The translations under genes were made by a program, and so were the position numbers. From NCBI GenBank assembly GCA_963814995.1, contig CAWFFF010000010.1, positions 9,960 to 73,959 of the forward strand: a DNA stretch of 64,000 nt. The letters are read 5' to 3'. Positions 1-64,000 of this stretch are shown here, one piece after another (the stretch's first letter is position 1; the number at the start of each line of letters is the position of its first letter). The notes beneath the pieces were generated by a model. It did no database searches. It was not told where the DNA came from and saw nothing but the letters and a program-made list of their open reading frames with translations. The stretch is from an uncultured Actinomycetes bacterium. GTDB taxonomy: Bacteria > Actinomycetota > Acidimicrobiia > IMCC26256 > PALSA-610.

Positions 1-142
1 ATCGAGGAGCTGCGACGCCTCGCGCCCCGTATGCGGTCCCTATGGGCGAACCTCGAACCGATCCACGACTCGGAACCCCCGCGGTCCTCTCGCGGGCCAT
101 GAGCCGCGTCGCCATTGGTCTGTCGACCAGAACCGACTGGCG

Positions 143-1237
143 TCATTGGAGCATCCAGGATTCCCGCCACGGATCGTTCCGCTTCAGCGGCAGCGTCGCG
201 GTCGACGCAGTGCTCGCCGAGCGGTACCACGCAGTGACCAGCTCCAGCGTCGTCCGGGCGTCGTCGAGCGTGACTGGCAGCTCACCGTCGGGGATAGCGT
301 CGATGAAAGCCTGGAACTGTCCCGTGTACTGGCCCGGGGCGACGCCGGCGGTCTGCCAGATCTCCTCGGCCCGCGCCTCGGCGCCGGCATCGCGGAAGTC
401 GAAGCGCCAGGGACCGCGGGCCGGGTCGTACGGGTCGGTCGACGACTCGATCGTGACGTGCTCGAAGCACCACACCAGCCGCGACGACTCCTGCGCGGCG
501 CCCGTGGTGACGTTGAAGGTCATCAGGCCCCCGTCGACGGTCCGCCCGATAGCTACGGCGCAGTCCTCGGTATCCACGTCGTTCACGCGCGTCGCCGTCA
601 TCGCGTGCAGCTCGGCGAGCGGTCCACCGATCCACGTGAGCAGGTCGTTCACGTGGATCGCGTGGTTCACGACGGTGCCGCCCAGCGCGCCTGCCCACGT
701 CGCGCGCCACGGCGCCTCGCGGTAGTACTCGGCATCCCGGCGCCACCACGTCGAGGCCGACGCGGTGTAGAGGCGTCCGGCGATCCCCGCGTGCACGAGG
801 GCCCGCGCCCGGGCCGCACCCGGACCGAACCGGTATTGCAGGACGGGCATCAGCCGCGCGCCGCTGCGCCGTCGAGCGTGCTCGGCGGCCTCGGCGAGGC
901 GGTCGCACGCCGCCACCGAATCCACGAGCGGCTTCTCGCAGATCACGTGCACCCCCGCCTCGAGGCAGCGCACGATCTGCTCCTCATGCCCCGCGGGCGG
1001 TGTGCACAGATCGACCACCTCCACGCCGAGCTCGAGTAGCTCGTCCAGCGAGGCGGTGGCTGCCAGACCCCAGTCGCGCGCCGCGCGGGCGCGGCGGTCC
1101 GGGTCGGTCTCGGCCAAGGCGACCGCGGTGGCTCCGCGCACCTCGAGCCAGCTCAGGAGGTGGAGCTGGCCGACGCCCATACCCACCACGCCGACGCGCC
1201 GCGGTGTCATGGCGTCCGCGCCCGCGGTGTTCCCCAT
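143..1237 (-). CDS. Gfo/Idh/MocA family oxidoreductase
   Basis: N-terminal VGVVGMGVG Rossmann motif, HVICEKP motif, GG..NHAIH catalytic segment; the start may be the ATG at 1210. Confidence 0.9.
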   Translation of the reverse strand: MGNTAGADAMTPRRVGVVGMGVGQLHLLSWLEVRGATAVALAETDPDRRARAARDWGLAATASLDELLELGVEVVDLCTPPAGHEEQIVRCLEAGVHVICEKPLVDSVAACDRLAEAAEHARRRSGARLMPVLQYRFGPGAARARALVHAGIAGRLYTASASTWWRRDAEYYREAPWRATWAGALGGTVVNHAIHVNDLLTWIGGPLAELHAMTATRVNDVDTEDCAVAIGRTVDGGLMTFNVTTGAAQESSRLVWCFEHVTIESSTDPYDPARGPWRFDFRDAGAEARAEEIWQTAGVAPGQYTGQFQAFIDAIPDGELPVTLDDARTTLELVTAWYRSASTASTATLPLKRNDPWRESWMLQ

Positions 1238-2244
1238 GCGACCGCGTGCTCCTGGGCACGGAGGGTCAAGTCGCTCACGGCGAGGACGTGGGCCTGGGTC
1301 ATGAGCCGCTCGCCGTCATCGGCCAGATCCGCCAGCAGGTCGGCGGCCCAGTCGAGCGCGGCGTCGGTGACGTCGATCCGGCGGGCGCCATCGGCGTCGA
1401 CGTGAATCAGGTGCTCCGCGCCTTCGTTTCCGACGACGTCGATGTTGGCCCGCACCTCGAGCGTGCCGGCCGTGCCGGTGACGACGAGGCGCACGTCGCC
1501 CCAGGTCGCCAGGCCCGCCGGGCTGAGGAAGTCGACCGAGTGCTCGCCGTGCACGCCCGGCGCCACCACCGTGAACGACCCGATGTCCTGGAACGCCGGG
1601 TGATCGGGCGTGTTCACGTTGCCGACCGCCGACGCGCGTACGTCGACCCCGTCCGGGTCGCCCAGCACCGCCAGGAACTGGTCGAGCTGGTGGGACGCGA
1701 GGTCGACGAGGATGCCCCCTCCCGCCGCCGGGTCCCAGAACCAGTCCGGTCGCTGATCCGCGTACAGTCGGTGGGGGCCGGTGCCGGTCACTCGTACGAC
1801 CCGGCCGACCGCGCCGGCGCGGGCCAGGCGCACCGCCGCCGCGACGGCTCGGTTCTCGAATCGCTCGGTGAACACGACCGTCCACGCACGACCCGGCCGG
1901 CCGGCGAGTGCTTCGGTCACCGCCGCGAGCTGAGCCCGCGTCGTGACCCCGGGCTTGGCACTCACCACGGCCTTGCCCGCGCGCAGCGCCGCAACCGTGA
2001 TCGCCGCCCGGTCGGCCGGCACCGCGACCGTCACGACCACGTCGATCGATTCGTCGGCGAGGATCTCGTCCAGGTGTGTCTCCCGGGACTCGCCGCGCCA
2101 GCCGCGGTAGGCCTCGACGAGCGCGCCGTCGGGTGTGTGGGCCACGGTCTGCGCGCCCGCGCGCACGAGTCCGTCGACGATCTGGAACACGTGCAGGTGA
2201 TCGGCGCCGGCTACAGCCACCCGAGGTCGGTCCGAACCGGTCAC
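1207..2244 (-). CDS. Gfo/Idh/MocA family oxidoreductase
   Basis: C-terminal half of ORF 1207..3276 (RPRVAVAGADHLH, AGKAVVSAKP, GGGILVDLASHQLD); GTG start at 2244 overlaps the upstream stop (GTGA). Confidence 0.85.
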   Translation of the reverse strand: MTGSDRPRVAVAGADHLHVFQIVDGLVRAGAQTVAHTPDGALVEAYRGWRGESRETHLDEILADESIDVVVTVAVPADRAAITVAALRAGKAVVSAKPGVTTRAQLAAVTEALAGRPGRAWTVVFTERFENRAVAAAVRLARAGAVGRVVRVTGTGPHRLYADQRPDWFWDPAAGGGILVDLASHQLDQFLAVLGDPDGVDVRASAVGNVNTPDHPAFQDIGSFTVVAPGVHGEHSVDFLSPAGLATWGDVRLVVTGTAGTLEVRANIDVVGNEGAEHLIHVDADGARRIDVTDAALDWAADLLADLADDGERLMTQAHVLAVSDLTLRAQEHAVAWGTPRARTP

Positions 2245-4529
2245 GACACCTGCCGGGAGAGGGCAGCGAAGTCGGCGGTCCACTTGGCCCGGTCGGAGTG
2301 CAGCGCGTACGTCGTCGCGAGGTGATCGACGGTGCCCCAGGGTGAGTCGTGGCGCGGGAAGTCGCGGAGCGACTGCTCCCGCCCGGCGACGGTGAACGGC
2401 ACCGGTCGAGCCGAAGGCGATCTTGCCGGCCGACGGCGACTGCCAGGCGACGGTGAAGCCCTCGTCGGTACGGGTCACGGTCGGGTCGGGCCGCCGCAGG
2501 GACGCGACGAACGTGTCCAGGTCGCCGTCGTCCTTGGCGGTGCCGACCTCGACGATCCACACGTTGTCGGCGTCCTCCGTTCGCGACCAGGTCGAACGGC
2601 TTGGCCATGCCACGCGTCGCGTAGACCTTAGGGTCGTAGACCCGCCACGTCGGAGCCCGCCACGACCACAGCGCGATGTAGGCGCCGGCGCGCTCGGCCA
2701 CCGTCCAATGGCCCGGCTTGGCGCACCTGGTCGAAGTGGTCCTGGGGCACGTAGGCGTGCGTGAAGTCGCGGTAGCCGAACACCGACCACACGAGCGGGT
2801 CGGTCGACTGGTCCCAACCCGGCTGGTAGATGTGCACGGCCGTGCGCTCGAACTGGGCCGAGCGGGGCATCGAAGCCGTCCCCGTCCAGTACCCGGGCTG
2901 GCCGTCGTCGGTCCAGTCGGTGCTCTTCGCGAGCTCGGTGCCGGGGTGGGTCGTGAACACCATCGCGTTCTCGTCGATGGCCGCCTGCCACGCGTGCACC
3001 TGATCTCGCATCGCGCCGAAGCGGTGATCGACCACCGTCGCGAGCGACACCTCGGGCGCGCGCCATGCATAGGTGTTGGCTTCGCTGAGGAACCCGAAGT
3101 TGATCACCGCGGCCCGCGGCTGTTCCCAGGCGGCGATCTTGACGGGGTCGTTGTCGTTGAGCGCGGCGAGGAGCTTGATCTGTCCGAACGCCTCGGTCTC
3201 CCAGAGCCGGAACTCGTTCGCGGCGTCGATGCTGACCTTGGCCAACGGCCACATACCGATGGCGCCCAGGCTCCACCAGAACGGCAGGTTCGCCCGCGAC
3301 TCGAAGTCCCGGTTATAGGGGGCCTTCGGATGATCGGTGACCGGCGAGCTCCCGTCGAAGTACACGCCGTGACGCTCGCGTGTCACGCCGGTGCGACTCG
3401 CGGTGGCGATGTCGACCAGGACCTGGGGTGGCCGATAGCGAGTCGCCGCGCAGAAGTAGGTCGCGCCGCCATCGGTCTTCGACGGGTACTCGGCGCGGGT
3501 GTCGTCGAAGACGAACTTGGTGGTGCCGAAGGTGTCCTCGTCGAGCGACGACATCTTGTCCTTCTTGTACGTGCGTCCCCGGGGCGCGGTGTAGCAACCG
3601 TTTTGGAGATGGGCCGCCATGTCGAGCAGGCACAGGTCGAGACCCATGCCCGCCGCCGTCACGATCTCCGGATCGTCGGCGAGCTCGGTGAACATCAGCA
3701 GGGGCGTCACGTTCTTGAGCATGTAGACGTTGGAATGCCACTCGAAGAATCCGAGCGTTGCGCGCTCGTGCACCCACTCGAGGATGTCGGGGCGAGCCCG
3801 GGCCCGGTGCTGCGCCCCGGTGAGTCCCGTGATCGTGAACTTCTCGTCGGGGAACCGCTGCCCGGCGAGGTACTCGTTGGCCAGCCCGATGATGCGGTGG
3901 TTCTCCGACCAGAACCACTGGCTGTCGACCCGATCCGCCGGCAGCGGGTCGTCATAGCGATAACGGTTCGCCACGAACCGCATCTTGATCGCGGCGAGCA
4001 GCTCGTCGGACAGGCGCGTCATCGGGGTCGTGCCCCGGCCGAGGACCAGCAGCCAGTGCAGGTACATCAGGTCGAAGTCCCGGGTGTCCTGCCAGCCGTC
4101 GATCCTCGTCCACTGGTCGGCGAGCGAGTCGACCGTGGCCCCGGCCGCGTCCCACGTGTACGCGGGCTCGCGGGCGGCGCGGATCAGATGGGTCGCGATC
4201 CCGACCGGGCCCGAAGCCTGAGGCTCGGCGGTGGCGAAGGCGAGGTACGCGTCGACGCGCTGCTGGTAGGTCTGTTCGGCCATCAACCCCGCGCTCCCGG
4301 GCGGAGCGAGTGCCGCGGCGGGCGTCGCGGCGCCGGGACCGGCGGGCGTCGCGGCCGGTGTCGTGGTGGCCGTAGGTCGTGCGGTCCCCGAGCCCGAGCA
4401 CGCCATCAACAGCGTGCCGCCGAGAATGGCCCCGGAGGAGGCCAGCAGGAACTCGCGCCGATCGAGCCGGAGCGCGTCGAGGCGGAAACGTCGGGCCTGG
4501 TCGTCGGCGGATTCCTCGGGTGTGGGCAT
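2241..4529 (-). CDS. Tat-exported lipoprotein of unknown function, possibly heparinase II/III- or lyase-like; frameshifted near the 3' end
   Basis: RREFLL twin-arginine motif, LMAC lipobox, WFWSENH and EWHSNVY segments; coding continues through frame changes near 2720, 2580 and 2400 to TADFAALSRQVS-stop. Confidence 0.6.
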
Positions 4530-4555
4530 TGGGCGCTCCTTCGTTGGAGGTCGGT

Positions 4556-5548
4556 TCACGCCGTGGGCGGCGGCGCGGTGGACGCGCCGCCGACGAGGTG
4601 CGGTTCGAGCACAGTGCGGTACGCGGCGCGCCGGCCGGCCAGGAGATCGGCGAGCCGAGCAAGCGCAGCCCGGCCGATCTCGGGCAGAGGCGCGGCGACG
4701 GTCGTCAGCGCGGGCGCAGTCATCGACGCCAGCTCCAGGCCGTCGGACCCGACGACCGAGAGGTCGCCCGGCACCGCGACCTCCGCGTCGTGGGCGGCCA
4801 CCAACAACCCCGCGGCCTGCACGTCGTTGAACGCCACGACCCCGGTCGCGCCCGCGCGCCGGACCGCGTCGAGCAACGTGCCCCCCGCCGCGAACGTGGC
4901 CGGCGCGGGACCTATCTCGTCGACCCGCAGGGCCGCGTGCCGGGGATCGGCCAACAGCCGGCGCAGCGTCTGCACCCGCCGCCCCGCTGACCAGTAGCCG
5001 ACCGGACCACCTACCACCGCCAGGTGGCGGTGGCCCTGCGCCACGAGATGCTCGATCGCCAGCGCGACGACCGCCGCCTGGTCGACCACGACACTCGGCG
5101 CCACGCGCGATTGCCGGTTCACCTGCACCATCGGCAACCGGCTCGTGGCCAGGTCCGTGACCGGGGTGAGCACCACCAGCCCGTCGACCTGGCCGTCGAG
5201 GCCGGCCAGCGCGCGACGTTCCTCATCGGGATCGCCACCTGTGTCGGCGATCAACACCCCGAGATCGTCCGCCCGAGCATCGACCTGGATCGCCTTGAGG
5301 ATCGCCGCGAAGTACGGATTGGAGATGTCGGGCACGACGACGCCGATCGCGCCCGCCCGACCACTGACCAGGTGGCGCGCGGCGCGGTTCGGGACGAAGC
5401 CGACCGCCTCCACCGCGGCCAGGACCTCGGCCAAGGTGGCGGGGGCCACCATCGACGGCCGGCTCAGCGCCCGCGACACGGTCGCCGGGTGGACACCCGC
5501 ACGGCGGGCGACATCGTCGAGGGTCGGGACCCCTCCCGATTGCGACAC
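4556..5548 (-). CDS. LacI family transcriptional regulator
   Basis: PTLDDVARRAGVHPATVSRAL HTH, VPDISNPYF, AFNDVQAAG, VPGDLSVVGSD. Confidence 0.93.
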   Translation of the reverse strand: MSQSGGVPTLDDVARRAGVHPATVSRALSRPSMVAPATLAEVLAAVEAVGFVPNRAARHLVSGRAGAIGVVVPDISNPYFAAILKAIQVDARADDLGVLIADTGGDPDEERRALAGLDGQVDGLVVLTPVTDLATSRLPMVQVNRQSRVAPSVVVDQAAVVALAIEHLVAQGHRHLAVVGGPVGYWSAGRRVQTLRRLLADPRHAALRVDEIGPAPATFAAGGTLLDAVRRAGATGVVAFNDVQAAGLLVAAHDAEVAVPGDLSVVGSDGLELASMTAPALTTVAAPLPEIGRAALARLADLLAGRRAAYRTVLEPHLVGGASTAPPPTA

Positions 5549-5569
5549 ACGCCGACCGTAGCAGCAGAA

Positions 5570-5583
5570 TGCAAACGCTTGCA
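5570..5583. promoter_or_regulatory. Putative LacI-family operator TGCAAACGCTTGCA
   Basis: Near-perfect palindrome with the central CG typical of LacI sites, lying between divergent lacI and DHDPS-like genes. Confidence 0.7.
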
Positions 5584-5614
5584 GGTACTCGTGATCCCGA
5601 CCAGGATGGGCTGA

Positions 5615-6566
5615 GTGACGAGCTCGGTCGAGTCCCCCGTACCGCTGCGCCCGCGCCGCCGGATCGCCGGTCACGCCGCGGTGCTGCTCCCCCACACTCG
5701 AGCCGGCGCAGTCGACTGGACCTCGTTCGAGGGGCTGCTGGCGCGCACCGCGGCCGCGGGCCTGACGCCGGCGGTGAACATGGACACCGGCTTCGTTCAG
5801 CTCCTCGACCCGGCCACGCGGGCCCGGGTCCTCGCGGTCACCGCCCGGATCGTCGGGCCCGGCTTCTTGGCCGGCGCCTACGTGGAGGACCAACCCGGCG
5901 ACAACTTCGCCCCCGAGCCGTACGCGGACGGCAATGGACGCGATCGCTGAGCACGGCGGCGTGCCCGTGGTGTTCCCATCGCACGGCCTCAACGCGCTCG
6001 ACCCCGCGGCGTGGGTCGCGGCGCACGAACGCTTCGCCGAGCGCAACGATCGCTTCATCGCCTTCGAGCTCGGCTCGATGTTCGTTCCCTACGGCCGCAT
6101 CTACCCCCTCGAGGCGTACCGCGGACTCCTCGGCATCACGGCCTGCGTCGGCGCCAAGCACTCCTCGTTGTCGCGGCAAGCCGAGTGGGATCGCCTCGCG
6201 CTGCGCGACGCGGTCCGCCCCGACTTCGCGGTGCTCACCGGCAACGACCTCGCGATCGACATGGTCTGCTACGGCAGCGACTACCTGCTCGGTCTGGCCG
6301 CGTTCGCCCCCGACCTGTTCGCCCGCCGCGACGCGCTTTGGGAAAAGGGTGACCCGGCGTTCGGCGAGCTCAACGACGCGCTGCAGCGTCTCGGCACGTT
6401 CGCCTTCCGCGACCCGGTTCCCGCATACCGCCACGACGCCGCGATGTGGCTCGAGCTGCGCGGCTGGATCACCTCCGACGCGGTGGCTCCGGGCGCGCCG
6501 ACGCGGCCGGATGCCGACCGCGCGGTTCTCCGCGAGCTGGCGTCCCAACTCGGACTGCTCGCATGA
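5615..6566 (+). CDS. Dihydrodipicolinate synthase-like (class I aldolase) family protein; frameshift near 5930
   Basis: ORFs 5615..5950 ([13 protein letters not shown]) and 5934..6566 ([18 protein letters not shown]). Confidence 0.75.
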
Positions 6567-8020
6567 GCGCGTTCGTACAGGTCCGGCGCCTGGCCGACGT
6601 CGAGGCGTTCACCCGGCACTGCACGAAAGTGGGTGCGCACCTTCCGATCGACGCAGTCGTCGAGGTGGACGGGCCGCTCGCCGCACCACTGGTGATCTGC
6701 GACGGTTCCGCGGGCGAGCGGGTCGTCGGCAACCGCCTGGCCGTCCTGCCGATGGAGGGCTGGGACGGCACCGATCAGGGAGCACCCACCGATCTGGTCC
6801 GTCGCCGGTGGCGCCGATTCGGGCGCAGCGGGGCCAAGCTGATCTGGGGCGGCGAGGCGGTGGCGGTCGACCCCGCGGGCCGGGCCAACCCGCGCCAGCT
6901 CGTGCTCGAGCCCGGCACGTCGACACAGTTCGCCGCGCTGCGCGACGACCTGGTCGACGCGCACCGCGCCGCGCACGGCCGCACCGACGACCTCGTCATC
7001 GGGCTGCAGCTCACGCACTCGGGTCGTTGGAGCCGGCCGTTCGGGGCACCGGCGCCGCGGATCGTGGCGCGGCACCCCGAGCTGGATGCCCGCGTCGGGG
7101 CCGACGCGTCGTCGCTGCTCGACGACGACGAGCTCGACGCGCTGGCCCGCCGCTTCGTGGACGCCGCCGTGCTCGCGGCCGACGCCGGTTTCGACTTCGT
7201 CGACGTGAAGCACTGCCACGGTTACCTGCTGCACGAGCTGCTCGCGACCCGCAACCGGCCGGGCCGCCACGGTGGATCGCTCGACCGGCGCCTCCGGGTG
7301 CTCCAGAAGGTCGCCGACGGTGTGCGCGCGGCACGGCCCGGCCTCGCGATCGGAGTCCGGCTCTCCGCGTTCGACCTCGTCCCCTTTTCGCCGGGCCCCG
7401 ACGGGCGCGGGCGGCCGGTCCCCGGAGTTGGTGCGTGGCGTCCCTTCGGCGCCTCACCCGACGGGTTGCAGGTCGACCTCACCGAGACGCACGCGGCCAT
7501 GGCCCGGTTCCGTGAACTGGGCATCGGATTGGTCTGCATCACCGGCGGGAGTCCGTACTACAACCCGCATATCCAACGCCCGGCCTACTTCCCGCCGTCC
7601 GATGGCTACACGCCCCCGAACGATCCGCTCGTCGACGTCGCGCGGCTCGTGCACGCCGCATCCGAGCTGACCCACGCGCACCCCGACATGACCGTCGTCG
7701 GCAGCGGCTACTCGTACCTGCAGGAGTTCGTCGGCCACGTCGCCCAGGCCGTGGTGCGTCGTGGCGACGCCACCATGGTCGGCTTCGGGCGCATGATGCT
7801 GTCGTACCCGGACCTGCCGGCCGATCTCCTCGCGGGTCGGACGCTCGATCGCCGCTCGATATGCCGGACGTTCAGCGATTGCACCACCGCGCCCCGGCAC
7901 GGCCTCGTGTCGGGCTGTTATCCCCTGGACGAGGCCTATCGGTCGACGCCGGAACGGGTCGAGCTTGCGGCGATCAAACGCCGCGCCCGAGCCGCCGTTG
8001 CAGCCAGCCCGATCAGATGA
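6563..8020 (+). CDS. NADH:flavin oxidoreductase (Old Yellow Enzyme family)
   Basis: [39 protein letters not shown] motifs; ATGA overlap with the upstream gene. Confidence 0.88.
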
Positions 8021-8858
8021 CGTAGTCGTCGTTGCTGGCTCGAATGGTGATGTCGCTGATGCTGACACCCCAGGGTTGGTTGATCGCGTAGACGACCTGG
8101 TCGGCCAGCAGGTCCGGGGCGAGCGCGGCGTACTGGATGCTGTCCGGGCTGGCGAGGTGCTCGGGCGGGTGCTCGGCGAACACCTGGCCCAGCTTCTCGT
8201 AGAACCGGTCCTTGTTGGCGCCGAGCACCGGGTTGACGGCCTCGGGGTTGACGATGCCGCCGGCCAGGCCGGTGCCGGGCACGCCGGTCGGGCGAATCGT
8301 CGTGACCTTGATCCGGCCGAGGGACTCTTGGCGGAGCGACTCGGACAAGACGTTGACCGCGGCCTTGGTCGCGCCGTAGACGGCGGCGCCGGCCATGGGG
8401 TGGTTGCCGTACACGGAGGAGATGTTGACGACCTGACCGCGGCCTTGGCTGATCATCTGGTCGTACACGGCGATGATCCCGTTCAGCACACCCTTGATGT
8501 TGATGTCGATGCAGCGTCCCCACGCCTCGGCCGCCACTTCGTGGTCGGCGTAGAACGCCAATGGCATCACGCCGGCGTTGTTGATCATCACGTCGATGGA
8601 CCCGAAACGGTTCGCGATCGTGTCGGCGAACGCGCGCATCCCCATCAGGTCGGTCACGTCGACCGTGCCGATCTCGGTCCGGTCACCCGCGAGGTCGGTG
8701 AGCCCGTCTCCGTTGATGTCGCATGCCCCGACGTTGGCGCCGAGCGCCGCCGTCTTCTCCGCGAGGAGTCGCCCGAACCCGCTCGCCGCGCCGGTGATGA
8801 TGACCGTCCGCCCCGCAACGTGGTTCGCGGCGATGTGGTTCGCGGCGAGGTCGTTCAC
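8013..8858 (-). CDS. SDR family oxidoreductase
   Basis: TGAASGFG, NNAG and YGATK motifs. Confidence 0.92.
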   Translation of the reverse strand: MNDLAANHIAANHVAGRTVIITGAASGFGRLLAEKTAALGANVGACDINGDGLTDLAGDRTEIGTVDVTDLMGMRAFADTIANRFGSIDVMINNAGVMPLAFYADHEVAAEAWGRCIDINIKGVLNGIIAVYDQMISQGRGQVVNISSVYGNHPMAGAAVYGATKAAVNVLSESLRQESLGRIKVTTIRPTGVPGTGLAGGIVNPEAVNPVLGANKDRFYEKLGQVFAEHPPEHLASPDSIQYAALAPDLLADQVVYAINQPWGVSISDITIRASNDDYVI

Positions 8859-9556
8859 AGTGCCGTTCCGAGCTCGAAGGTCGCGGTGAGGTTCTCACCC
8901 CAGCTGCAGAAGTCCGGCGTGGCCGGAAGGCCGAGCGCGCGAAGCTCGTCGGCGATCGGGCCCGCTCCCAACTCGATGCGTACATCGTTCGGATCGACGA
9001 CACCACGCCCGACCTCGATGTTGAGTGGCGTGGCATAGGGAACGTTGTCGAGGTACGAGTAGCTGACGGAATCCATGTGCGCACGCGGTCCGAGTTGCTC
9101 GACGCGCGGGACTGCAACCGTGAGTGCGAGTTCGTCGTTCTGCCAGAGCGCCGCGTGCACCTCGTCGCCCGGATAGGTCACGTCGATCCGTTCGACGGTC
9201 TTGGGGAACCCCATGACGGCGTTGCCGGCTTCGCACGTGAACGCCTGGTTGACCGGCATCCGATAGACGAACGAGCCGATGACATCGAGCTGGCCACCGG
9301 CCGGACGCGCCAGAAACCCGAGATTGACCTCGTTGTAGTCGCCCCACGGGTTGTCCCGATAGTCGCAGATGCTGACGATGAACTGGGCAGTGCCGTCACC
9401 GACCTCGATGAGCTCGAAGGCATCACCCGGGAGCAGTTGCGATGCCGGGGATACCGCAACGCTGAATCCCATCGTCACGGCATTGAAGGCGCGGACCTCC
9501 ATGGGGAACGTGATGCGACGGCCCTGGATCTGACCCCACTCGAGCGTCGGGTTCAC
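8855..9556 (-). CDS. Acetoacetate decarboxylase family protein (Rv3519-like)
   Basis: IQGRRITFPMEVR, DYRDNPWGDYNE, MPVNQAFTCEAG..GFPK; in frame with the upstream ligase C-terminus in this assembly. Confidence 0.72.
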   Translation of the reverse strand: MNPTLEWGQIQGRRITFPMEVRAFNAVTMGFSVAVSPASQLLPGDAFELIEVGDGTAQFIVSICDYRDNPWGDYNEVNLGFLARPAGGQLDVIGSFVYRMPVNQAFTCEAGNAVMGFPKTVERIDVTYPGDEVHAALWQNDELALTVAVPRVEQLGPRAHMDSVSYSYLDNVPYATPLNIEVGRGVVDPNDVRIELGAGPIADELRALGLPATPDFCSWGENLTATFELGTAL

Positions 9557-11159
9557 TGCATCCGCTTCGATAAGCGCGCGGGCACGTTGGTAGTCGGGTT
9601 TGCCACTCGGCTGGCGGGGCATCTCATCGACGAAGTGGAGTTCCCGCGGCGCCTTGTAGCGCGCAAGCTTCGTTGAGCAGAATGCGGCAACCTCCTCCAG
9701 CGTGAGTTCTTCGCCGGGTCGCATCTGTACGACGGCCACCACTTTCTGGCCCCAGCGTTCGTCGTCGACGCCGAGCACCAGCGCGTCGAAGACCGCCGGA
9801 TGGGCTTTGAGTGCCGACTCGACTTCTTCGGGGTAGATCTTCTCGCCGCCGGAGTTGATGCATTGCGATCCACGACCGAGGAGGGTCATCGTCCCATCGA
9901 GTTCCAAGCGCGCGAGGTCGCCCGGGACCGAGTGGCGGACGCCGTCGACGTCGATGAACGTCGCGGCGGACTTGACCGGGTCCTTGTAGTAGCCGATCGG
10001 TACGTTGCCGCCGCGCGAGCCGACCGATCTCACCCGGCCGTACCCGCATGTTGTCGTCGTCAATGATCTTGGAGTCAGGGCCGAGTGGCACGTTGAGCAG
10101 TCCGCCCCGGGCGGAGATCGTCGGTGCGGGTTCTCCCTTCGTCGCGGCGCGCATGCCGTTGAACCCGCCTTCGGATGATCCGACGGCCTCGCTGATGATC
10201 AGGTTCGGCAGGAGTTGGAAGAGCTGCGCCTTGACCACCGGTGAGAACACCGCCGCGGTCGACGCGATCGCCACGAGTGACGACGTGTCGTACGCGCCCT
10301 CGGTCACCGCGTCGATCAGCGGGCGTGCCATCGCGTCGCCGGTGATACTGATGACCGCGATGCGGTGCTGTTCGATCGCCTGCCACACCAGGTGAGGGTC
10401 GAAGCGGGGAAGCAGCACGTTCGTGACGCCCTTGAACAGCCCGCCCAGCGTGCCCCACTGCGCGGCGCCGTGCATCAGCGGCGCGAGCACCAAACCCGGC
10501 GTGGGTTCGGACTCGCCGGCAACGCGCGCGAGTTGGAACTCGTCGGTGATGCGCTCACCGGTCACGAAGTCGATCCCGCCGCCGAGGGCGCGGAACACGT
10601 CCTCGTGGCGCCACATCACGCCTTTGGGCATCCCCGTGGTGCCGCCCGTGTAGAGGATGTACAAGTCACCGTCGTCACGGACGCCGAAGTCGCGCTCGGG
10701 CCCGAACGCGGCCAACGCGTCCTCGTAACGAACCGCGCCGGTCGGCGCGGGCTCGACGGTCCCGTCGTCGATCTCCACGAAGTGACGCAACTGCGGAAGC
10801 CGGCCGGCGACCTCGGCGATGTAGGGCGAAAACGATGCCTGGTAGATCGCGGCCACGATGTCGGCGTTGTCGAAGAGGTAGACGAGCTCGTCGGTGACGT
10901 AGCGATAGTTCACGTTGATGGGGACGGCCCGCAGCTTGTAGGCCGCGAGCATCGACTCGACGTACTCAATGCTGTTGTACGAGTAGATCGCGACGTGATC
11001 GCGCTCGCCGATACCGTTCGCGGCGAGGTGGTGGGCCAGCCGATTGGCCCGCGCGTCCAACTCCGCGAACGTGACCGTGCGATCACCACAGATCAGCGCG
11101 GTCCGGTCGGGAACAACGTCGCTGGTGTGCTCGGCGAGATCAGCCAGATTGAAAGCCAT
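9553..11159 (-). CDS. Acyl-CoA synthetase (FadD19-like); frameshift near 10015
   Basis: MAFNLADLAEH start, YTGGTTGMPKGVMW AMP-binding motif, LLGRGSQCINSGGEKIYPEEVE, SGKPDY. Confidence 0.85.
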
Positions 11160-11228
11160 GTGAGTTGGCCTATGCCCTTCGGGTGGTTCACGGCCGAGTG
11201 ACCGATCGTTGCCAGTTGTTCGGACGCG

Positions 11229-12449
11229 CTACCGATTCCGATAGGTGATCTGGAGTTCTTTGATGCCGTTGATGAGGTTCGAGTGCAGGCGCCGGGGCGG
11301 GGCCGCGAGCTCGATGTCGCGGACGGTCGCGAGCAGTTCCTCGAAGAGCAACCGGAGGCTGAGGCGGGCGAGGTTCGCGCCGAGACAGAAGTGCTCGCCG
11401 ACACCGAAAGAGAGTTGCAGGTTGGGCGTGCGCTCGATCCGGAAGCGGTGCGGCTCGTCGAAAACGGCCGGGTCACGGTTCGCCCCGGCGTACCACATCA
11501 GTACTTTGTCGCCCTGCGCGATCCGCTGACCTCCGAGCTCGACGTCCTCGGTGGCCGTGCGCCGGAAGTGGTGGATCGGCGGTTCCCAACGCAGAATCTC
11601 TTCCACCGCGCCGGGAATCAACGACGGGTCGCGCTCGAGGGCATGCAGTGCCTCGGGATGATCGAGGAGTGCCATCAGCCCGTGGGAACTCGCGGTTCGA
11701 GTGGTCTCGTTCCCGGCGACGATCAGGAACATGAAGAAGAGGGTGAACTCGATGTCGGTGAGCGCTCGACCATTCACCTCGGCCGCGAGCAGGAGGCCGG
11801 TGAGGCTCTCGGTCGGGTGGGCTCGCTCCCGGGCCGCCATGTCAGTGGCGTACGCGAACAACTCGCCGCTGGCGACGATCGACGTCTCCGGGCTCGGAGC
11901 GACCTCGGGGTCTTGATCGTCGATGAGCGTGTGACTGAGTTCGTACAGGCGGTGCCGGTCGGCGAGCGGCACGCCCATCAACTCGCTGATCGACCACATC
12001 GGAATGCGGGCCGCGACCTCGGGCACGAAGTCGCAATGGTCGCGGTCTCGCATCTCGCCGACGACGCGTCTCGTCTCGGCGCGCAGCGCCTCGGCGATTC
12101 GGTTGATCATCTTGGGCGTGAACGCCTTCGCAACGATGTTGCGGAACGTCCGGTGGTCGGGCGGGTCCATCCCGATGATGACCATCCGTACTTGCTCGAG
12201 CGAGTCGGGCGAGTCGAGGCGCAGTGGTCCGCCGAGCCAGCTCGAGAACGCACCCGGCGACATCGAAGCGGTCCGCACGTCGGCGTGCCGGGTCAGTGCC
12301 CAGAACCCCGGACCGTCGGACTCCTCGTGCCAGTGAACAGGATCCTCGCTCCGCAAGCGGTCGAGCCACTCGTGCGGTGCTGCTTGCTCCCACACCGACG
12401 CGTCGGTGAGGTCGATCCCGGAGAGCGAGGACGCGGTATCGGTCGTCAT
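11229..12449 (-). CDS. Cytochrome P450 (CYP125/CYP142-like)
   Basis: MDPPDH, AGNETT, EEILR, FGVGEHFCLG heme-thiolate motif. Confidence 0.93.
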   Translation of the reverse strand: MTTDTASSLSGIDLTDASVWEQAAPHEWLDRLRSEDPVHWHEESDGPGFWALTRHADVRTASMSPGAFSSWLGGPLRLDSPDSLEQVRMVIIGMDPPDHRTFRNIVAKAFTPKMINRIAEALRAETRRVVGEMRDRDHCDFVPEVAARIPMWSISELMGVPLADRHRLYELSHTLIDDQDPEVAPSPETSIVASGELFAYATDMAARERAHPTESLTGLLLAAEVNGRALTDIEFTLFFMFLIVAGNETTRTASSHGLMALLDHPEALHALERDPSLIPGAVEEILRWEPPIHHFRRTATEDVELGGQRIAQGDKVLMWYAGANRDPAVFDEPHRFRIERTPNLQLSFGVGEHFCLGANLARLSLRLLFEELLATVRDIELAAPPRRLHSNLINGIKELQITYRNR

Positions 12450-12546
12450 GAGCCGACCCTTTCGAGTTGGGGACGCGACTCCGCGGAGCGGCGCAGCCGG
12501 CAGAGCGCCCGCCGGATCACCGCTGCCGTCAGTCGCCACATCGGGG

Positions 12547-13146
12547 TCATCGGCTGCTCGTGGCAGCCAGGTCGCCGATCAAGACAGGGACCAGGAACGC
12601 CTCGACCATGGCGCGCTCCGCAGCGTCGTCCGCGCCGGGCATTGCCAGCAGCGCGACGATCGACCGCAAGAGCCAACTGCCGCGCAGCTCGACGTCGCGA
12701 CTCGAGATCGGCGCATCGTCGAGGTCGTTGATGAACCCCGACGCGAGCGCGCGGAGCACCTCGGAGTCCTGACTCAACGCGACGGGCACGGCCATGTTCT
12801 GCGGCTCGAACCACACCGCGAGGAGTGGATCGCCCCGCACCGCTCGGATGCCGCTGAGGATTCGTTCGGTCAACACCTCGACGGGATCCGTCGCGCTCCG
12901 CAGCGGAAGCTCGGCCTGCGTGACGGCGATGGCCAGCGCGGCGCGGTTGACGTACGCCAAGTGAAGGGCGTGGCGGCTCTCGAAATACCGGTAGAGCGTG
13001 GCTCGCGAACAGCCGGCGTAGCGACAGACGTCGACCATCGTCGCGTGGGCGACACCGAGATCCGCGAAGGCCCGACCGGCCGCGTCGAGGAGCTCATCGA
13101 CTGCGACGCCCCCACTCGGATGACGCCCCCAACCCTTATGAGACAC
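12547..13146 (-). CDS. TetR/AcrR family regulator (Rv1255c-like)
   Basis: AGCSRATLYRYF HTH; the C-terminal LLAMPGADDAAERAMV segment resembles mycobacterial Rv1255c (from recall). Confidence 0.88.
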   Translation of the reverse strand: MSHKGWGRHPSGGVAVDELLDAAGRAFADLGVAHATMVDVCRYAGCSRATLYRYFESRHALHLAYVNRAALAIAVTQAELPLRSATDPVEVLTERILSGIRAVRGDPLLAVWFEPQNMAVPVALSQDSEVLRALASGFINDLDDAPISSRDVELRGSWLLRSIVALLAMPGADDAAERAMVEAFLVPVLIGDLAATSSR

Positions 13147-13164
13147 ATCCTCTAGTATGCCTCA
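13139..13164. promoter_or_regulatory. Putative TetR operator TGAGACA-N12-TGCCTCA
   Basis: Imperfect inverted repeat spanning the very short divergent tetR/enoyl-CoA hydratase junction. Confidence 0.5.
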
Positions 13165-13999
13165 CATGACGAGCGCGAGCAACGAGCCCGACGAGACGGT
13201 CCTGGTCCGGGTCGAAAAACCAAGGCCCCACACCACCGTGATCACCATGAACCGGCCCGAGCGGATGAACTCGATGGCTTTCGAGTTGATGGTTCCGCTC
13301 CACGACGCCTTCGCCCGAGTCGCCGACGACAACGACACCACCTGTGTCGTGCTGACCGGTGAGGGCAGGGGGTTCTGTTCCGGCGCCGACACCGGACACT
13401 CCGAACCGCCGCCGAACATCGACGGCATGACGTTGACGCGGATTGCCACTCGCGCGATGTCGATCCTCGCGGATCTCGTGCCGGCGATGCAGCGAATGCC
13501 GCAACCCGTGATCTGCGCGATCAACGGTGCCGCGATCGGCGGCGGACTCTGCCTCACCCTGGGCGCCGACATCCGGATCGCAGGCGAGTCGGCGTACTTC
13601 CGCGCCGCGGGAATCAACAACGGCCTCACCGCGACGGAACTCGGCCTGAGTTTTCTCCTGCCCCGTGCGATCGGGTCGTCGCGGGCGTTCGAGATCATGT
13701 TGTCAGGACGCGACATCGACGCGCATGAGGCCGCGAGCATGGGCCTCGTCTCACGAGTGGTCCCCGACGCGGAACTCCTCACTGCGGCACTCGACCTGGC
13801 CGACCAGATCAACGGTTGGAGCGCCCAGGGGGTCGCGTTGACGAAACGCATGATGTGGGCCGGGCTCGAAACATCGAGTCTTCGCGCCGCGATCGAGATG
13901 GAGAGTCACACGCAACTCTTCGTGCGGATGACAACCCAGAACTTCGAAGAGGCGGTGCAGGCCCGGCGCGAGAATCGCAAGCCCGACTTCAAAGACTGA
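13157..13999 (+). CDS. Enoyl-CoA hydratase/isomerase family protein
   Basis: TMNRPERMNS, GRGFCSGAD, AINGAAIGGG crotonase motifs. Confidence 0.93.
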   Translation: MPHMTSASNEPDETVLVRVEKPRPHTTVITMNRPERMNSMAFELMVPLHDAFARVADDNDTTCVVLTGEGRGFCSGADTGHSEPPPNIDGMTLTRIATRAMSILADLVPAMQRMPQPVICAINGAAIGGGLCLTLGADIRIAGESAYFRAAGINNGLTATELGLSFLLPRAIGSSRAFEIMLSGRDIDAHEAASMGLVSRVVPDAELLTAALDLADQINGWSAQGVALTKRMMWAGLETSSLRAAIEMESHTQLFVRMTTQNFEEAVQARRENRKPDFKD

Positions 14000-14003
14000 C
14001 CTA

Positions 14004-14021
14004 CCGGGAGCCGGCTCCCGG
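14004..14021. terminator. Hairpin between convergent genes
   Basis: Perfect 18-bp palindrome CCGGGAGCCGGCTCCCGG just after the hydratase stop; no U-tract. Confidence 0.45.
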
Positions 14022-14026
14022 CGGAC

Positions 14027-14440
14027 TCATGGCTGCGGCCAGGCCAAGGATTCGCGAGCGACGGCTCGTTCGATTGCCTCTACGAGCAGGTCTGGCGATC
14101 CGCGGCACGCAGCCAGGTCGGTAGGCGACAACAGCGGAACGAAGCCCTGGTCGGTATCGGCGACGACGATCGGGACGACGTTCGAGGTCGCGACTCTGAT
14201 CGCGTCTGGTTGGTCGTTGCGATGGTAGGCGTCGAATGGGACGGGCAGCCCGGCCCGGCACGCCTTCCATTCCGACCGTTCGCGTGCGAGGCCGTGCGTA
14301 ATGTCGCACAGCGCGCAGTGGGAACGGCCGAGCCGGGCACCGACCCAGTAGGTGAGCTCACCGCGCATTGTTCCGTCGGCGTCGTAGACGCCAACCAAAC
14401 GTTGGATGCGTCGACCGTGATTGTCGCTCGGCGCGTTCAC
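14027..14440 (-). CDS. Hypothetical protein
   Basis: Protein-like ORF LVGVYDADG..HCALCDITHG (CxxC) filling the intergenic gap. Confidence 0.65.
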   Translation of the reverse strand: MNAPSDNHGRRIQRLVGVYDADGTMRGELTYWVGARLGRSHCALCDITHGLARERSEWKACRAGLPVPFDAYHRNDQPDAIRVATSNVVPIVVADTDQGFVPLLSPTDLAACRGSPDLLVEAIERAVARESLAWPQP

Positions 14441-14483
14441 GTGCCGGCCGGGGCGGTTGTGCGGTTCGTTCCGGTGTCTTGTC

Positions 14484-15068
14484 TCATGAGGAAAGGATCG
14501 CAGTCCGCGTGTCCACGCGGGCGTCGGTGGTGTTCGGAGTAGACGCCAACCGAAGGGCGACCAGACCGAGCACGAAGCCGAACATCATGTGCTCGGCGGC
14601 GAAGGTAGTCCAGCCAACCATCTTCGCCATGTCCGAGATGGTCGCGCCGGAACCTGTGATGGCGGCGGCGAGAGGCAACGCGACGAAGCTCGAGACGACG
14701 AATGCTGCGAAGCCGAACGCTATGCCCGCGGGTACGAGCGTTCGCCGGGGCAGCCGCCGAGCCAGGAGCGAGAAGGCCATGCCGTACGCGGCGCCGGTCA
14801 GCATGTGGATCAGCAAACCGGCAACGGCGGGCCCCGCCGTAAACCAGAACTTCGTTCCGGCCATTGCCTTTCCGATCGAGGTCATCATGGACTTCGGCGA
14901 ACCGAGAAGCGCGGAGATGTGGAACAGCGGGGTGAAGAATCCGTGGTGCTGATACGTGATCGAGGCGACCATGGCAAACATCGCCATCGCTGCGCCGGCG
15001 ATCATTCCGCCGATCGCACCTCGCGTGACGGCGGGTTGCAGTGACTCGGATGCTCGGGCGGGTGTCAT
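14484..15068 (-). CDS. Integral membrane protein (about 4 TM segments) divergent from the ECF sigma gene
   Basis: Hydrophobic segments containing His (LLIHM, AEHMMFG); ATG at 15068 preceded by GAAAGG. Confidence 0.65.
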   Translation of the reverse strand: MTPARASESLQPAVTRGAIGGMIAGAAMAMFAMVASITYQHHGFFTPLFHISALLGSPKSMMTSIGKAMAGTKFWFTAGPAVAGLLIHMLTGAAYGMAFSLLARRLPRRTLVPAGIAFGFAAFVVSSFVALPLAAAITGSGATISDMAKMVGWTTFAAEHMMFGFVLGLVALRLASTPNTTDARVDTRTAILSS

Positions 15069-15265
15069 GGGGACCCTTTCGGTTCGAGACGACGATGCAG
15101 AACGGTCTGGAAACCCGCTCTCTCCTTGGGTTCCTTCCATCGCATGGCCCCGAAACGCCCGAGAGGGAAAATGGAAGGATTCGCGTCGTTCACCGGGTTC
15201 TGCAGGCGAGAGAGGAACGCTGAGCACGTGCCGCGTCGAGCGAGGGAGTCCGGCCGGAGACGCCG

Positions 15266-15838
15266 ATGGCCGACGATATGAAGCCCGATGTCACCGAGAA
15301 CACTCCCACTGAGGATTCGAGTCGCTTCACCGCGGTCGTCGTTCCGGAGCTCGACATGCTCCTTCGTGCTGCGAGATCGCTTTCGGACAACATCCAAGAC
15401 GCCGAGGACCTCGTCCAGGACACGCTGTGCAGAGCATTCCGCTCGCTCGATCGGTTCGACGGTCGACACCCGCGCGCGTGGCTGCTCACGATCATGCGGA
15501 ACGCCGATCACAACCGGCACCGGCGTCGCCGCCCGACGCTGCTACGACACGAAGAAACCCTGAACGCCGAGATCGATGGCCGGAACCCACCGTCGTCAAG
15601 CGCGGAGGACGTCGCGATACGGCCGATGACCGCACCCTGGGTGGCAAACGCGCTCGACGGTCTCACGCCTCGACTCCGAGCGGTGACCCACCTCGTCGAC
15701 GTCGACGGTCTCAGCTACGACGAGACCGCAGCCGTGCTCGACATCCCGGTGGGAACCGTGATGAGCCGCCTGCACCGGGCCCGCCGCCAGATGCGGACCC
15801 GTCTCGAACGCCAACCCGACTTTCGGAGCGAGCTGTGA
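15266..15838 (+). CDS. ECF sigma-70 factor
   Basis: DAEDLVQDT, AWLLTIMRN, GLSYDETAAVLDIPVGTVMSRLHRAR. Confidence 0.93.
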   Translation: MADDMKPDVTENTPTEDSSRFTAVVVPELDMLLRAARSLSDNIQDAEDLVQDTLCRAFRSLDRFDGRHPRAWLLTIMRNADHNRHRRRRPTLLRHEETLNAEIDGRNPPSSSAEDVAIRPMTAPWVANALDGLTPRLRAVTHLVDVDGLSYDETAAVLDIPVGTVMSRLHRARRQMRTRLERQPDFRSEL

Positions 15839-16125
15839 TGAGACCGCGAGACGCACTCGACATGTTCCGCCGCAAGGGCGGCGCCCGTTGCATCGAGATC
15901 GGGAGACTCGTGCAGAGCTATCTCGACGGAACACTCGACGCCGACGCAACCGCGAACGTCGCGCGACACCTCGACGCGTGCCGCAGATGCGGTCTGGCCA
16001 CGGACGACTACCGGCGAATCAAGTCCGCACTCAACCGGTCCGTCGAACCGCTGCCGGCGGAATCGCTGCAACGACTGCGCGCCTTTGCCGCCAATCTCGC
16101 GGCAGAAGACGCGTACGAAGAGTGA
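15838..16125 (+). CDS. Zinc-binding anti-sigma factor (zf-HC2/ZAS)
   Basis: C..YLDG..HLDACRRC (HxxxCxxC); TGATG overlap with the sigma gene. Confidence 0.85.
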   Translation: MRPRDALDMFRRKGGARCIEIGRLVQSYLDGTLDADATANVARHLDACRRCGLATDDYRRIKSALNRSVEPLPAESLQRLRAFAANLAAEDAYEE

Positions 16126-17136
16126 GCGAAACTGAACCGTTCACGTTCGCGGTGGAAGCGACGCGCAGTCAGCATTCCGGTCATGCTGAGTGTGACGGCG
16201 ATCGGAGTCGCATGCTTTCCGCTGATCGTTGTCGGCGCCGTCGTCGCCGACGTCGTCCGCCTTCGGGTTCGGCTCCCTTCCGTGCGGGTCGCGGCGTTCT
16301 TGATGCAGTACGCGCTCAACGACAGTGCGGAAATCCTCCTCGCACCGATCTTGTGGATCGCGGCCGGATTCGGAACACGACTCGCCGCTCCCCCATCCGT
16401 GCGCCGCCACGAACGGCTCCAGGCGTGGTCGATCGCCGTGCTCGCTCGTCGTGCCGAACGTCTTCTCGGGATCCGCGTCGACCTCGACGAGCAGACCGCT
16501 TCGGCACTCGAGCCGGGGCCAGTCATCGTGTTGTGTCGTCACGTCAACATCGTCGACGCGTCGCTGCCCGCGCTGCTCTACCAACGTCTCGGGTACCACA
16601 CGAGAGGCGTGATCATGGCGGAACTCCTTGCAGATCCCGGCTTCGACCTCATCTACGCCCGGACCGGTTCCGTCTTCATCGCGAGAGACAACGGTCCCGA
16701 CGCCCGTTCACTCGTCGCCGGACTCGGCAACGGAGCCGACTCCCGCACCGCTCTCGTCATCTTTCCGGAGGGTCGTCTCTTCCGTCCCGACCGACGACAA
16801 CGGTCGCTCGCACGGCTCCGTGAACGCGATCCCGACCGGGCCCGAAGACTCGAAGGCACAACTCACGTCGTTCCTCCTCGGCCCGGTGGTGTCTTTGCAC
16901 TCCTCGACGCATGTCCCGACGCAGACGTCGTCTTCATGGCCCACAGCGGACTCGACCACTACCCGACCTTTCGCGAGCTCGCCCGTTCGGCGCCGTTCCG
17001 GGACCCGGTGCGAGTGACCGCATGGCGCGTCGCCGCCGCCGACGTCCCAACCGGGAATGACAAGCGGATGGCATGGCTCGACGATCACTGGTGCCGGGTC
17101 GACGCCTGGGTCGACGCTCAATGGGCACTGTCATGA
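16122..17136 (+). CDS. PlsC-like acyltransferase
   Basis: RHVNIVD (HxxxxD), IFPEG and PPRPGG motifs; start uncertain (16122-16183). Confidence 0.8.
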
Positions 17137-17909
17137 ATTCACGTCTGCCCGGCTGGGGTGACTACCTCGACTCGTTTCACACCCAACGGCCCGGCATCAC
17201 CGAGGACGTTCTCGCACGGTGCACGAACTGCGAGGGCGCCAGCCCGTATGCATGGCTCACCGACTGCGTCGAACCCGAAGGGCGCGTGTTGGATCTCGCG
17301 TGCGGGAGCGGTCCGACCCGGGCGCTCGTCGCGGGCACCTGGCTGGGCGTCGATCGTTCGGCCGCGGAGCTTCACCGAGCGCGACAACACGGCCGCACAC
17401 CGCTCGTACGCGCCGACATGACCGGCGTCCCGATTCGGGACTGCAGCGTCGACGCGGTGCTGTGCTCAATGGCACTGATGCTCGTCGACCCTTGCTCCTC
17501 CGGGCTCGGCGAGATCCATCGGATCCTCGTGCCGTCAGGACAGGTCCGGATCCTGCTCCCAACCGCGACACCGCTCACCCTCTCCGACCGGTGGCGCTAC
17601 ATCCGGCTGTTCGTCACGACGAGCGCGTCAATCCGGTTCCCGCCAACACCGCTGCGGCGACACGCCGCTGAGGTCCTCGCCGCGGCAGGGCTCGTCGTCG
17701 AGTCGGATCAGTCCGAACGCTTCGCCTATCCGATCGACACGCACGAGGACGCTGACCTCTTCGTCGACTCCTGGTACCAGCCGACCAAGCGCTTGACGGA
17801 CATCGAACCGAGGCCACGGCGCGGCGGATCGTTCGCGCGCGGGAGCATCGGCGTCCCGTTGCGTCGCATCATCGCGCGCAAATCGGACGGGCGCCTCGTT
17901 TCCTCTTGA
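17133..17909 (+). CDS. Class I SAM-dependent methyltransferase
   Basis: VLDLACGSG motif I, GVDRS, CSMALML; ATGA overlap. Confidence 0.85.
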   Translation: MNSRLPGWGDYLDSFHTQRPGITEDVLARCTNCEGASPYAWLTDCVEPEGRVLDLACGSGPTRALVAGTWLGVDRSAAELHRARQHGRTPLVRADMTGVPIRDCSVDAVLCSMALMLVDPCSSGLGEIHRILVPSGQVRILLPTATPLTLSDRWRYIRLFVTTSASIRFPPTPLRRHAAEVLAAAGLVVESDQSERFAYPIDTHEDADLFVDSWYQPTKRLTDIEPRPRRGGSFARGSIGVPLRRIIARKSDGRLVSS

Positions 17910-17977
17910 GCGGATCCCAACCGATCGGCGTCGCGAGCTCAATCCGAGAACGAACATCGAAGCGGATCCGAGGTTTC

Positions 17978-18049
17978 TTGTCGCGTTCGGCCGTCGCTAC
18001 GCGCTATTCAGGAGTATGGGGCACACGCGACGCGATCGAGCACCGCCGA
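17978..18049 (+). repeat. Conserved unit-end block (second copy at 31104-31175)
   Basis: TTGTCGCGTTCGGCCGTCGCT(A/C)CGCGCTATTCA matches at 32/33 nt, followed by GTATGGG and CGAGC.CCGCCGA in both copies. Confidence 0.75.
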
Positions 18050-18070
18050 TTCCGGGCATTCGCGTTCGCA

Positions 18071-18309
18071 TTCTTAGGTAGTCGCTTAGGCGCACAACAC
18101 GAGACTGACGAACAGTCCCTCTGATCAGGCCTTACGAGTCGGGCTGCCGGGATTCGAACCCGGGACCTCTTGACCCCCAGTTACCGTCCGAACGTCTCGC
18201 TCCGTCTCACTCGGTCTCACGCTCCCCCACCGACCAGGCGCTTCGCGAAGGCTTCCCGAGCCGATGTCTCACTACGTCTCGCTACGTTTCTTAGGTAAGA
18301 CCTTAGGTA
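18071..18309. repeat. attP-like junction A: left arm, tRNA-Pro 3' half (18139-18181), right arm
   Basis: Colinear similarity to 27289-27532 over ~240 bp and to 31207-31317; paired TTAGG repeats at both ends. Confidence 0.9.
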
Positions 18310-18489
18310 GGGCGACGACCCGTGGGTGACCCCTCGAGTTCAGATTTTCGACCTGGTCTTCGAGGCGTTTCCTGTACTACTTCATCGACTCGAAGAGGGG
18401 CTCGACAGTCGTTGACCGCTCGGACAGGTCGACCTGTTCTCGGGGATGGACGTGGAACGGATCGAAAGTGATCTTCACCGGCTGTTCCT

Positions 18490-21206
18490 CTACGTGACGC
18501 GTGCGGATCGAGACGCCCTTATTGCGAGGTCGTGTTGGGCGCACCAGTCACACAGTCGGCGATGATCCGTGCCGGGGTGGTCGTTGTGGTCGCGTTTGAT
18601 TTCTTGTCCGTACGGGCAATCGCAGTGGTCGTGATACACGGGGTCGTCGGGGTCGGTGTCGGTGTGAAAGGGAGACACCCTGGGAGGCGAACCGACCTTC
18701 GGTTGTTCGTCAGCCCGCGCACCACGTGAGGGGACAGACGTGTTCTTGTCCTCCGTGGTGTCGCGCTTCGCGTGGTCGAGGATTCGGTAGGCGAGAAGTT
18801 TCACGCGGTCGTTCACGAGGAACCAGGCGAGGGCGTAGGCCCATACGAATGCGGCCCAGCCCCAACCGAGGGGGGTCATGAAGAGGCCGTAGACCGCGAT
18901 CAACGTGGCGATGATCTGGGTTCCGACCACGGCGATGAAGAGCACCTGCGCGGGCCGTGGCTTCGACCAGAAGGGGCCGCGTGTGCGGGTCAGGAAGATG
19001 GTCAGGTGTCCCGCGACCGAGAGCTTCAGGTACATCAGCGTCTGGACGTGCGCGCGGTCGAGATTGAAGACGCGCTCGCCGAGGTAGAACAAGCCGAAGG
19101 CGGAGACGACTCCGATGACGCCGAGCACGGTGGAGATCCCGAGCACCAGGCGCATGTTCCAGGCCTCGGGCTCGTTCCGGTAACGCACGTTGTCATAGGC
19201 GATGGACAGGATCGCGGCGTCGTTGAGCAGCGCGATCATCACGATCATGATCGCGGTCACCGGGTAGAAGTTGAAGACGAGGATCGCGAGTGTCATGAAC
19301 AGCAGGACGCGCAGCGTCTCGGCGATGCGGTAGATCGCGTAGCTGTTCATCCGTTGGAAGATCTTGCGGCTCTCCTTGATCGCGTCGATGATCACCGACA
19401 GTCCCGACGTCGTCAGCACCATGTCGGCGGCCGCGCGCGGCGTCGGTGGCGCCCGACACGGCGATACCGCAGTCGGCTTTCTTCAGCGCGGGGGCATCGT
19501 TCACACCGTCGCCGGTCATGCCGACGATGTGGCCTCGCTGCTGCAGGACATCGACGATGTGGAACTTGTGCTCGGGGAACACCTGGGCGAACCCGTCGGC
19601 ACGCTCGACGGATTCGCCGACGAGTTCCGTCTCGTCCTGCTTGACATCACCCAAGCCGGCGGCGTCGAGAATGTCGGCACCCAACCCGACCTTCTTCGCG
19701 GTCTCCTTCGCGATCGCGAGTGCATCACCGGTCACCATCTTGACCGTCACGCCCATATGGCCCGCAGTGCCGATCGTCGCCGCGGCGTCATCGCGCGGCG
19801 GATCGAACAAAGGCAAGACACCGAGGAACCGCCAGTCGCCGTCGCCGTCGGCGCGAGCGACGCCCAGCGATCGAAACCCGCGGGCAGCGAAGTCGTTGAC
19901 CGCCTTGTCGACCGCCGGCTTCACCGGCGTGGAGTCGCCGACGAGCGCGAGGATCACCTGCGGCGCGCCTTTGCTGACCTTGAACGTCGTTCCGTCCGCA
20001 GCATTGACCGATGCCTCGGTGCGTTTGTGTACGGGGTCGAACGGTTGAAAGTGGACCACCTGATAGGTCTGCAGTGCAGCGTCGTCCGGCAGGCCGCCGA
20101 GGACAGCCAAGTCGATCGGGTCGTCGTTTTCCGCTCGCGACGCGAGGGCGGCGTCGAGGATCACCTCCGCGACGTCGACATCGTCGACGGTGAAGGGGTC
20201 ACCGAGCGTCAGCTTGTTCTGGGTCAGCGTGCCGGTCTTGTCCGCACACAACACGTCGACACCCGCCAGCTCCTCGATCGCCACCAGCCGGCTCACGATC
20301 GCCTGCTTCTTCGCGAGGATGCGGGCGCCGACCGCCATCGTCACCGACAGCACGGTCGGCATCGCCACCGGGATCGCGGCGACGGTCAGCACCAACGCGA
20401 ACTGCAACGTGGTGAGAATCGGGTCGCCGCGCACAATCGCGACGACGATGATCACCGCGACCAGCGCGACCGCGAGAACAATGAGATAGTTCCCGATCCT
20501 CAACACCGCGCGCTGGAAATGGCTCACAGTGTGCGCCTCTTGCACCAACTCCGCGGTCTTGCCGAAATAGGTGCTCGCCCCGGTCGCGTAGACCAGTGCA
20601 CCGATTTCACCTTGACGGATGATCGATCCCGAAAACACCGCTTCGCCAGAGTGGCGAGTGGCGGGCAACGACTCCCCGGTCAGCGCGGATTGATCCACAT
20701 GCACCGGGTCACCAGACAACAGCCGCGCGTCGGCCGGCACGATGTCACCCGATCGGAGGCGGATGACATCGCCGGGTACCAACTCACGCGCCGCCGGCGT
20801 CACCCACTTCCCATCGCGCCTCACCCGCGCCTTGATCGCCAACTTGGCCTTCAGGGCCTCAATCGCATTCCCGGCTTGACGTTCCTCCCAAAACCCGACC
20901 CCCGCGTTCGACACCAGCAGCACCAAGATGATGAAGAAGTCGGGCCAGTGCCGCGCCCCCGCCGACAGGAGCACCGCACCTTCGATCATCCACGGGATCG
21001 GACCCCAGAAATACGTGAGGAACTTCAGCAGCGCGTTGGCCTTGCTGTTCCTCGATCTCGTTCGGCCCGTACTGCGCCAACCGCTTCTGCGCCTCAGCCT
21101 GACTCAATCCGTCCGGCGACGACCCCAGCCGCTTCTCGACGTCGGCGATCGGAAGTGATTTCAGATCGTCATTCGCATCGAGTTGGTCCGGGGCCGGCGC
21201 ACTCAT
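18490..21206 (-). CDS. Plasma-membrane proton-efflux P-type ATPase (type IIIA, PMA1-like); frameshifts near 21040 and 19430
   Basis: YGPNEIEE, DQSALTGES, IPVAMPTVLSVTMAVGA, DKTGTLT, TGDGVNDAPALKKAD, IFQRMNSYAIYRIAET. Confidence 0.92.
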
Positions 21207-22168
21207 CCCGGCGGGAGATCCGCGACCCAGGAGGGCGATGCCGACCGGGGCGTTGACGGTTGGGTCGCTTCGATGATCGTGCCGCGTGTTCCCGCGAGCA
21301 GGTCGGCTGCTTCGTCGAGACTGCCGATCATGGCTGGTCGGCCGGTGGCGTCCACGAAGCGGCAGGCGGCATCGATCTTGGGGCCCATCGACCCCGCCGG
21401 GAACACGTTGGCGCGCATCGCCTCCACGGTGGTGCGCCCGATGGGACGGGCGGCGGCGGTACCGAAGTCGGTTTCGACGTTGTCGACATCGGTGAGGATC
21501 AGCAGGGCATCGGCGTCGAGGTCGCGGGCGAGCAACGCGGCGGTGCGGTCCTTGTCGACCACCGCCTCCACTCCTCGAAGCCGCCCGTTCGCGGCGCGGA
21601 CGACCGGGATTCCGCCACCACCGGCACAGATGACGATGGCGCAGTCAGCGAGAAGCGTACGGATCGTTGCCAGTTCGACGATGGAGAGCGGTTCCGGAGA
21701 GGCGACCACCCGGCGCCATTGGTCACCGTCGAGTCGGACCTGCCAGCCCCGCAGCCTGGCCAGGCGGCGGCCTTCCGCCTCGCTGTACTGCGGCCCCACG
21801 AACTTGGTCGGACTCAGAAACGCCGGGTCGTCCGCGGCGACCTGTGTCTGACACACGATGCTCACGACCTGGCGGCCGGGCAGGGCGTTCTCGAACGATT
21901 GGAGGAGGAAGTAGCCGATCATCCCTTGGGTTTGCGCGCCGAGCACGTCGAGCGGATACGGATGCGGCAGGACCGGATCGGAGGCGCTTTCGTTGGCGAG
22001 CAGCCCGACTTGGGGCCCGTTGCCGTGGGTGAGCACCAAGTCGTGATCGAACGCGAGCGGGGCCAGAGCGTTGACGGCCACATCGACGTGCTTCTCTTGG
22101 ATCTCAGCGAGCGGTACCTCCCCTCGCTCCAGTAGAGCGTTGCCGCCGACGGCTACCACGAGCCGCAT
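21203..22168 (-). CDS. arcC: Carbamate kinase
   Basis: VVAVGGNALL, THGNGPQVG, PTKFVGP, GGGGIPV, GSMGPK. Confidence 0.95.
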   Translation of the reverse strand: MRLVVAVGGNALLERGEVPLAEIQEKHVDVAVNALAPLAFDHDLVLTHGNGPQVGLLANESASDPVLPHPYPLDVLGAQTQGMIGYFLLQSFENALPGRQVVSIVCQTQVAADDPAFLSPTKFVGPQYSEAEGRRLARLRGWQVRLDGDQWRRVVASPEPLSIVELATIRTLLADCAIVICAGGGGIPVVRAANGRLRGVEAVVDKDRTAALLARDLDADALLILTDVDNVETDFGTAAARPIGRTTVEAMRANVFPAGSMGPKIDAACRFVDATGRPAMIGSLDEAADLLAGTRGTIIEATQPSTPRSASPSWVADLPPG

Positions 22169-22169
22169 C

Positions 22170-23200
<1,031 letters not shown>

Positions 23201-23204
<4 letters not shown>

Positions 23205-24422
23205 GCCGGATCCCGTTCGATCGGGCAGGTCATGCACCGGGGCCCGCCTCGACCGCGGCCGAGCTCGCTGCCGCCGATGTCGATGACCTCGACGCCGTGC
23301 TTGCGCAGCATGGTGTTGGTGGCGACGTTGCGTTCGTAACCCATGACAACACCGGGGGCCACCGCGAGGAAGTTGGTGCCGTCGTCCCACTGCTCGCGTT
23401 CCGCGGCCCGTACGTCCTCGTCGGTGGTCAAGATGGTGATCTCGGGGACCTCGAGGATCTCGGCCAAGGTGTCCCACAGGCAGTGGTTACGCGAGATCGA
23501 CAGCTCGCCCCGATTCTCGCCCGGGGAGATCGTCCAGCTGCGCAGGTGGCGGTCGAAGTAGGGGTAGAGGATGAAGGTGCCCACATCGACCATCGACATG
23601 ACGGTGTCGAGGTGCATGAACGCGTGACTGTGCGGCAGTTCGATGGCAACGACCTTGTTTGCTTGGCCGCTCTCGAACAGGGCGTGGGCCACTGATTCGA
23701 TGCCCATTGGTGTCGTGCGTTCCCCCATCCCGATCAGGACCGCTCCGTGACCGATGACATGCACGTCGCCGCCCTCGATGGTGGCCGGCTGATAGGTGAT
23801 GTCCTCTCCCCCGTAGTAGGTGACGAAGTCGGCACCGGTGAAGAGCGGATGGTGCTGGTAGATGGCCCGGGTGTGCAGAGATTCGCGTTGGCGGGCCGGC
23901 ATGGCCATGGGGTTGATGGTCACTCCGCCGTAGATCCAGCACGAGTTGTCTCGCTGGAAGAGATGGTTTGGTAGCGGGGGGAGAATGAAGTCGTCGGCCT
24001 TGAGCATGTTCCACTTCAGGCTGTGCGCGTGCAGCGGGTGTAGATCCGCTTTGAGGATCCCGCCGATGAGGGCCTCGGCCAGCGCCTTGGAGTCCTGGTC
24101 CTCGAACAGGCGTCGCACCGGGTCGACCAGTGACCGCCCGAGAATCTGCGGAGTACAGAGTCGGTCCAGCACGAACGTACGACCGGCAGGAAGCTCGAGC
24201 GTCTCGGCGAGAAGTTGGCCGTAGTAGTGGACGGCGACGCCCTGCATGCGCAGCGCTTCGGCGAACGCGTCGTGCTCCTCCTTGGCCTTTGAGGCCCACA
24301 CCACGTCGTCGAAGAGGAGCGACTGGATGTTCTCCGGGGTGAGCCGGGACAACTCCAGACCCCGGTCGATGCACGATGGCCTGGCGGAGCCGGCCGACCT
24401 CGGATCCTACGTTGAATGTCAT
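23201..24422 (-). CDS. arcA: Arginine deiminase; frameshift near 24355
   Basis: [49 protein letters not shown]. Confidence 0.95.
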
Positions 24423-25957
24423 CTTCTTCCCTCTCTGCGAACGGTGTCTGATGCCGCGTTCCTTCTGTGGTCAGCGAGCGTCGGACAGCGTTGAGCGACG
24501 GCTGGGGTGTCGGGTTGTCGATCGGTTCGGGGGTCAGCCCGAGACGTTGGCGGCGGGCGTTCAAGAACGCGTACAGGACGAGCCCGGCGAGGATCACGAC
24601 CAGGGCCTGGTAGACGACCTGGTAACCGGAGGCGAAGGTCACCCACATCGAGAACAGCACGCTCGTCCCGGCGACCGTCAGGTCGCGAGCCAAGAGCCAG
24701 CCCGACACGCGGCGACGGCGCGACACCAGGTAGGTGAGCTGCGCGATCGCCGACATGAAGTACGGGATGGCCACCGTCACCACGGTCAGGTCGACCAGGT
24801 ACGTGAAGATCGTCAGCCCGGAACTCGACTCGTAACGCCACAACATGAGCAGCGACGGCAGGATCGTTCCGACCACGATGCCGAACCAGGCCGTGCCCTG
24901 GCGGTCGACCCAGGCGAACGGCTTGGGGAACAGGCCGTCCTGGGCGATGGCCCTCGACGTTTCGGTGACAATGAGCGTCCAACCGTTGAGCGCCCCGATA
25001 CCCGAGATGACCGCCACCGCGGCGATGAACTTCGGCGCCCACGACGAGTGCGGGAACATCGTCCTGAAGGCGTCCACGAACGGTGAACCCGTCTCGACCA
25101 GGGTGCTATGCGCGACCAGGCCCATGACCGCCGCGGTCACCAGAACGTAGAGAACAGCACTGAGTGCAGTGCCGATCAGCGAAGCGCGTCCGACGTTGAC
25201 GCCGGGATCCTTCACTCGCTTGGCCGTCACCGCCGCGGCCTCGACACCGATGAAGGAGAACAGCGCCACCCCGGCCGCGATACCAATACCGCTGTACAGA
25301 CTGCCCCCGGAAGCGTTGAACGCGCCGAAGTTGCCGCTGCTGACGAAGAACCATCCGACCACGCCGACGAACAGCAGGGGCAGGAACTTGAGTACGACAG
25401 TGACGTTCTGAAACCACGCCATCTGGCGTACGCCGGCGAGGTTGACGGCCGCCGGCACCCACAAGTCCGACCAGGGCGATACCCCAGTTCTCCAAGCCGC
25501 TCGGATGCGTGAAGCCGAACAGGGCGTCGACATAGAACACCCAAGAAGACACGATGGCCGCGTTGCCGGCCCAGGATTGGATCCAGTAGCACCATCCGAC
25601 CAGGTAGCCCGCGAAATCACCGAACTCATGGCGGGAGTACGCGTACAGACCGCCGTCGCTGTTGGGAACTCGCTTCGTGAGCTGGCCGAACAAAACCGCC
25701 AACAGCATCGCCCCCACCGCGATCACTGCCAGAACCAGGATTCCCATCGTCCCCGCCCCGGCCAACACCGCCGGCATCGTGAACACACCGGTCCCGACGA
25801 TGCTGCCGACGACCAGGCCCGTCGCCGAGGGCAGGCCCAAGACGTTGGCCTTCTGCTCGTTGCGAGCCGACATCGGCGGGTCCGGAGGCCCACCAGAACC
25901 AGGGGGTTTAGTCGGACTCGCGGACGGAGGGGATGCAGCGATCGTCATACGACTCAC
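24419..25957 (-). CDS. arcD: APC family amino acid permease (ArcD-like arginine/ornithine antiporter); frameshifts near 25465 and in the tail
   Basis: GSIVGTGVF, GGLYAY, FSFIGVEAA, GALNGW, AQDGLFP; first gene of the arc operon; 3' end approximate. Confidence 0.8.
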
Positions 25958-26145
25958 CTTCGTTCATTGAGGGATCGCGGTCGGCCGCGCTTCTCGTCGG
26001 GCTAGTTCTAAGGAATCGAGCGAACAGCTTGCAGAGTCCTTGGACCCATGACCTCAGGCATAACGCGCCTCAGGAAAAGGGACCGATCGCGCGGTGAACT
26101 GGATTCCGAGCCTGTGCCCGGGACCGGAATCCTTCCGCGGCGTGT

Positions 26146-26961
26146 TCACGTCGCCTTCCGATGTGTCACTGACGTTCGGCTTGGCTCGCAAGTCGTCCCT
26201 TCGTCGCCAACGCCGGCAACGAAGACCGTCGAGTGGTCTCGCCCGGCGGTGACCGCCCGAAGGTTCGCGGGCGACGGCGTCTCGTCGGATCGACGCGCGC
26301 GTAAGAAGGCCTGCAGCACGCGCTGTTCGACGACGTGAGGCAAGTCGTCGCCGTCGACGCGCACAAGAAGTGTGTGATGGTCAAGCAGTCTGAGGGCCGG
26401 GAGCGTCTCGGCCTCGTAGATGGTCAGTCGGTCGCGAGCGACGCGGGGATCGTCATCGGTGCGGCCGCGGGCGGCCAAGCGGGCGAGCGCGATGTCCATT
26501 GGCACGATGATCTCGATCGTGACGTTCGGGACGAGGGCGTCTCGCTCGAACAACGCCTCAGCTTGCACAACCGTCCGCGGAAAACCGTCGAGGACGTAGC
26601 CGCTGGTATCGAGATTGGATTCCACGATCGCGACGATCAATCCCGTCGGCACCAATCGCCCGGACCGGACAAGACGTTCCACCGCGCGACCGAGCGAAGA
26701 TTGGATCGCGATCGCGTCTCGCAACAGATCACCCGTCGACAAATGCTGCACGCCGAGACGGCCTGCCAACCGGGTCCCTTGAGTCCCTTTTCCCGCCCCC
26801 GGACACCCGGCAATCAACACTCGCGGCGCGGATTGCCGAACCCGTGGCTCGTCGCCGGCAACGCATGGCTCACCCGCCCAGCCACCAGATCGTAGGTCGT
26901 GCCCGATATCGGCCGCTGCACTCAACGAGCGAAGCGACGAAGTCGCCGGACCTTGTCCCAT
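26146..26961 (-). CDS. Adenylate kinase family protein (short, LID-less form)
   Basis: GCPGAGKGTQ P-loop, HLSTGDLLR, LDGFPR, RGRTDD; the true start is probably near 26820-26860. Confidence 0.85.
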   Translation of the reverse strand: MGQGPATSSLRSLSAAADIGHDLRSGGWAGEPCVAGDEPRVRQSAPRVLIAGCPGAGKGTQGTRLAGRLGVQHLSTGDLLRDAIAIQSSLGRAVERLVRSGRLVPTGLIVAIVESNLDTSGYVLDGFPRTVVQAEALFERDALVPNVTIEIIVPMDIALARLAARGRTDDDPRVARDRLTIYEAETLPALRLLDHHTLLVRVDGDDLPHVVEQRVLQAFLRARRSDETPSPANLRAVTAGRDHSTVFVAGVGDEGTTCEPSRTSVTHRKAT

Positions 26962-27288
26962 CGTGGTCGAGCCTCCGCAGCGATCAGCCGCATGAATGGG
27001 GCTCGGTCACCGGGGTCCGGGGCGCCGATCCGATATCTCCGAATCCAGACTGACTGTAGGACAACGAACGTCGTTCGTCGAGTCCGGAGGTGGCTCGGGG
27101 TCTGCTCATCGATACCGACGCTCACGGTCATGCCTGGCGGGGCGGTCATCGGGAGTCGACTGGCGTCGAGCTGCGCCGCGCGCTTGGTGCGGTCAGTCCC
27201 GGCGCAGGTATCCGAGCGCGCTCGGGCCTCGAGTTCGAGCATGCCGCTGACATCGGGTGAGCGATGTCCATGCGGCGAATCGTTCCAG

Positions 27289-27532
27289 TTCTTAGGTGAC
27301 GCCCGCCTTAGGCGCCACAACTCGAGACCGACGAACAGTCCCTCTGGCCGGGCCTTACGAGTCGGGCTGGCGGGATTCGAACCCGCGACCTCTTGACCCC
27401 CAGTTACCGCCCAAACGTCCCGCTCCGTCTCAGTACGTCTCACGCTCCCCCGCCGATCAGGTATTTCGCGAAGGCTCCCCGAGCCGTTGTCTCACTACGT
27501 CTCGCTACGTTTCTTAGGTAAAACCTTAGGTA
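27289..27532. repeat. attP-like junction B: left arm, tRNA-Pro 3' half (27362-27404), right arm
   Basis: 43-nt core identical to 31275-31317; arms colinear with junction A. Confidence 0.9.
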
Positions 27533-27546
27533 CTCGCCCACTTGCA

Positions 27547-27570
27547 GCCGATAATGATATCGTTATCGGC
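27547..27570. promoter_or_regulatory. Putative TA operator GCCGATAATGATATCGTTATCGGC
   Basis: 24-bp near-perfect palindrome directly abutting the toxin ATG (probably a leaderless transcript). Confidence 0.7.
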
Positions 27571-27966
27571 ATGGCCGGACGCCGATGGACGGTCGAGTTC
27601 CATCCGAAGTGCGAGCGATGGGCACAAGCACTTCCGCAAGACGACGCCGAAGCTCTGCTCGCCGCGATTCGCGTTCTTCGCGATCACGGACCGAGTCTTG
27701 GACGACCGCTCGTCGACACCGTGAAAGCCAGCAAGCACCCGAACATGAAGGAGCTCCGCCCAGGTTCAACCGGCCGTACCGAGATTCGCGCGCTGTTCGC
27801 CTTCGACAAGAAGCGCATGGCGATCCTTTTGGTCGGCGGCGACAAGAGCCGCAACTGGTCGGGCTGGTACGAAGCGAACATCCCGATCGCAGACGAACGG
27901 TTCGAGAAGCATCAAGCCACAATCGGTGAAACAAGCGCCAAGGCGCGAAAGAGGAAACGAAGATGA
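27571..27966 (+). CDS. Type II TA toxin, RelE/ParE (HigB/Gp49-like)
   Basis: GPSLGRPLVDT, NMKELRP, EIRALFAFD, LLVGGDKS, WYEANIPIAD. Confidence 0.9.
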   Translation: MAGRRWTVEFHPKCERWAQALPQDDAEALLAAIRVLRDHGPSLGRPLVDTVKASKHPNMKELRPGSTGRTEIRALFAFDKKRMAILLVGGDKSRNWSGWYEANIPIADERFEKHQATIGETSAKARKRKRR

Positions 27967-28368
27967 GCATGAAGACGTGGGAGAAGAAGGTCCTCGCCAA
28001 GCCCGACGCGCGAGCACACGTTGCCGAGATTGAGGACGAGCTGCGCCTTGCCGCGGGGCTGACACTTCTTCGAGAGCAAGCGGGCTTGTCGCAGCGCGAT
28101 CCTCGCGAAGCGACTCGGCGTATCGCAACCGCGCATCGCGAAGATCGAACGTTCGAAGAACGTGACCGTCGAACTTCTGGAGCAATACGTGGAAGCGCTC
28201 GGAGGACATCTCCAGGTAACGGTCGTCAAGGGCAACAAGCGAACGACGTTGATCTCCCCCACCCCGCACGCGAAATCAACGAAGTCAGCAAGGCCGGTCG
28301 CCAAGAACCCGCCGGCGAAGAAAGCCGTACGACGAACGCCGACGAAACGAGCACGTCAATCCGCGTAA
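27963..28368 (+). CDS. XRE-HTH antitoxin (HigA-like) with basic C-terminal tail; frameshift near 28100
   Basis: LREQAGLSQ then GVSQPRIAKIE..LEQYVEALGG; ATGA overlap with the toxin. Confidence 0.82.
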
Positions 28369-28499
28369 GGACGCCCATTGACAGAGCGGCCCTCTCGCCG
28401 TCCACGTCTTCACTCGACGTTCTGGACTCTTAATGGTCTAGCGGCCACCACCGATCGAAACTCCCATGTGTGTCAAGGGGCGTTTCGGCGTTGCTGGTA

Positions 28500-28962
28500 T
28501 GAGGGGTCCCCGTTGAGTGGTCGCACCATTGGGCGGTGGCCCACAGGTGACTCCCGATGCAGTGGGATCATCGCCGGATATCGCTCGCGCCACTGCTTGG
28601 CGAAGTCCTCGAGGTGCGCTTCCGCGCTTCGACCGTCGGCGCTTCGTAGATCTTGCGCATGCCGGTGTTGCCACCTCGGGACGGTCTGCGGATCGAACGT
28701 CGCGTTCCGGTCGCGCGGGACACGCAGCTCAACGTCACCGATCTCGGTCGTCACTGTTTTCGGTGTGCTGCCGTTGCGCGAGTTCACTGACCCGCGGCCG
28801 GCCGGGTCGTAAGTGTCGTAACCAAGATGATCCGCGCGCTCGACCTCGAGACCCGCCTGCAACACACTTCGGACCATCGCCGTCAACAGTCCGTGGTCGC
28901 CCGTGAGTTCCGCACCTTCGGACCGCGCACGCGCGACGAGCTGTTCCGCCCAATCGCGCATC
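28500..28962 (-). pseudogene. IS256-family transposase remnant, internally deleted
   Basis: EQLVARARSEG.ELTG, HLGY, NSRNGSTPKTVTTEIGDVELRVPRDRNATFDP joined directly to C-terminal AHLEDFAKQWRERYP. Confidence 0.85.
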
Positions 28963-28992
28963 GCCGCCGTGTCACCCGCCACGATCGGCACG

Positions 28993-29688
28993 CTACGCGC
29001 CGCGGGCGTGCGTCCCCTTTCGCCAGAGTCTGAGCCCGATAGCGCCGATGAGCAGGTCCTGGAGGGTGATGACCACGAACGCGCCGACCGATGCGAACCC
29101 GGCGCCGAGCACCACCGGGGTGACGACGAGCAACTGGAAGATGCCGAGCGTGATCGGAAGGGTCGACCATGGTCGTGGCCAGGTTCGGGCTCGGAGCGCG
29201 TCGAGCCCGAACAGGATGAGGCCGATGTCGGCCAGAAGCATGCCGATGCCAAACACCGAACTGGCGGCGTTCGCGGCGTTGGAGTCGATCGCCTGCGTGG
29301 CCACAAACGCCAGAACGAGTTCGCCGGGGATCGTCACGACGAACCCGAGCACGGCCAGTCCGCCACCGTAACGAGCGCGCCAACCGGCCCCCGCCATCTT
29401 GGATCCGGCGAGCGCCACGATGCCGGCGGCCATCAGTGCCTGGGTCAGGGCGAAGAAGACCTGACCGAGTCGGAAGGCGTTGGCGGATAGCGGATAGCTG
29501 ACGGTGTCGGAAGCGACAACCGGATCCGCGCCGAGGATGAGGGCGTTGCCGATGATGGCGAGTGCGGCGCCGACGCATGCTGCGGCGCCGCCCAATGGAA
29601 TCAGGCCGCCCGTCTTGAGCCCCCGGACTTCCCCTTCACGAGTCGTGACCCTGGGGACGTCATCACGGTGCACATCGGTCGGCTGCAT
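28993..29688 (-). CDS. Multi-pass membrane protein of unknown function
   Basis: About six hydrophobic segments; ATG at 29688 with GGAAGAAAG upstream; divergent from tetR. Confidence 0.7.
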   Translation of the reverse strand: MQPTDVHRDDVPRVTTREGEVRGLKTGGLIPLGGAAACVGAALAIIGNALILGADPVVASDTVSYPLSANAFRLGQVFFALTQALMAAGIVALAGSKMAGAGWRARYGGGLAVLGFVVTIPGELVLAFVATQAIDSNAANAASSVFGIGMLLADIGLILFGLDALRARTWPRPWSTLPITLGIFQLLVVTPVVLGAGFASVGAFVVITLQDLLIGAIGLRLWRKGTHARGA

Positions 29689-29720
29689 CAGCTTTCTTCC
29701 CTTCGTCGGCGAACTCGATG

Positions 29721-29756
29721 TCACTAGAGTGTGTCACTAGTGTATGACTCCAGTAA
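29721..29756. promoter_or_regulatory. Nested inverted repeat, probable TetR operator
   Basis: ACTAGAGT-N4-CACTAGTG-N4-ACTCCAGT symmetric about 29738/29739. Confidence 0.6.
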
Positions 29757-29757
29757 A

Positions 29758-30433
29758 ATGAACGCCGTGGTGGAGCCTGTCAAGGACGAGCCCCGGGGCG
29801 GTGCGCTCACTCGGAAGGAACGTGCGTTGGCCACGCGCCGACGCATGATGGAGGCGGCGTACCGAGAGTTCAGCCGCAGGGGATACGCAAGAACGACCGT
29901 CGACGCGGTCGCCGCACAGGCCGGGGTCGCGGTCCAGACCGTGTATTTCACGTTCCACACGAAGGCCGAGTTGCTCCAAGCGGCGTACGAGCACGCGGTA
30001 CTAGGGCCGGAACCGGTGCCCCCGCACCTCAGCGGCTGGTGGCGAGCTGCCGAGTCAGCGCCCGACGTGACCACCGCGCTCGAGGTACCTGGTGGACGGC
30101 AACATCGAGGTCTTCGAGCGCGCCGCCCCCCTGGTCTGGGCCGTGCACGGCGACGAGGACGCCCGACCGACCTACGAGTTCAACGAGGGCCTGCGTCGCG
30201 ACGGCACGGAAGTGATGCTGTCGATCCTGGTCGCGAAACACGATCTCCGTTCGGGCCTGACCGATCGGCAGGGACGAGACATCATGTTGACGATCCTGGG
30301 CCCACTCACGTTCGCGATGCTCACACAGGAGCTCGGTTGGACGTCCGAGGAGTACGGCTCCTGGGCGAGGCAGGCGCTCGGCCGCGAGATCTTCGGCGTG
30401 GCGGACGAGACCTCGTCGCCGTCACCAGACTGA
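29758..30433 (+). CDS. TetR/AcrR family regulator; frameshift near 30090
   Basis: VAAQAGVAVQTVYFTFHTKAELL HTH; the C-terminal domain continues in ORF 30092..30433. Confidence 0.85.
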
Positions 30434-30509
30434 CCGCCCGGTGAGGTCGTGCCGTCTCTGCGTCGCGAACCGGGCCAAGGCCTTCATCGCTGTTACGGCG
30501 GGCCTGCCC

Positions 30510-30690
30510 AGGAGTCCCCTGACGGGAAGACCACCGACCAGCGACGACTGAAGGTCGCGAACATCGTCGACGAGCACACGCGCGAGGCGCTCACCATGCG
30601 CGTTGGCCGGCATTGCCCCGCCGATGACCTGCTCGTCGAGCTCGACCGACTCGACCAGAGCTGGGGCGCGCCGAGCTCGCTTGACCGGCG
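30510..30690 (+). pseudogene. IS3-family transposase (integrase core) fragment
   Basis: RRLKVANIVDEHTREAL..LDRL..WGAP. Confidence 0.7.
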
Positions 30691-31103
30691 GCCAGACCGG
30701 CACCGAGGCAGGCGACTTCTGGTTCGACGCCGAGACCGGCTTGCCGCTGCGCAACCGGCGGGTCGTCACGGTGCACAGCGGTTCGTCGATCGGCGGGGTG
30801 ACCTACGACGAGAAAGGGAGCTTCGTTCTCGTGTCGATGACGCCGACCAGGTAACGCCGTTGCGCACAATGTGAACGATTGGATCCTGTTCAGCGACCGG
30901 ACGCTGCGGGACTCGAAGTTCGTGTGGCCGCCTTTACCCCGCGGCCGGTGGCCGACGCCTGTGGCGGCGAGCACGCGCCTTCGGCAGGTCGGCGGTAAGG
31001 CTTCGCTCGTCAGAACGCGCGTCCCCGAACACCGCCGCGGGCGTGTCCCATATCGCCGGCTATACGACAAGGCGAGAAGAACGTTGCCCATCCCCGAACT
31101 TCT

Positions 31104-31274
31104 TTGTCGCGTTCGGCCGTCGCTCCGCGCTATTCATGGGTATGGGAACCATTCGATGCGAACGAGCGCCGCCGACACCACGGCACGTGCGGCGCCGGCG
31201 TTTCAATTCTTAGGTAGCGACTTAGGCGCACAATCCGAGACTGACAAACAATCCCTCTGACCAGGCCTTACGAG
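31104..31274. repeat. Unit-end block plus left arm (31207-31274) adjoining the tRNA 3' end (attL-like)
   Basis: TTCTTAGGTAGCGACTTAGGCGCACAATCCGAGACTGAC..CCCTCTGACCAGGCCTTACGAG matches the left arms of junctions A and B. Confidence 0.85.
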
Positions 31275-31349
31275 TCGGGCTGGCGGGATTCGAACCCGCG
31301 ACCTCTTGACCCCCAGTCAAGCGCGCTAACCGAACTGCGCTACAGCCCG
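31275..31349 (-). tRNA. tRNA-Pro (GGG)
   Basis: CGGGCTGTAGCGCAGTTCGGTTAGCGCGCTTGACTGGGGGTCAAGAGGTCGCGGGTTCGAATCCCGCCAGCCCGA folds as a cloverleaf; CCA not encoded. Confidence 0.97.
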
Positions 31350-31371
31350 TAGCGGGGAGCAGTGTACCGAT

Positions 31372-32904
31372 CTACACCGGCGGGACGCCGTGTCGCTTGG
31401 CCGCGTCGTCTCGCACCCTGGTCACGGCGAGGCCGAGGCGGCGGGCGAGCTCGGACCGGAGATCCTCCGGCTGCACGACCGCGTCGACGACGAGCTCCGC
31501 GGCCAGGTGCACGAGATCGACGTCCTCCTCGTACTCGGCCTTGTGCTTGGCCACGAAGGCGGCGCGCTCGTCGGCATCCTCGATGGCGTGGATCCGGTTG
31601 TAGAACACCGCGTTCACCGCGGGATCGGGCCCCATCACCGCGATCTGCGCGGTCGGCAACGCCAGGCACGCGTCGGGATCGAACGCCGGGCCGCACATCG
31701 CGTAGAGACCCGCGCCGTACGCCTTGCGCACGATCACCGAGAACTTCGGCACGGTCGCCTCCGCGACCGCGGTGATCATCTTGGCGCCGTGGCGGATAAT
31801 GCCGGCCCGCTCGACCTGCGAGCCGATCATGAAGCCGGGCACGTCGGCGAGGAAGACCAACGGCACGTTGAACGCGTCGCACAACCAGATGAAGCGCGCG
31901 GCCTTGTCGGCCGAGTCGCCGAAGAGCACTCCCCCGAGATGCTTGGGGTTGTTGGCAACGATCCCGATCGCGCGGCCGTCGAGCCGAGCGAAGCCGATGA
32001 TCAGCTCGCGCGCCCAGAGGGGCTTCAGCTCGAAGAACGAGCCGTCGTCGACGAGTGCGTCGAGCACCTTGTGCATGTCGTAGGCACGCCGCTCCTCGTG
32101 CGGGACGATGTCGGCGATCGGCTTCGCGCCCGCTGCGGGTGCGACCGGCGTCTCGTCGGGTGACGACTCCAGCCAGTTCGACGGCAGGTACGAGAGGAAC
32201 TGCCGCGCCTGTGCGATCGCGTCCTCGTCGGAATCGCACAGATTGTCGCCGCACCCGCTGACGGTCGCGTGCATGCGCGCCCCGCCCATCTCGTCGAGCG
32301 AGACGCGCTCGCCGATCACGACCTCGGCCATGCGCGGCGAGCCGAGATACATCGAGGCGTTGCCCTCGACCATGAACACGACGTCGCAGAACGCGGGGAT
32401 GTACGCGCCACCGGCCGCCGACGGGCCGAACAGGCAACACACCTGCGGCACCTTGCCCGACAATCGCACCTGGTTCGCGAAGATGCGCCCCGCGCCCCTG
32501 CGGCCGGGGAACAGCTCGACCTGATCGGTGATGCGCGCGCCGGCCGAGTCGATCAGGTACACGACCGGCAGCTCATGGCTCAGCGCGTACTCGGTGAGCC
32601 GCACCATCTTCTCCACGGTGCGCGCGCCCCACGAGCCGGCCTTCACCGTCGGGTCGTTCGCGAGCACGCAGACGGCGCGGCCGTCGATCCGACCCGTCCC
32701 GGTGACCACGCCGTCAGCCGGAAGATCACCTGCGAGCGCGTTCGCGAGCAGCGCGTCCTCGACGAACGAGTCGGCGTCGAGGAGCAGCGCGAGCCGCTCC
32801 CGCACGAACAGCTTGTTCTGGCGGGCGAGCTTCTCGCCTTCCTTGGCAAGGTTGCCCTCGAGGGCTCGGGCTTCGAGCTCGCGGATGCGGTCGGCGTCGC
32901 TCAC
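31372..32904 (-). CDS. Acyl-CoA carboxylase carboxyltransferase (beta) subunit, methylcrotonyl-CoA carboxylase-like
   Basis: ANDPTVKAGSWG, DSAGAR, GPSAAGGAY, DVPGFMIG, RKAYGAG. Confidence 0.92.
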   Translation of the reverse strand: MSDADRIRELEARALEGNLAKEGEKLARQNKLFVRERLALLLDADSFVEDALLANALAGDLPADGVVTGTGRIDGRAVCVLANDPTVKAGSWGARTVEKMVRLTEYALSHELPVVYLIDSAGARITDQVELFPGRRGAGRIFANQVRLSGKVPQVCCLFGPSAAGGAYIPAFCDVVFMVEGNASMYLGSPRMAEVVIGERVSLDEMGGARMHATVSGCGDNLCDSDEDAIAQARQFLSYLPSNWLESSPDETPVAPAAGAKPIADIVPHEERRAYDMHKVLDALVDDGSFFELKPLWARELIIGFARLDGRAIGIVANNPKHLGGVLFGDSADKAARFIWLCDAFNVPLVFLADVPGFMIGSQVERAGIIRHGAKMITAVAEATVPKFSVIVRKAYGAGLYAMCGPAFDPDACLALPTAQIAVMGPDPAVNAVFYNRIHAIEDADERAAFVAKHKAEYEEDVDLVHLAAELVVDAVVQPEDLRSELARRLGLAVTRVRDDAAKRHGVPPV

Positions 32905-33818
32905 GACGCGTACCTACGGGTGCGCGCACCCGCGTGCAGGAGTGCGCTCGGCAATTCGCGGCCGACGATGTCCTGCGCGAGATGCGCGCATCCGAGCAGT
33001 GCGTCGAGATCGATACCCGTCTCGATCTCCATGTCGGAGAGCATGTGCACGAGATCCTCCGTCACCGCGTTCCCCGACGCCCCGGGCGCATACGGGCACC
33101 CACCGAGACCGCCGATCGACGCGTCGAAGCGGGTCACGCCCCGGTCGAGCGCGGCCACGACGTTGGCGAGCGCGGTGCCGCGCGTGTCGTGGAAGTGCAG
33201 CCCGACCCGGTCGGGCGTGATGCCGGCGTTCGCGAGCGCGTCGAGCAGGTCGCCGACCCGGCGGGGCGTGGCCATGCCGGTGGTGTCGCCGAACGAGAGC
33301 CGGTCGGCGCCCGCGTCGACGAGCAGCCCCGCGATCTGGCCGACCCGCTCGGGCGCGACGTCGCCCTCGTACGGGCACCCGAACGCAGTGGAGACGATGG
33401 CCTCGACCGCGATGCCTGCGGAATGGCCGATCTCCACGACGTCGCGGGCCGCGACGAGCGAGTCGGCGACCGAACGCTTCACGTTCTTCCGGTTGTGCGT
33501 CTCGCTCGCGCTGACGACCAGCTCGATCTCGTCCGCGCCCGCGGCGACGGCGAGCTCGGCGCCCTTCGGGTTGGGCACGAGCGCGGAGTAGGTCACGCCC
33601 GGTCGGCGGGTGATCCGCGCCATGACCTCGGCCGCGCCCGCCATCGGCGGGATCGCGGCGGGCGATACGAACGATGCGGCCTCGATGAACCGCAAACCCG
33701 TCGCCGAGAGCGCGTCGACCAGTCGCACCCGGTCGTCGATGGAGACCGGCGCCTCGTTCTGCAGCCCGTCACGCGGACCGACCTCACGAACATCGACATG
33801 CGGCGGCCACGAGGACAT
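32901..33818 (-). CDS. Hydroxymethylglutaryl-CoA lyase
   Basis: EVGPRDGLQNE, LHFHDTRG, GGLGGCPYAPGASGN. Confidence 0.94.
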   Translation of the reverse strand: MSSWPPHVDVREVGPRDGLQNEAPVSIDDRVRLVDALSATGLRFIEAASFVSPAAIPPMAGAAEVMARITRRPGVTYSALVPNPKGAELAVAAGADEIELVVSASETHNRKNVKRSVADSLVAARDVVEIGHSAGIAVEAIVSTAFGCPYEGDVAPERVGQIAGLLVDAGADRLSFGDTTGMATPRRVGDLLDALANAGITPDRVGLHFHDTRGTALANVVAALDRGVTRFDASIGGLGGCPYAPGASGNAVTEDLVHMLSDMEIETGIDLDALLGCAHLAQDIVGRELPSALLHAGARTRRYAS

Positions 33819-33925
33819 ACGCACCACGTTACGCGCCCGGCGCCCCAACCGGGACCGGTCGAACGTGCCTAGGCTCGCTCCGTCCACCGGCGACCCCGCC
33901 GGGACACGATCTTCGGGAGTCACGC

Positions 33926-34792
33926 ATGGCAGTTGTCCTCATCACCGGGTGCAGCACCGGCATCGGGCTCGAGACCGCGCTCGCATTCGCCCGCCGCGGC
34001 GACACCACGATCGCCACTATGCGCAACGTCGCCAAGGCCGACGCGCTGAAGAAGCGGGCCGCGGACGAGGGGCTCGACATCGAGATCGAGACGCTCGACG
34101 TCGTCGACGACAACTCTGTGAGCTCCGCGGTCGGCAAGATCATCGCGCACCACGGTCAGATCGACGTGCTGGTCAACAACGCCGGCGTCGGTTTCGGCGG
34201 CCCCGTCGAGACGATGCCGATCGACGCGGCACGCGCACTCATGGAGACCAACTTCTGGGGCGCACTCCGCATGATCCGGGCTGCGCTGCCCGGGATGCGC
34301 GAGCGGCGTTCCGGAGTGGTCATCAACGTCACGTCCACCGCGGGACGTATTCCCGGCACGCCCTACGAGGGTCTGTACGCCGCGTCGAAGCACGGTTTGG
34401 GCGCCCTGAGTGAGAGTCTCGCGACCGAGCTCCTGCCGTTCACGGTACGCGTGGTGTGCATCGAACCCGGATTCTTCTCGACGGCGATCAGCGACACGTC
34501 GAACGCGGTCGAGCAAGGCGTCGCCGGCACCGCGTACGAAGTCGACGGCACGTGGTTTCACGGCTTCATGAACCAGAGCGTCGAGGGCGGCGCCGACCCC
34601 AGCATCGTCGCCGATGCCATCGTCGCCGCCGCTACCGACCCGAACACCCCGCTGCACACCACGGTCGGCGACGACGCGGCCATGTTCGTCGACCTGGCCA
34701 CGCAGGCCGGCTCGTGGGAGGGCTGGGTCGCGATGTCGATGCCGATCGTCGAGGCCGCGGTCGGACCGCGACCGATTCCACCGGCTCGGTAG
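33926..34792 (+). CDS. SDR family oxidoreductase
   Basis: TGCSTGIG, NNAG, YAASK. Confidence 0.92.
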   Translation: MAVVLITGCSTGIGLETALAFARRGDTTIATMRNVAKADALKKRAADEGLDIEIETLDVVDDNSVSSAVGKIIAHHGQIDVLVNNAGVGFGGPVETMPIDAARALMETNFWGALRMIRAALPGMRERRSGVVINVTSTAGRIPGTPYEGLYAASKHGLGALSESLATELLPFTVRVVCIEPGFFSTAISDTSNAVEQGVAGTAYEVDGTWFHGFMNQSVEGGADPSIVADAIVAAATDPNTPLHTTVGDDAAMFVDLATQAGSWEGWVAMSMPIVEAAVGPRPIPPAR

Positions 34793-34796
34793 AGCG

Positions 34797-36161
34797 TCAG
34801 CTCGTGCGGGGCCGGACCCGGATCTTGATCGGCGTCGGGCCGAGGTCGAACGACTCGCGCATCTTGCGTTCGAGATAGCGGAGGTATTGCTGGGAGAGCG
34901 GCCGCGTCGCGAAGAGCGTGAACGTCGGCGGGTCGGTCGCGCCTTGGGTGGCATACAGGATCCGGGGCCGGTGCTTCTTGACGACGGGCGCGGGGTGCGC
35001 GTTCTGCGCGTCGCGCAGCACACGGTTGAGCGCGGCCGTCGGGATGCGCTGGTGGTAGGCGCTCTCGGATTCGCGCAACGCGGGCAGCAGCTGGTGCACC
35101 CGGCGTCCGCTCAACGCGGAGATGGGGATCATCGGCGCGTAGCTGAGGAAGCTCAGCATGTCGCCGACCTGGCGCCGCACCTTCTCCCGGTCCTCGGCGT
35201 CGAGGAGGTCCCACTTGTTGCAGATGATCACCACGGCGGTGCCGGCCGCGTCGATGCGCTCGGCGAGGCGCTGGTCTTGATGGGTCACCCCTTCGGAGGC
35301 ATCGATCACGAGCAATGCGGCGTCGGCGCGGTCGATCGCCTCGAGCGCGCGCACCAGGCTGTAGTACTCGGTGGGTTCGTCGATGCGGCTCTTGCGCCGC
35401 AGCCCGGCGGTGTCGACGAACCGCAGCGGGCCGTCATCGGTCTCGACCACGGTGTCGATCGCGTCGCGGGTGGTTCCCGGCATGTCGTGCACGACCGAGC
35501 GGTCCTCGCCGACGAGCCGGTTGAAGAGCGTCGACTTGCCGACGTTCGGGCGGCCGACGATCGCGATGTTGAAGATGCCGTCGTCGAGCGCGTCGGCGGC
35601 GTCGCGCTTCTCCCAGTCGTCGTCGTCATCCGACGCCTCGGGCAGTGCGGCGACGATCGCGTCGAGCAACTCCCCCGACAGCCGGCCGTGGATCGCCGAG
35701 ACCGGCATCGGTTCGCCGAGCCCGAGGCGCTGGAATTCCCACATGTCGCCTTCGCGCCGCTCGTCGTCGACCTTGTTGACCACGACGATGACGGGCCGGG
35801 CCGACTGTTGGAGGAGCCGCGCGACCTGCGCGTCCTCGTCGGTGATCCCGGTGGTGACGTCGACCACGAAGAGCACGACGTCGGCGGTGCGCACCGCTTC
35901 GGCCGCCTGCGCGCTCACCTTGGCCGCGAGCGCCGACTCCTCGCCCGTGAGCCCGGCCTCGCCCTCGGCGAGCCACCCGCCGGTGTCGACGATGCGGAAC
36001 GCCCGGCCGACCCATTCCGCCGACAGCTCGCGCCGGTCGCGCGTGACGCCGGGCCGCTCCTCGACGATCGCGGCGCGACGGCCGACGATGCGGTTGACGA
36101 GCGTCGACTTGCCGACGTTCGGGCGTCCGACGACCGCGACGACCGGGAGCTCGGCGCTCAC
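34797..36161 (-). CDS. der: Ribosome biogenesis GTPase Der (EngA)
   Basis: Two GRPNVGKS G-domains, DTGG/DTAG, NKVD/NKWD, KH-like C-terminus. Confidence 0.96.
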   Translation of the reverse strand: MSAELPVVAVVGRPNVGKSTLVNRIVGRRAAIVEERPGVTRDRRELSAEWVGRAFRIVDTGGWLAEGEAGLTGEESALAAKVSAQAAEAVRTADVVLFVVDVTTGITDEDAQVARLLQQSARPVIVVVNKVDDERREGDMWEFQRLGLGEPMPVSAIHGRLSGELLDAIVAALPEASDDDDDWEKRDAADALDDGIFNIAIVGRPNVGKSTLFNRLVGEDRSVVHDMPGTTRDAIDTVVETDDGPLRFVDTAGLRRKSRIDEPTEYYSLVRALEAIDRADAALLVIDASEGVTHQDQRLAERIDAAGTAVVIICNKWDLLDAEDREKVRRQVGDMLSFLSYAPMIPISALSGRRVHQLLPALRESESAYHQRIPTAALNRVLRDAQNAHPAPVVKKHRPRILYATQGATDPPTFTLFATRPLSQQYLRYLERKMRESFDLGPTPIKIRVRPRTS

Positions 36162-37553
36162 GACGCGACCAACGGGATCGTCGGTCGCCGTGACCGGCGC
36201 AGCGCGCGCACGAGGGCCGCGCCGTCGGTCGGCACGATCTCGACCGGTCGGGGCAGGTCGGTCGCCTCGGTGCCGTCGAGGAACCGGCCCCGCGAGAGCG
36301 CGACGTCGGGAAGGAGGTACCGGTCGTGGTCGGGTTGACCCTCGAGCGCGGCGGCGATGTCGGCACCCGTCAGCAAACCGGTGACACCGATGTTGCCGCC
36401 GAAAAACCCGTTCTTCACCGGGAGCAACCGCACCGGTCCGGGCAACTCCCCGAGCAGCGGTTCGAGCACCGCCGCACCCAACTCCCCCGTGACGATCACG
36501 TTGCAGCCGCCGGCACGCTCGGGCACGGGCGCGGCGGTCACCCGGGGCGCGCGGTAGCCGTCGGCGGGCGCGCCGTCGACCCATGCGAAGAAACCGGAGC
36601 GGGGTCCCGTACCCGCAACCTCGTCGCCCGCGAGCGCGGCACGCACCTCGGCCTCGAACGTGCGCGCCATGCCGATGCCGTTCTCGTGCTGCTCGCAGCC
36701 GTCGTACGCGGTGAGGGGCGGGAACGGTCGCCGGGCGAGGAGGTAGTACTCGTCCGACAGGTACGCGAGGCGGCGACCGAGCGCGGCCTCGTAGCGCGCC
36801 TGCCACCGCTCGACGATGTCGACCACCGCCTGCGCCTCCGCGAGCGTGTGCACGCGCATCTCCGCTTCACGGTTGTGCGCGCTCACGCCGAGCGGCACCA
36901 CGCCGACCGTCGACAGGCCCGAGAAGCGGTCGGCGATGCCGAGCAACGTGTCGTCGAGCACCGCACCGTCGTTGACCCCGGGGCACACGACCACCTGGCC
37001 GTGCACCTCGATCCCCGCGTCGAGCAGCAGCTCCAACCAGCGGAGGCTCGTCGCGCCGCGGCGGTTGCGCAGCAGGCCGCGTGCGGACGTCGGGATCGGT
37101 CGCGTGGATGCTCACGTAGAGCGGCCCGAGCCGTTCGGTCACCACCCGTTCCAGGTCGGCCTCGGTGAACCGGGTCAACGTCGTGAAGTTTCCGTAGAGG
37201 AACGAGAGCCGGTAGTCGTCGTCCTTCAGGTACAGGCTCTTGCGCATGCCCTTGGGCAGCTGGTGGATGAAGCAGAACGGGCAGTGGTTGTCGCACGTCC
37301 GGACCCGATCGAACACCGCGCTCGTCAACTCGACCCCGAGCGGCGCGCCCTCGGCCTTGTCGACGTACACCGACCGCTCCAGACCGCCTCGCCGGAGATC
37401 GAGCTCGACGTGCGCGGCATCGACCTGGAGCTGGTACGCGATGACGTCGCGGAGCACCTCGCCGTTGACCGCCACGACCTCGTCACCGACGACCACGCCG
37501 GCCCGCGCCGCCGGGGATCCGGGCGCGACGGCATCAACGCGGGCAGCGGGCAT
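36158..37553 (-). CDS. DUF512 family PDZ/radical-SAM-like Fe-S protein; frameshift near 37080
   Basis: N-terminal PDZ (VAPGSPAARAG), CDNHCPFCFIHQLPKGMRKSLYLKDDDYRLSFLYGNF, ENGIG, FFGGNIGVTGLL. Confidence 0.85.
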
Positions 37554-37592
37554 GAGGCCAGGATACGGGCTGACCGGCATTACCCTCGTTCC

Positions 37593-38643
37593 GTGCCCGT
37601 GGAGAAGGTCCTGCTCGCGGAGCCGCGTGGCTTCTGCGCCGGCGTCGAGATGGCGATCAAGGCGCTCGCCTGGATGGTCCGGGTCTTCGAGCCGCCCGTG
37701 TACTGCTACCACGAGATCGTCCACAACCGGCTCGTCGTCGACCGCTTCCGCGAACAGGGCGTGATCTTCGTCGACGACGTGAACGACGTCCCCGCCGGTG
37801 CGCCGCTCATGCTGTCCGCGCACGGCAGTGCCCCCGACGTCGTGGAAGCGGCTCGGGCCAACAACCGCTACGTCGTCAACGCGGTCTGCCCTCTCGTCAC
37901 CAAGGTCCATCACGAAGCCAAGGTGCGGGCCCGCAAGGGCTTCACCATCCTCTATGTCGGTCACGCCGGGCACGACGAGGCCGTCGGCACGCTCGCGGTC
38001 GCACCCGGGTCGATCCGGCTCGTCGAGCACGACGACGACCTCGACACCGCCGCGGTCAACGTCGCCGATCCCACCCGCGTCGCGGTGCTCGCCCAGACGA
38101 CGCTCGCCCAGAACGAATGGGCGGGAGTGGTCGAGCGGACGCGCGAACGCTTCCCCGAGGTGTGGACCGCGTCCCGCAACGACCTCTGCTTCGCGACCAC
38201 CAACCGGCAGGACGCGCTGACCGACATCGCGAAGCGCGCCGACGCCGTCGTCGTCATCGGCAGCGCGAACTCGTCGAACACCATCGCGCTCACGAAGGTC
38301 GCGCGCGAGGCCGGTTGCCCGCTCGTGCTGCGCGTCGACGGGCCCGACGAGGTCGACGTCCGGGACGCGCGCGTCGTCGGCGTCACTGCCGGCGCCGAGC
38401 GCGCCCGAGGAGTTGGTCGAGTCGGTCATCGCCCGGCTCGCGCCGCGCGACGGCGTCGAGGTCGTGCGCATGACCGACGAGGACGAGTACTTCCCGCCTC
38501 CGCGCGAGTTGCGCGAGTTGATCCCCGCGCTCGACGTCGTCGCTGCGGTCCTCCTCGGCGGCAAGGTCGCAGCCGCGCGCGGTCCGTTCGTCGACGACCG
38601 CACGCTCGACGCGTCGAACGTGCTCGCCGCGTTCGACGACTGA
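37593..38643 (+). CDS. ispH: 4-hydroxy-3-methylbut-2-enyl diphosphate reductase; frameshift near 38400
   Basis: PRGFCAGV, EIVHN, CPLVTKVH, CFATTNRQ, GSANSSN, GVTAGA. Confidence 0.93.
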
Positions 38644-39273
38644 CTAGCGGATCTCGTTCGCCTGGTCGAACACGACCTGGAGCGCGTCGTGCAGCCGCTC
38701 GGTCAACGCGTCGACCTGGTCGCGCGGCACCACGCCGCCGTCACGCGGCGGGCTCACGATCGGGTCACCGACGACCATGGCGACCCGCCCGAAACGCGGG
38801 AGCTTCAGCCGGTGCGAGCGCAGGATCTCCTCCGTGCCGGCCAACCCGACCGGGACGATCGGCACACCCGCGCGGAGCGCGAGGTACGCGGCGCCCGGTT
38901 GCAGCGCCGCGATCTTCGGACCGTTCTGGCGCGTCCCTTCCGGGTACACGAGCAGCACGTCGCCGCCGTGCAGCATCGCGATCGAGTCCCGGAGCGCCTT
39001 GCGGTCGGTCCCGTCGCGCGCCACCTCGAAGCCGCCGAGCGTGCGGAACAGCCAACCGGCCACCGGAATACGGAACAGCGACGCCTTGCCCATGTACCGC
39101 AGCGGGCGCGGCGACAGCCACGCCGCGAACGGGATGTCCATCATCGAGCGGTGCGACGGCGCGAGCACGTACCCACCGTGCGCGGGCAGCTTGTCGCGTC
39201 CAACGATGCGCGCCCGGTACACGGCCGACGAGCCGCCGGCGACGATCAGGCGGACGGTGTCGTAGAAGAGCAT
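38644..39273 (-). CDS. Lysophospholipid acyltransferase (PlsC family)
   Basis: SHRSMMD, YPEGTR. Confidence 0.9.
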   Translation of the reverse strand: MLFYDTVRLIVAGGSSAVYRARIVGRDKLPAHGGYVLAPSHRSMMDIPFAAWLSPRPLRYMGKASLFRIPVAGWLFRTLGGFEVARDGTDRKALRDSIAMLHGGDVLLVYPEGTRQNGPKIAALQPGAAYLALRAGVPIVPVGLAGTEEILRSHRLKLPRFGRVAMVVGDPIVSPPRDGGVVPRDQVDALTERLHDALQVVFDQANEIR

Positions 39274-39917
39274 CAGGCGACCTCCGCAGCCCGCAGGATC
39301 TGGGCGACGACCGCGTCGACGTCGAGATGGGTCGTGTCGATCACGATCGCGTCGTCGGCCGCACGCAACGGCGAAACCGCCCGCCCGGAGTCGATCGCGT
39401 CGCGCCGGCCGAGCGCGGCCTTCACTTCATCGACTGCGACCGAGCGCGCCGCCGCGGTCTCGTCGCGGTGCCGGCGCCGGGCCCGCTCCTCGTCGCTCGC
39501 GACGAGGTACACCTTCACGGTCGCGTCCGGGAACACCACGGTCCCGATGTCGCGGCCCTCGACGACTCCGCCGCCGTGCCGCTCGACCCATTTCCGCTGG
39601 TACGCGACGAGGATCTCGCGCACCCCGGGATGAGCCGACACCGTCGACACCGCGGCGGTCACCGTCGGGCCCCGGATCTCGGCGCTCACGTCGCGGCCGT
39701 CGAGCGTCGTGACGCCGTCCTCCACCGTGATCGCGCAGTGACGCGCGATCGCGGCGCTCGTCGGCGCGTCCTCGAGCGGCACGGCCGCATCGAGCACCGC
39801 CAGGGTGACCGCCCGGTACATCGCGCCCGTGTCGAGCACCTGCAGCCCGAGCCGGGCCGCGACCGCACGCGCCACCGTCGACTTGCCCGAACCCGACGGT
39901 CCGTCGATCGCGATCAC
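39273..39917 (-). CDS. cmk: Cytidylate kinase
   Basis: [32 protein letters not shown]. Confidence 0.95.
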
Positions 39918-39940
39918 CGTGCGTCATCGCCCGCCGTCCG

Positions 39941-41236
39941 TCAGTCGTTCGAGATCCTGCGGCGAACCCGGGATACGACGACGCCACCGCGTCCCAGCCG
40001 CCGATCGTCGACGTCGGGGCCGAGGGCGTTGGCCGCGACCGCCAGCGCCATCGCGATGCGGTGGTCACCGTGACTGGAGAAGCTCGCGGCCTCGGCCCGG
40101 CCGCCCCGGATCGACAAGCCGTCGGCGCCGGGGCTCGGCGCCGACACCCAGCTTCGTCGAGTTCCGCGTGCAGCGTGCCGATGCGGTTGCTCTCCTTCAC
40201 GACCAGCTCGGCCGCGTCCCGCACGTCGGTGACCCCCTCGGCGAACGCGGCCGCGATCGCGAGCGCGGGGATCTCGTCGATCACATTCGGGATCTCGGCC
40301 CCGGCGATCGTCGTCCCGTGCAGCTCGGCCGCGCGCACCCGCAGATCCCCGAAGGGCTCGCCGCACACCTCACCCGTCGGCGTCGAGCGCGACGTCGGCG
40401 CCCATTCGCCGCAGCACCGCGACGAACCCCACCCGCGTCGGGTTGCACGACACCCCTTCGAGCACGATGTCGGAGCCCGGCGTGATCGCGGCCGCGACCG
40501 CGAAGAACGCGGCCGACGACGGATCGCCCGGAACGTCGAGCTCGAACGGTTCGCGGCGCGCCCCGCTGCACGCGGACGGTCAGGCCGTCGACCGCCACCG
40601 GTGCACCGAGCGCGGCGAGCATCCGTTCGGTGTGGTCGCGGCTCGCGCCGGGCGACACCACCTCCGTCGCTCCGTCGGCGTGCAACCCGGCCAGCACGAC
40701 CGCCGACTTCACCTGCGCGCTCGCGACCGGCAGCTCGTAGCGCAGACCGCGCAGCCCGCCGCCTCGGATCGACCAGCGGCGCGCGCGTCGTCGTCGGCGC
40801 GCCCGTCGACGTGGGCGCCCATCGCGCGCAGCGGCTCGACGATGCGGTCCATCGGGCGCGTCCGCAGCGAGTCGTCGCCGGTCAGCACCGACACGAACGG
40901 CCGCCCCGCCAGCACGCCCGAGAGCACGCGCATCGTCGTGCCGCTGTTCTCGCAGTCGAGCACGTCGTCGGCTTCGTGGAACGCGTCGACGCCGCGTCCC
41001 GTGACGACCGCCCGGCCGCTGTCCGACTCGACCAGCACGCCGAGCTGCTGCAGCACCCGCCCGGTCGCGGCGACGTCGGCGCCCGTCGCCAGGTTCGTGA
41101 TCGTGCTCGGACCGTCGGCGAGCGCGGCGAACATCAGCGCCCGGTGCGAGATCGACTTGTCGCCGGGAACCCGCAGGCGCCCGCGCAGCGGACGCGCGCC
41201 ACCGAGCGTCAACTCGTGCGGCTCATGTCGACTCAC
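39941..41236 (-). CDS. aroA: EPSP synthase; several frameshifts
   Basis: [48 protein letters not shown] spread across frames. Confidence 0.9.
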
Positions 41237-42324
41237 GTGATGTCCGCCCGGCCGGGGTGATAGCCGAGATCGTGGAGACCGGCTTCGAATCCGCCCGCGT
41301 CGTCGGCCGCGACGATCAGCACCAGCACACCCTCGCCGCCTTCGCCGGAGTGCGCGATCTCGAGGTCGACGACGTTGACGCCGAGCCGGCCGGCCAGCGT
41401 CGTCACCTCGGCGATGACGCCGGGCGTGTCGGGCACCATGATGCGCAGCTCCACGAGCTTGCGTCGCCATCGAGATGCCGACCGGCAGGTTGCGCCGGGC
41501 CGCGCGCGCCCGCGCCGAGCAGCTTCTCCAGCGCGTCGCGGTCGCCGGCCGCGACGATGTCGCGCGCGTGCTGCAGCCCGACGAGATACGCGTCGAGCGC
41601 GCCGAGCACCGCGTCGCGGTTCGAGGTGAGGATGTCGAGCCAGATCGTCGGCTGGCTCGCGGCGATCCGCGTCATGTCGCGGAAACCGCCCGCCGCGAGC
41701 CGCAGCAACGCGCGGTGCTCGGCCTCGTGGGTCGTCGCCACGTCCATGAGCGTCGACGCCGCGAGCTGCGGTACGTGGCTCACGAACGAGACGAGCACAT
41801 CGTGGTCTTCGGGCGTGACCGCGACCACCTCGGCACGCAGCTCGCGCAGCAGGCGCGTTCAGCGCCGCGTACGCGCCCGTCGGCGGTCGCGGCCGTCGGC
41901 GTGACGACCCACGCCGCGCCGACGAAGAGGTCGGCGCGGCGCACCGTCGATCCCCTCCTGCTCGGAACCGGCCATCGGGTGCCCGCCGATGAAGCGCGCG
42001 GCGCGGTCCGGGCAGCGGCGCGCGACCTCGGCGACGACAGACCCCTTCACCGAGCCCACGTCGGTGACCAGCGGCACGCCCGCGTCGAGCAGCGCGACCA
42101 CCGCGTCGGCGATCGCGCCGACCGGCAGCGCGACGAACGCGAGGTCGGCGCCGGCGGCCGCCGCGGCGACGTCGGCCGCGGTCGAGCCGACCGCACCGAT
42201 CTCGACGGCCCGCGCGAGCCGGTCGCGATCACGGTCGAAGCCCACGACGTCGTGGCCGACGCTCGGTCAGCGCGAGCCCGATCGAGCCACCGATCAGGCC
42301 CGTGCCGATGACAGCGACGCGCAC
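41233..42324 (-). CDS. tyrA: Prephenate dehydrogenase with C-terminal ACT domain; frameshifted
   Basis: IGTGLIGGSIG, TDVGSVK, GGHPMAGSE, SHVPQL, GFRDMTRIA, PDTPGVIA. Confidence 0.88.
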
Positions 42325-42326
42325 GG

Positions 42327-42690
42327 CTACTCGGGCAGGTCGTCGCGGAGCGAACGCGCGCCTTCGAGGTACACGTGATGGAGATCGGCCCGCGGACTGC
42401 TCGCCGTAGAAGTGCATCATCACCCGGATCGTGTGCTTCATCCCGTGACCGATGCCGAGCTCACGCGCGCACAGCAACGGCACGTCACCGAGACCGAGTG
42501 CTCGCGCCGCGGTCGCCGGGAACTCGGCGGTGAGGTCGTCGGTGGCGGTGAAGATGATGCTCACGAGGTCGTCGTGCGCGATCGAGTTGCGTTCGAGCAT
42601 GGCGCGGACCAGGGCCTGCGTCTTGGCGTCGATGTCGGCCTTCGTGTCCTCGGCGAACGTCGTCGCGCCGCGCAGCGCCAGCAATCTCAC
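42327..42690 (-). CDS. aroH: AroH-type chorismate mutase; frameshift near the 3' end
   Basis: ALRGATT, SIIFTATDDL.AEFPA, VPLLCARE, HVYLEGARSLRDDL. Confidence 0.88.
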
Positions 42691-42701
42691 GGGTCGCCAC
42701 G

Positions 42702-43451
42702 TTACTCGGGCGACGTCGTCGTGGCCGGCGAGTCCGGCGGCGTAGAGCGCCCGGACCTCCTCCGAGGTCAGCTCGCGCCACGCCCCGGGCGCGAGATGCG
42801 GGTCGCGCAACGGCCCGATGCGCGTGCGGGCGAGCCGGACCACCGGGTGGCCGACCGCCGCGCACATCCGCCGCACCATGCGCTTGCGTCCCTCGGTGAC
42901 GACGATCGACAGCGCGGTCGTTCCGGCCGCCGACGTCTGCAGGATCTTCGCCCGCGCCGGCGAGGTCGGCCCGTCGTCGAGCTCGATCCCCTCCCGCAGC
43001 GCGCGCAGCTCGGCCGGCGTCGGCTTGCCCTCCACCTCGGCGAAGTACTCCTTCTCGACGCCGTGGCGCGGGTGGGTGAGCAGCTGCGTGAGCTCGCCGT
43101 CGTTGGTCAACAGGAGCAGCCCCTCGGTGTCGAGATCGAGCCGCCCGACCGGGAACACACGCGGTTCGCCCGGAACCAGGTCGAGCACCGTCGGGCGGTC
43201 GTGCGTGTCGTGCGCGGTCGTGACGTAACCGGCCGGCTTGTTCAGCAACCAGTGCACGAGCTCGGTGTCGACGATGACCGGCACGCCGTCGAGCGCGATG
43301 CGGTCGGTGGCGGGGTCGACACGCCGGCCGAGCACCGCGACCTCGCCGTTCACCGTCACCCGGCCCTCGACGATCAACGCCTCGTTCGTCCGCCGGGAAC
43401 CGAAGCCCGCCGCGCGAGCACCTTCTGCAGCCGCTCGCCGTCGGCTTCCAC
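42702..43451 (-). CDS. rluB: rRNA pseudouridine synthase (RluB/RsuA family)
   Basis: ERLQKVL S4 domain, LNKPAGYV, FPVGRLDLDTEGLLLLTNDG, EGRKRMVRRM. Confidence 0.88.
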
Positions 43452-43454
43452 GAG

Positions 43455-44112
43455 CTACTGCTCGTTCGTGACGTCGACCTCGGCTTCGACCTCGGCTTCG
43501 CCGTCGCCTTCGGGCTCCGTGCACCACGTTCGTCGAGAGCAACAGCCCGCGCTCGAGCGCTTCGACGACCGACGCCTCGGGCACGAAGTCGGCGAGCGCG
43601 GGAAGGTCGGCCAGCGAGTTGAGACCGAGTCGTTCGAGGAAGAGCCGCGACGTCGCGAACATCGACGGGTTGCCCGGCGACGGGTCGTGGCCGATCTCGT
43701 CGACGTAGCCGCGCGCGACGAGCGTCTTCAACGTCGCGTCGACGTTCACGCCGCGGATCGCGGAGAGCTGCGCCCGCGAGACCGGCTGCTTGTAAGCGAT
43801 GATCGCGAGCGTCTCGAGCGCGGGGCCCGACAGCCGCGCGGTCTGCCCGTCGAGCACGAACCGCTCGACGTACGCGTACGCGTCGGGATGCGTCTGGAAG
43901 CGGTAGCCGCCCGCCACCCGGGCGAGCTGGAAACCGCGGCCCTGGGCCTCGTACTCGGCCGCGAGCTGCGCGCACAGCTCGTCGATCGCCTCGACCGACA
44001 CCTCGAGCAGCTGCGCCATGACCGTGGGGTGCACCGGTTCGGTCGCCGCGAGCACGATCGCCTCGACCGCACGCCGGGTCTCGACGTCGACCGACAGCTC
44101 CGAATCGCTCAC
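43455..44112 (-). CDS. scpB: SMC-Scp complex subunit ScpB
   Basis: VAGGYRFQT, LETLAIIAYKQPVSR..IRGVN. Confidence 0.9.
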
Positions 44113-44998
44113 ACCTGCTCCTGCACTCGCACTCTCGGCGACACCGGCGTCGTCAGCATCGTCTTCTTCGACGTCGTCGCGATCCACGGCGACGCGATCC
44201 ACGGCGGCAACACGATCGTCGTCGCCCCACTCCTCGAGCGACGAGAGATCGAGCGCGACGCGTTCTCCGGCGGCGAGCGGTCGCACCATCAGGTCGCCGA
44301 AGCTCTCGACCTGTTCGAGATCGACGACACCCTGCTTGAACAACTCGAGCACCGCGAGGAAGCGCACGATGATCTCGAGCTTCTCGTGCACGCCGTACGT
44401 GAGGTCGCGGAACTGCATCGCGCCGCGCTCGGGCAGCAGCGCGAGCACCGTGTCGATGGCGTCGCGGACGCTCGCACGGATCGGCGCGATGTGCGTCGTC
44501 TGGACTTCCTCGACGACCTTCGGGGTCAGGCCGCGCCGCGCCGCGGCGAGAGAGCGCGTCGAGCGCAACCCGCTCGAGCGGGTCGGGCGCGAGCGAACGG
44601 AACGGCTCCTCGGGACCGGCGGTGCGCGCCACCGAGCGGCTCGCGCTCTGCAGCCGCTCGCTCATCACGTGGGCCGCGTCCTGGAAGGTCTTGCACTCGA
44701 GCAGACGGGCGAGCAGGAGGTCGCGCTCCTCGAAGCGCATCAGCTCCTCGTCGAGATCGACGTCCTCACGGCCGGGCAGCAGGCGACGGGCCTTCAACTC
44801 GACGAGCGTCGCCGCGATCAGCAGGAACTCGGTCGCGACGTCGAGATCGACGTGCTCCATGTTCTCGACCTCGACGCAGAACACGTCGACGATGTGCGCG
44901 AGCGAGATCTCCCAGAGGTCGACCTCTTCCTTCAGGATCAGGTGCAGGAGGAGGTCGAACGGGCCCTCGAACACCGGTGTCGAGACCGCATACGGCAC
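44109..44998 (-). CDS. scpA: Segregation/condensation protein ScpA; frameshift near 44550
   Basis: FEGPFDLLLHLI, EFLLIAATLVELKARRLLP, RFLAVLELFK. Confidence 0.9.
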
Positions 44999-45090
44999 GG
45001 GTGCAGATTACCCGCCCCGAATCACAGCGTTGTGGTACAGCGCAGCCACCAGGCGATATGTGTCGGAAATCGCCCGAGGGCGACCGGTAA

Positions 45091-46709
<1,619 letters not shown>

Positions 46710-46860
46710 ACCGGGCCGGCCGAGCCGAGGCCGGTGCGCCCGTCGATCGCCCGGTTGTCGGGACCATGGCCCGCGTACGGCTCACCGCCGATCCTCACGA
46801 AGTACGACGAGTCGGTGGGCTGGCGCACGTTTCGTGTATCGGCGCGTTTCCGGCCGGAGT

Positions 46861-47382
46861 TCAGCCCGGGCTCGGTTCTCCATCCGCCACGGCCAGCACC
46901 TCGCAGATCCCGGCGGGAATGCCGGAGCCGGGCCAGAGCGTCGCGCCGGTGGTGGACGGCGGCCCACGCCACGGCCTCGGGCCGGGCGCCGGCGGCGCGC
47001 AGCCGCTGCGCGCCGAGCTCGTCGTGGTTCACATACCGCCCGATTGCCCCCGGAATCGCCCGGGCCCGGCGCGGTCCCGCCCCGGTGGCGACGACCGTTG
47101 CCAGCGAACGCCGGATGACGCCGAAGGTCGTTTCCGCCTTCCCGACGTCGTGCAGGAGCGCGGCGGCAACCCACCGCGGCTCGACGGCATCGCCGAGGGT
47201 CTCGACCGCGGCGCGTGCCGGTGCGCGACCGATTCGGCCCGGTCGGCTCGGCCGAGTCGCTCCCAGCACGCCAGCTCGTCGGACCACAGCGCGTCGCGCA
47301 CGAACGCGAGGTCGGCGCCGGTGAGCGGCCGCGGCCGCAGCGACCCGGCGAACCGGCGCACCAGATGGGCGGGCCGGCTCAT
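46861..47382 (-). CDS. HD-domain-like protein; frameshift near 47225
   Basis: HLVRRFAGSL N-terminus, AALLHDVGK, YVNHDELGA..HH. Confidence 0.65.
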
Positions 47383-47389
47383 CGGAAGC

Positions 47390-48038
47390 TCATTGGAAGA
47401 CGAAGCGGTCGAGGCGGTCGAGGAACGGCTGGAACAGGTGCGTCAGGATGCCGTTGCGCCACACGAGGAAGAACAGCAGCAGGATCCCGTACGGCCGGAA
47501 CCGGTACCAGCCCGCCAACCACGCGCGCGGCAGCACGCGCTCCACCAGGGCGGCGCCGTCGAGCGGCGGGATCGGCAGGAAGTTGAAGAGCCCGAGGAAC
47601 ACGTTCACCTCGGCGAACAGATAGGGGACGAGCGACCCGCAGCGGCAGGTCCCGCAGGTACACGAACGAGCGCGCCGTGCGCGTCGAACTGGGTCCGGGC
47701 GATGACGGCGGCGACGATCGCGAGCACGAAGTTCGTCCCCGGGCCCGCGAGCGATACGAGCAACATGTCGCGCCGACCGCCGCGGAGTCTCGACGGATCG
47801 ACGGGCACGGGCTTCGCCCAACCGACCACGGGCACGTGCGTCAGCGCGCCGAGGACCGGCAGGAAGATCGAACCGAACGGGTCGACGTGCGGGATCGGGT
47901 TGAGCGTGAGTCGGCCCGCGTCGCTGCGCCGTGTGTGTCACCGAAGAGGAACGCGACCGCGCCGTGGCTGATCTCGTGCAGGATGATCGCGACGATCAGT
48001 CCGCCGAAGAAGATGACGGTGAGGCTGTCGACGTGCAC
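47390..48038 (-). CDS. Site-2 protease (M50 family); frameshifted
   Basis: LHEISHG (HExxH), GWAKPVPV, AGPGTN, FNFLPIPPLDG. Confidence 0.88.
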
Positions 48039-48050
48039 GGAAGACGGTCG

Positions 48051-48381
48051 TCAGCGGCGCTTGGATGCGCACGACATGCACAGTCGTGCCGCGGGCATCG
48101 CCTCGAGGCGGTCCTCGGCGATGTCGTCGCCGCACGACTCGCACTGTCCGTAGTTGTCGGCGTCGAGCTTGCGCAGCGCGTCGTCGATGTCGAGCAGGGT
48201 CTCCCGCAAGGAGCCGGCGAGTGCATCGACCTCGCCCCGCTCCGCCGTCACCTGGCCCGTATCGGCAAACCCCTCGTCGTAGGAGTCGCGATCGACGCCG
48301 AGGGCCCGCAGCTCGCCCCGGACCCGTTCGCGCTCCGCCGTCAACTGGGCGCGGCGCACTCGCGTGGGTCGTTTCGGCCAT
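48051..48381 (-). CDS. TraR/DksA C4-type zinc finger protein; frameshift near the 5' end
   Basis: IDDALRKLD..YGQCESCG..RLEAMPAARLCMSC. Confidence 0.85.
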
Positions 48382-48409
48382 GTCTCGATCCTACCTGGGC
48401 ACCCGGTTT

Positions 48410-49440
48410 TCAGCGGTCGGTTCTTGGTCCGCTCCCGCCGCCTTCGGTGGTCGTGTGCGCACGCGGGTGCGCGGCGTCGTAGGCCGTACGCAGGCGTTCG
48501 GGTGACACCTTCGTGTACACCTGGGTCGTCGAGATGCTGGCGTGGCCGAGCAGCTCCTGGACGACCCGGAGATCGGCGCCGTGGTCGAGCATGTGCGTGG
48601 CACAGGAATGCCGGAGCACGTGCGGCGACAGGCGGGATTCGAGTCCGGACCGTTCGCCGGCCCGGCGCACGATCGTCCAGCACGACTGCCGCGACAGCCG
48701 CCCACCCCGGGCGTTGAGCACGACCGCGTCGCCGTCGCGCGTCGAGCGGCGGGCGCGGGCGCTCCGGAGCGTCAGCCGGCCGTCGCGCAGGTAGGCCTCG
48801 ATCGCGACCCGCGCGCCGCGGCCAACCGGTACGACCCGCTCCTTCGAGCCCTTCCCGAACACCCGCAACGTGCCGTCGTCGAGGTCGAGGTCGGCGAGGT
48901 CGAGCCCGACCGCCTCGCTGATGCGGATGCCGGTGCCGTACAACAGCTCGAGCAGCGCGCGGTCGCGCTGGGCGAGCGGATCGTCGCCGGTGACCGCCTG
49001 CAGGAGCCGCTCGACCTCGTCCTCGTCGAGCGCCTTCGGGATCCCGGCCGGGACCGGCGGTGCACCGACCTCCTCGCTCGGGTCGCGATCGACGAAACCC
49101 TTCCCGCGCGCAGAAGCGGTGGAACGACCGCACGGCCACGACCGCGCGTGCAACCGACGACGCCGCGAGCACCCGCTTGCCGTCGTCGTCGACGAGGGTC
49201 TCGAGATGACGCACGTACGCGTGCACGACGTCCTCGCCGATACTCGCCGGGTCGGTCTCGCCCCGGGCCCGCAGGAACGCGGAATAGCGCCGGAGGTCGC
49301 GGCGGTACGCCGCGAGCGAGTTGATCGCCAAGCCCGCGTTCGACGACGAGCCAGTCGTCGTGCTCGGCCAACAGCTTGCCCAGCGCGTCGGGCTGAAGTT
49401 CGTTGGGCCGAAGTTCGTTGGGCCGAACCTCGTCAGTCAT
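48410..49440 (-). CDS. xerD: Site-specific tyrosine recombinase XerD; frameshifts near 49330 and 49100
   Basis: VERGL..NSLAAYRRDL, LLYGTGIRISE, GKGSKER, SPHVLRHSCATH, LLGHASISTTQVY; usual position downstream of pyrG. Confidence 0.9.
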
Positions 49441-49474
49441 CGTCTGCCCGCCGGGTTCCGCCGGGCCGACGCTG

Positions 49475-52087
<2,613 letters not shown>

Positions 52088-52091
<4 letters not shown>

Positions 52092-53029
52092 GACGGGATC
52101 TTCGGGAGAGCCTCGGTCGCGCCGTCGCCGTAGCCGTAGTGGCCGACGATCCCGTCCGCGATCTGCTCCAGCGAGATGATCGCGGTCACGTCGCCCTGCG
52201 GCAGCTCGACGTCGTCGAGGGTCGTCACCTGCTTCGCCAGCGACGGATCGCCGCGTACGGGGTCGAGCGCGGCCCCGCGCTTCGGCACCGACGACCCTCG
52301 GGCCTGCGCGTCGTACACCTCCCCGAGGACCGTCGGGACCTTGGTCGACAGCAACGCCTGCACGAGCTCGACCAGAGTGTCGGTCGCGGCGAGATCGCTG
52401 TCGGTCCCGGTGATCACCAGCACGCGCGCCGGGCCCTCGGGGAACGCCGCGAGGTCGGCCTTCTTCCCGTCGGTGAAGTCGAGGAACCCGGCCGAGCGCA
52501 GCGGCTCGACGATGTCGCGGGTACGGCGCGCGCCCGGCGCGGTCGGGTTCGCCAGACGTACGACCAGCGCGCGCAGCGCCGCGCTCCGGCTCGTCGCGAC
52601 GTTCCCGGTCACGCGCGCCGCGGTCTGCAGCGAGCGCAGGTCCTTCGCGTTGTCGAGCCGCCACTTGTCGTCGAGCCACAGCACTCCGGGAACGTTCGCA
52701 CCCGCGGCTCGCACCGAGCTCAACGCCGCGTTCACCGCGCTCGACGCGACACCCTTCTCCGCGATGATCGCCACCGACGACGCGGTGAGTCGCTGCTGCA
52801 CCGCGTAGGCCGACGATCGGCGCAGGAAGTCGTTGAGCTTCGAGACCTGGTCCTTCAGGTCGTTGTTGTCGCTCTTGATCTGGCTCGACTCGTGCGAGAC
52901 GTTGCTGATCTCACGGTCGAGGCGATCGACGATCACCTGGTCGACCACGGTCGAACCGACCAGGATGCCCAGGCCCATCGCGAGGAACACCGCGATGAGC
53001 GAGACGAGATGGAAGCGGAAGTTGATCAT
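52088..53029 (-). CDS. steB: DUF3186 / MctB / SteB family protein
   Basis: MINFRFHLVSLIAVFLAMGLGILVG N-terminus, coiled coil, GHYG C-terminus; downstream of steA. Confidence 0.8.
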
Positions 53030-53032
53030 CCG

Positions 53033-54208
53033 TCAGAACCAGCCGCGCACTCGCGACCACGCGTCGTCGAACATCAGGCGGAATCCGTCGAGGAACACGC
53101 GCAGCGAGTGCGAGGCGTACACCATCGCGACCATGGCGGCGACCGCGGCCACGACGAGCAACAGCATGTCGCGGGGCCGGACCCGGCCCTGGTACAGCCG
53201 GCTGACTCCCTTCGCGTCGACGAGTACGGGCCCGAGCCGCAGCCGGGTGAGGAACGTCGACGCCATCCCGCTCCGGCCCTTGTCGAGGAACTCGACCATC
53301 GTCGCGTGCGTCCCGACGGCCACGATCAGGTCGGCGCCCGCCTCGAACGCGAGCAGCATCGCCGCGTCCTCGCTCGTGCCCTCCGCGACGAACTGCTCGA
53401 ACTCGACCCCGGCGGCCTGGAGGCGCTCGACGCCGGGCGCGCGACCGTCGGGATGGACGTGGTGGACGAGCTCCGCGCCGCAATGCATCGCGACCGGAGA
53501 CAAGGAGTCGAAGTCGCCGATGATGATGTCGGGCCGGCGTCCGTCGTCGATCAGCGCGTCGGCGCCGCCGTCGACCGCGATCAACACGGGCCGGTACTCA
53601 CGGATGTACCCGCGCAGCGCGCGGAGATCGTGCTTGTAGTCGAGGCCGCGCACCACCACCAACGCGTGCCGGCCGCGGATCTTCGTCGCCAGCGCCGGGA
53701 GCACGAGCGGCTCGACCGTCTGCTCGGCCTCCCTGTCGATGTATTCGAGCGTGTTGCGGGCGAACGCGCGCAGCTCGGTGCCGATGCCCTGCCACGCGTC
53801 CTCCATACGTTGTTGGATCTCGTCCGGGGTGAGCAGCTCCCCCGCCGCCAGCTTCTCGCCGCCGCGCCAGAGGGCGGCGTCGCGGAGCTCGACGATCTCG
53901 CCGTCGTGGACGAGCTCCATCACCTCGGCACCCACCGCGTCGAGGAGCGGAACCCGCGCCGCGACCACACGTTCGGGGCCGCCGTTCGGGTACCGGCCCG
54001 AGATCGACTGTTCGGCGTTCACGATCGCGGCGACACCGGCCGACAGCAGGCTCTCGGCCGCGATGCGATCGAGATCGCGGTGGTCGATGACGGCGATCTC
54101 ACCTTTGCCGATCCGGGTGGCGAGGTCCTTCGTGCGGTGACCGACGCGGGCGACCCCCACGACGTGCGTCGAACGACCCCGGCGCGAGCGGCGCCGCCAC
54201 CGCGTCAC
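53033..54208 (-). CDS. steA: Putative cytokinetic ring protein SteA (thiamine pyrophosphokinase-like domain)
   Basis: SISGRYPNGG, AVDGGADA, IIGDFDS, EFLDKGRSGMASTFLTRL, LVDAKGVSRLY; downstream of recN. Confidence 0.88.
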   Translation of the reverse strand: MTRWRRRSRRGRSTHVVGVARVGHRTKDLATRIGKGEIAVIDHRDLDRIAAESLLSAGVAAIVNAEQSISGRYPNGGPERVVAARVPLLDAVGAEVMELVHDGEIVELRDAALWRGGEKLAAGELLTPDEIQQRMEDAWQGIGTELRAFARNTLEYIDREAEQTVEPLVLPALATKIRGRHALVVVRGLDYKHDLRALRGYIREYRPVLIAVDGGADALIDDGRRPDIIIGDFDSLSPVAMHCGAELVHHVHPDGRAPGVERLQAAGVEFEQFVAEGTSEDAAMLLAFEAGADLIVAVGTHATMVEFLDKGRSGMASTFLTRLRLGPVLVDAKGVSRLYQGRVRPRDMLLLVVAAVAAMVAMVYASHSLRVFLDGFRLMFDDAWSRVRGWF

Positions 54209-55851
54209 ACGCCGCCGCCGGTGCGGGCGGCCTGGCGTAACTCGCCCGATCGGTCGACGAGCTCACGGGCGTGCCGCCGGGCGTGGGCCGATCCGCCCAC
54301 GCCCGCGAGCATGCGCGAGATCTCGTTGACCCGGGCCTCGTCGAGCAGGAGCGACGCCCCCGCGACCGTGCGGCCCTCGACCTCGTCCTTGGCCACCAGC
54401 ACGTGCGAGTCGGCGAACGCGGCGACCTGCGGAAGGTGCGTGACGCACAGCACCTGATGGTGCCCGCCCAAGGTGGCGAGGGCGCGGCCGACCGCCGCGC
54501 CCGCCTCCCCGCCGATACCGGCGTCGACCTCGTCGAACACGAGCGTCGGCGGTGCCTCCGACAGCACGACCCGCAGCGCGAGCATCGTCCGCGAGAGCTC
54601 GCCGCCCGACGCGGCCTTGGCCAGGGCCCGGGCCGGCTCGCCCGGGTTCGGCGCCAGCAGGAAGGTGACGTCGTCGGCGCCGTCGTCGCCGATGCCCGCC
54701 GCGGTCTCATCGGCGTGCGACTCGATGTCGACGGTGAACGTCGCGGCGGGGAGCGCGAGCTCGCGCAGTCCCTCGGTCACGGCGCCGGCGAGACGGGGCG
54801 CGGCGGCGCGGCGGGCCTTCGAGAGCGCGCGGGCGGCCCGCACCACCTCGGCCCGCGCGTCGCGTTGGGCCGCGTCGAGGCGCGCGGCGCGCTCGTCGTG
54901 CTGTTCCAGCTCGGTGAGCCGGGCGCGGGTCTCGACCACGTACCCGACGACGTCGCCGAGCGCGGGCCCGTACTTGCGCTTCAGCTCGGCGAGCAGCGCG
55001 CGGCGATTCTGGACCGTCTGCAGCCGCTGCGGGTCGACGACGATCGACTCCGCCGTCGTGCGCACGTCGTGCGCGGCTTCCTGCATCTCGGCCTGCAGGA
55101 GCCGGAGCCGCTGCGCGAGACCGTCGAACGGCGCCCGCCCGTCGAGCGCGGCGACGGCCGCGCCGACGGCGTCCTCGCCCGCGCCTTCGAGCGCGGCGTA
55201 CGCGGCCGACAGCGCCTCGCGGTGTGCTTCGGCGTCGGCGAGCAATTCCGTCTCCTGCAGCAGGCGATGGTCCTCGTCCGCGTCGGCGATGCCGGCCGCG
55301 TCGATCTCGTCGACCTGGTAGCGCAACAGGTCGATCTCGCGGGCGCGGGCGCGCTCGTCGCCGCCGAGGGCCACGAGCTCCTGGGTCACGGCCCGTTCGG
55401 TCGCGCGCGCGTCGCGCAGCGCGGCGAGCGCGGAGGTTGCCTTGGGCCCCGCGAAGCGATCGAGCAGCGCGCGCTGCTCTGCGGGCGCGAGCAACGACTG
55501 GTGCGCGTGTTGGCCGTGGAGATCGACGAGCCGCCGACCGCATTCGGCCAGCTCGCCGACCGTGGCGAGCCGGCCGTTCACGTAGCCGCGCGAACGGCCG
55601 GTCGCGGGAATGACGCGCGCGAGCACGATCTCGTCGTCGCCGTCGTCGAAGCGACCCTCGACGCGGGCTTCCGTGACGCCTTCGCGCACCATCTGTGGTT
55701 CGGCGCGCCCGCCGCACAGGAGATCGAGCGCGTCGACGATGAGCGTCTTGCCCGCACCCGTCTCGCCGGTGATGACGGTGAGACCCGGCCCGAGCGTCAC
55801 GCGCAGCTCGGCGATGATCCCGAGGTTCTCGACGCGCAGCTCCGACAGCAC
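54205..55851 (-). CDS. recN: DNA repair protein RecN
   Basis: TGETGAGKT, LHGQHAHQ, ASGGELSR, FDEVDAG, VTHLPQVA. Confidence 0.96.
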   Translation of the reverse strand: MLSELRVENLGIIAELRVTLGPGLTVITGETGAGKTLIVDALDLLCGGRAEPQMVREGVTEARVEGRFDDGDDEIVLARVIPATGRSRGYVNGRLATVGELAECGRRLVDLHGQHAHQSLLAPAEQRALLDRFAGPKATSALAALRDARATERAVTQELVALGGDERARAREIDLLRYQVDEIDAAGIADADEDHRLLQETELLADAEAHREALSAAYAALEGAGEDAVGAAVAALDGRAPFDGLAQRLRLLQAEMQEAAHDVRTTAESIVVDPQRLQTVQNRRALLAELKRKYGPALGDVVGYVVETRARLTELEQHDERAARLDAAQRDARAEVVRAARALSKARRAAAPRLAGAVTEGLRELALPAATFTVDIESHADETAAGIGDDGADDVTFLLAPNPGEPARALAKAASGGELSRTMLALRVVLSEAPPTLVFDEVDAGIGGEAGAAVGRALATLGGHHQVLCVTHLPQVAAFADSHVLVAKDEVEGRTVAGASLLLDEARVNEISRMLAGVGGSAHARRHARELVDRSGELRQAARTGGGV

Positions 55852-55855
55852 GCCG

Positions 55856-56710
55856 CTACCGGTCCGGGAGGGAGAACTTGGTCTTGAGGATCTGGTGGAA
55901 GTCGCGCGGCCGCACGCTGACCAGCCGCAGCGGCTCGGGCGCGACGCGGCACCGGATGCGGTCGCCCGAGCACAGCTCGCCGAGCTCGCGGCCGTCGATC
56001 GTGAGCGCGACGTTGCGACCCTTGCTCACGTCGAACACGAGCTCCTCGTGCTCGGCGAGGACGAGGGAACGGTCGAACAACATGTGCGGCGAGATCGGCG
56101 TGAGCATGATGCAACGCAGGTCGGGCGACACGATCGGCCCGCCCGCGGAGAACGAGTACGCGGTGCTGCCGGTCGGCGTGGCGACGATGAGCCCGTCGGC
56201 CGCGTACGACGTGAACGCGGTCCCGTTGATCGACACGTCGAGGTACACGAGGTGGCCGGACCGCAGCTTCTCGACGACGGCTTCGTTGAGCGCGTACCAG
56301 GTGCCGCCCTTGCCTGCGCTCGACGTCACGTCGACGGCGAGCATCATGCGCTCCGACACCTCGAAGTCGCCGGCGAGGAGCTTCGGGAGCCACGCCTCGA
56401 ACTGCTCCGGCTCGAGCTCGCTCAGGTAGCCGAGCATGCCGACGTTGACCCCGAGCAGCGGCGCGGGCGACGGGTACACCAGCTGTACCGCGTACAGCAT
56501 CGTGCCGTCGCCGCCGAGCGAGACCGCGAGATCGAGCCCGTCCGCGAACCCTTCCGGGTCGGCGGCGTAGGCATCGAGTCCGGCGGCCGCGGCGAGATCG
56601 GCCGGCACCCGGACCTCCGCGCCGCGCTCCACGAGCCAGGCCGTGCTGCGCCGGGCCAGCTCGAGCGCGAGGGGCCGCTCGCGGTGCGGCACGAGCCCGA
56701 CGCGGGTCAC
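55856..56710 (-). CDS. ppnK: NAD kinase
   Basis: LGGDGTML, LNE, DGLIVATPTGSTAY. Confidence 0.95.
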   Translation of the reverse strand: MTRVGLVPHRERPLALELARRSTAWLVERGAEVRVPADLAAAAGLDAYAADPEGFADGLDLAVSLGGDGTMLYAVQLVYPSPAPLLGVNVGMLGYLSELEPEQFEAWLPKLLAGDFEVSERMMLAVDVTSSAGKGGTWYALNEAVVEKLRSGHLVYLDVSINGTAFTSYAADGLIVATPTGSTAYSFSAGGPIVSPDLRCIMLTPISPHMLFDRSLVLAEHEELVFDVSKGRNVALTIDGRELGELCSGDRIRCRVAPEPLRLVSVRPRDFHQILKTKFSLPDR

Positions 56711-57501
56711 GATGCCTCCCGGGCGCGGGCGACGACCTCGTCGATTTCGGCGGCGGTGACCGTCGCCGCGCCCCGCCGCGCGTGCACGAGGAACTCGATG
56801 TTGCCCTCGGCGCCGCGCAACGGCGAGGGCGTCACCGCGACGACGCCCAGGCCCGCGGTCTCCAGACCGTCGACGACTTCGCGCAACACCGCGGTGTGGA
56901 CCTGCGGATCGCGGACGATGCCGCGCCGGCCGACCCGGGCCCGGCCCGCCTCGTACTGCGGCTTGACCAGGAGGACGAAATCGGCGTCGCCGGTCGCGAG
57001 CCCGACGAGGTTGGGCGCGACGGTGCGCAACGAGATGAACGAGAGGTCGGCGACGCAGAGGTCGGGGCGCGGGTCGAGCGCCTCCGGCGCGAGCTCCCGG
57101 ATGTTGGTGCGCTCCATCACGGTCACGCGCTCGTCCTGGCGCAGCGCCCACGCGAGCTGCGAGCGGCCGACGTCGATCGCGTACACGTGGGCGGCGCCGC
57201 GCTGCAAAAGACAGTCGGTGAAGCCCCCGGTCGAGGCGCCGGCGTCGAGCGCCCGCCGTCCGTGCACGTCGACGCCGAACGCGTCGAGACCGGCCTCGAG
57301 CTTGCGTCCACCGCGCGACACGTACGCCGGCCCCTCGGCTGCGAGCAGCGCGATTGCCTCCCCGCCGTCGACCTGGCGGGCCGCGGTGGATGCGGGCGCG
57401 CCGCCGACCAGCACGCGGCCGGCGTCGATCGCTTCCGCCGCCCGGGTCCGACTGGGCACGAGGCCGCGCCGCACGAGCTCGACGTCGAGCCTCCGGCGCA
57501 C
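56707..57501 (-). CDS. tlyA: TlyA family rRNA methyltransferase
   Basis: RRRLDVELVRRG, YVSRGGRKL, DAGASTGGFT, DLSFISL, LVKPQYE. Confidence 0.94.
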   Translation of the reverse strand: MRRRLDVELVRRGLVPSRTRAAEAIDAGRVLVGGAPASTAARQVDGGEAIALLAAEGPAYVSRGGRKLEAGLDAFGVDVHGRRALDAGASTGGFTDCLLQRGAAHVYAIDVGRSQLAWALRQDERVTVMERTNIRELAPEALDPRPDLCVADLSFISLRTVAPNLVGLATGDADFVLLVKPQYEAGRARVGRRGIVRDPQVHTAVLREVVDGLETAGLGVVAVTPSPLRGAEGNIEFLVHARRGAATVTAAEIDEVVARAREAS

Positions 57502-57508
57502 GCGGTCG

Positions 57509-57958
57509 TCAGCCTGCCTTCGACGCCGGCTTCTTCGCCGCCGCCTTCTTGGTGGAGGCCTTCTTGGCTCCCGCCTTCTTCGCGGGCGCCTTCTTCTTGG
57601 CACCGGCCTTCTTCGCGGGCGCCTTCTTGGCGGGCGCCTTCTTCTTGGCACCAGCCGGGCCCACCACGCGCCGCTCGAGCGCCTTCAGGTCGGCCTTGGT
57701 CGCGAGCCCGAGCGCACCGAGCTGACGTTGCACCTCGTGCTGGACCACCTTACGCAGGTCGTCGCGACGGCGCCGGCTGATCTCGACCACCTCGTCGACC
57801 GCCGCGCTCACCTGGTCGCGGGCCAGGTGACCTTGCGCGACCAGGTCGTCCACAACGGCGCGGGCCTGCGACCGCCGCACCTCGGTGAACTCCATGCCCG
57901 TGGACAGCGCACGCTTCCAGTCCGGGCTCGGCGGGATCGTCGGGATCTTGGGCGGCAT
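57509..57958 (-). CDS. Phasin-like helical protein with histone H1-like (PAKK)n tail
   Basis: Helical N-domain ending LGLATKADLKALE, followed by AKKKAPAKKAPAKK repeats. Confidence 0.7.
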   Translation of the reverse strand: MPPKIPTIPPSPDWKRALSTGMEFTEVRRSQARAVVDDLVAQGHLARDQVSAAVDEVVEISRRRRDDLRKVVQHEVQRQLGALGLATKADLKALERRVVGPAGAKKKAPAKKAPAKKAGAKKKAPAKKAGAKKASTKKAAAKKPASKAG

Positions 57959-58096
57959 GGTCGGGCCTCTCCATGCGGGCACGCGGGCACGCGTTGCGGG
58001 ATGAGCCCAAAGCCTACGACCTGCGTGCGCCGCCGGGCCGCGAGGAGGCTCCGGGCCTCCGGTCCGGCGGCGCCCGAGCATCGGTAGGGTCGAATC

Positions 58097-58864
58097 GTGA
58101 TCCCGATCCGCGACGAGAATCCAACGGCGCGGCGGGCCGTCGTGACCATCTTGTTGATCGTGGTCAACGTCGCGATCTACTTCGGGATCCAGTTCCCCAA
58201 GCACGACGCGAACGCGGAGGCCCTGTTCGAGTACCGCTGGGCGGGCGTGCCCTGCGAGATCCACACGGGCAAGCCGGTGGTGGTCGTGCCCGAGGGCGTG
58301 ATCGCCCCGACCTCGTGCGCGATCACGGCCCGGGGAATCTCCGCCCCGCAACCGGCGTTCCCGCACAAGAACGTCTGGCTCGCGGTCTTCTTCTCGATGT
58401 TCCTCCACGGCTCGATCCTGCACGTGCTCGGGAACATGCTGTTCCTGTGGATCTTCGGCAACAACGTCGAGGACCAATTGGGGCCGTTCGGGTTCCTCGT
58501 GCTGTATCTCGTCGGGGGCATCGTCGCGTCGTTGGTGCACATCCTCGGCAGCCTCGACTCGACCTCGCCGTTCCTCGGCGCGTCGGGCGCGGTCGCGGTC
58601 GTGATGGGCGCCTACATCGTGTGGTTCCCGCGGGCGCGGGTACTCACGCTGGTGCCGATCGTGCTGATCTTCGTGCCGGTCCGGCTCCCGGCCGCGCTGG
58701 TGCTCGGGCTCTGGTTCGTGCTCCAGGTCTTCACGCAGTCGTCGAGCGGGATCGCCACGCTCGCCCACATCGGCGGCTTCGTGTTCGGCGTGCTGGTCGC
58801 GCTCGTGCTCGCGAGCGCGGGCGGGTTCCCCAGATCGCGACCCGACCCCAGACTCAGCTACTGA
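58097..58864 (+). CDS. Rhomboid family intramembrane serine protease
   Basis: MIPIRDENP, MFLHG..H..GNMLFL, GASGA, AHIGGF. Confidence 0.92.
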   Translation: MIPIRDENPTARRAVVTILLIVVNVAIYFGIQFPKHDANAEALFEYRWAGVPCEIHTGKPVVVVPEGVIAPTSCAITARGISAPQPAFPHKNVWLAVFFSMFLHGSILHVLGNMLFLWIFGNNVEDQLGPFGFLVLYLVGGIVASLVHILGSLDSTSPFLGASGAVAVVMGAYIVWFPRARVLTLVPIVLIFVPVRLPAALVLGLWFVLQVFTQSSSGIATLAHIGGFVFGVLVALVLASAGGFPRSRPDPRLSY

Positions 58865-59667
58865 GACACCCGAACGCGCGCACGAGCTCCGGGGCGAGCG
58901 CGCCGAGATCGGCCGCGACGAACGCCGGGGCCGGGTCGGGCACCGGCTCCTCACCCGGCGACCCGGCGATGCCCGACAGCACGAGCGCGAACGGCACACC
59001 CAGCACGGCGGCGAACGCGCCGTCGGTCGACGGGCGATCACCGATCATGACGACGGGATCGGCGTAGCGGCCGCGCATCATCGCGGCCATCGCCGCCTCG
59101 GGCTTGCCCGCGACCTCGGGCACGCGCCCACCCGCGGTCCGCACTGCGGCGACGATCGCGCCCGCGCCGGGCAGGAGGCCGTCGCGGCCGGGATACGTCG
59201 GGTCGAGGTTGGTCGCGACGAACGTCGCGCCCGCGCGGACGCCGTCGGCCGCGCGCCGCAGCCGCTCGAAGTCGAAGTCGCGATGCCACCCGACGACGAC
59301 CGCGGCGGCCGGCATCGTGTCGACCACGACGAAGCCGTGCCCTTCGAGGGCCTCGACGACACCCGGTCCCGCGGCAGGCGAGGATACGCGTGCCGGCCGA
59401 GTGCGTCCGGGCGACGAGCGCCGCCGCCGCCTGCGCGCTGGTGGCGAGGTCGTCGTCGTCGGCCTCGACGCCGGCGGCCGCGAGCCGCGCCACGTTGTCG
59501 CGGACACGACCGCTGGAGTTGTTCGTCAGGAACACGACGCGCAGCCCGGCCTCACGCAGACGCGTGATACCGGCCGCCGCGCCTTCGATCGGGGTCTCCC
59601 CGCGCCACACCACGCCGTCCAGGTCGCAACAGACGACCGGACGGAGCGACTCGCTCGCCTCGCTCAC
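58854..59667 (-). CDS. HAD-IIA family hydrolase (NagD-like); frameshift near 59375
   Basis: DLDGVVW, FLTNNS, ATNLD, AGKP, MIGDRPSTD. Confidence 0.88.
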
Positions 59668-60093
59668 GTGTCGCTGCGCTCCGTCCCCGGGTCGGACCCG
59701 GCCGCGGACGCGCCACCGGCGTCGGCGTCGATGACCTGCTCGAGCGCGGCCCGGTAGTCGGCGTTGTCAGGCCGCATGACCGCGGCGAGCCGCAGGTGCC
59801 CGCGGGCCCGGTCGCGGTCTCCGGCCTTCAAGCGGCACAAACCGGCCCCGTACCGGGCGTAGTCGTTCACGGGCTCGATGTCGAGCGTCGCGATGAACTC
59901 CTGCTCCGCCGCCGCGAACCGACCGGTGCGGTAGTAGGCCCGCGCCAGCCCCTCCCGGACGGAGCCCTTGGCCGGCTCGAGTCGCGCGCGCCTGCTCGAG
60001 TGCGATCACCGCGGCGTGCGCGTTGCCGTCGGAGAGCAGCCGCATGCCCTCGGAGAAGGCGGTGTATGCGTCGTGGTGGCCTGATGCCGACAT
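59664..60093 (-). CDS. Tetratricopeptide repeat protein; frameshift near 59980
   Basis: TPR-like helices (EGLARAYY, NDYARYGAG, HLRLAAVMRPDN). Confidence 0.7.
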
Positions 60094-60205
60094 GGTTCGC
60101 CTCCTCGGCGCTTCGGGTCTCGGAGAATTCGGTCTTGCCTGTGGTACAACCGAAACGCATTCCCGTACGTCTTCGACCGCCGCCAGGAACCCGGAGAGCA
60201 CCAAC

Positions 60206-61451
60206 GTGGCCGACTTCTCGCCCTTCGCCGGGGTCCGGTACCAGGGCGGGTCCGCCGAGCTCGCCGCGCTCGTCGCCCCACCCTACGACGTCATCGACGA
60301 CGACCAGCTCGCGACGCTCGAGGCCATGGACGAGCACAACTCGGTCCGCCTCATCCTGCCGCGCGACGACACAACCGAGGGCGACCGCTACGACCGGGCC
60401 GCCGACACGTTCGCCCGCTGGCTCGCGGAGGGCGTGCTGTTCCGCGACGACGCGCCCCGCTTCTACGCGTACCGCATGGAATTCACCGATCCGCACGGCG
60501 CACGCCGCCACACCCGGGGAGTGATCGGCGCGCTCACGCTGCCCGAGCCCGGCGACGACGACGTGCTGCCGCACGAGCGCACGCTGCCGAAGGCGAAGTC
60601 CGACCGGCTGGCGCTCCTGCGGGCGATGCGGGTCAACGTCGACCCCATCTGGGGTCTCTCGCTCGGTTCGGGCCTCACCGCTCTGCTCGATCGGGCCACG
60701 CCCCTCGTGCAGTGCCTCGACCCCGACGGCGTGTACCACGAGATCGCGGCCATCGACGACCCCAAGAAGATCGCCGCGATCGGGCGGGTCGTCGGGAGCG
60801 CGCCGTTGGTGCTCGCCGACGGCCATCACCGCTTCGAGACGGCGATCAACTACCGCAACCAACTGCGCGACGCGAGCGACGACCCCGGTTCCGTTCGACA
60901 CGACGGCGCGGCCGCGATCATGACCTTCGTCGTCGAGCTGGCCGACGACGAGCTGTGCATCGAGCCGATCCACCGGCTGATCGACGCTGCCGGCCGGCAC
61001 CGACGTCCGGGTCCTGCTCGCCGACGCGTTCGACGTCGCCGACGCGGGCGCGAACACGCCCGACGGCGTCGACGCGCTGACCGCATCGATGCGCGAGCGC
61101 CAGGGCCTCGGGATCGTCGACACGCACGGCCTCGCCCTCGCCGTCCCCCGGGCCGATCTGCGCGCCGCGGCGCTCGCGGCCGAGCACCCGGCCGTGGCCG
61201 CGACCGACGCCGCCGTCATCGAGGCGCTGGTCGTTCCCCGACTCGCCGAGGCGACCTGGCAGTACCGCCACGACGCCCGTGGGGTCGCCGCGCTCGTCGA
61301 CAAGGGCGCGGCCACCGCCGCGATCCTCTGCTCACCCGTCTCGGTCGCGACCACCCGGGCGGCGGCCGTCGACCGCGTGCGCATGCCGCAGAAGACGACG
61401 TTCTTTTGGCCCAAGCCCCGGACGGGAATGGTCTTTCGCGCCCTCGACTGA
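60206..61451 (+). CDS. DUF1015 family protein; frameshift near 60990
   Basis: PFAGVRY, APPYDVI, LPHERT, ADGHHRFET, MPQKTTFFWPKPRTG. Confidence 0.85.
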
Positions 61452-61494
61452 TGCCGGCGCCGGCGATGCCGGCGTTTGACCCGACGGGACCTGG

Positions 61495-62519
61495 CTACGC
61501 GACCGTCCAGGTCGGCGCCGAGCGCAACAGCGCGGCGAGGTCGCCGGGACCCGACTTCTCGGACGCGGCCGCGATCTGCTGCTGCATCGACACGCCGTAG
61601 TCGGGCCGCTCGACCGCGCGGAAGACGCCGACCGGCGTCGGGGTCTCCGGGTGCTCGGCCAGGCGGGACAGCGCGAACGCGAGCGACGGGTCGGCGCGGG
61701 TCTCGTCGTGGACGATCAGCTTGTCCTCGCCCACGTCGGCGACGTCGACGATCTTGGCTTCGCCGAACTCGTTCATGACCACACCGAGCTGACCGTCATG
61801 GCCGAACCGCACCGGCTCCCCGTGCTTCAGGTCGATGAGCATGTCGGGCCGCGCGTCCTTGTTGAGGATCGTGTCGAAGGCGCCGTCGTTGAAGACGTTG
61901 CAGTTCTGGTACACCTCGACGAACGAGGCGCCCGGGTGCTCGTACGCCCGCCGGAAGGTCTCGGTCATGTGCTTGCGGTCCATGTCGTGCGTGCGGGCGA
62001 CGAAGCTCGCCTCCGCGCCCAGCGCGAGCGAGATGGGGTTGAACGGGTGGTCGAGCGACCCGAACGGCGTCGACTTGGTGATCTTGCCGACCTCGCTCGT
62101 CGGCGAGTACTGGCCCTTGGTCAGGCCGTAGATCTGGTTGTTGAACATCAAGATGTTCAGGTTCACGTTCCGCCGCAGCGCGTGGATCAGGTGGTTGCCA
62201 CCGATCGACAGCATGTCGCCGTCGCCGCCGATGACCCACACGTCGAGGTCGGGACGGGCCAGAGCGACACCGGTCGCGATCGCGGGCGCGCGCCCGTGGA
62301 TGCTGTGCACGCCGTACGTGTTCATGTAGTAGGGCAAGCGGGCCGCGCAGCCGATGCCCGAGACGAACACGAGGTTCTCGGGCAGGACCCCGAGGTCGGG
62401 CAGCAGGAGTTGGATCGCGGTCAGGATCCCGTAGTCGCCGCACCCCGGGCACCAGCGGACCTCCTGGTCCGACTGAAAGTCCTTGCGGGCCAGCTTGACG
62501 GAAGTGCCGTTGCCGTCGG

Positions 62520-62523
<4 letters not shown>
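61495..62523 (-). CDS. korB: 2-oxoacid:ferredoxin oxidoreductase subunit beta
   Basis: RWCPGCGDY, SGIGC, HGRA, GGDGD, YGLTKGQYSPTS. Confidence 0.93.

Positions 62524-64000
<1,477 letters not shown>

Follow-up and report, generated by a model that had tools for sequence, protein, structure and literature searches.

A tandem stack of integrase-less islands at a tRNA-Pro(GGG) gene in an uncultured acidimicrobial genome, and its probable dependence on a rare helper

Layout of the array

The window, a stretch of 64,000 nucleotides from an uncultured bacterium of the Acidimicrobiia, holds an intact tRNA-Pro(GGG) gene. Two further copies of the 44-nt 3' half of this gene are present, one at 27361 that is identical (44/44) and one at 18138 (42/44) in which a G-C pair of the T stem is swapped relative to the tRNA. 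An initial annotation had reported three direct tRNA halves with two kinds of flanking arm, and mapping of the copies (31274-31349, 27361 and 18138) confirmed both. The tRNA and junction sequences part at the anticodon loop, the switch point, where the tRNA reads CCCCCAG/TCAAG and the junctions read CCCCCAG/TTACC, and the junctions are attP-like as had been claimed, with a left arm, the tRNA 3' half and a right arm. The features are as follows, in order of distance from the tRNA:

31274..31349, minus strand: intact tRNA-Pro(GGG), the target
31202..31269: attL-side left arm of unit 1; the cognate integrase gene starts next to the same TTAGG pair
31210-31215 (TTAGGT) and 31222-31227 (TTAGGC): predicted integrase arm sites in the unit-1 left arm
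31095..31170, plus strand: excisionase-type promoter block with start codon (31142), joined to the arm
27404..31316: unit 1 (3.9 kb), no recombinase
27487..28367, plus strand: Gp49 (PF05973) gene and frameshifted HTH_3 gene, directly inside the right arm
27284..27532: junction 1 (attP-like), with left arm 27284-27356, tRNA 3' half 27361-27404 and right arm 27404-27532
18181..27403: unit 2 (9.2 kb), no recombinase
17970..18310: junction 2 (attP-like), with promoter block, left arm, tRNA 3' half and right arm
17970-18044: promoter block of junction 2, start codon 18016
18066-18133 and 18181-18310: left and right arms of junction 2
18138-18181: tRNA 3' half of junction 2, alternative T-stem allele
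1..18180: right part of unit 3 (whole unit 27.9 kb, starting at C10:261 outside the window), no recombinase
C10:40-390: full junction outside the window
C11:320156-320378, 318015-318254, 301733-301815 and 298766-298799: four increasingly broken junctions outside the window

The cargo of unit 1 comprises a Gp49/HTH toxin-antitoxin-like pair, which likewise opens units in two relatives (G049 and G031), a Mutator-family transposase fragment, a membrane protein, a TetR regulator and further fragments. Unit 2 carries an adenylate kinase, an amino-acid permease, an arginine deiminase, an ornithine carbamoyltransferase, an amino-acid-kinase-family gene that is likely a carbamate kinase, and a P-type ATPase, with several of its genes frameshifted, and unit 3 carries metabolic, sigma/anti-sigma and transport genes. 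The 3.9-kb and 9.2-kb units have no Pfam family in common, and the array has no integrase or excisionase, as first described; the 3.9-kb unit does contain insertion-sequence debris, the transposase fragment. The right arm of junction 1 contains four (C/T)GTCTC(A/G) repeats and TTAGGT at 27514 and 27526, and the promoter block is absent from this junction. Two T-stem alleles alternate inside the one array.

The array reaches beyond the window: five further full or partial junctions extend it to approximately 67 kb of accessory metabolism, an extent that depends on a presumed join between contigs C11 and C10. Junction integrity falls with distance from the tRNA, and this decay gradient bears out the earlier proposal that the newest unit lies nearest the tRNA. 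Since the junction copies are 82-90% alike, with E values down to 1e-83, they are neither chance matches nor a collapsed repeat. An assembly artefact, which would accord with the incomplete genome, the many frameshifted cargo genes and the contig break beside one junction, is next to impossible, given that the copies differ by 10-18%, that 6 metagenome contigs and numerous other assemblies show the same architecture, and that one public contig is identical over 31106-31282 with zero differences.

Recombinases and the units of related genomes

The proposed search with the PF00589 profile gave 44 matches in the source genome (71.6% complete), alongside 28 for PF12728, 2 for PF07508 and 2 for PF00239, and none of these lies inside the array. 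Decayed integrase remnants, which had been named as a sign of ordinary degenerate islands, were found in none of the array units, the best E value within the array being only 0.28 with clade-specific integrase and Xis profiles (one of the four rows of the Xis profile was in the wrong frame, and the true clade Xis genes were still recovered). No relaxase or conjugation genes were present among the array ORFs scanned with Pfam, and neither the clade integrase nor the arm motif was found in the viral collection searched.

The cognate enzyme was recognised in relatives. The single arm-bounded unit that holds an integrase (1 of 20; G009:C42) is an autonomous island, in which the integrase gene begins 12 nt from a TTAGGT pair, xis is convergent and the right arm lies 27 kb off. 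The sampled parent island consists of int, xis and cargo, and no transfer module was seen in the 20 ORFs scanned. The TTAGG pair is present at all five tRNA-sited loci of this integrase clade (tRNA-Pro and tRNA-Leu), and the left-arm profile at none of 38 other integrase loci. As the right arm of the sole Pro-targeting helper found is just 78% like the common type, the direct parent is unsampled. Five further integrases, P0007, P0008, P0009, P0017 and P0019, are 67-73% identical. The clade integrase belongs to PF00589, with invariant R221, K259, R341, H364 and Y374; its structural model has a strand-strand-strand-helix N-terminal part and overall matches the Tn1549 and lambda integrases, and the representative P0001 gave no match to a Pfam arm-binding domain. 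Integrases beside junctions in G057, G049 and G009:C61 were set aside, being 31-32% like the cognate enzyme with a different right-hand sequence, and are taken as other elements at the same tRNA.

The expectation of one shared integrase per genome failed, in that the cognate clade occurs in 2 of 21 genus genomes (all candidates scored), in both at tRNA-Leu(GAG), and was not found in the source genome. An integron-like arrangement, in which one resident integrase per genome serves the array, could still be sought in the 44 tyrosine-recombinase matches of an incomplete genome, where the gene may be missing or another integrase may cross-react. It is nevertheless highly unlikely, as the clade was not found in 19 of the 21 genus genomes, including the array-bearing G040, G049, G051 and G058 (95-99% complete), the best match in the source genome is 42% identical and is without the clade N-terminus, and the clade Xis was not found there. 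A genus-wide resident integrase was also considered for the helper role and ruled out, since the arms go with a different clade.

The possibility that the arms would be missing from relatives was answered by their occurrence, the right arm being present in 17 of 62 family genomes, and genome comparison upheld the prediction of conserved arms with variable cargo. Twenty units, from 13 genomes, have a right arm at one end and a left arm at the other on a single contig. Of these, 19 are without integrase or Xis (one artefact row of negative length was left out), or 10 of 11 when only full arms are counted, and the units are multi-gene mosaics of 1-36 kb. The slot adjacent to the tRNA holds an empty left arm in 12 of the 17 genomes where position could be read and the cognate integrase in 1. 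Since loci were chosen for a matching junction, neither these counts nor those of the units are an unbiased census. The same unit openings are found at different array positions. The end of unit 1, promoter block included, is 98.3% identical over 637 nt to G047:C148 (neighbouring core gene 83%), and cargo patches are 92-96% identical with G050 and G059 (core about 85%); sharing is patchy, with no entire unit near-identical in two genomes. Of 38 right arms, 10 have toxin-antitoxin genes within 1.1 kb, and these genes represent five families. A tree of left ends, in which 13 of 25 inner branches were open, was used just for near-identical groups.

Mosaic cargo of this kind would also arise if the 240-bp junctions served mainly as homology for RecA-type exchange, with cargo turning over without an integrase, and the cognate integrase was indeed not found in most array-bearing genomes. 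Mean right-arm identity is 0.87 within genomes versus 0.82 between genomes, indicating that local copying or gene conversion also acts. As the main process, such exchange is quite improbable: the arms agree site by site with those of a living integrase clade, their motifs are conserved above the spacers, the switch point is fixed at the anticodon loop and the array is polar.

The promoter-to-arm fusion

Most empty units carry an excisionase-type promoter joined straight to the TTAGG-bearing arm, which suggests that they are likely xis-int deletion derivatives, and the block at 31095..31170 would be the scar of such a deletion. In the source genome, 7 of 12 further matches to the promoter block lie upstream of an HTH excisionase-like gene, and in two autonomous elements the block lies upstream of the clade xis. 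When the promoter-plus-start pattern was searched in 264 genomes, all 27 matches ended at an att arm and none in a full xis. The retained block is directed across the junction. A second integrase system, at tRNA-Arg(CCT), also has the same module joined to its arms, in the source genome and in G059, so that the module may be a cis element on which mobilisation depends and a general design among these bacteria.

Conservation of left-arm site 1 was 0.97 versus 0.84 for its surroundings (permutation p 0.003; 13 ends of one fusion class), and site 2 was no better conserved than its surroundings (0.82 versus 0.84, p 0.65); these p values are optimistic because the motifs were defined on the same alignments, and p was 0.54 in an earlier form of the test that contained one extra row and a mis-set motif. 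Two other candidates for the segment between start codon and arm were rejected. A hairpin or small RNA was unsupported (mean z -0.1 and -0.6 over 28 ends), and the frame of a conserved 20-residue peptide read from the retained start codon is kept as far as the arm only in some length classes.

Origin, movement and comparison with known systems

The best explanation, and a probable one, is that the stack consists of integrase-less islands that have retained both arms of a tyrosine-integrase island targeting tRNA-Pro(GGG). They likely derive from that island by loss of xis and int, and would be mobile only when this rare helper is present. The units likely depend for movement on visits of an integrase-carrying island, whose integrase may act in trans on a lone unit or from a temporary tandem neighbour. 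In the proposed mechanism, the helper integrase would bind the TTAGG pairs and the helper Xis the GTCTC repeats, and a unit would be excised between two successive cores as a circle that carries a full attP made up of right arm, core and left arm. The circle would then re-enter at the anticodon loop, its own 3' half restoring the tRNA, and each re-entry would push older units outward and make another attP-like junction. Departure of the helper would leave most genomes with locked cargo and no enzyme; old junctions would decay, units would fuse and exchange cargo, and retention could be aided by the toxin-antitoxin pairs next to the right arm. No excised circle, vacant site or rearranged array was seen; the best public DNA runs shared at most 13% of the sequence words, and four of the 20 runs, when aligned, gave no joint at the junctions and no bridging contig, too thin a coverage to bear on excision.

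A lambda-type attP has a core, paired direct-repeat arm sites on both sides and 10-bp-spaced repeats in one arm, and is served by a three-domain integrase. The array resembles such systems in its core within the anticodon loop of the target tRNA, in its fixed switch point and, by motif, in its paired arm repeats on both sides and its candidate directionality-factor repeats; it differs in that the predicted sites sit on elements without an integrase. Integrons are ordered arrays of units without a recombinase of their own, mostly single-gene cassettes with the newest at a fixed site, and have a resident integrase and attI/attC sites. The ordered array, the newest unit at a fixed site and the recombinase-free units are shared here, but the integron analogy first drawn does not carry over: no resident integrase was found, the multi-gene units measure 1-36 kb, insertion is at a tRNA, and the junction appears to have a double-strand arm-and-core anatomy in place of attI/attC.

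The array is instead a variant of the CIMEs, integrase-less elements that retain attL/attR and stack at tRNA genes (PMC7563491; PMC5704250). Both attachment sites are kept here, no integrase, excisionase or other recombination gene is present, and deletion from an int-xis island is supported. As described there, streptococcal CIMEs are likewise deletion derivatives with attL, attR and cargo, lack recombination genes, accumulate at the 3' end of a tRNA and may be more numerous than their helpers (PMC7563491; PMC5704250). What is unusual is the dominance of empty units and their newest slot: 19 of 20 units are empty and the tRNA-proximal slot is usually held by an empty unit, while CIMEs are described as always most distal in tandem arrays (PMC7563491). 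Also set apart from the CIMEs as described are the stereotyped promoter-arm end, which recurs in different species and genera, and the lack of conjugation genes among the ORFs scanned in the only parent sampled.

Classical CIME accretion, in which units arrived autonomous or in tandem with a helper, lost xis-int in place and move solely as passengers of an adjacent helper, is a published route (PMC5704250; PMC7563491), though a somewhat unlikely account of this array. The deterioration of junctions away from the tRNA fits it, the integrase stump at G009:C1, where the first integrase codons persist beside a degraded arm, indicates that ordinary decay happens too, the several promoter-to-arm spacings (124-186 nt) make several deletions possible, and a tandem-integrating helper that later leaves would also yield an empty unit at the tRNA. 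Against it, the same fusion ends recur over species and array positions, int/xis debris was found in no unit, empty units are tRNA-proximal in 12 of 17 genomes where CIMEs are reported always most distal (PMC7563491), and a pure passenger needs the right arm only, yet left-arm site 1 is conserved. The helper-dependent reading could be taken further, tentatively, to a MITE-like class in which a standard vector end (excisionase promoter plus first codons fused to the integrase arm) spreads between species as self-standing integrase-free units that a rare passing helper mobilises in trans, so building up ordered cargo arrays of 60 kb. This system can decide whether integrase-less islands are dead-end passengers, as in the CIME view, or such a self-propagating non-autonomous class.

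Among other tandem islands, those at Dehalococcoides ssrA also form long arrays at one RNA gene, 15 of them without an integration module, and are described with a serine integrase, a 20-bp repeat and 16 islands that keep the module (PMC3146451), in contrast to the arms here, which are lambda-type and measure about 70 and 130 bp, and to the near absence of integrase-bearing units. Tycheposons likewise place tRNA-targeted cargo between partial tRNAs, with new elements pushing old ones inward, but are defined by their own integrase (10.1101/2020.12.28.424599), which the present units lack. Acinetobacter pdif modules (PMC7315799) and the microcin H47 island (PMC3191183) similarly hold cargo between recombination sites with an enzyme from outside; pdif modules use plasmid-located host Xer sites of 28 bp, where the arms here match an island integrase clade, and the microcin island has imperfect repeats and an unidentified host function, where a rare island integrase would act here. 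A literature search, with limited coverage of subscription papers, found no account of such arrays in Acidimicrobiia, and integrase-free arrays are easily missed by island finders because these key on integrases. The present case is unusually testable, with the cis sites and the candidate cognate integrase and Xis all identified, and the Pro- and Leu-targeting integrases share one arm set, which offers a natural test of arm versus core specificity.

Anatomy and cargo of the array

The array at the tRNA-Pro(GGG) gene of genome G000 is real and family-wide, and a candidate helper island for it is identified. The 3' half of this tRNA has a second copy at 27361 (44/44 positions) and a third at 18138 (42/44), and the left and right arms that the initial annotation had placed around these copies were confirmed as described. 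Both arms contain a TTAGG(T/C) direct-repeat pair with a spacing of 12 nt, widened to 16 nt in the 27292 left arm, and the right arm additionally has (C/T)GTCTC(A/G) repeats spaced by 10 nt. The 9-mer TTCTTAGGT occurs eight times in the 4.85-Mb genome, every time at an array junction, and two T-stem alleles alternate along the array.

31274-31349, minus strand: tRNA-Pro(GGG) (ARAGORN), the sole tRNA found in the window
27404-31316: unit 1, with a Gp49/HTH pair, IS debris and a TetR gene (Pfam)
18181-27403: unit 2, with an arginine deiminase cluster, a P-type ATPase and adenylate kinase (Pfam)
G000:C10:9960-73959: location of the window
C10:40-390: full junction beyond the window
End of C11: four junctions, progressively more broken

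The cargo of both units was annotated from 54 searched ORFs. Sequence homologous to the unit-1 end runs from the end of contig C11 across to where C10 begins, so the parts on the two contigs probably make up a single array, about 67 kb long and with seven units. Junction decay increases with distance from the tRNA, and the GC content of the array is 65.9%, as against 71.1% in the remainder of the window. The units had been described as integrase-free, which holds: a genome-wide profile search gave no tyrosine recombinase, serine recombinase or HTH_17 match in the array, and profiles specific to the integrase and Xis of the helper clade found no remnant there. Split-frame cargo genes (ATPase, permease, HTH) are common at 18490-28367 and elsewhere in the array, reflecting sequencing error or decay. 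Outside the array, the best PF00589 match of the genome (48497-49033) keeps its synteny in four of five relatives checked and is likely a housekeeping Xer.

Distribution among relatives and the candidate helper

Of the 62 other genomes of the family, 17 gave a match to the right arm, among them 13 of the 20 in the genus; the 17 include the unpublished genome G042, itself one row of the query alignment. Among 201 genomes from other families of the order there was one weak match, rejected as apparently ordinary coding-like sequence with no second arm or core. The junction motif is also present in six metagenome contigs, and related loci are labelled Acidimicrobiia in their records. In regions fetched because of a junction match, 20 units from 13 genomes (G042 excluded) are bounded by both arms on a single contig, and 19 of them lack int and xis. 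Cargo varies between relatives with patchy sharing, and the same unit openings were found at differing array positions. Toxin-antitoxin genes (Gp49/HTH, TacA/GNAT, AbiEii, PIN and PemK) lie ≤1.1 kb from the right arm in 10 of 38 cases, a count that has no background control, covers 91 of 149 candidate frames and includes one tRNA-Leu end.

Another array built to this design lies at the 5' half of tRNA-Arg(CCT), where the arms differ (GGCCGT repeats) and the array ends have the same excisionase-type promoter block fused to the arm; two of these ends also show a similar 'xRAPP' start.

G000:C5:846900-873360, beyond the window; fetched loci L254/L259/L260 (G059:C2:1335-1782 and 26869-27200): tRNA-Arg(CCT) array

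At locus L102 (G052:C3, about 10610-10760), the promoter block and a start codon are found near tRNA-Pro(GGG) with no TTAGG arms, which may point to a third type of arm. Insertions split the junctions at L251 (G055:C7:1986800-1987950) and L084 (G057:C4:5588-7013), the former insertion resembling, by eye, an IS3-family element.

The candidate helper, an island in another genome (G009:C42), encodes a tyrosine integrase of 396 aa, with its start codon 12 nt from a TTAGGT pair that adjoins tRNA-Pro(GGG); the island also has a convergent xis and a right arm 27 kb distant. Four relatives of this integrase (45-57% identity) are located at tRNA-Leu(GAG) or (TAG), each with a TTAGG pair upstream, as has a fifth in G054, and the left-arm profile matched none of 38 other integrase loci. 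This right-arm design is shared by a tRNA-Leu far end in G009:C3. With about 20 clusters among the scored candidates, this clade is small; it retains the catalytic residues and has a modelled fold resembling the Tn1549 and lambda integrases. From the position of the repeats and from lambda anatomy, these integrases may bind TTAGG. Two of the 21 genus genomes have the clade, in each case at tRNA-Leu (G042 is one of the two, and supplies one of the five clade loci compared with the 38 others), and no member was found in G000 at its completeness of 71.6%. Among autonomous tRNA-Leu elements, L134 and L135/L106 have long runs of 12-13-nt tandem repeats (TGCAGACC..) upstream of xis, a possible replication or transfer site, and the ORFs at L153:13181-15776, in a clade element at tRNA-Leu(TAG), look phage-like by eye with no Pfam match.

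Origin and possible movement of the empty units

In autonomous tRNA-Leu elements a promoter-like block and start codon lie upstream of xis, and the block precedes excisionase-like genes in seven of 12 other matches in G000. In most empty units, which are arm-bounded and lack int and xis, this block and a few codons join the left arm directly, in several spacing classes; it is absent from junction 1 in the window (27284-27532). Across 264 genomes, all 27 matches to the block-plus-start pattern terminate at an att arm, which is the Pro arm in 26 cases and a tRNA-Arg(CCT) arm in one. The simplest reading is that the empty units arose by losing xis and int.

At L218 (G009:C1, about 4960-5250), the left side of a junction retains the first codons of a clade integrase beside a degraded arm. 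In several unrelated G000 islands, the excisionase-like genes have one leaderless promoter-like motif upstream (TGTCGCG...CGCGC..ATTC, then a start codon), which suggests a shared host or stress regulator.

C5:183335, C13:43149, C7:88620 and C2:89483: examples of the leaderless motif in G000

We lean towards the units being non-autonomous islands that depend on a rare helper, present only transiently, for excision and re-integration; the helper island would enter for a time and its enzymes would act on units without int. The end of unit 1 is 98.3% identical to G047:C148 over 637 nt, against 83% for the tRNA-adjacent core gene, and in 12 of 17 genomes an empty left arm is next to the tRNA, the other five having the cognate integrase (one), other elements (two) or no arm (two). 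Within one fusion class, conservation exceeds the background at left-arm site 1 and not at site 2, the first version of this test having been null (G042 is outside these tests). The main rival, classical decay in place with transfer solely as a passenger, appears less likely. Counterpoints to unit movement exist: no whole unit common to two genomes was found, arms are more similar within than between genomes, there is one integrase stump (at L218), and public sequencing runs, with at most 13% of the sequence words shared, gave no sign of it. The two models part over whether an empty unit on its own can serve as a substrate.

Relation to known systems

The initial annotation had likened the array to an integron, a comparison that is not supported: the units fail the integron tests. 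No paper on this array system turned up in the literature searched. The units do have the structure that defines cis-mobilizable elements (CIMEs), described as deletion derivatives with att sites retained and movement only in cis, and reported always in the most distal position (PMC7563491; also PMC5704250). Dehalococcoides ssrA arrays include 15 islands without the integration module (PMC3146451), the integrases of Tycheposons are carried by the element (10.1101/2020.12.28.424599), some islands borrow conjugation via an oriT (10.64898/2026.01.13.699239), and the microcin H47 island (PMC3191183) and pdif modules (PMC7315799) borrow their recombinase from outside.
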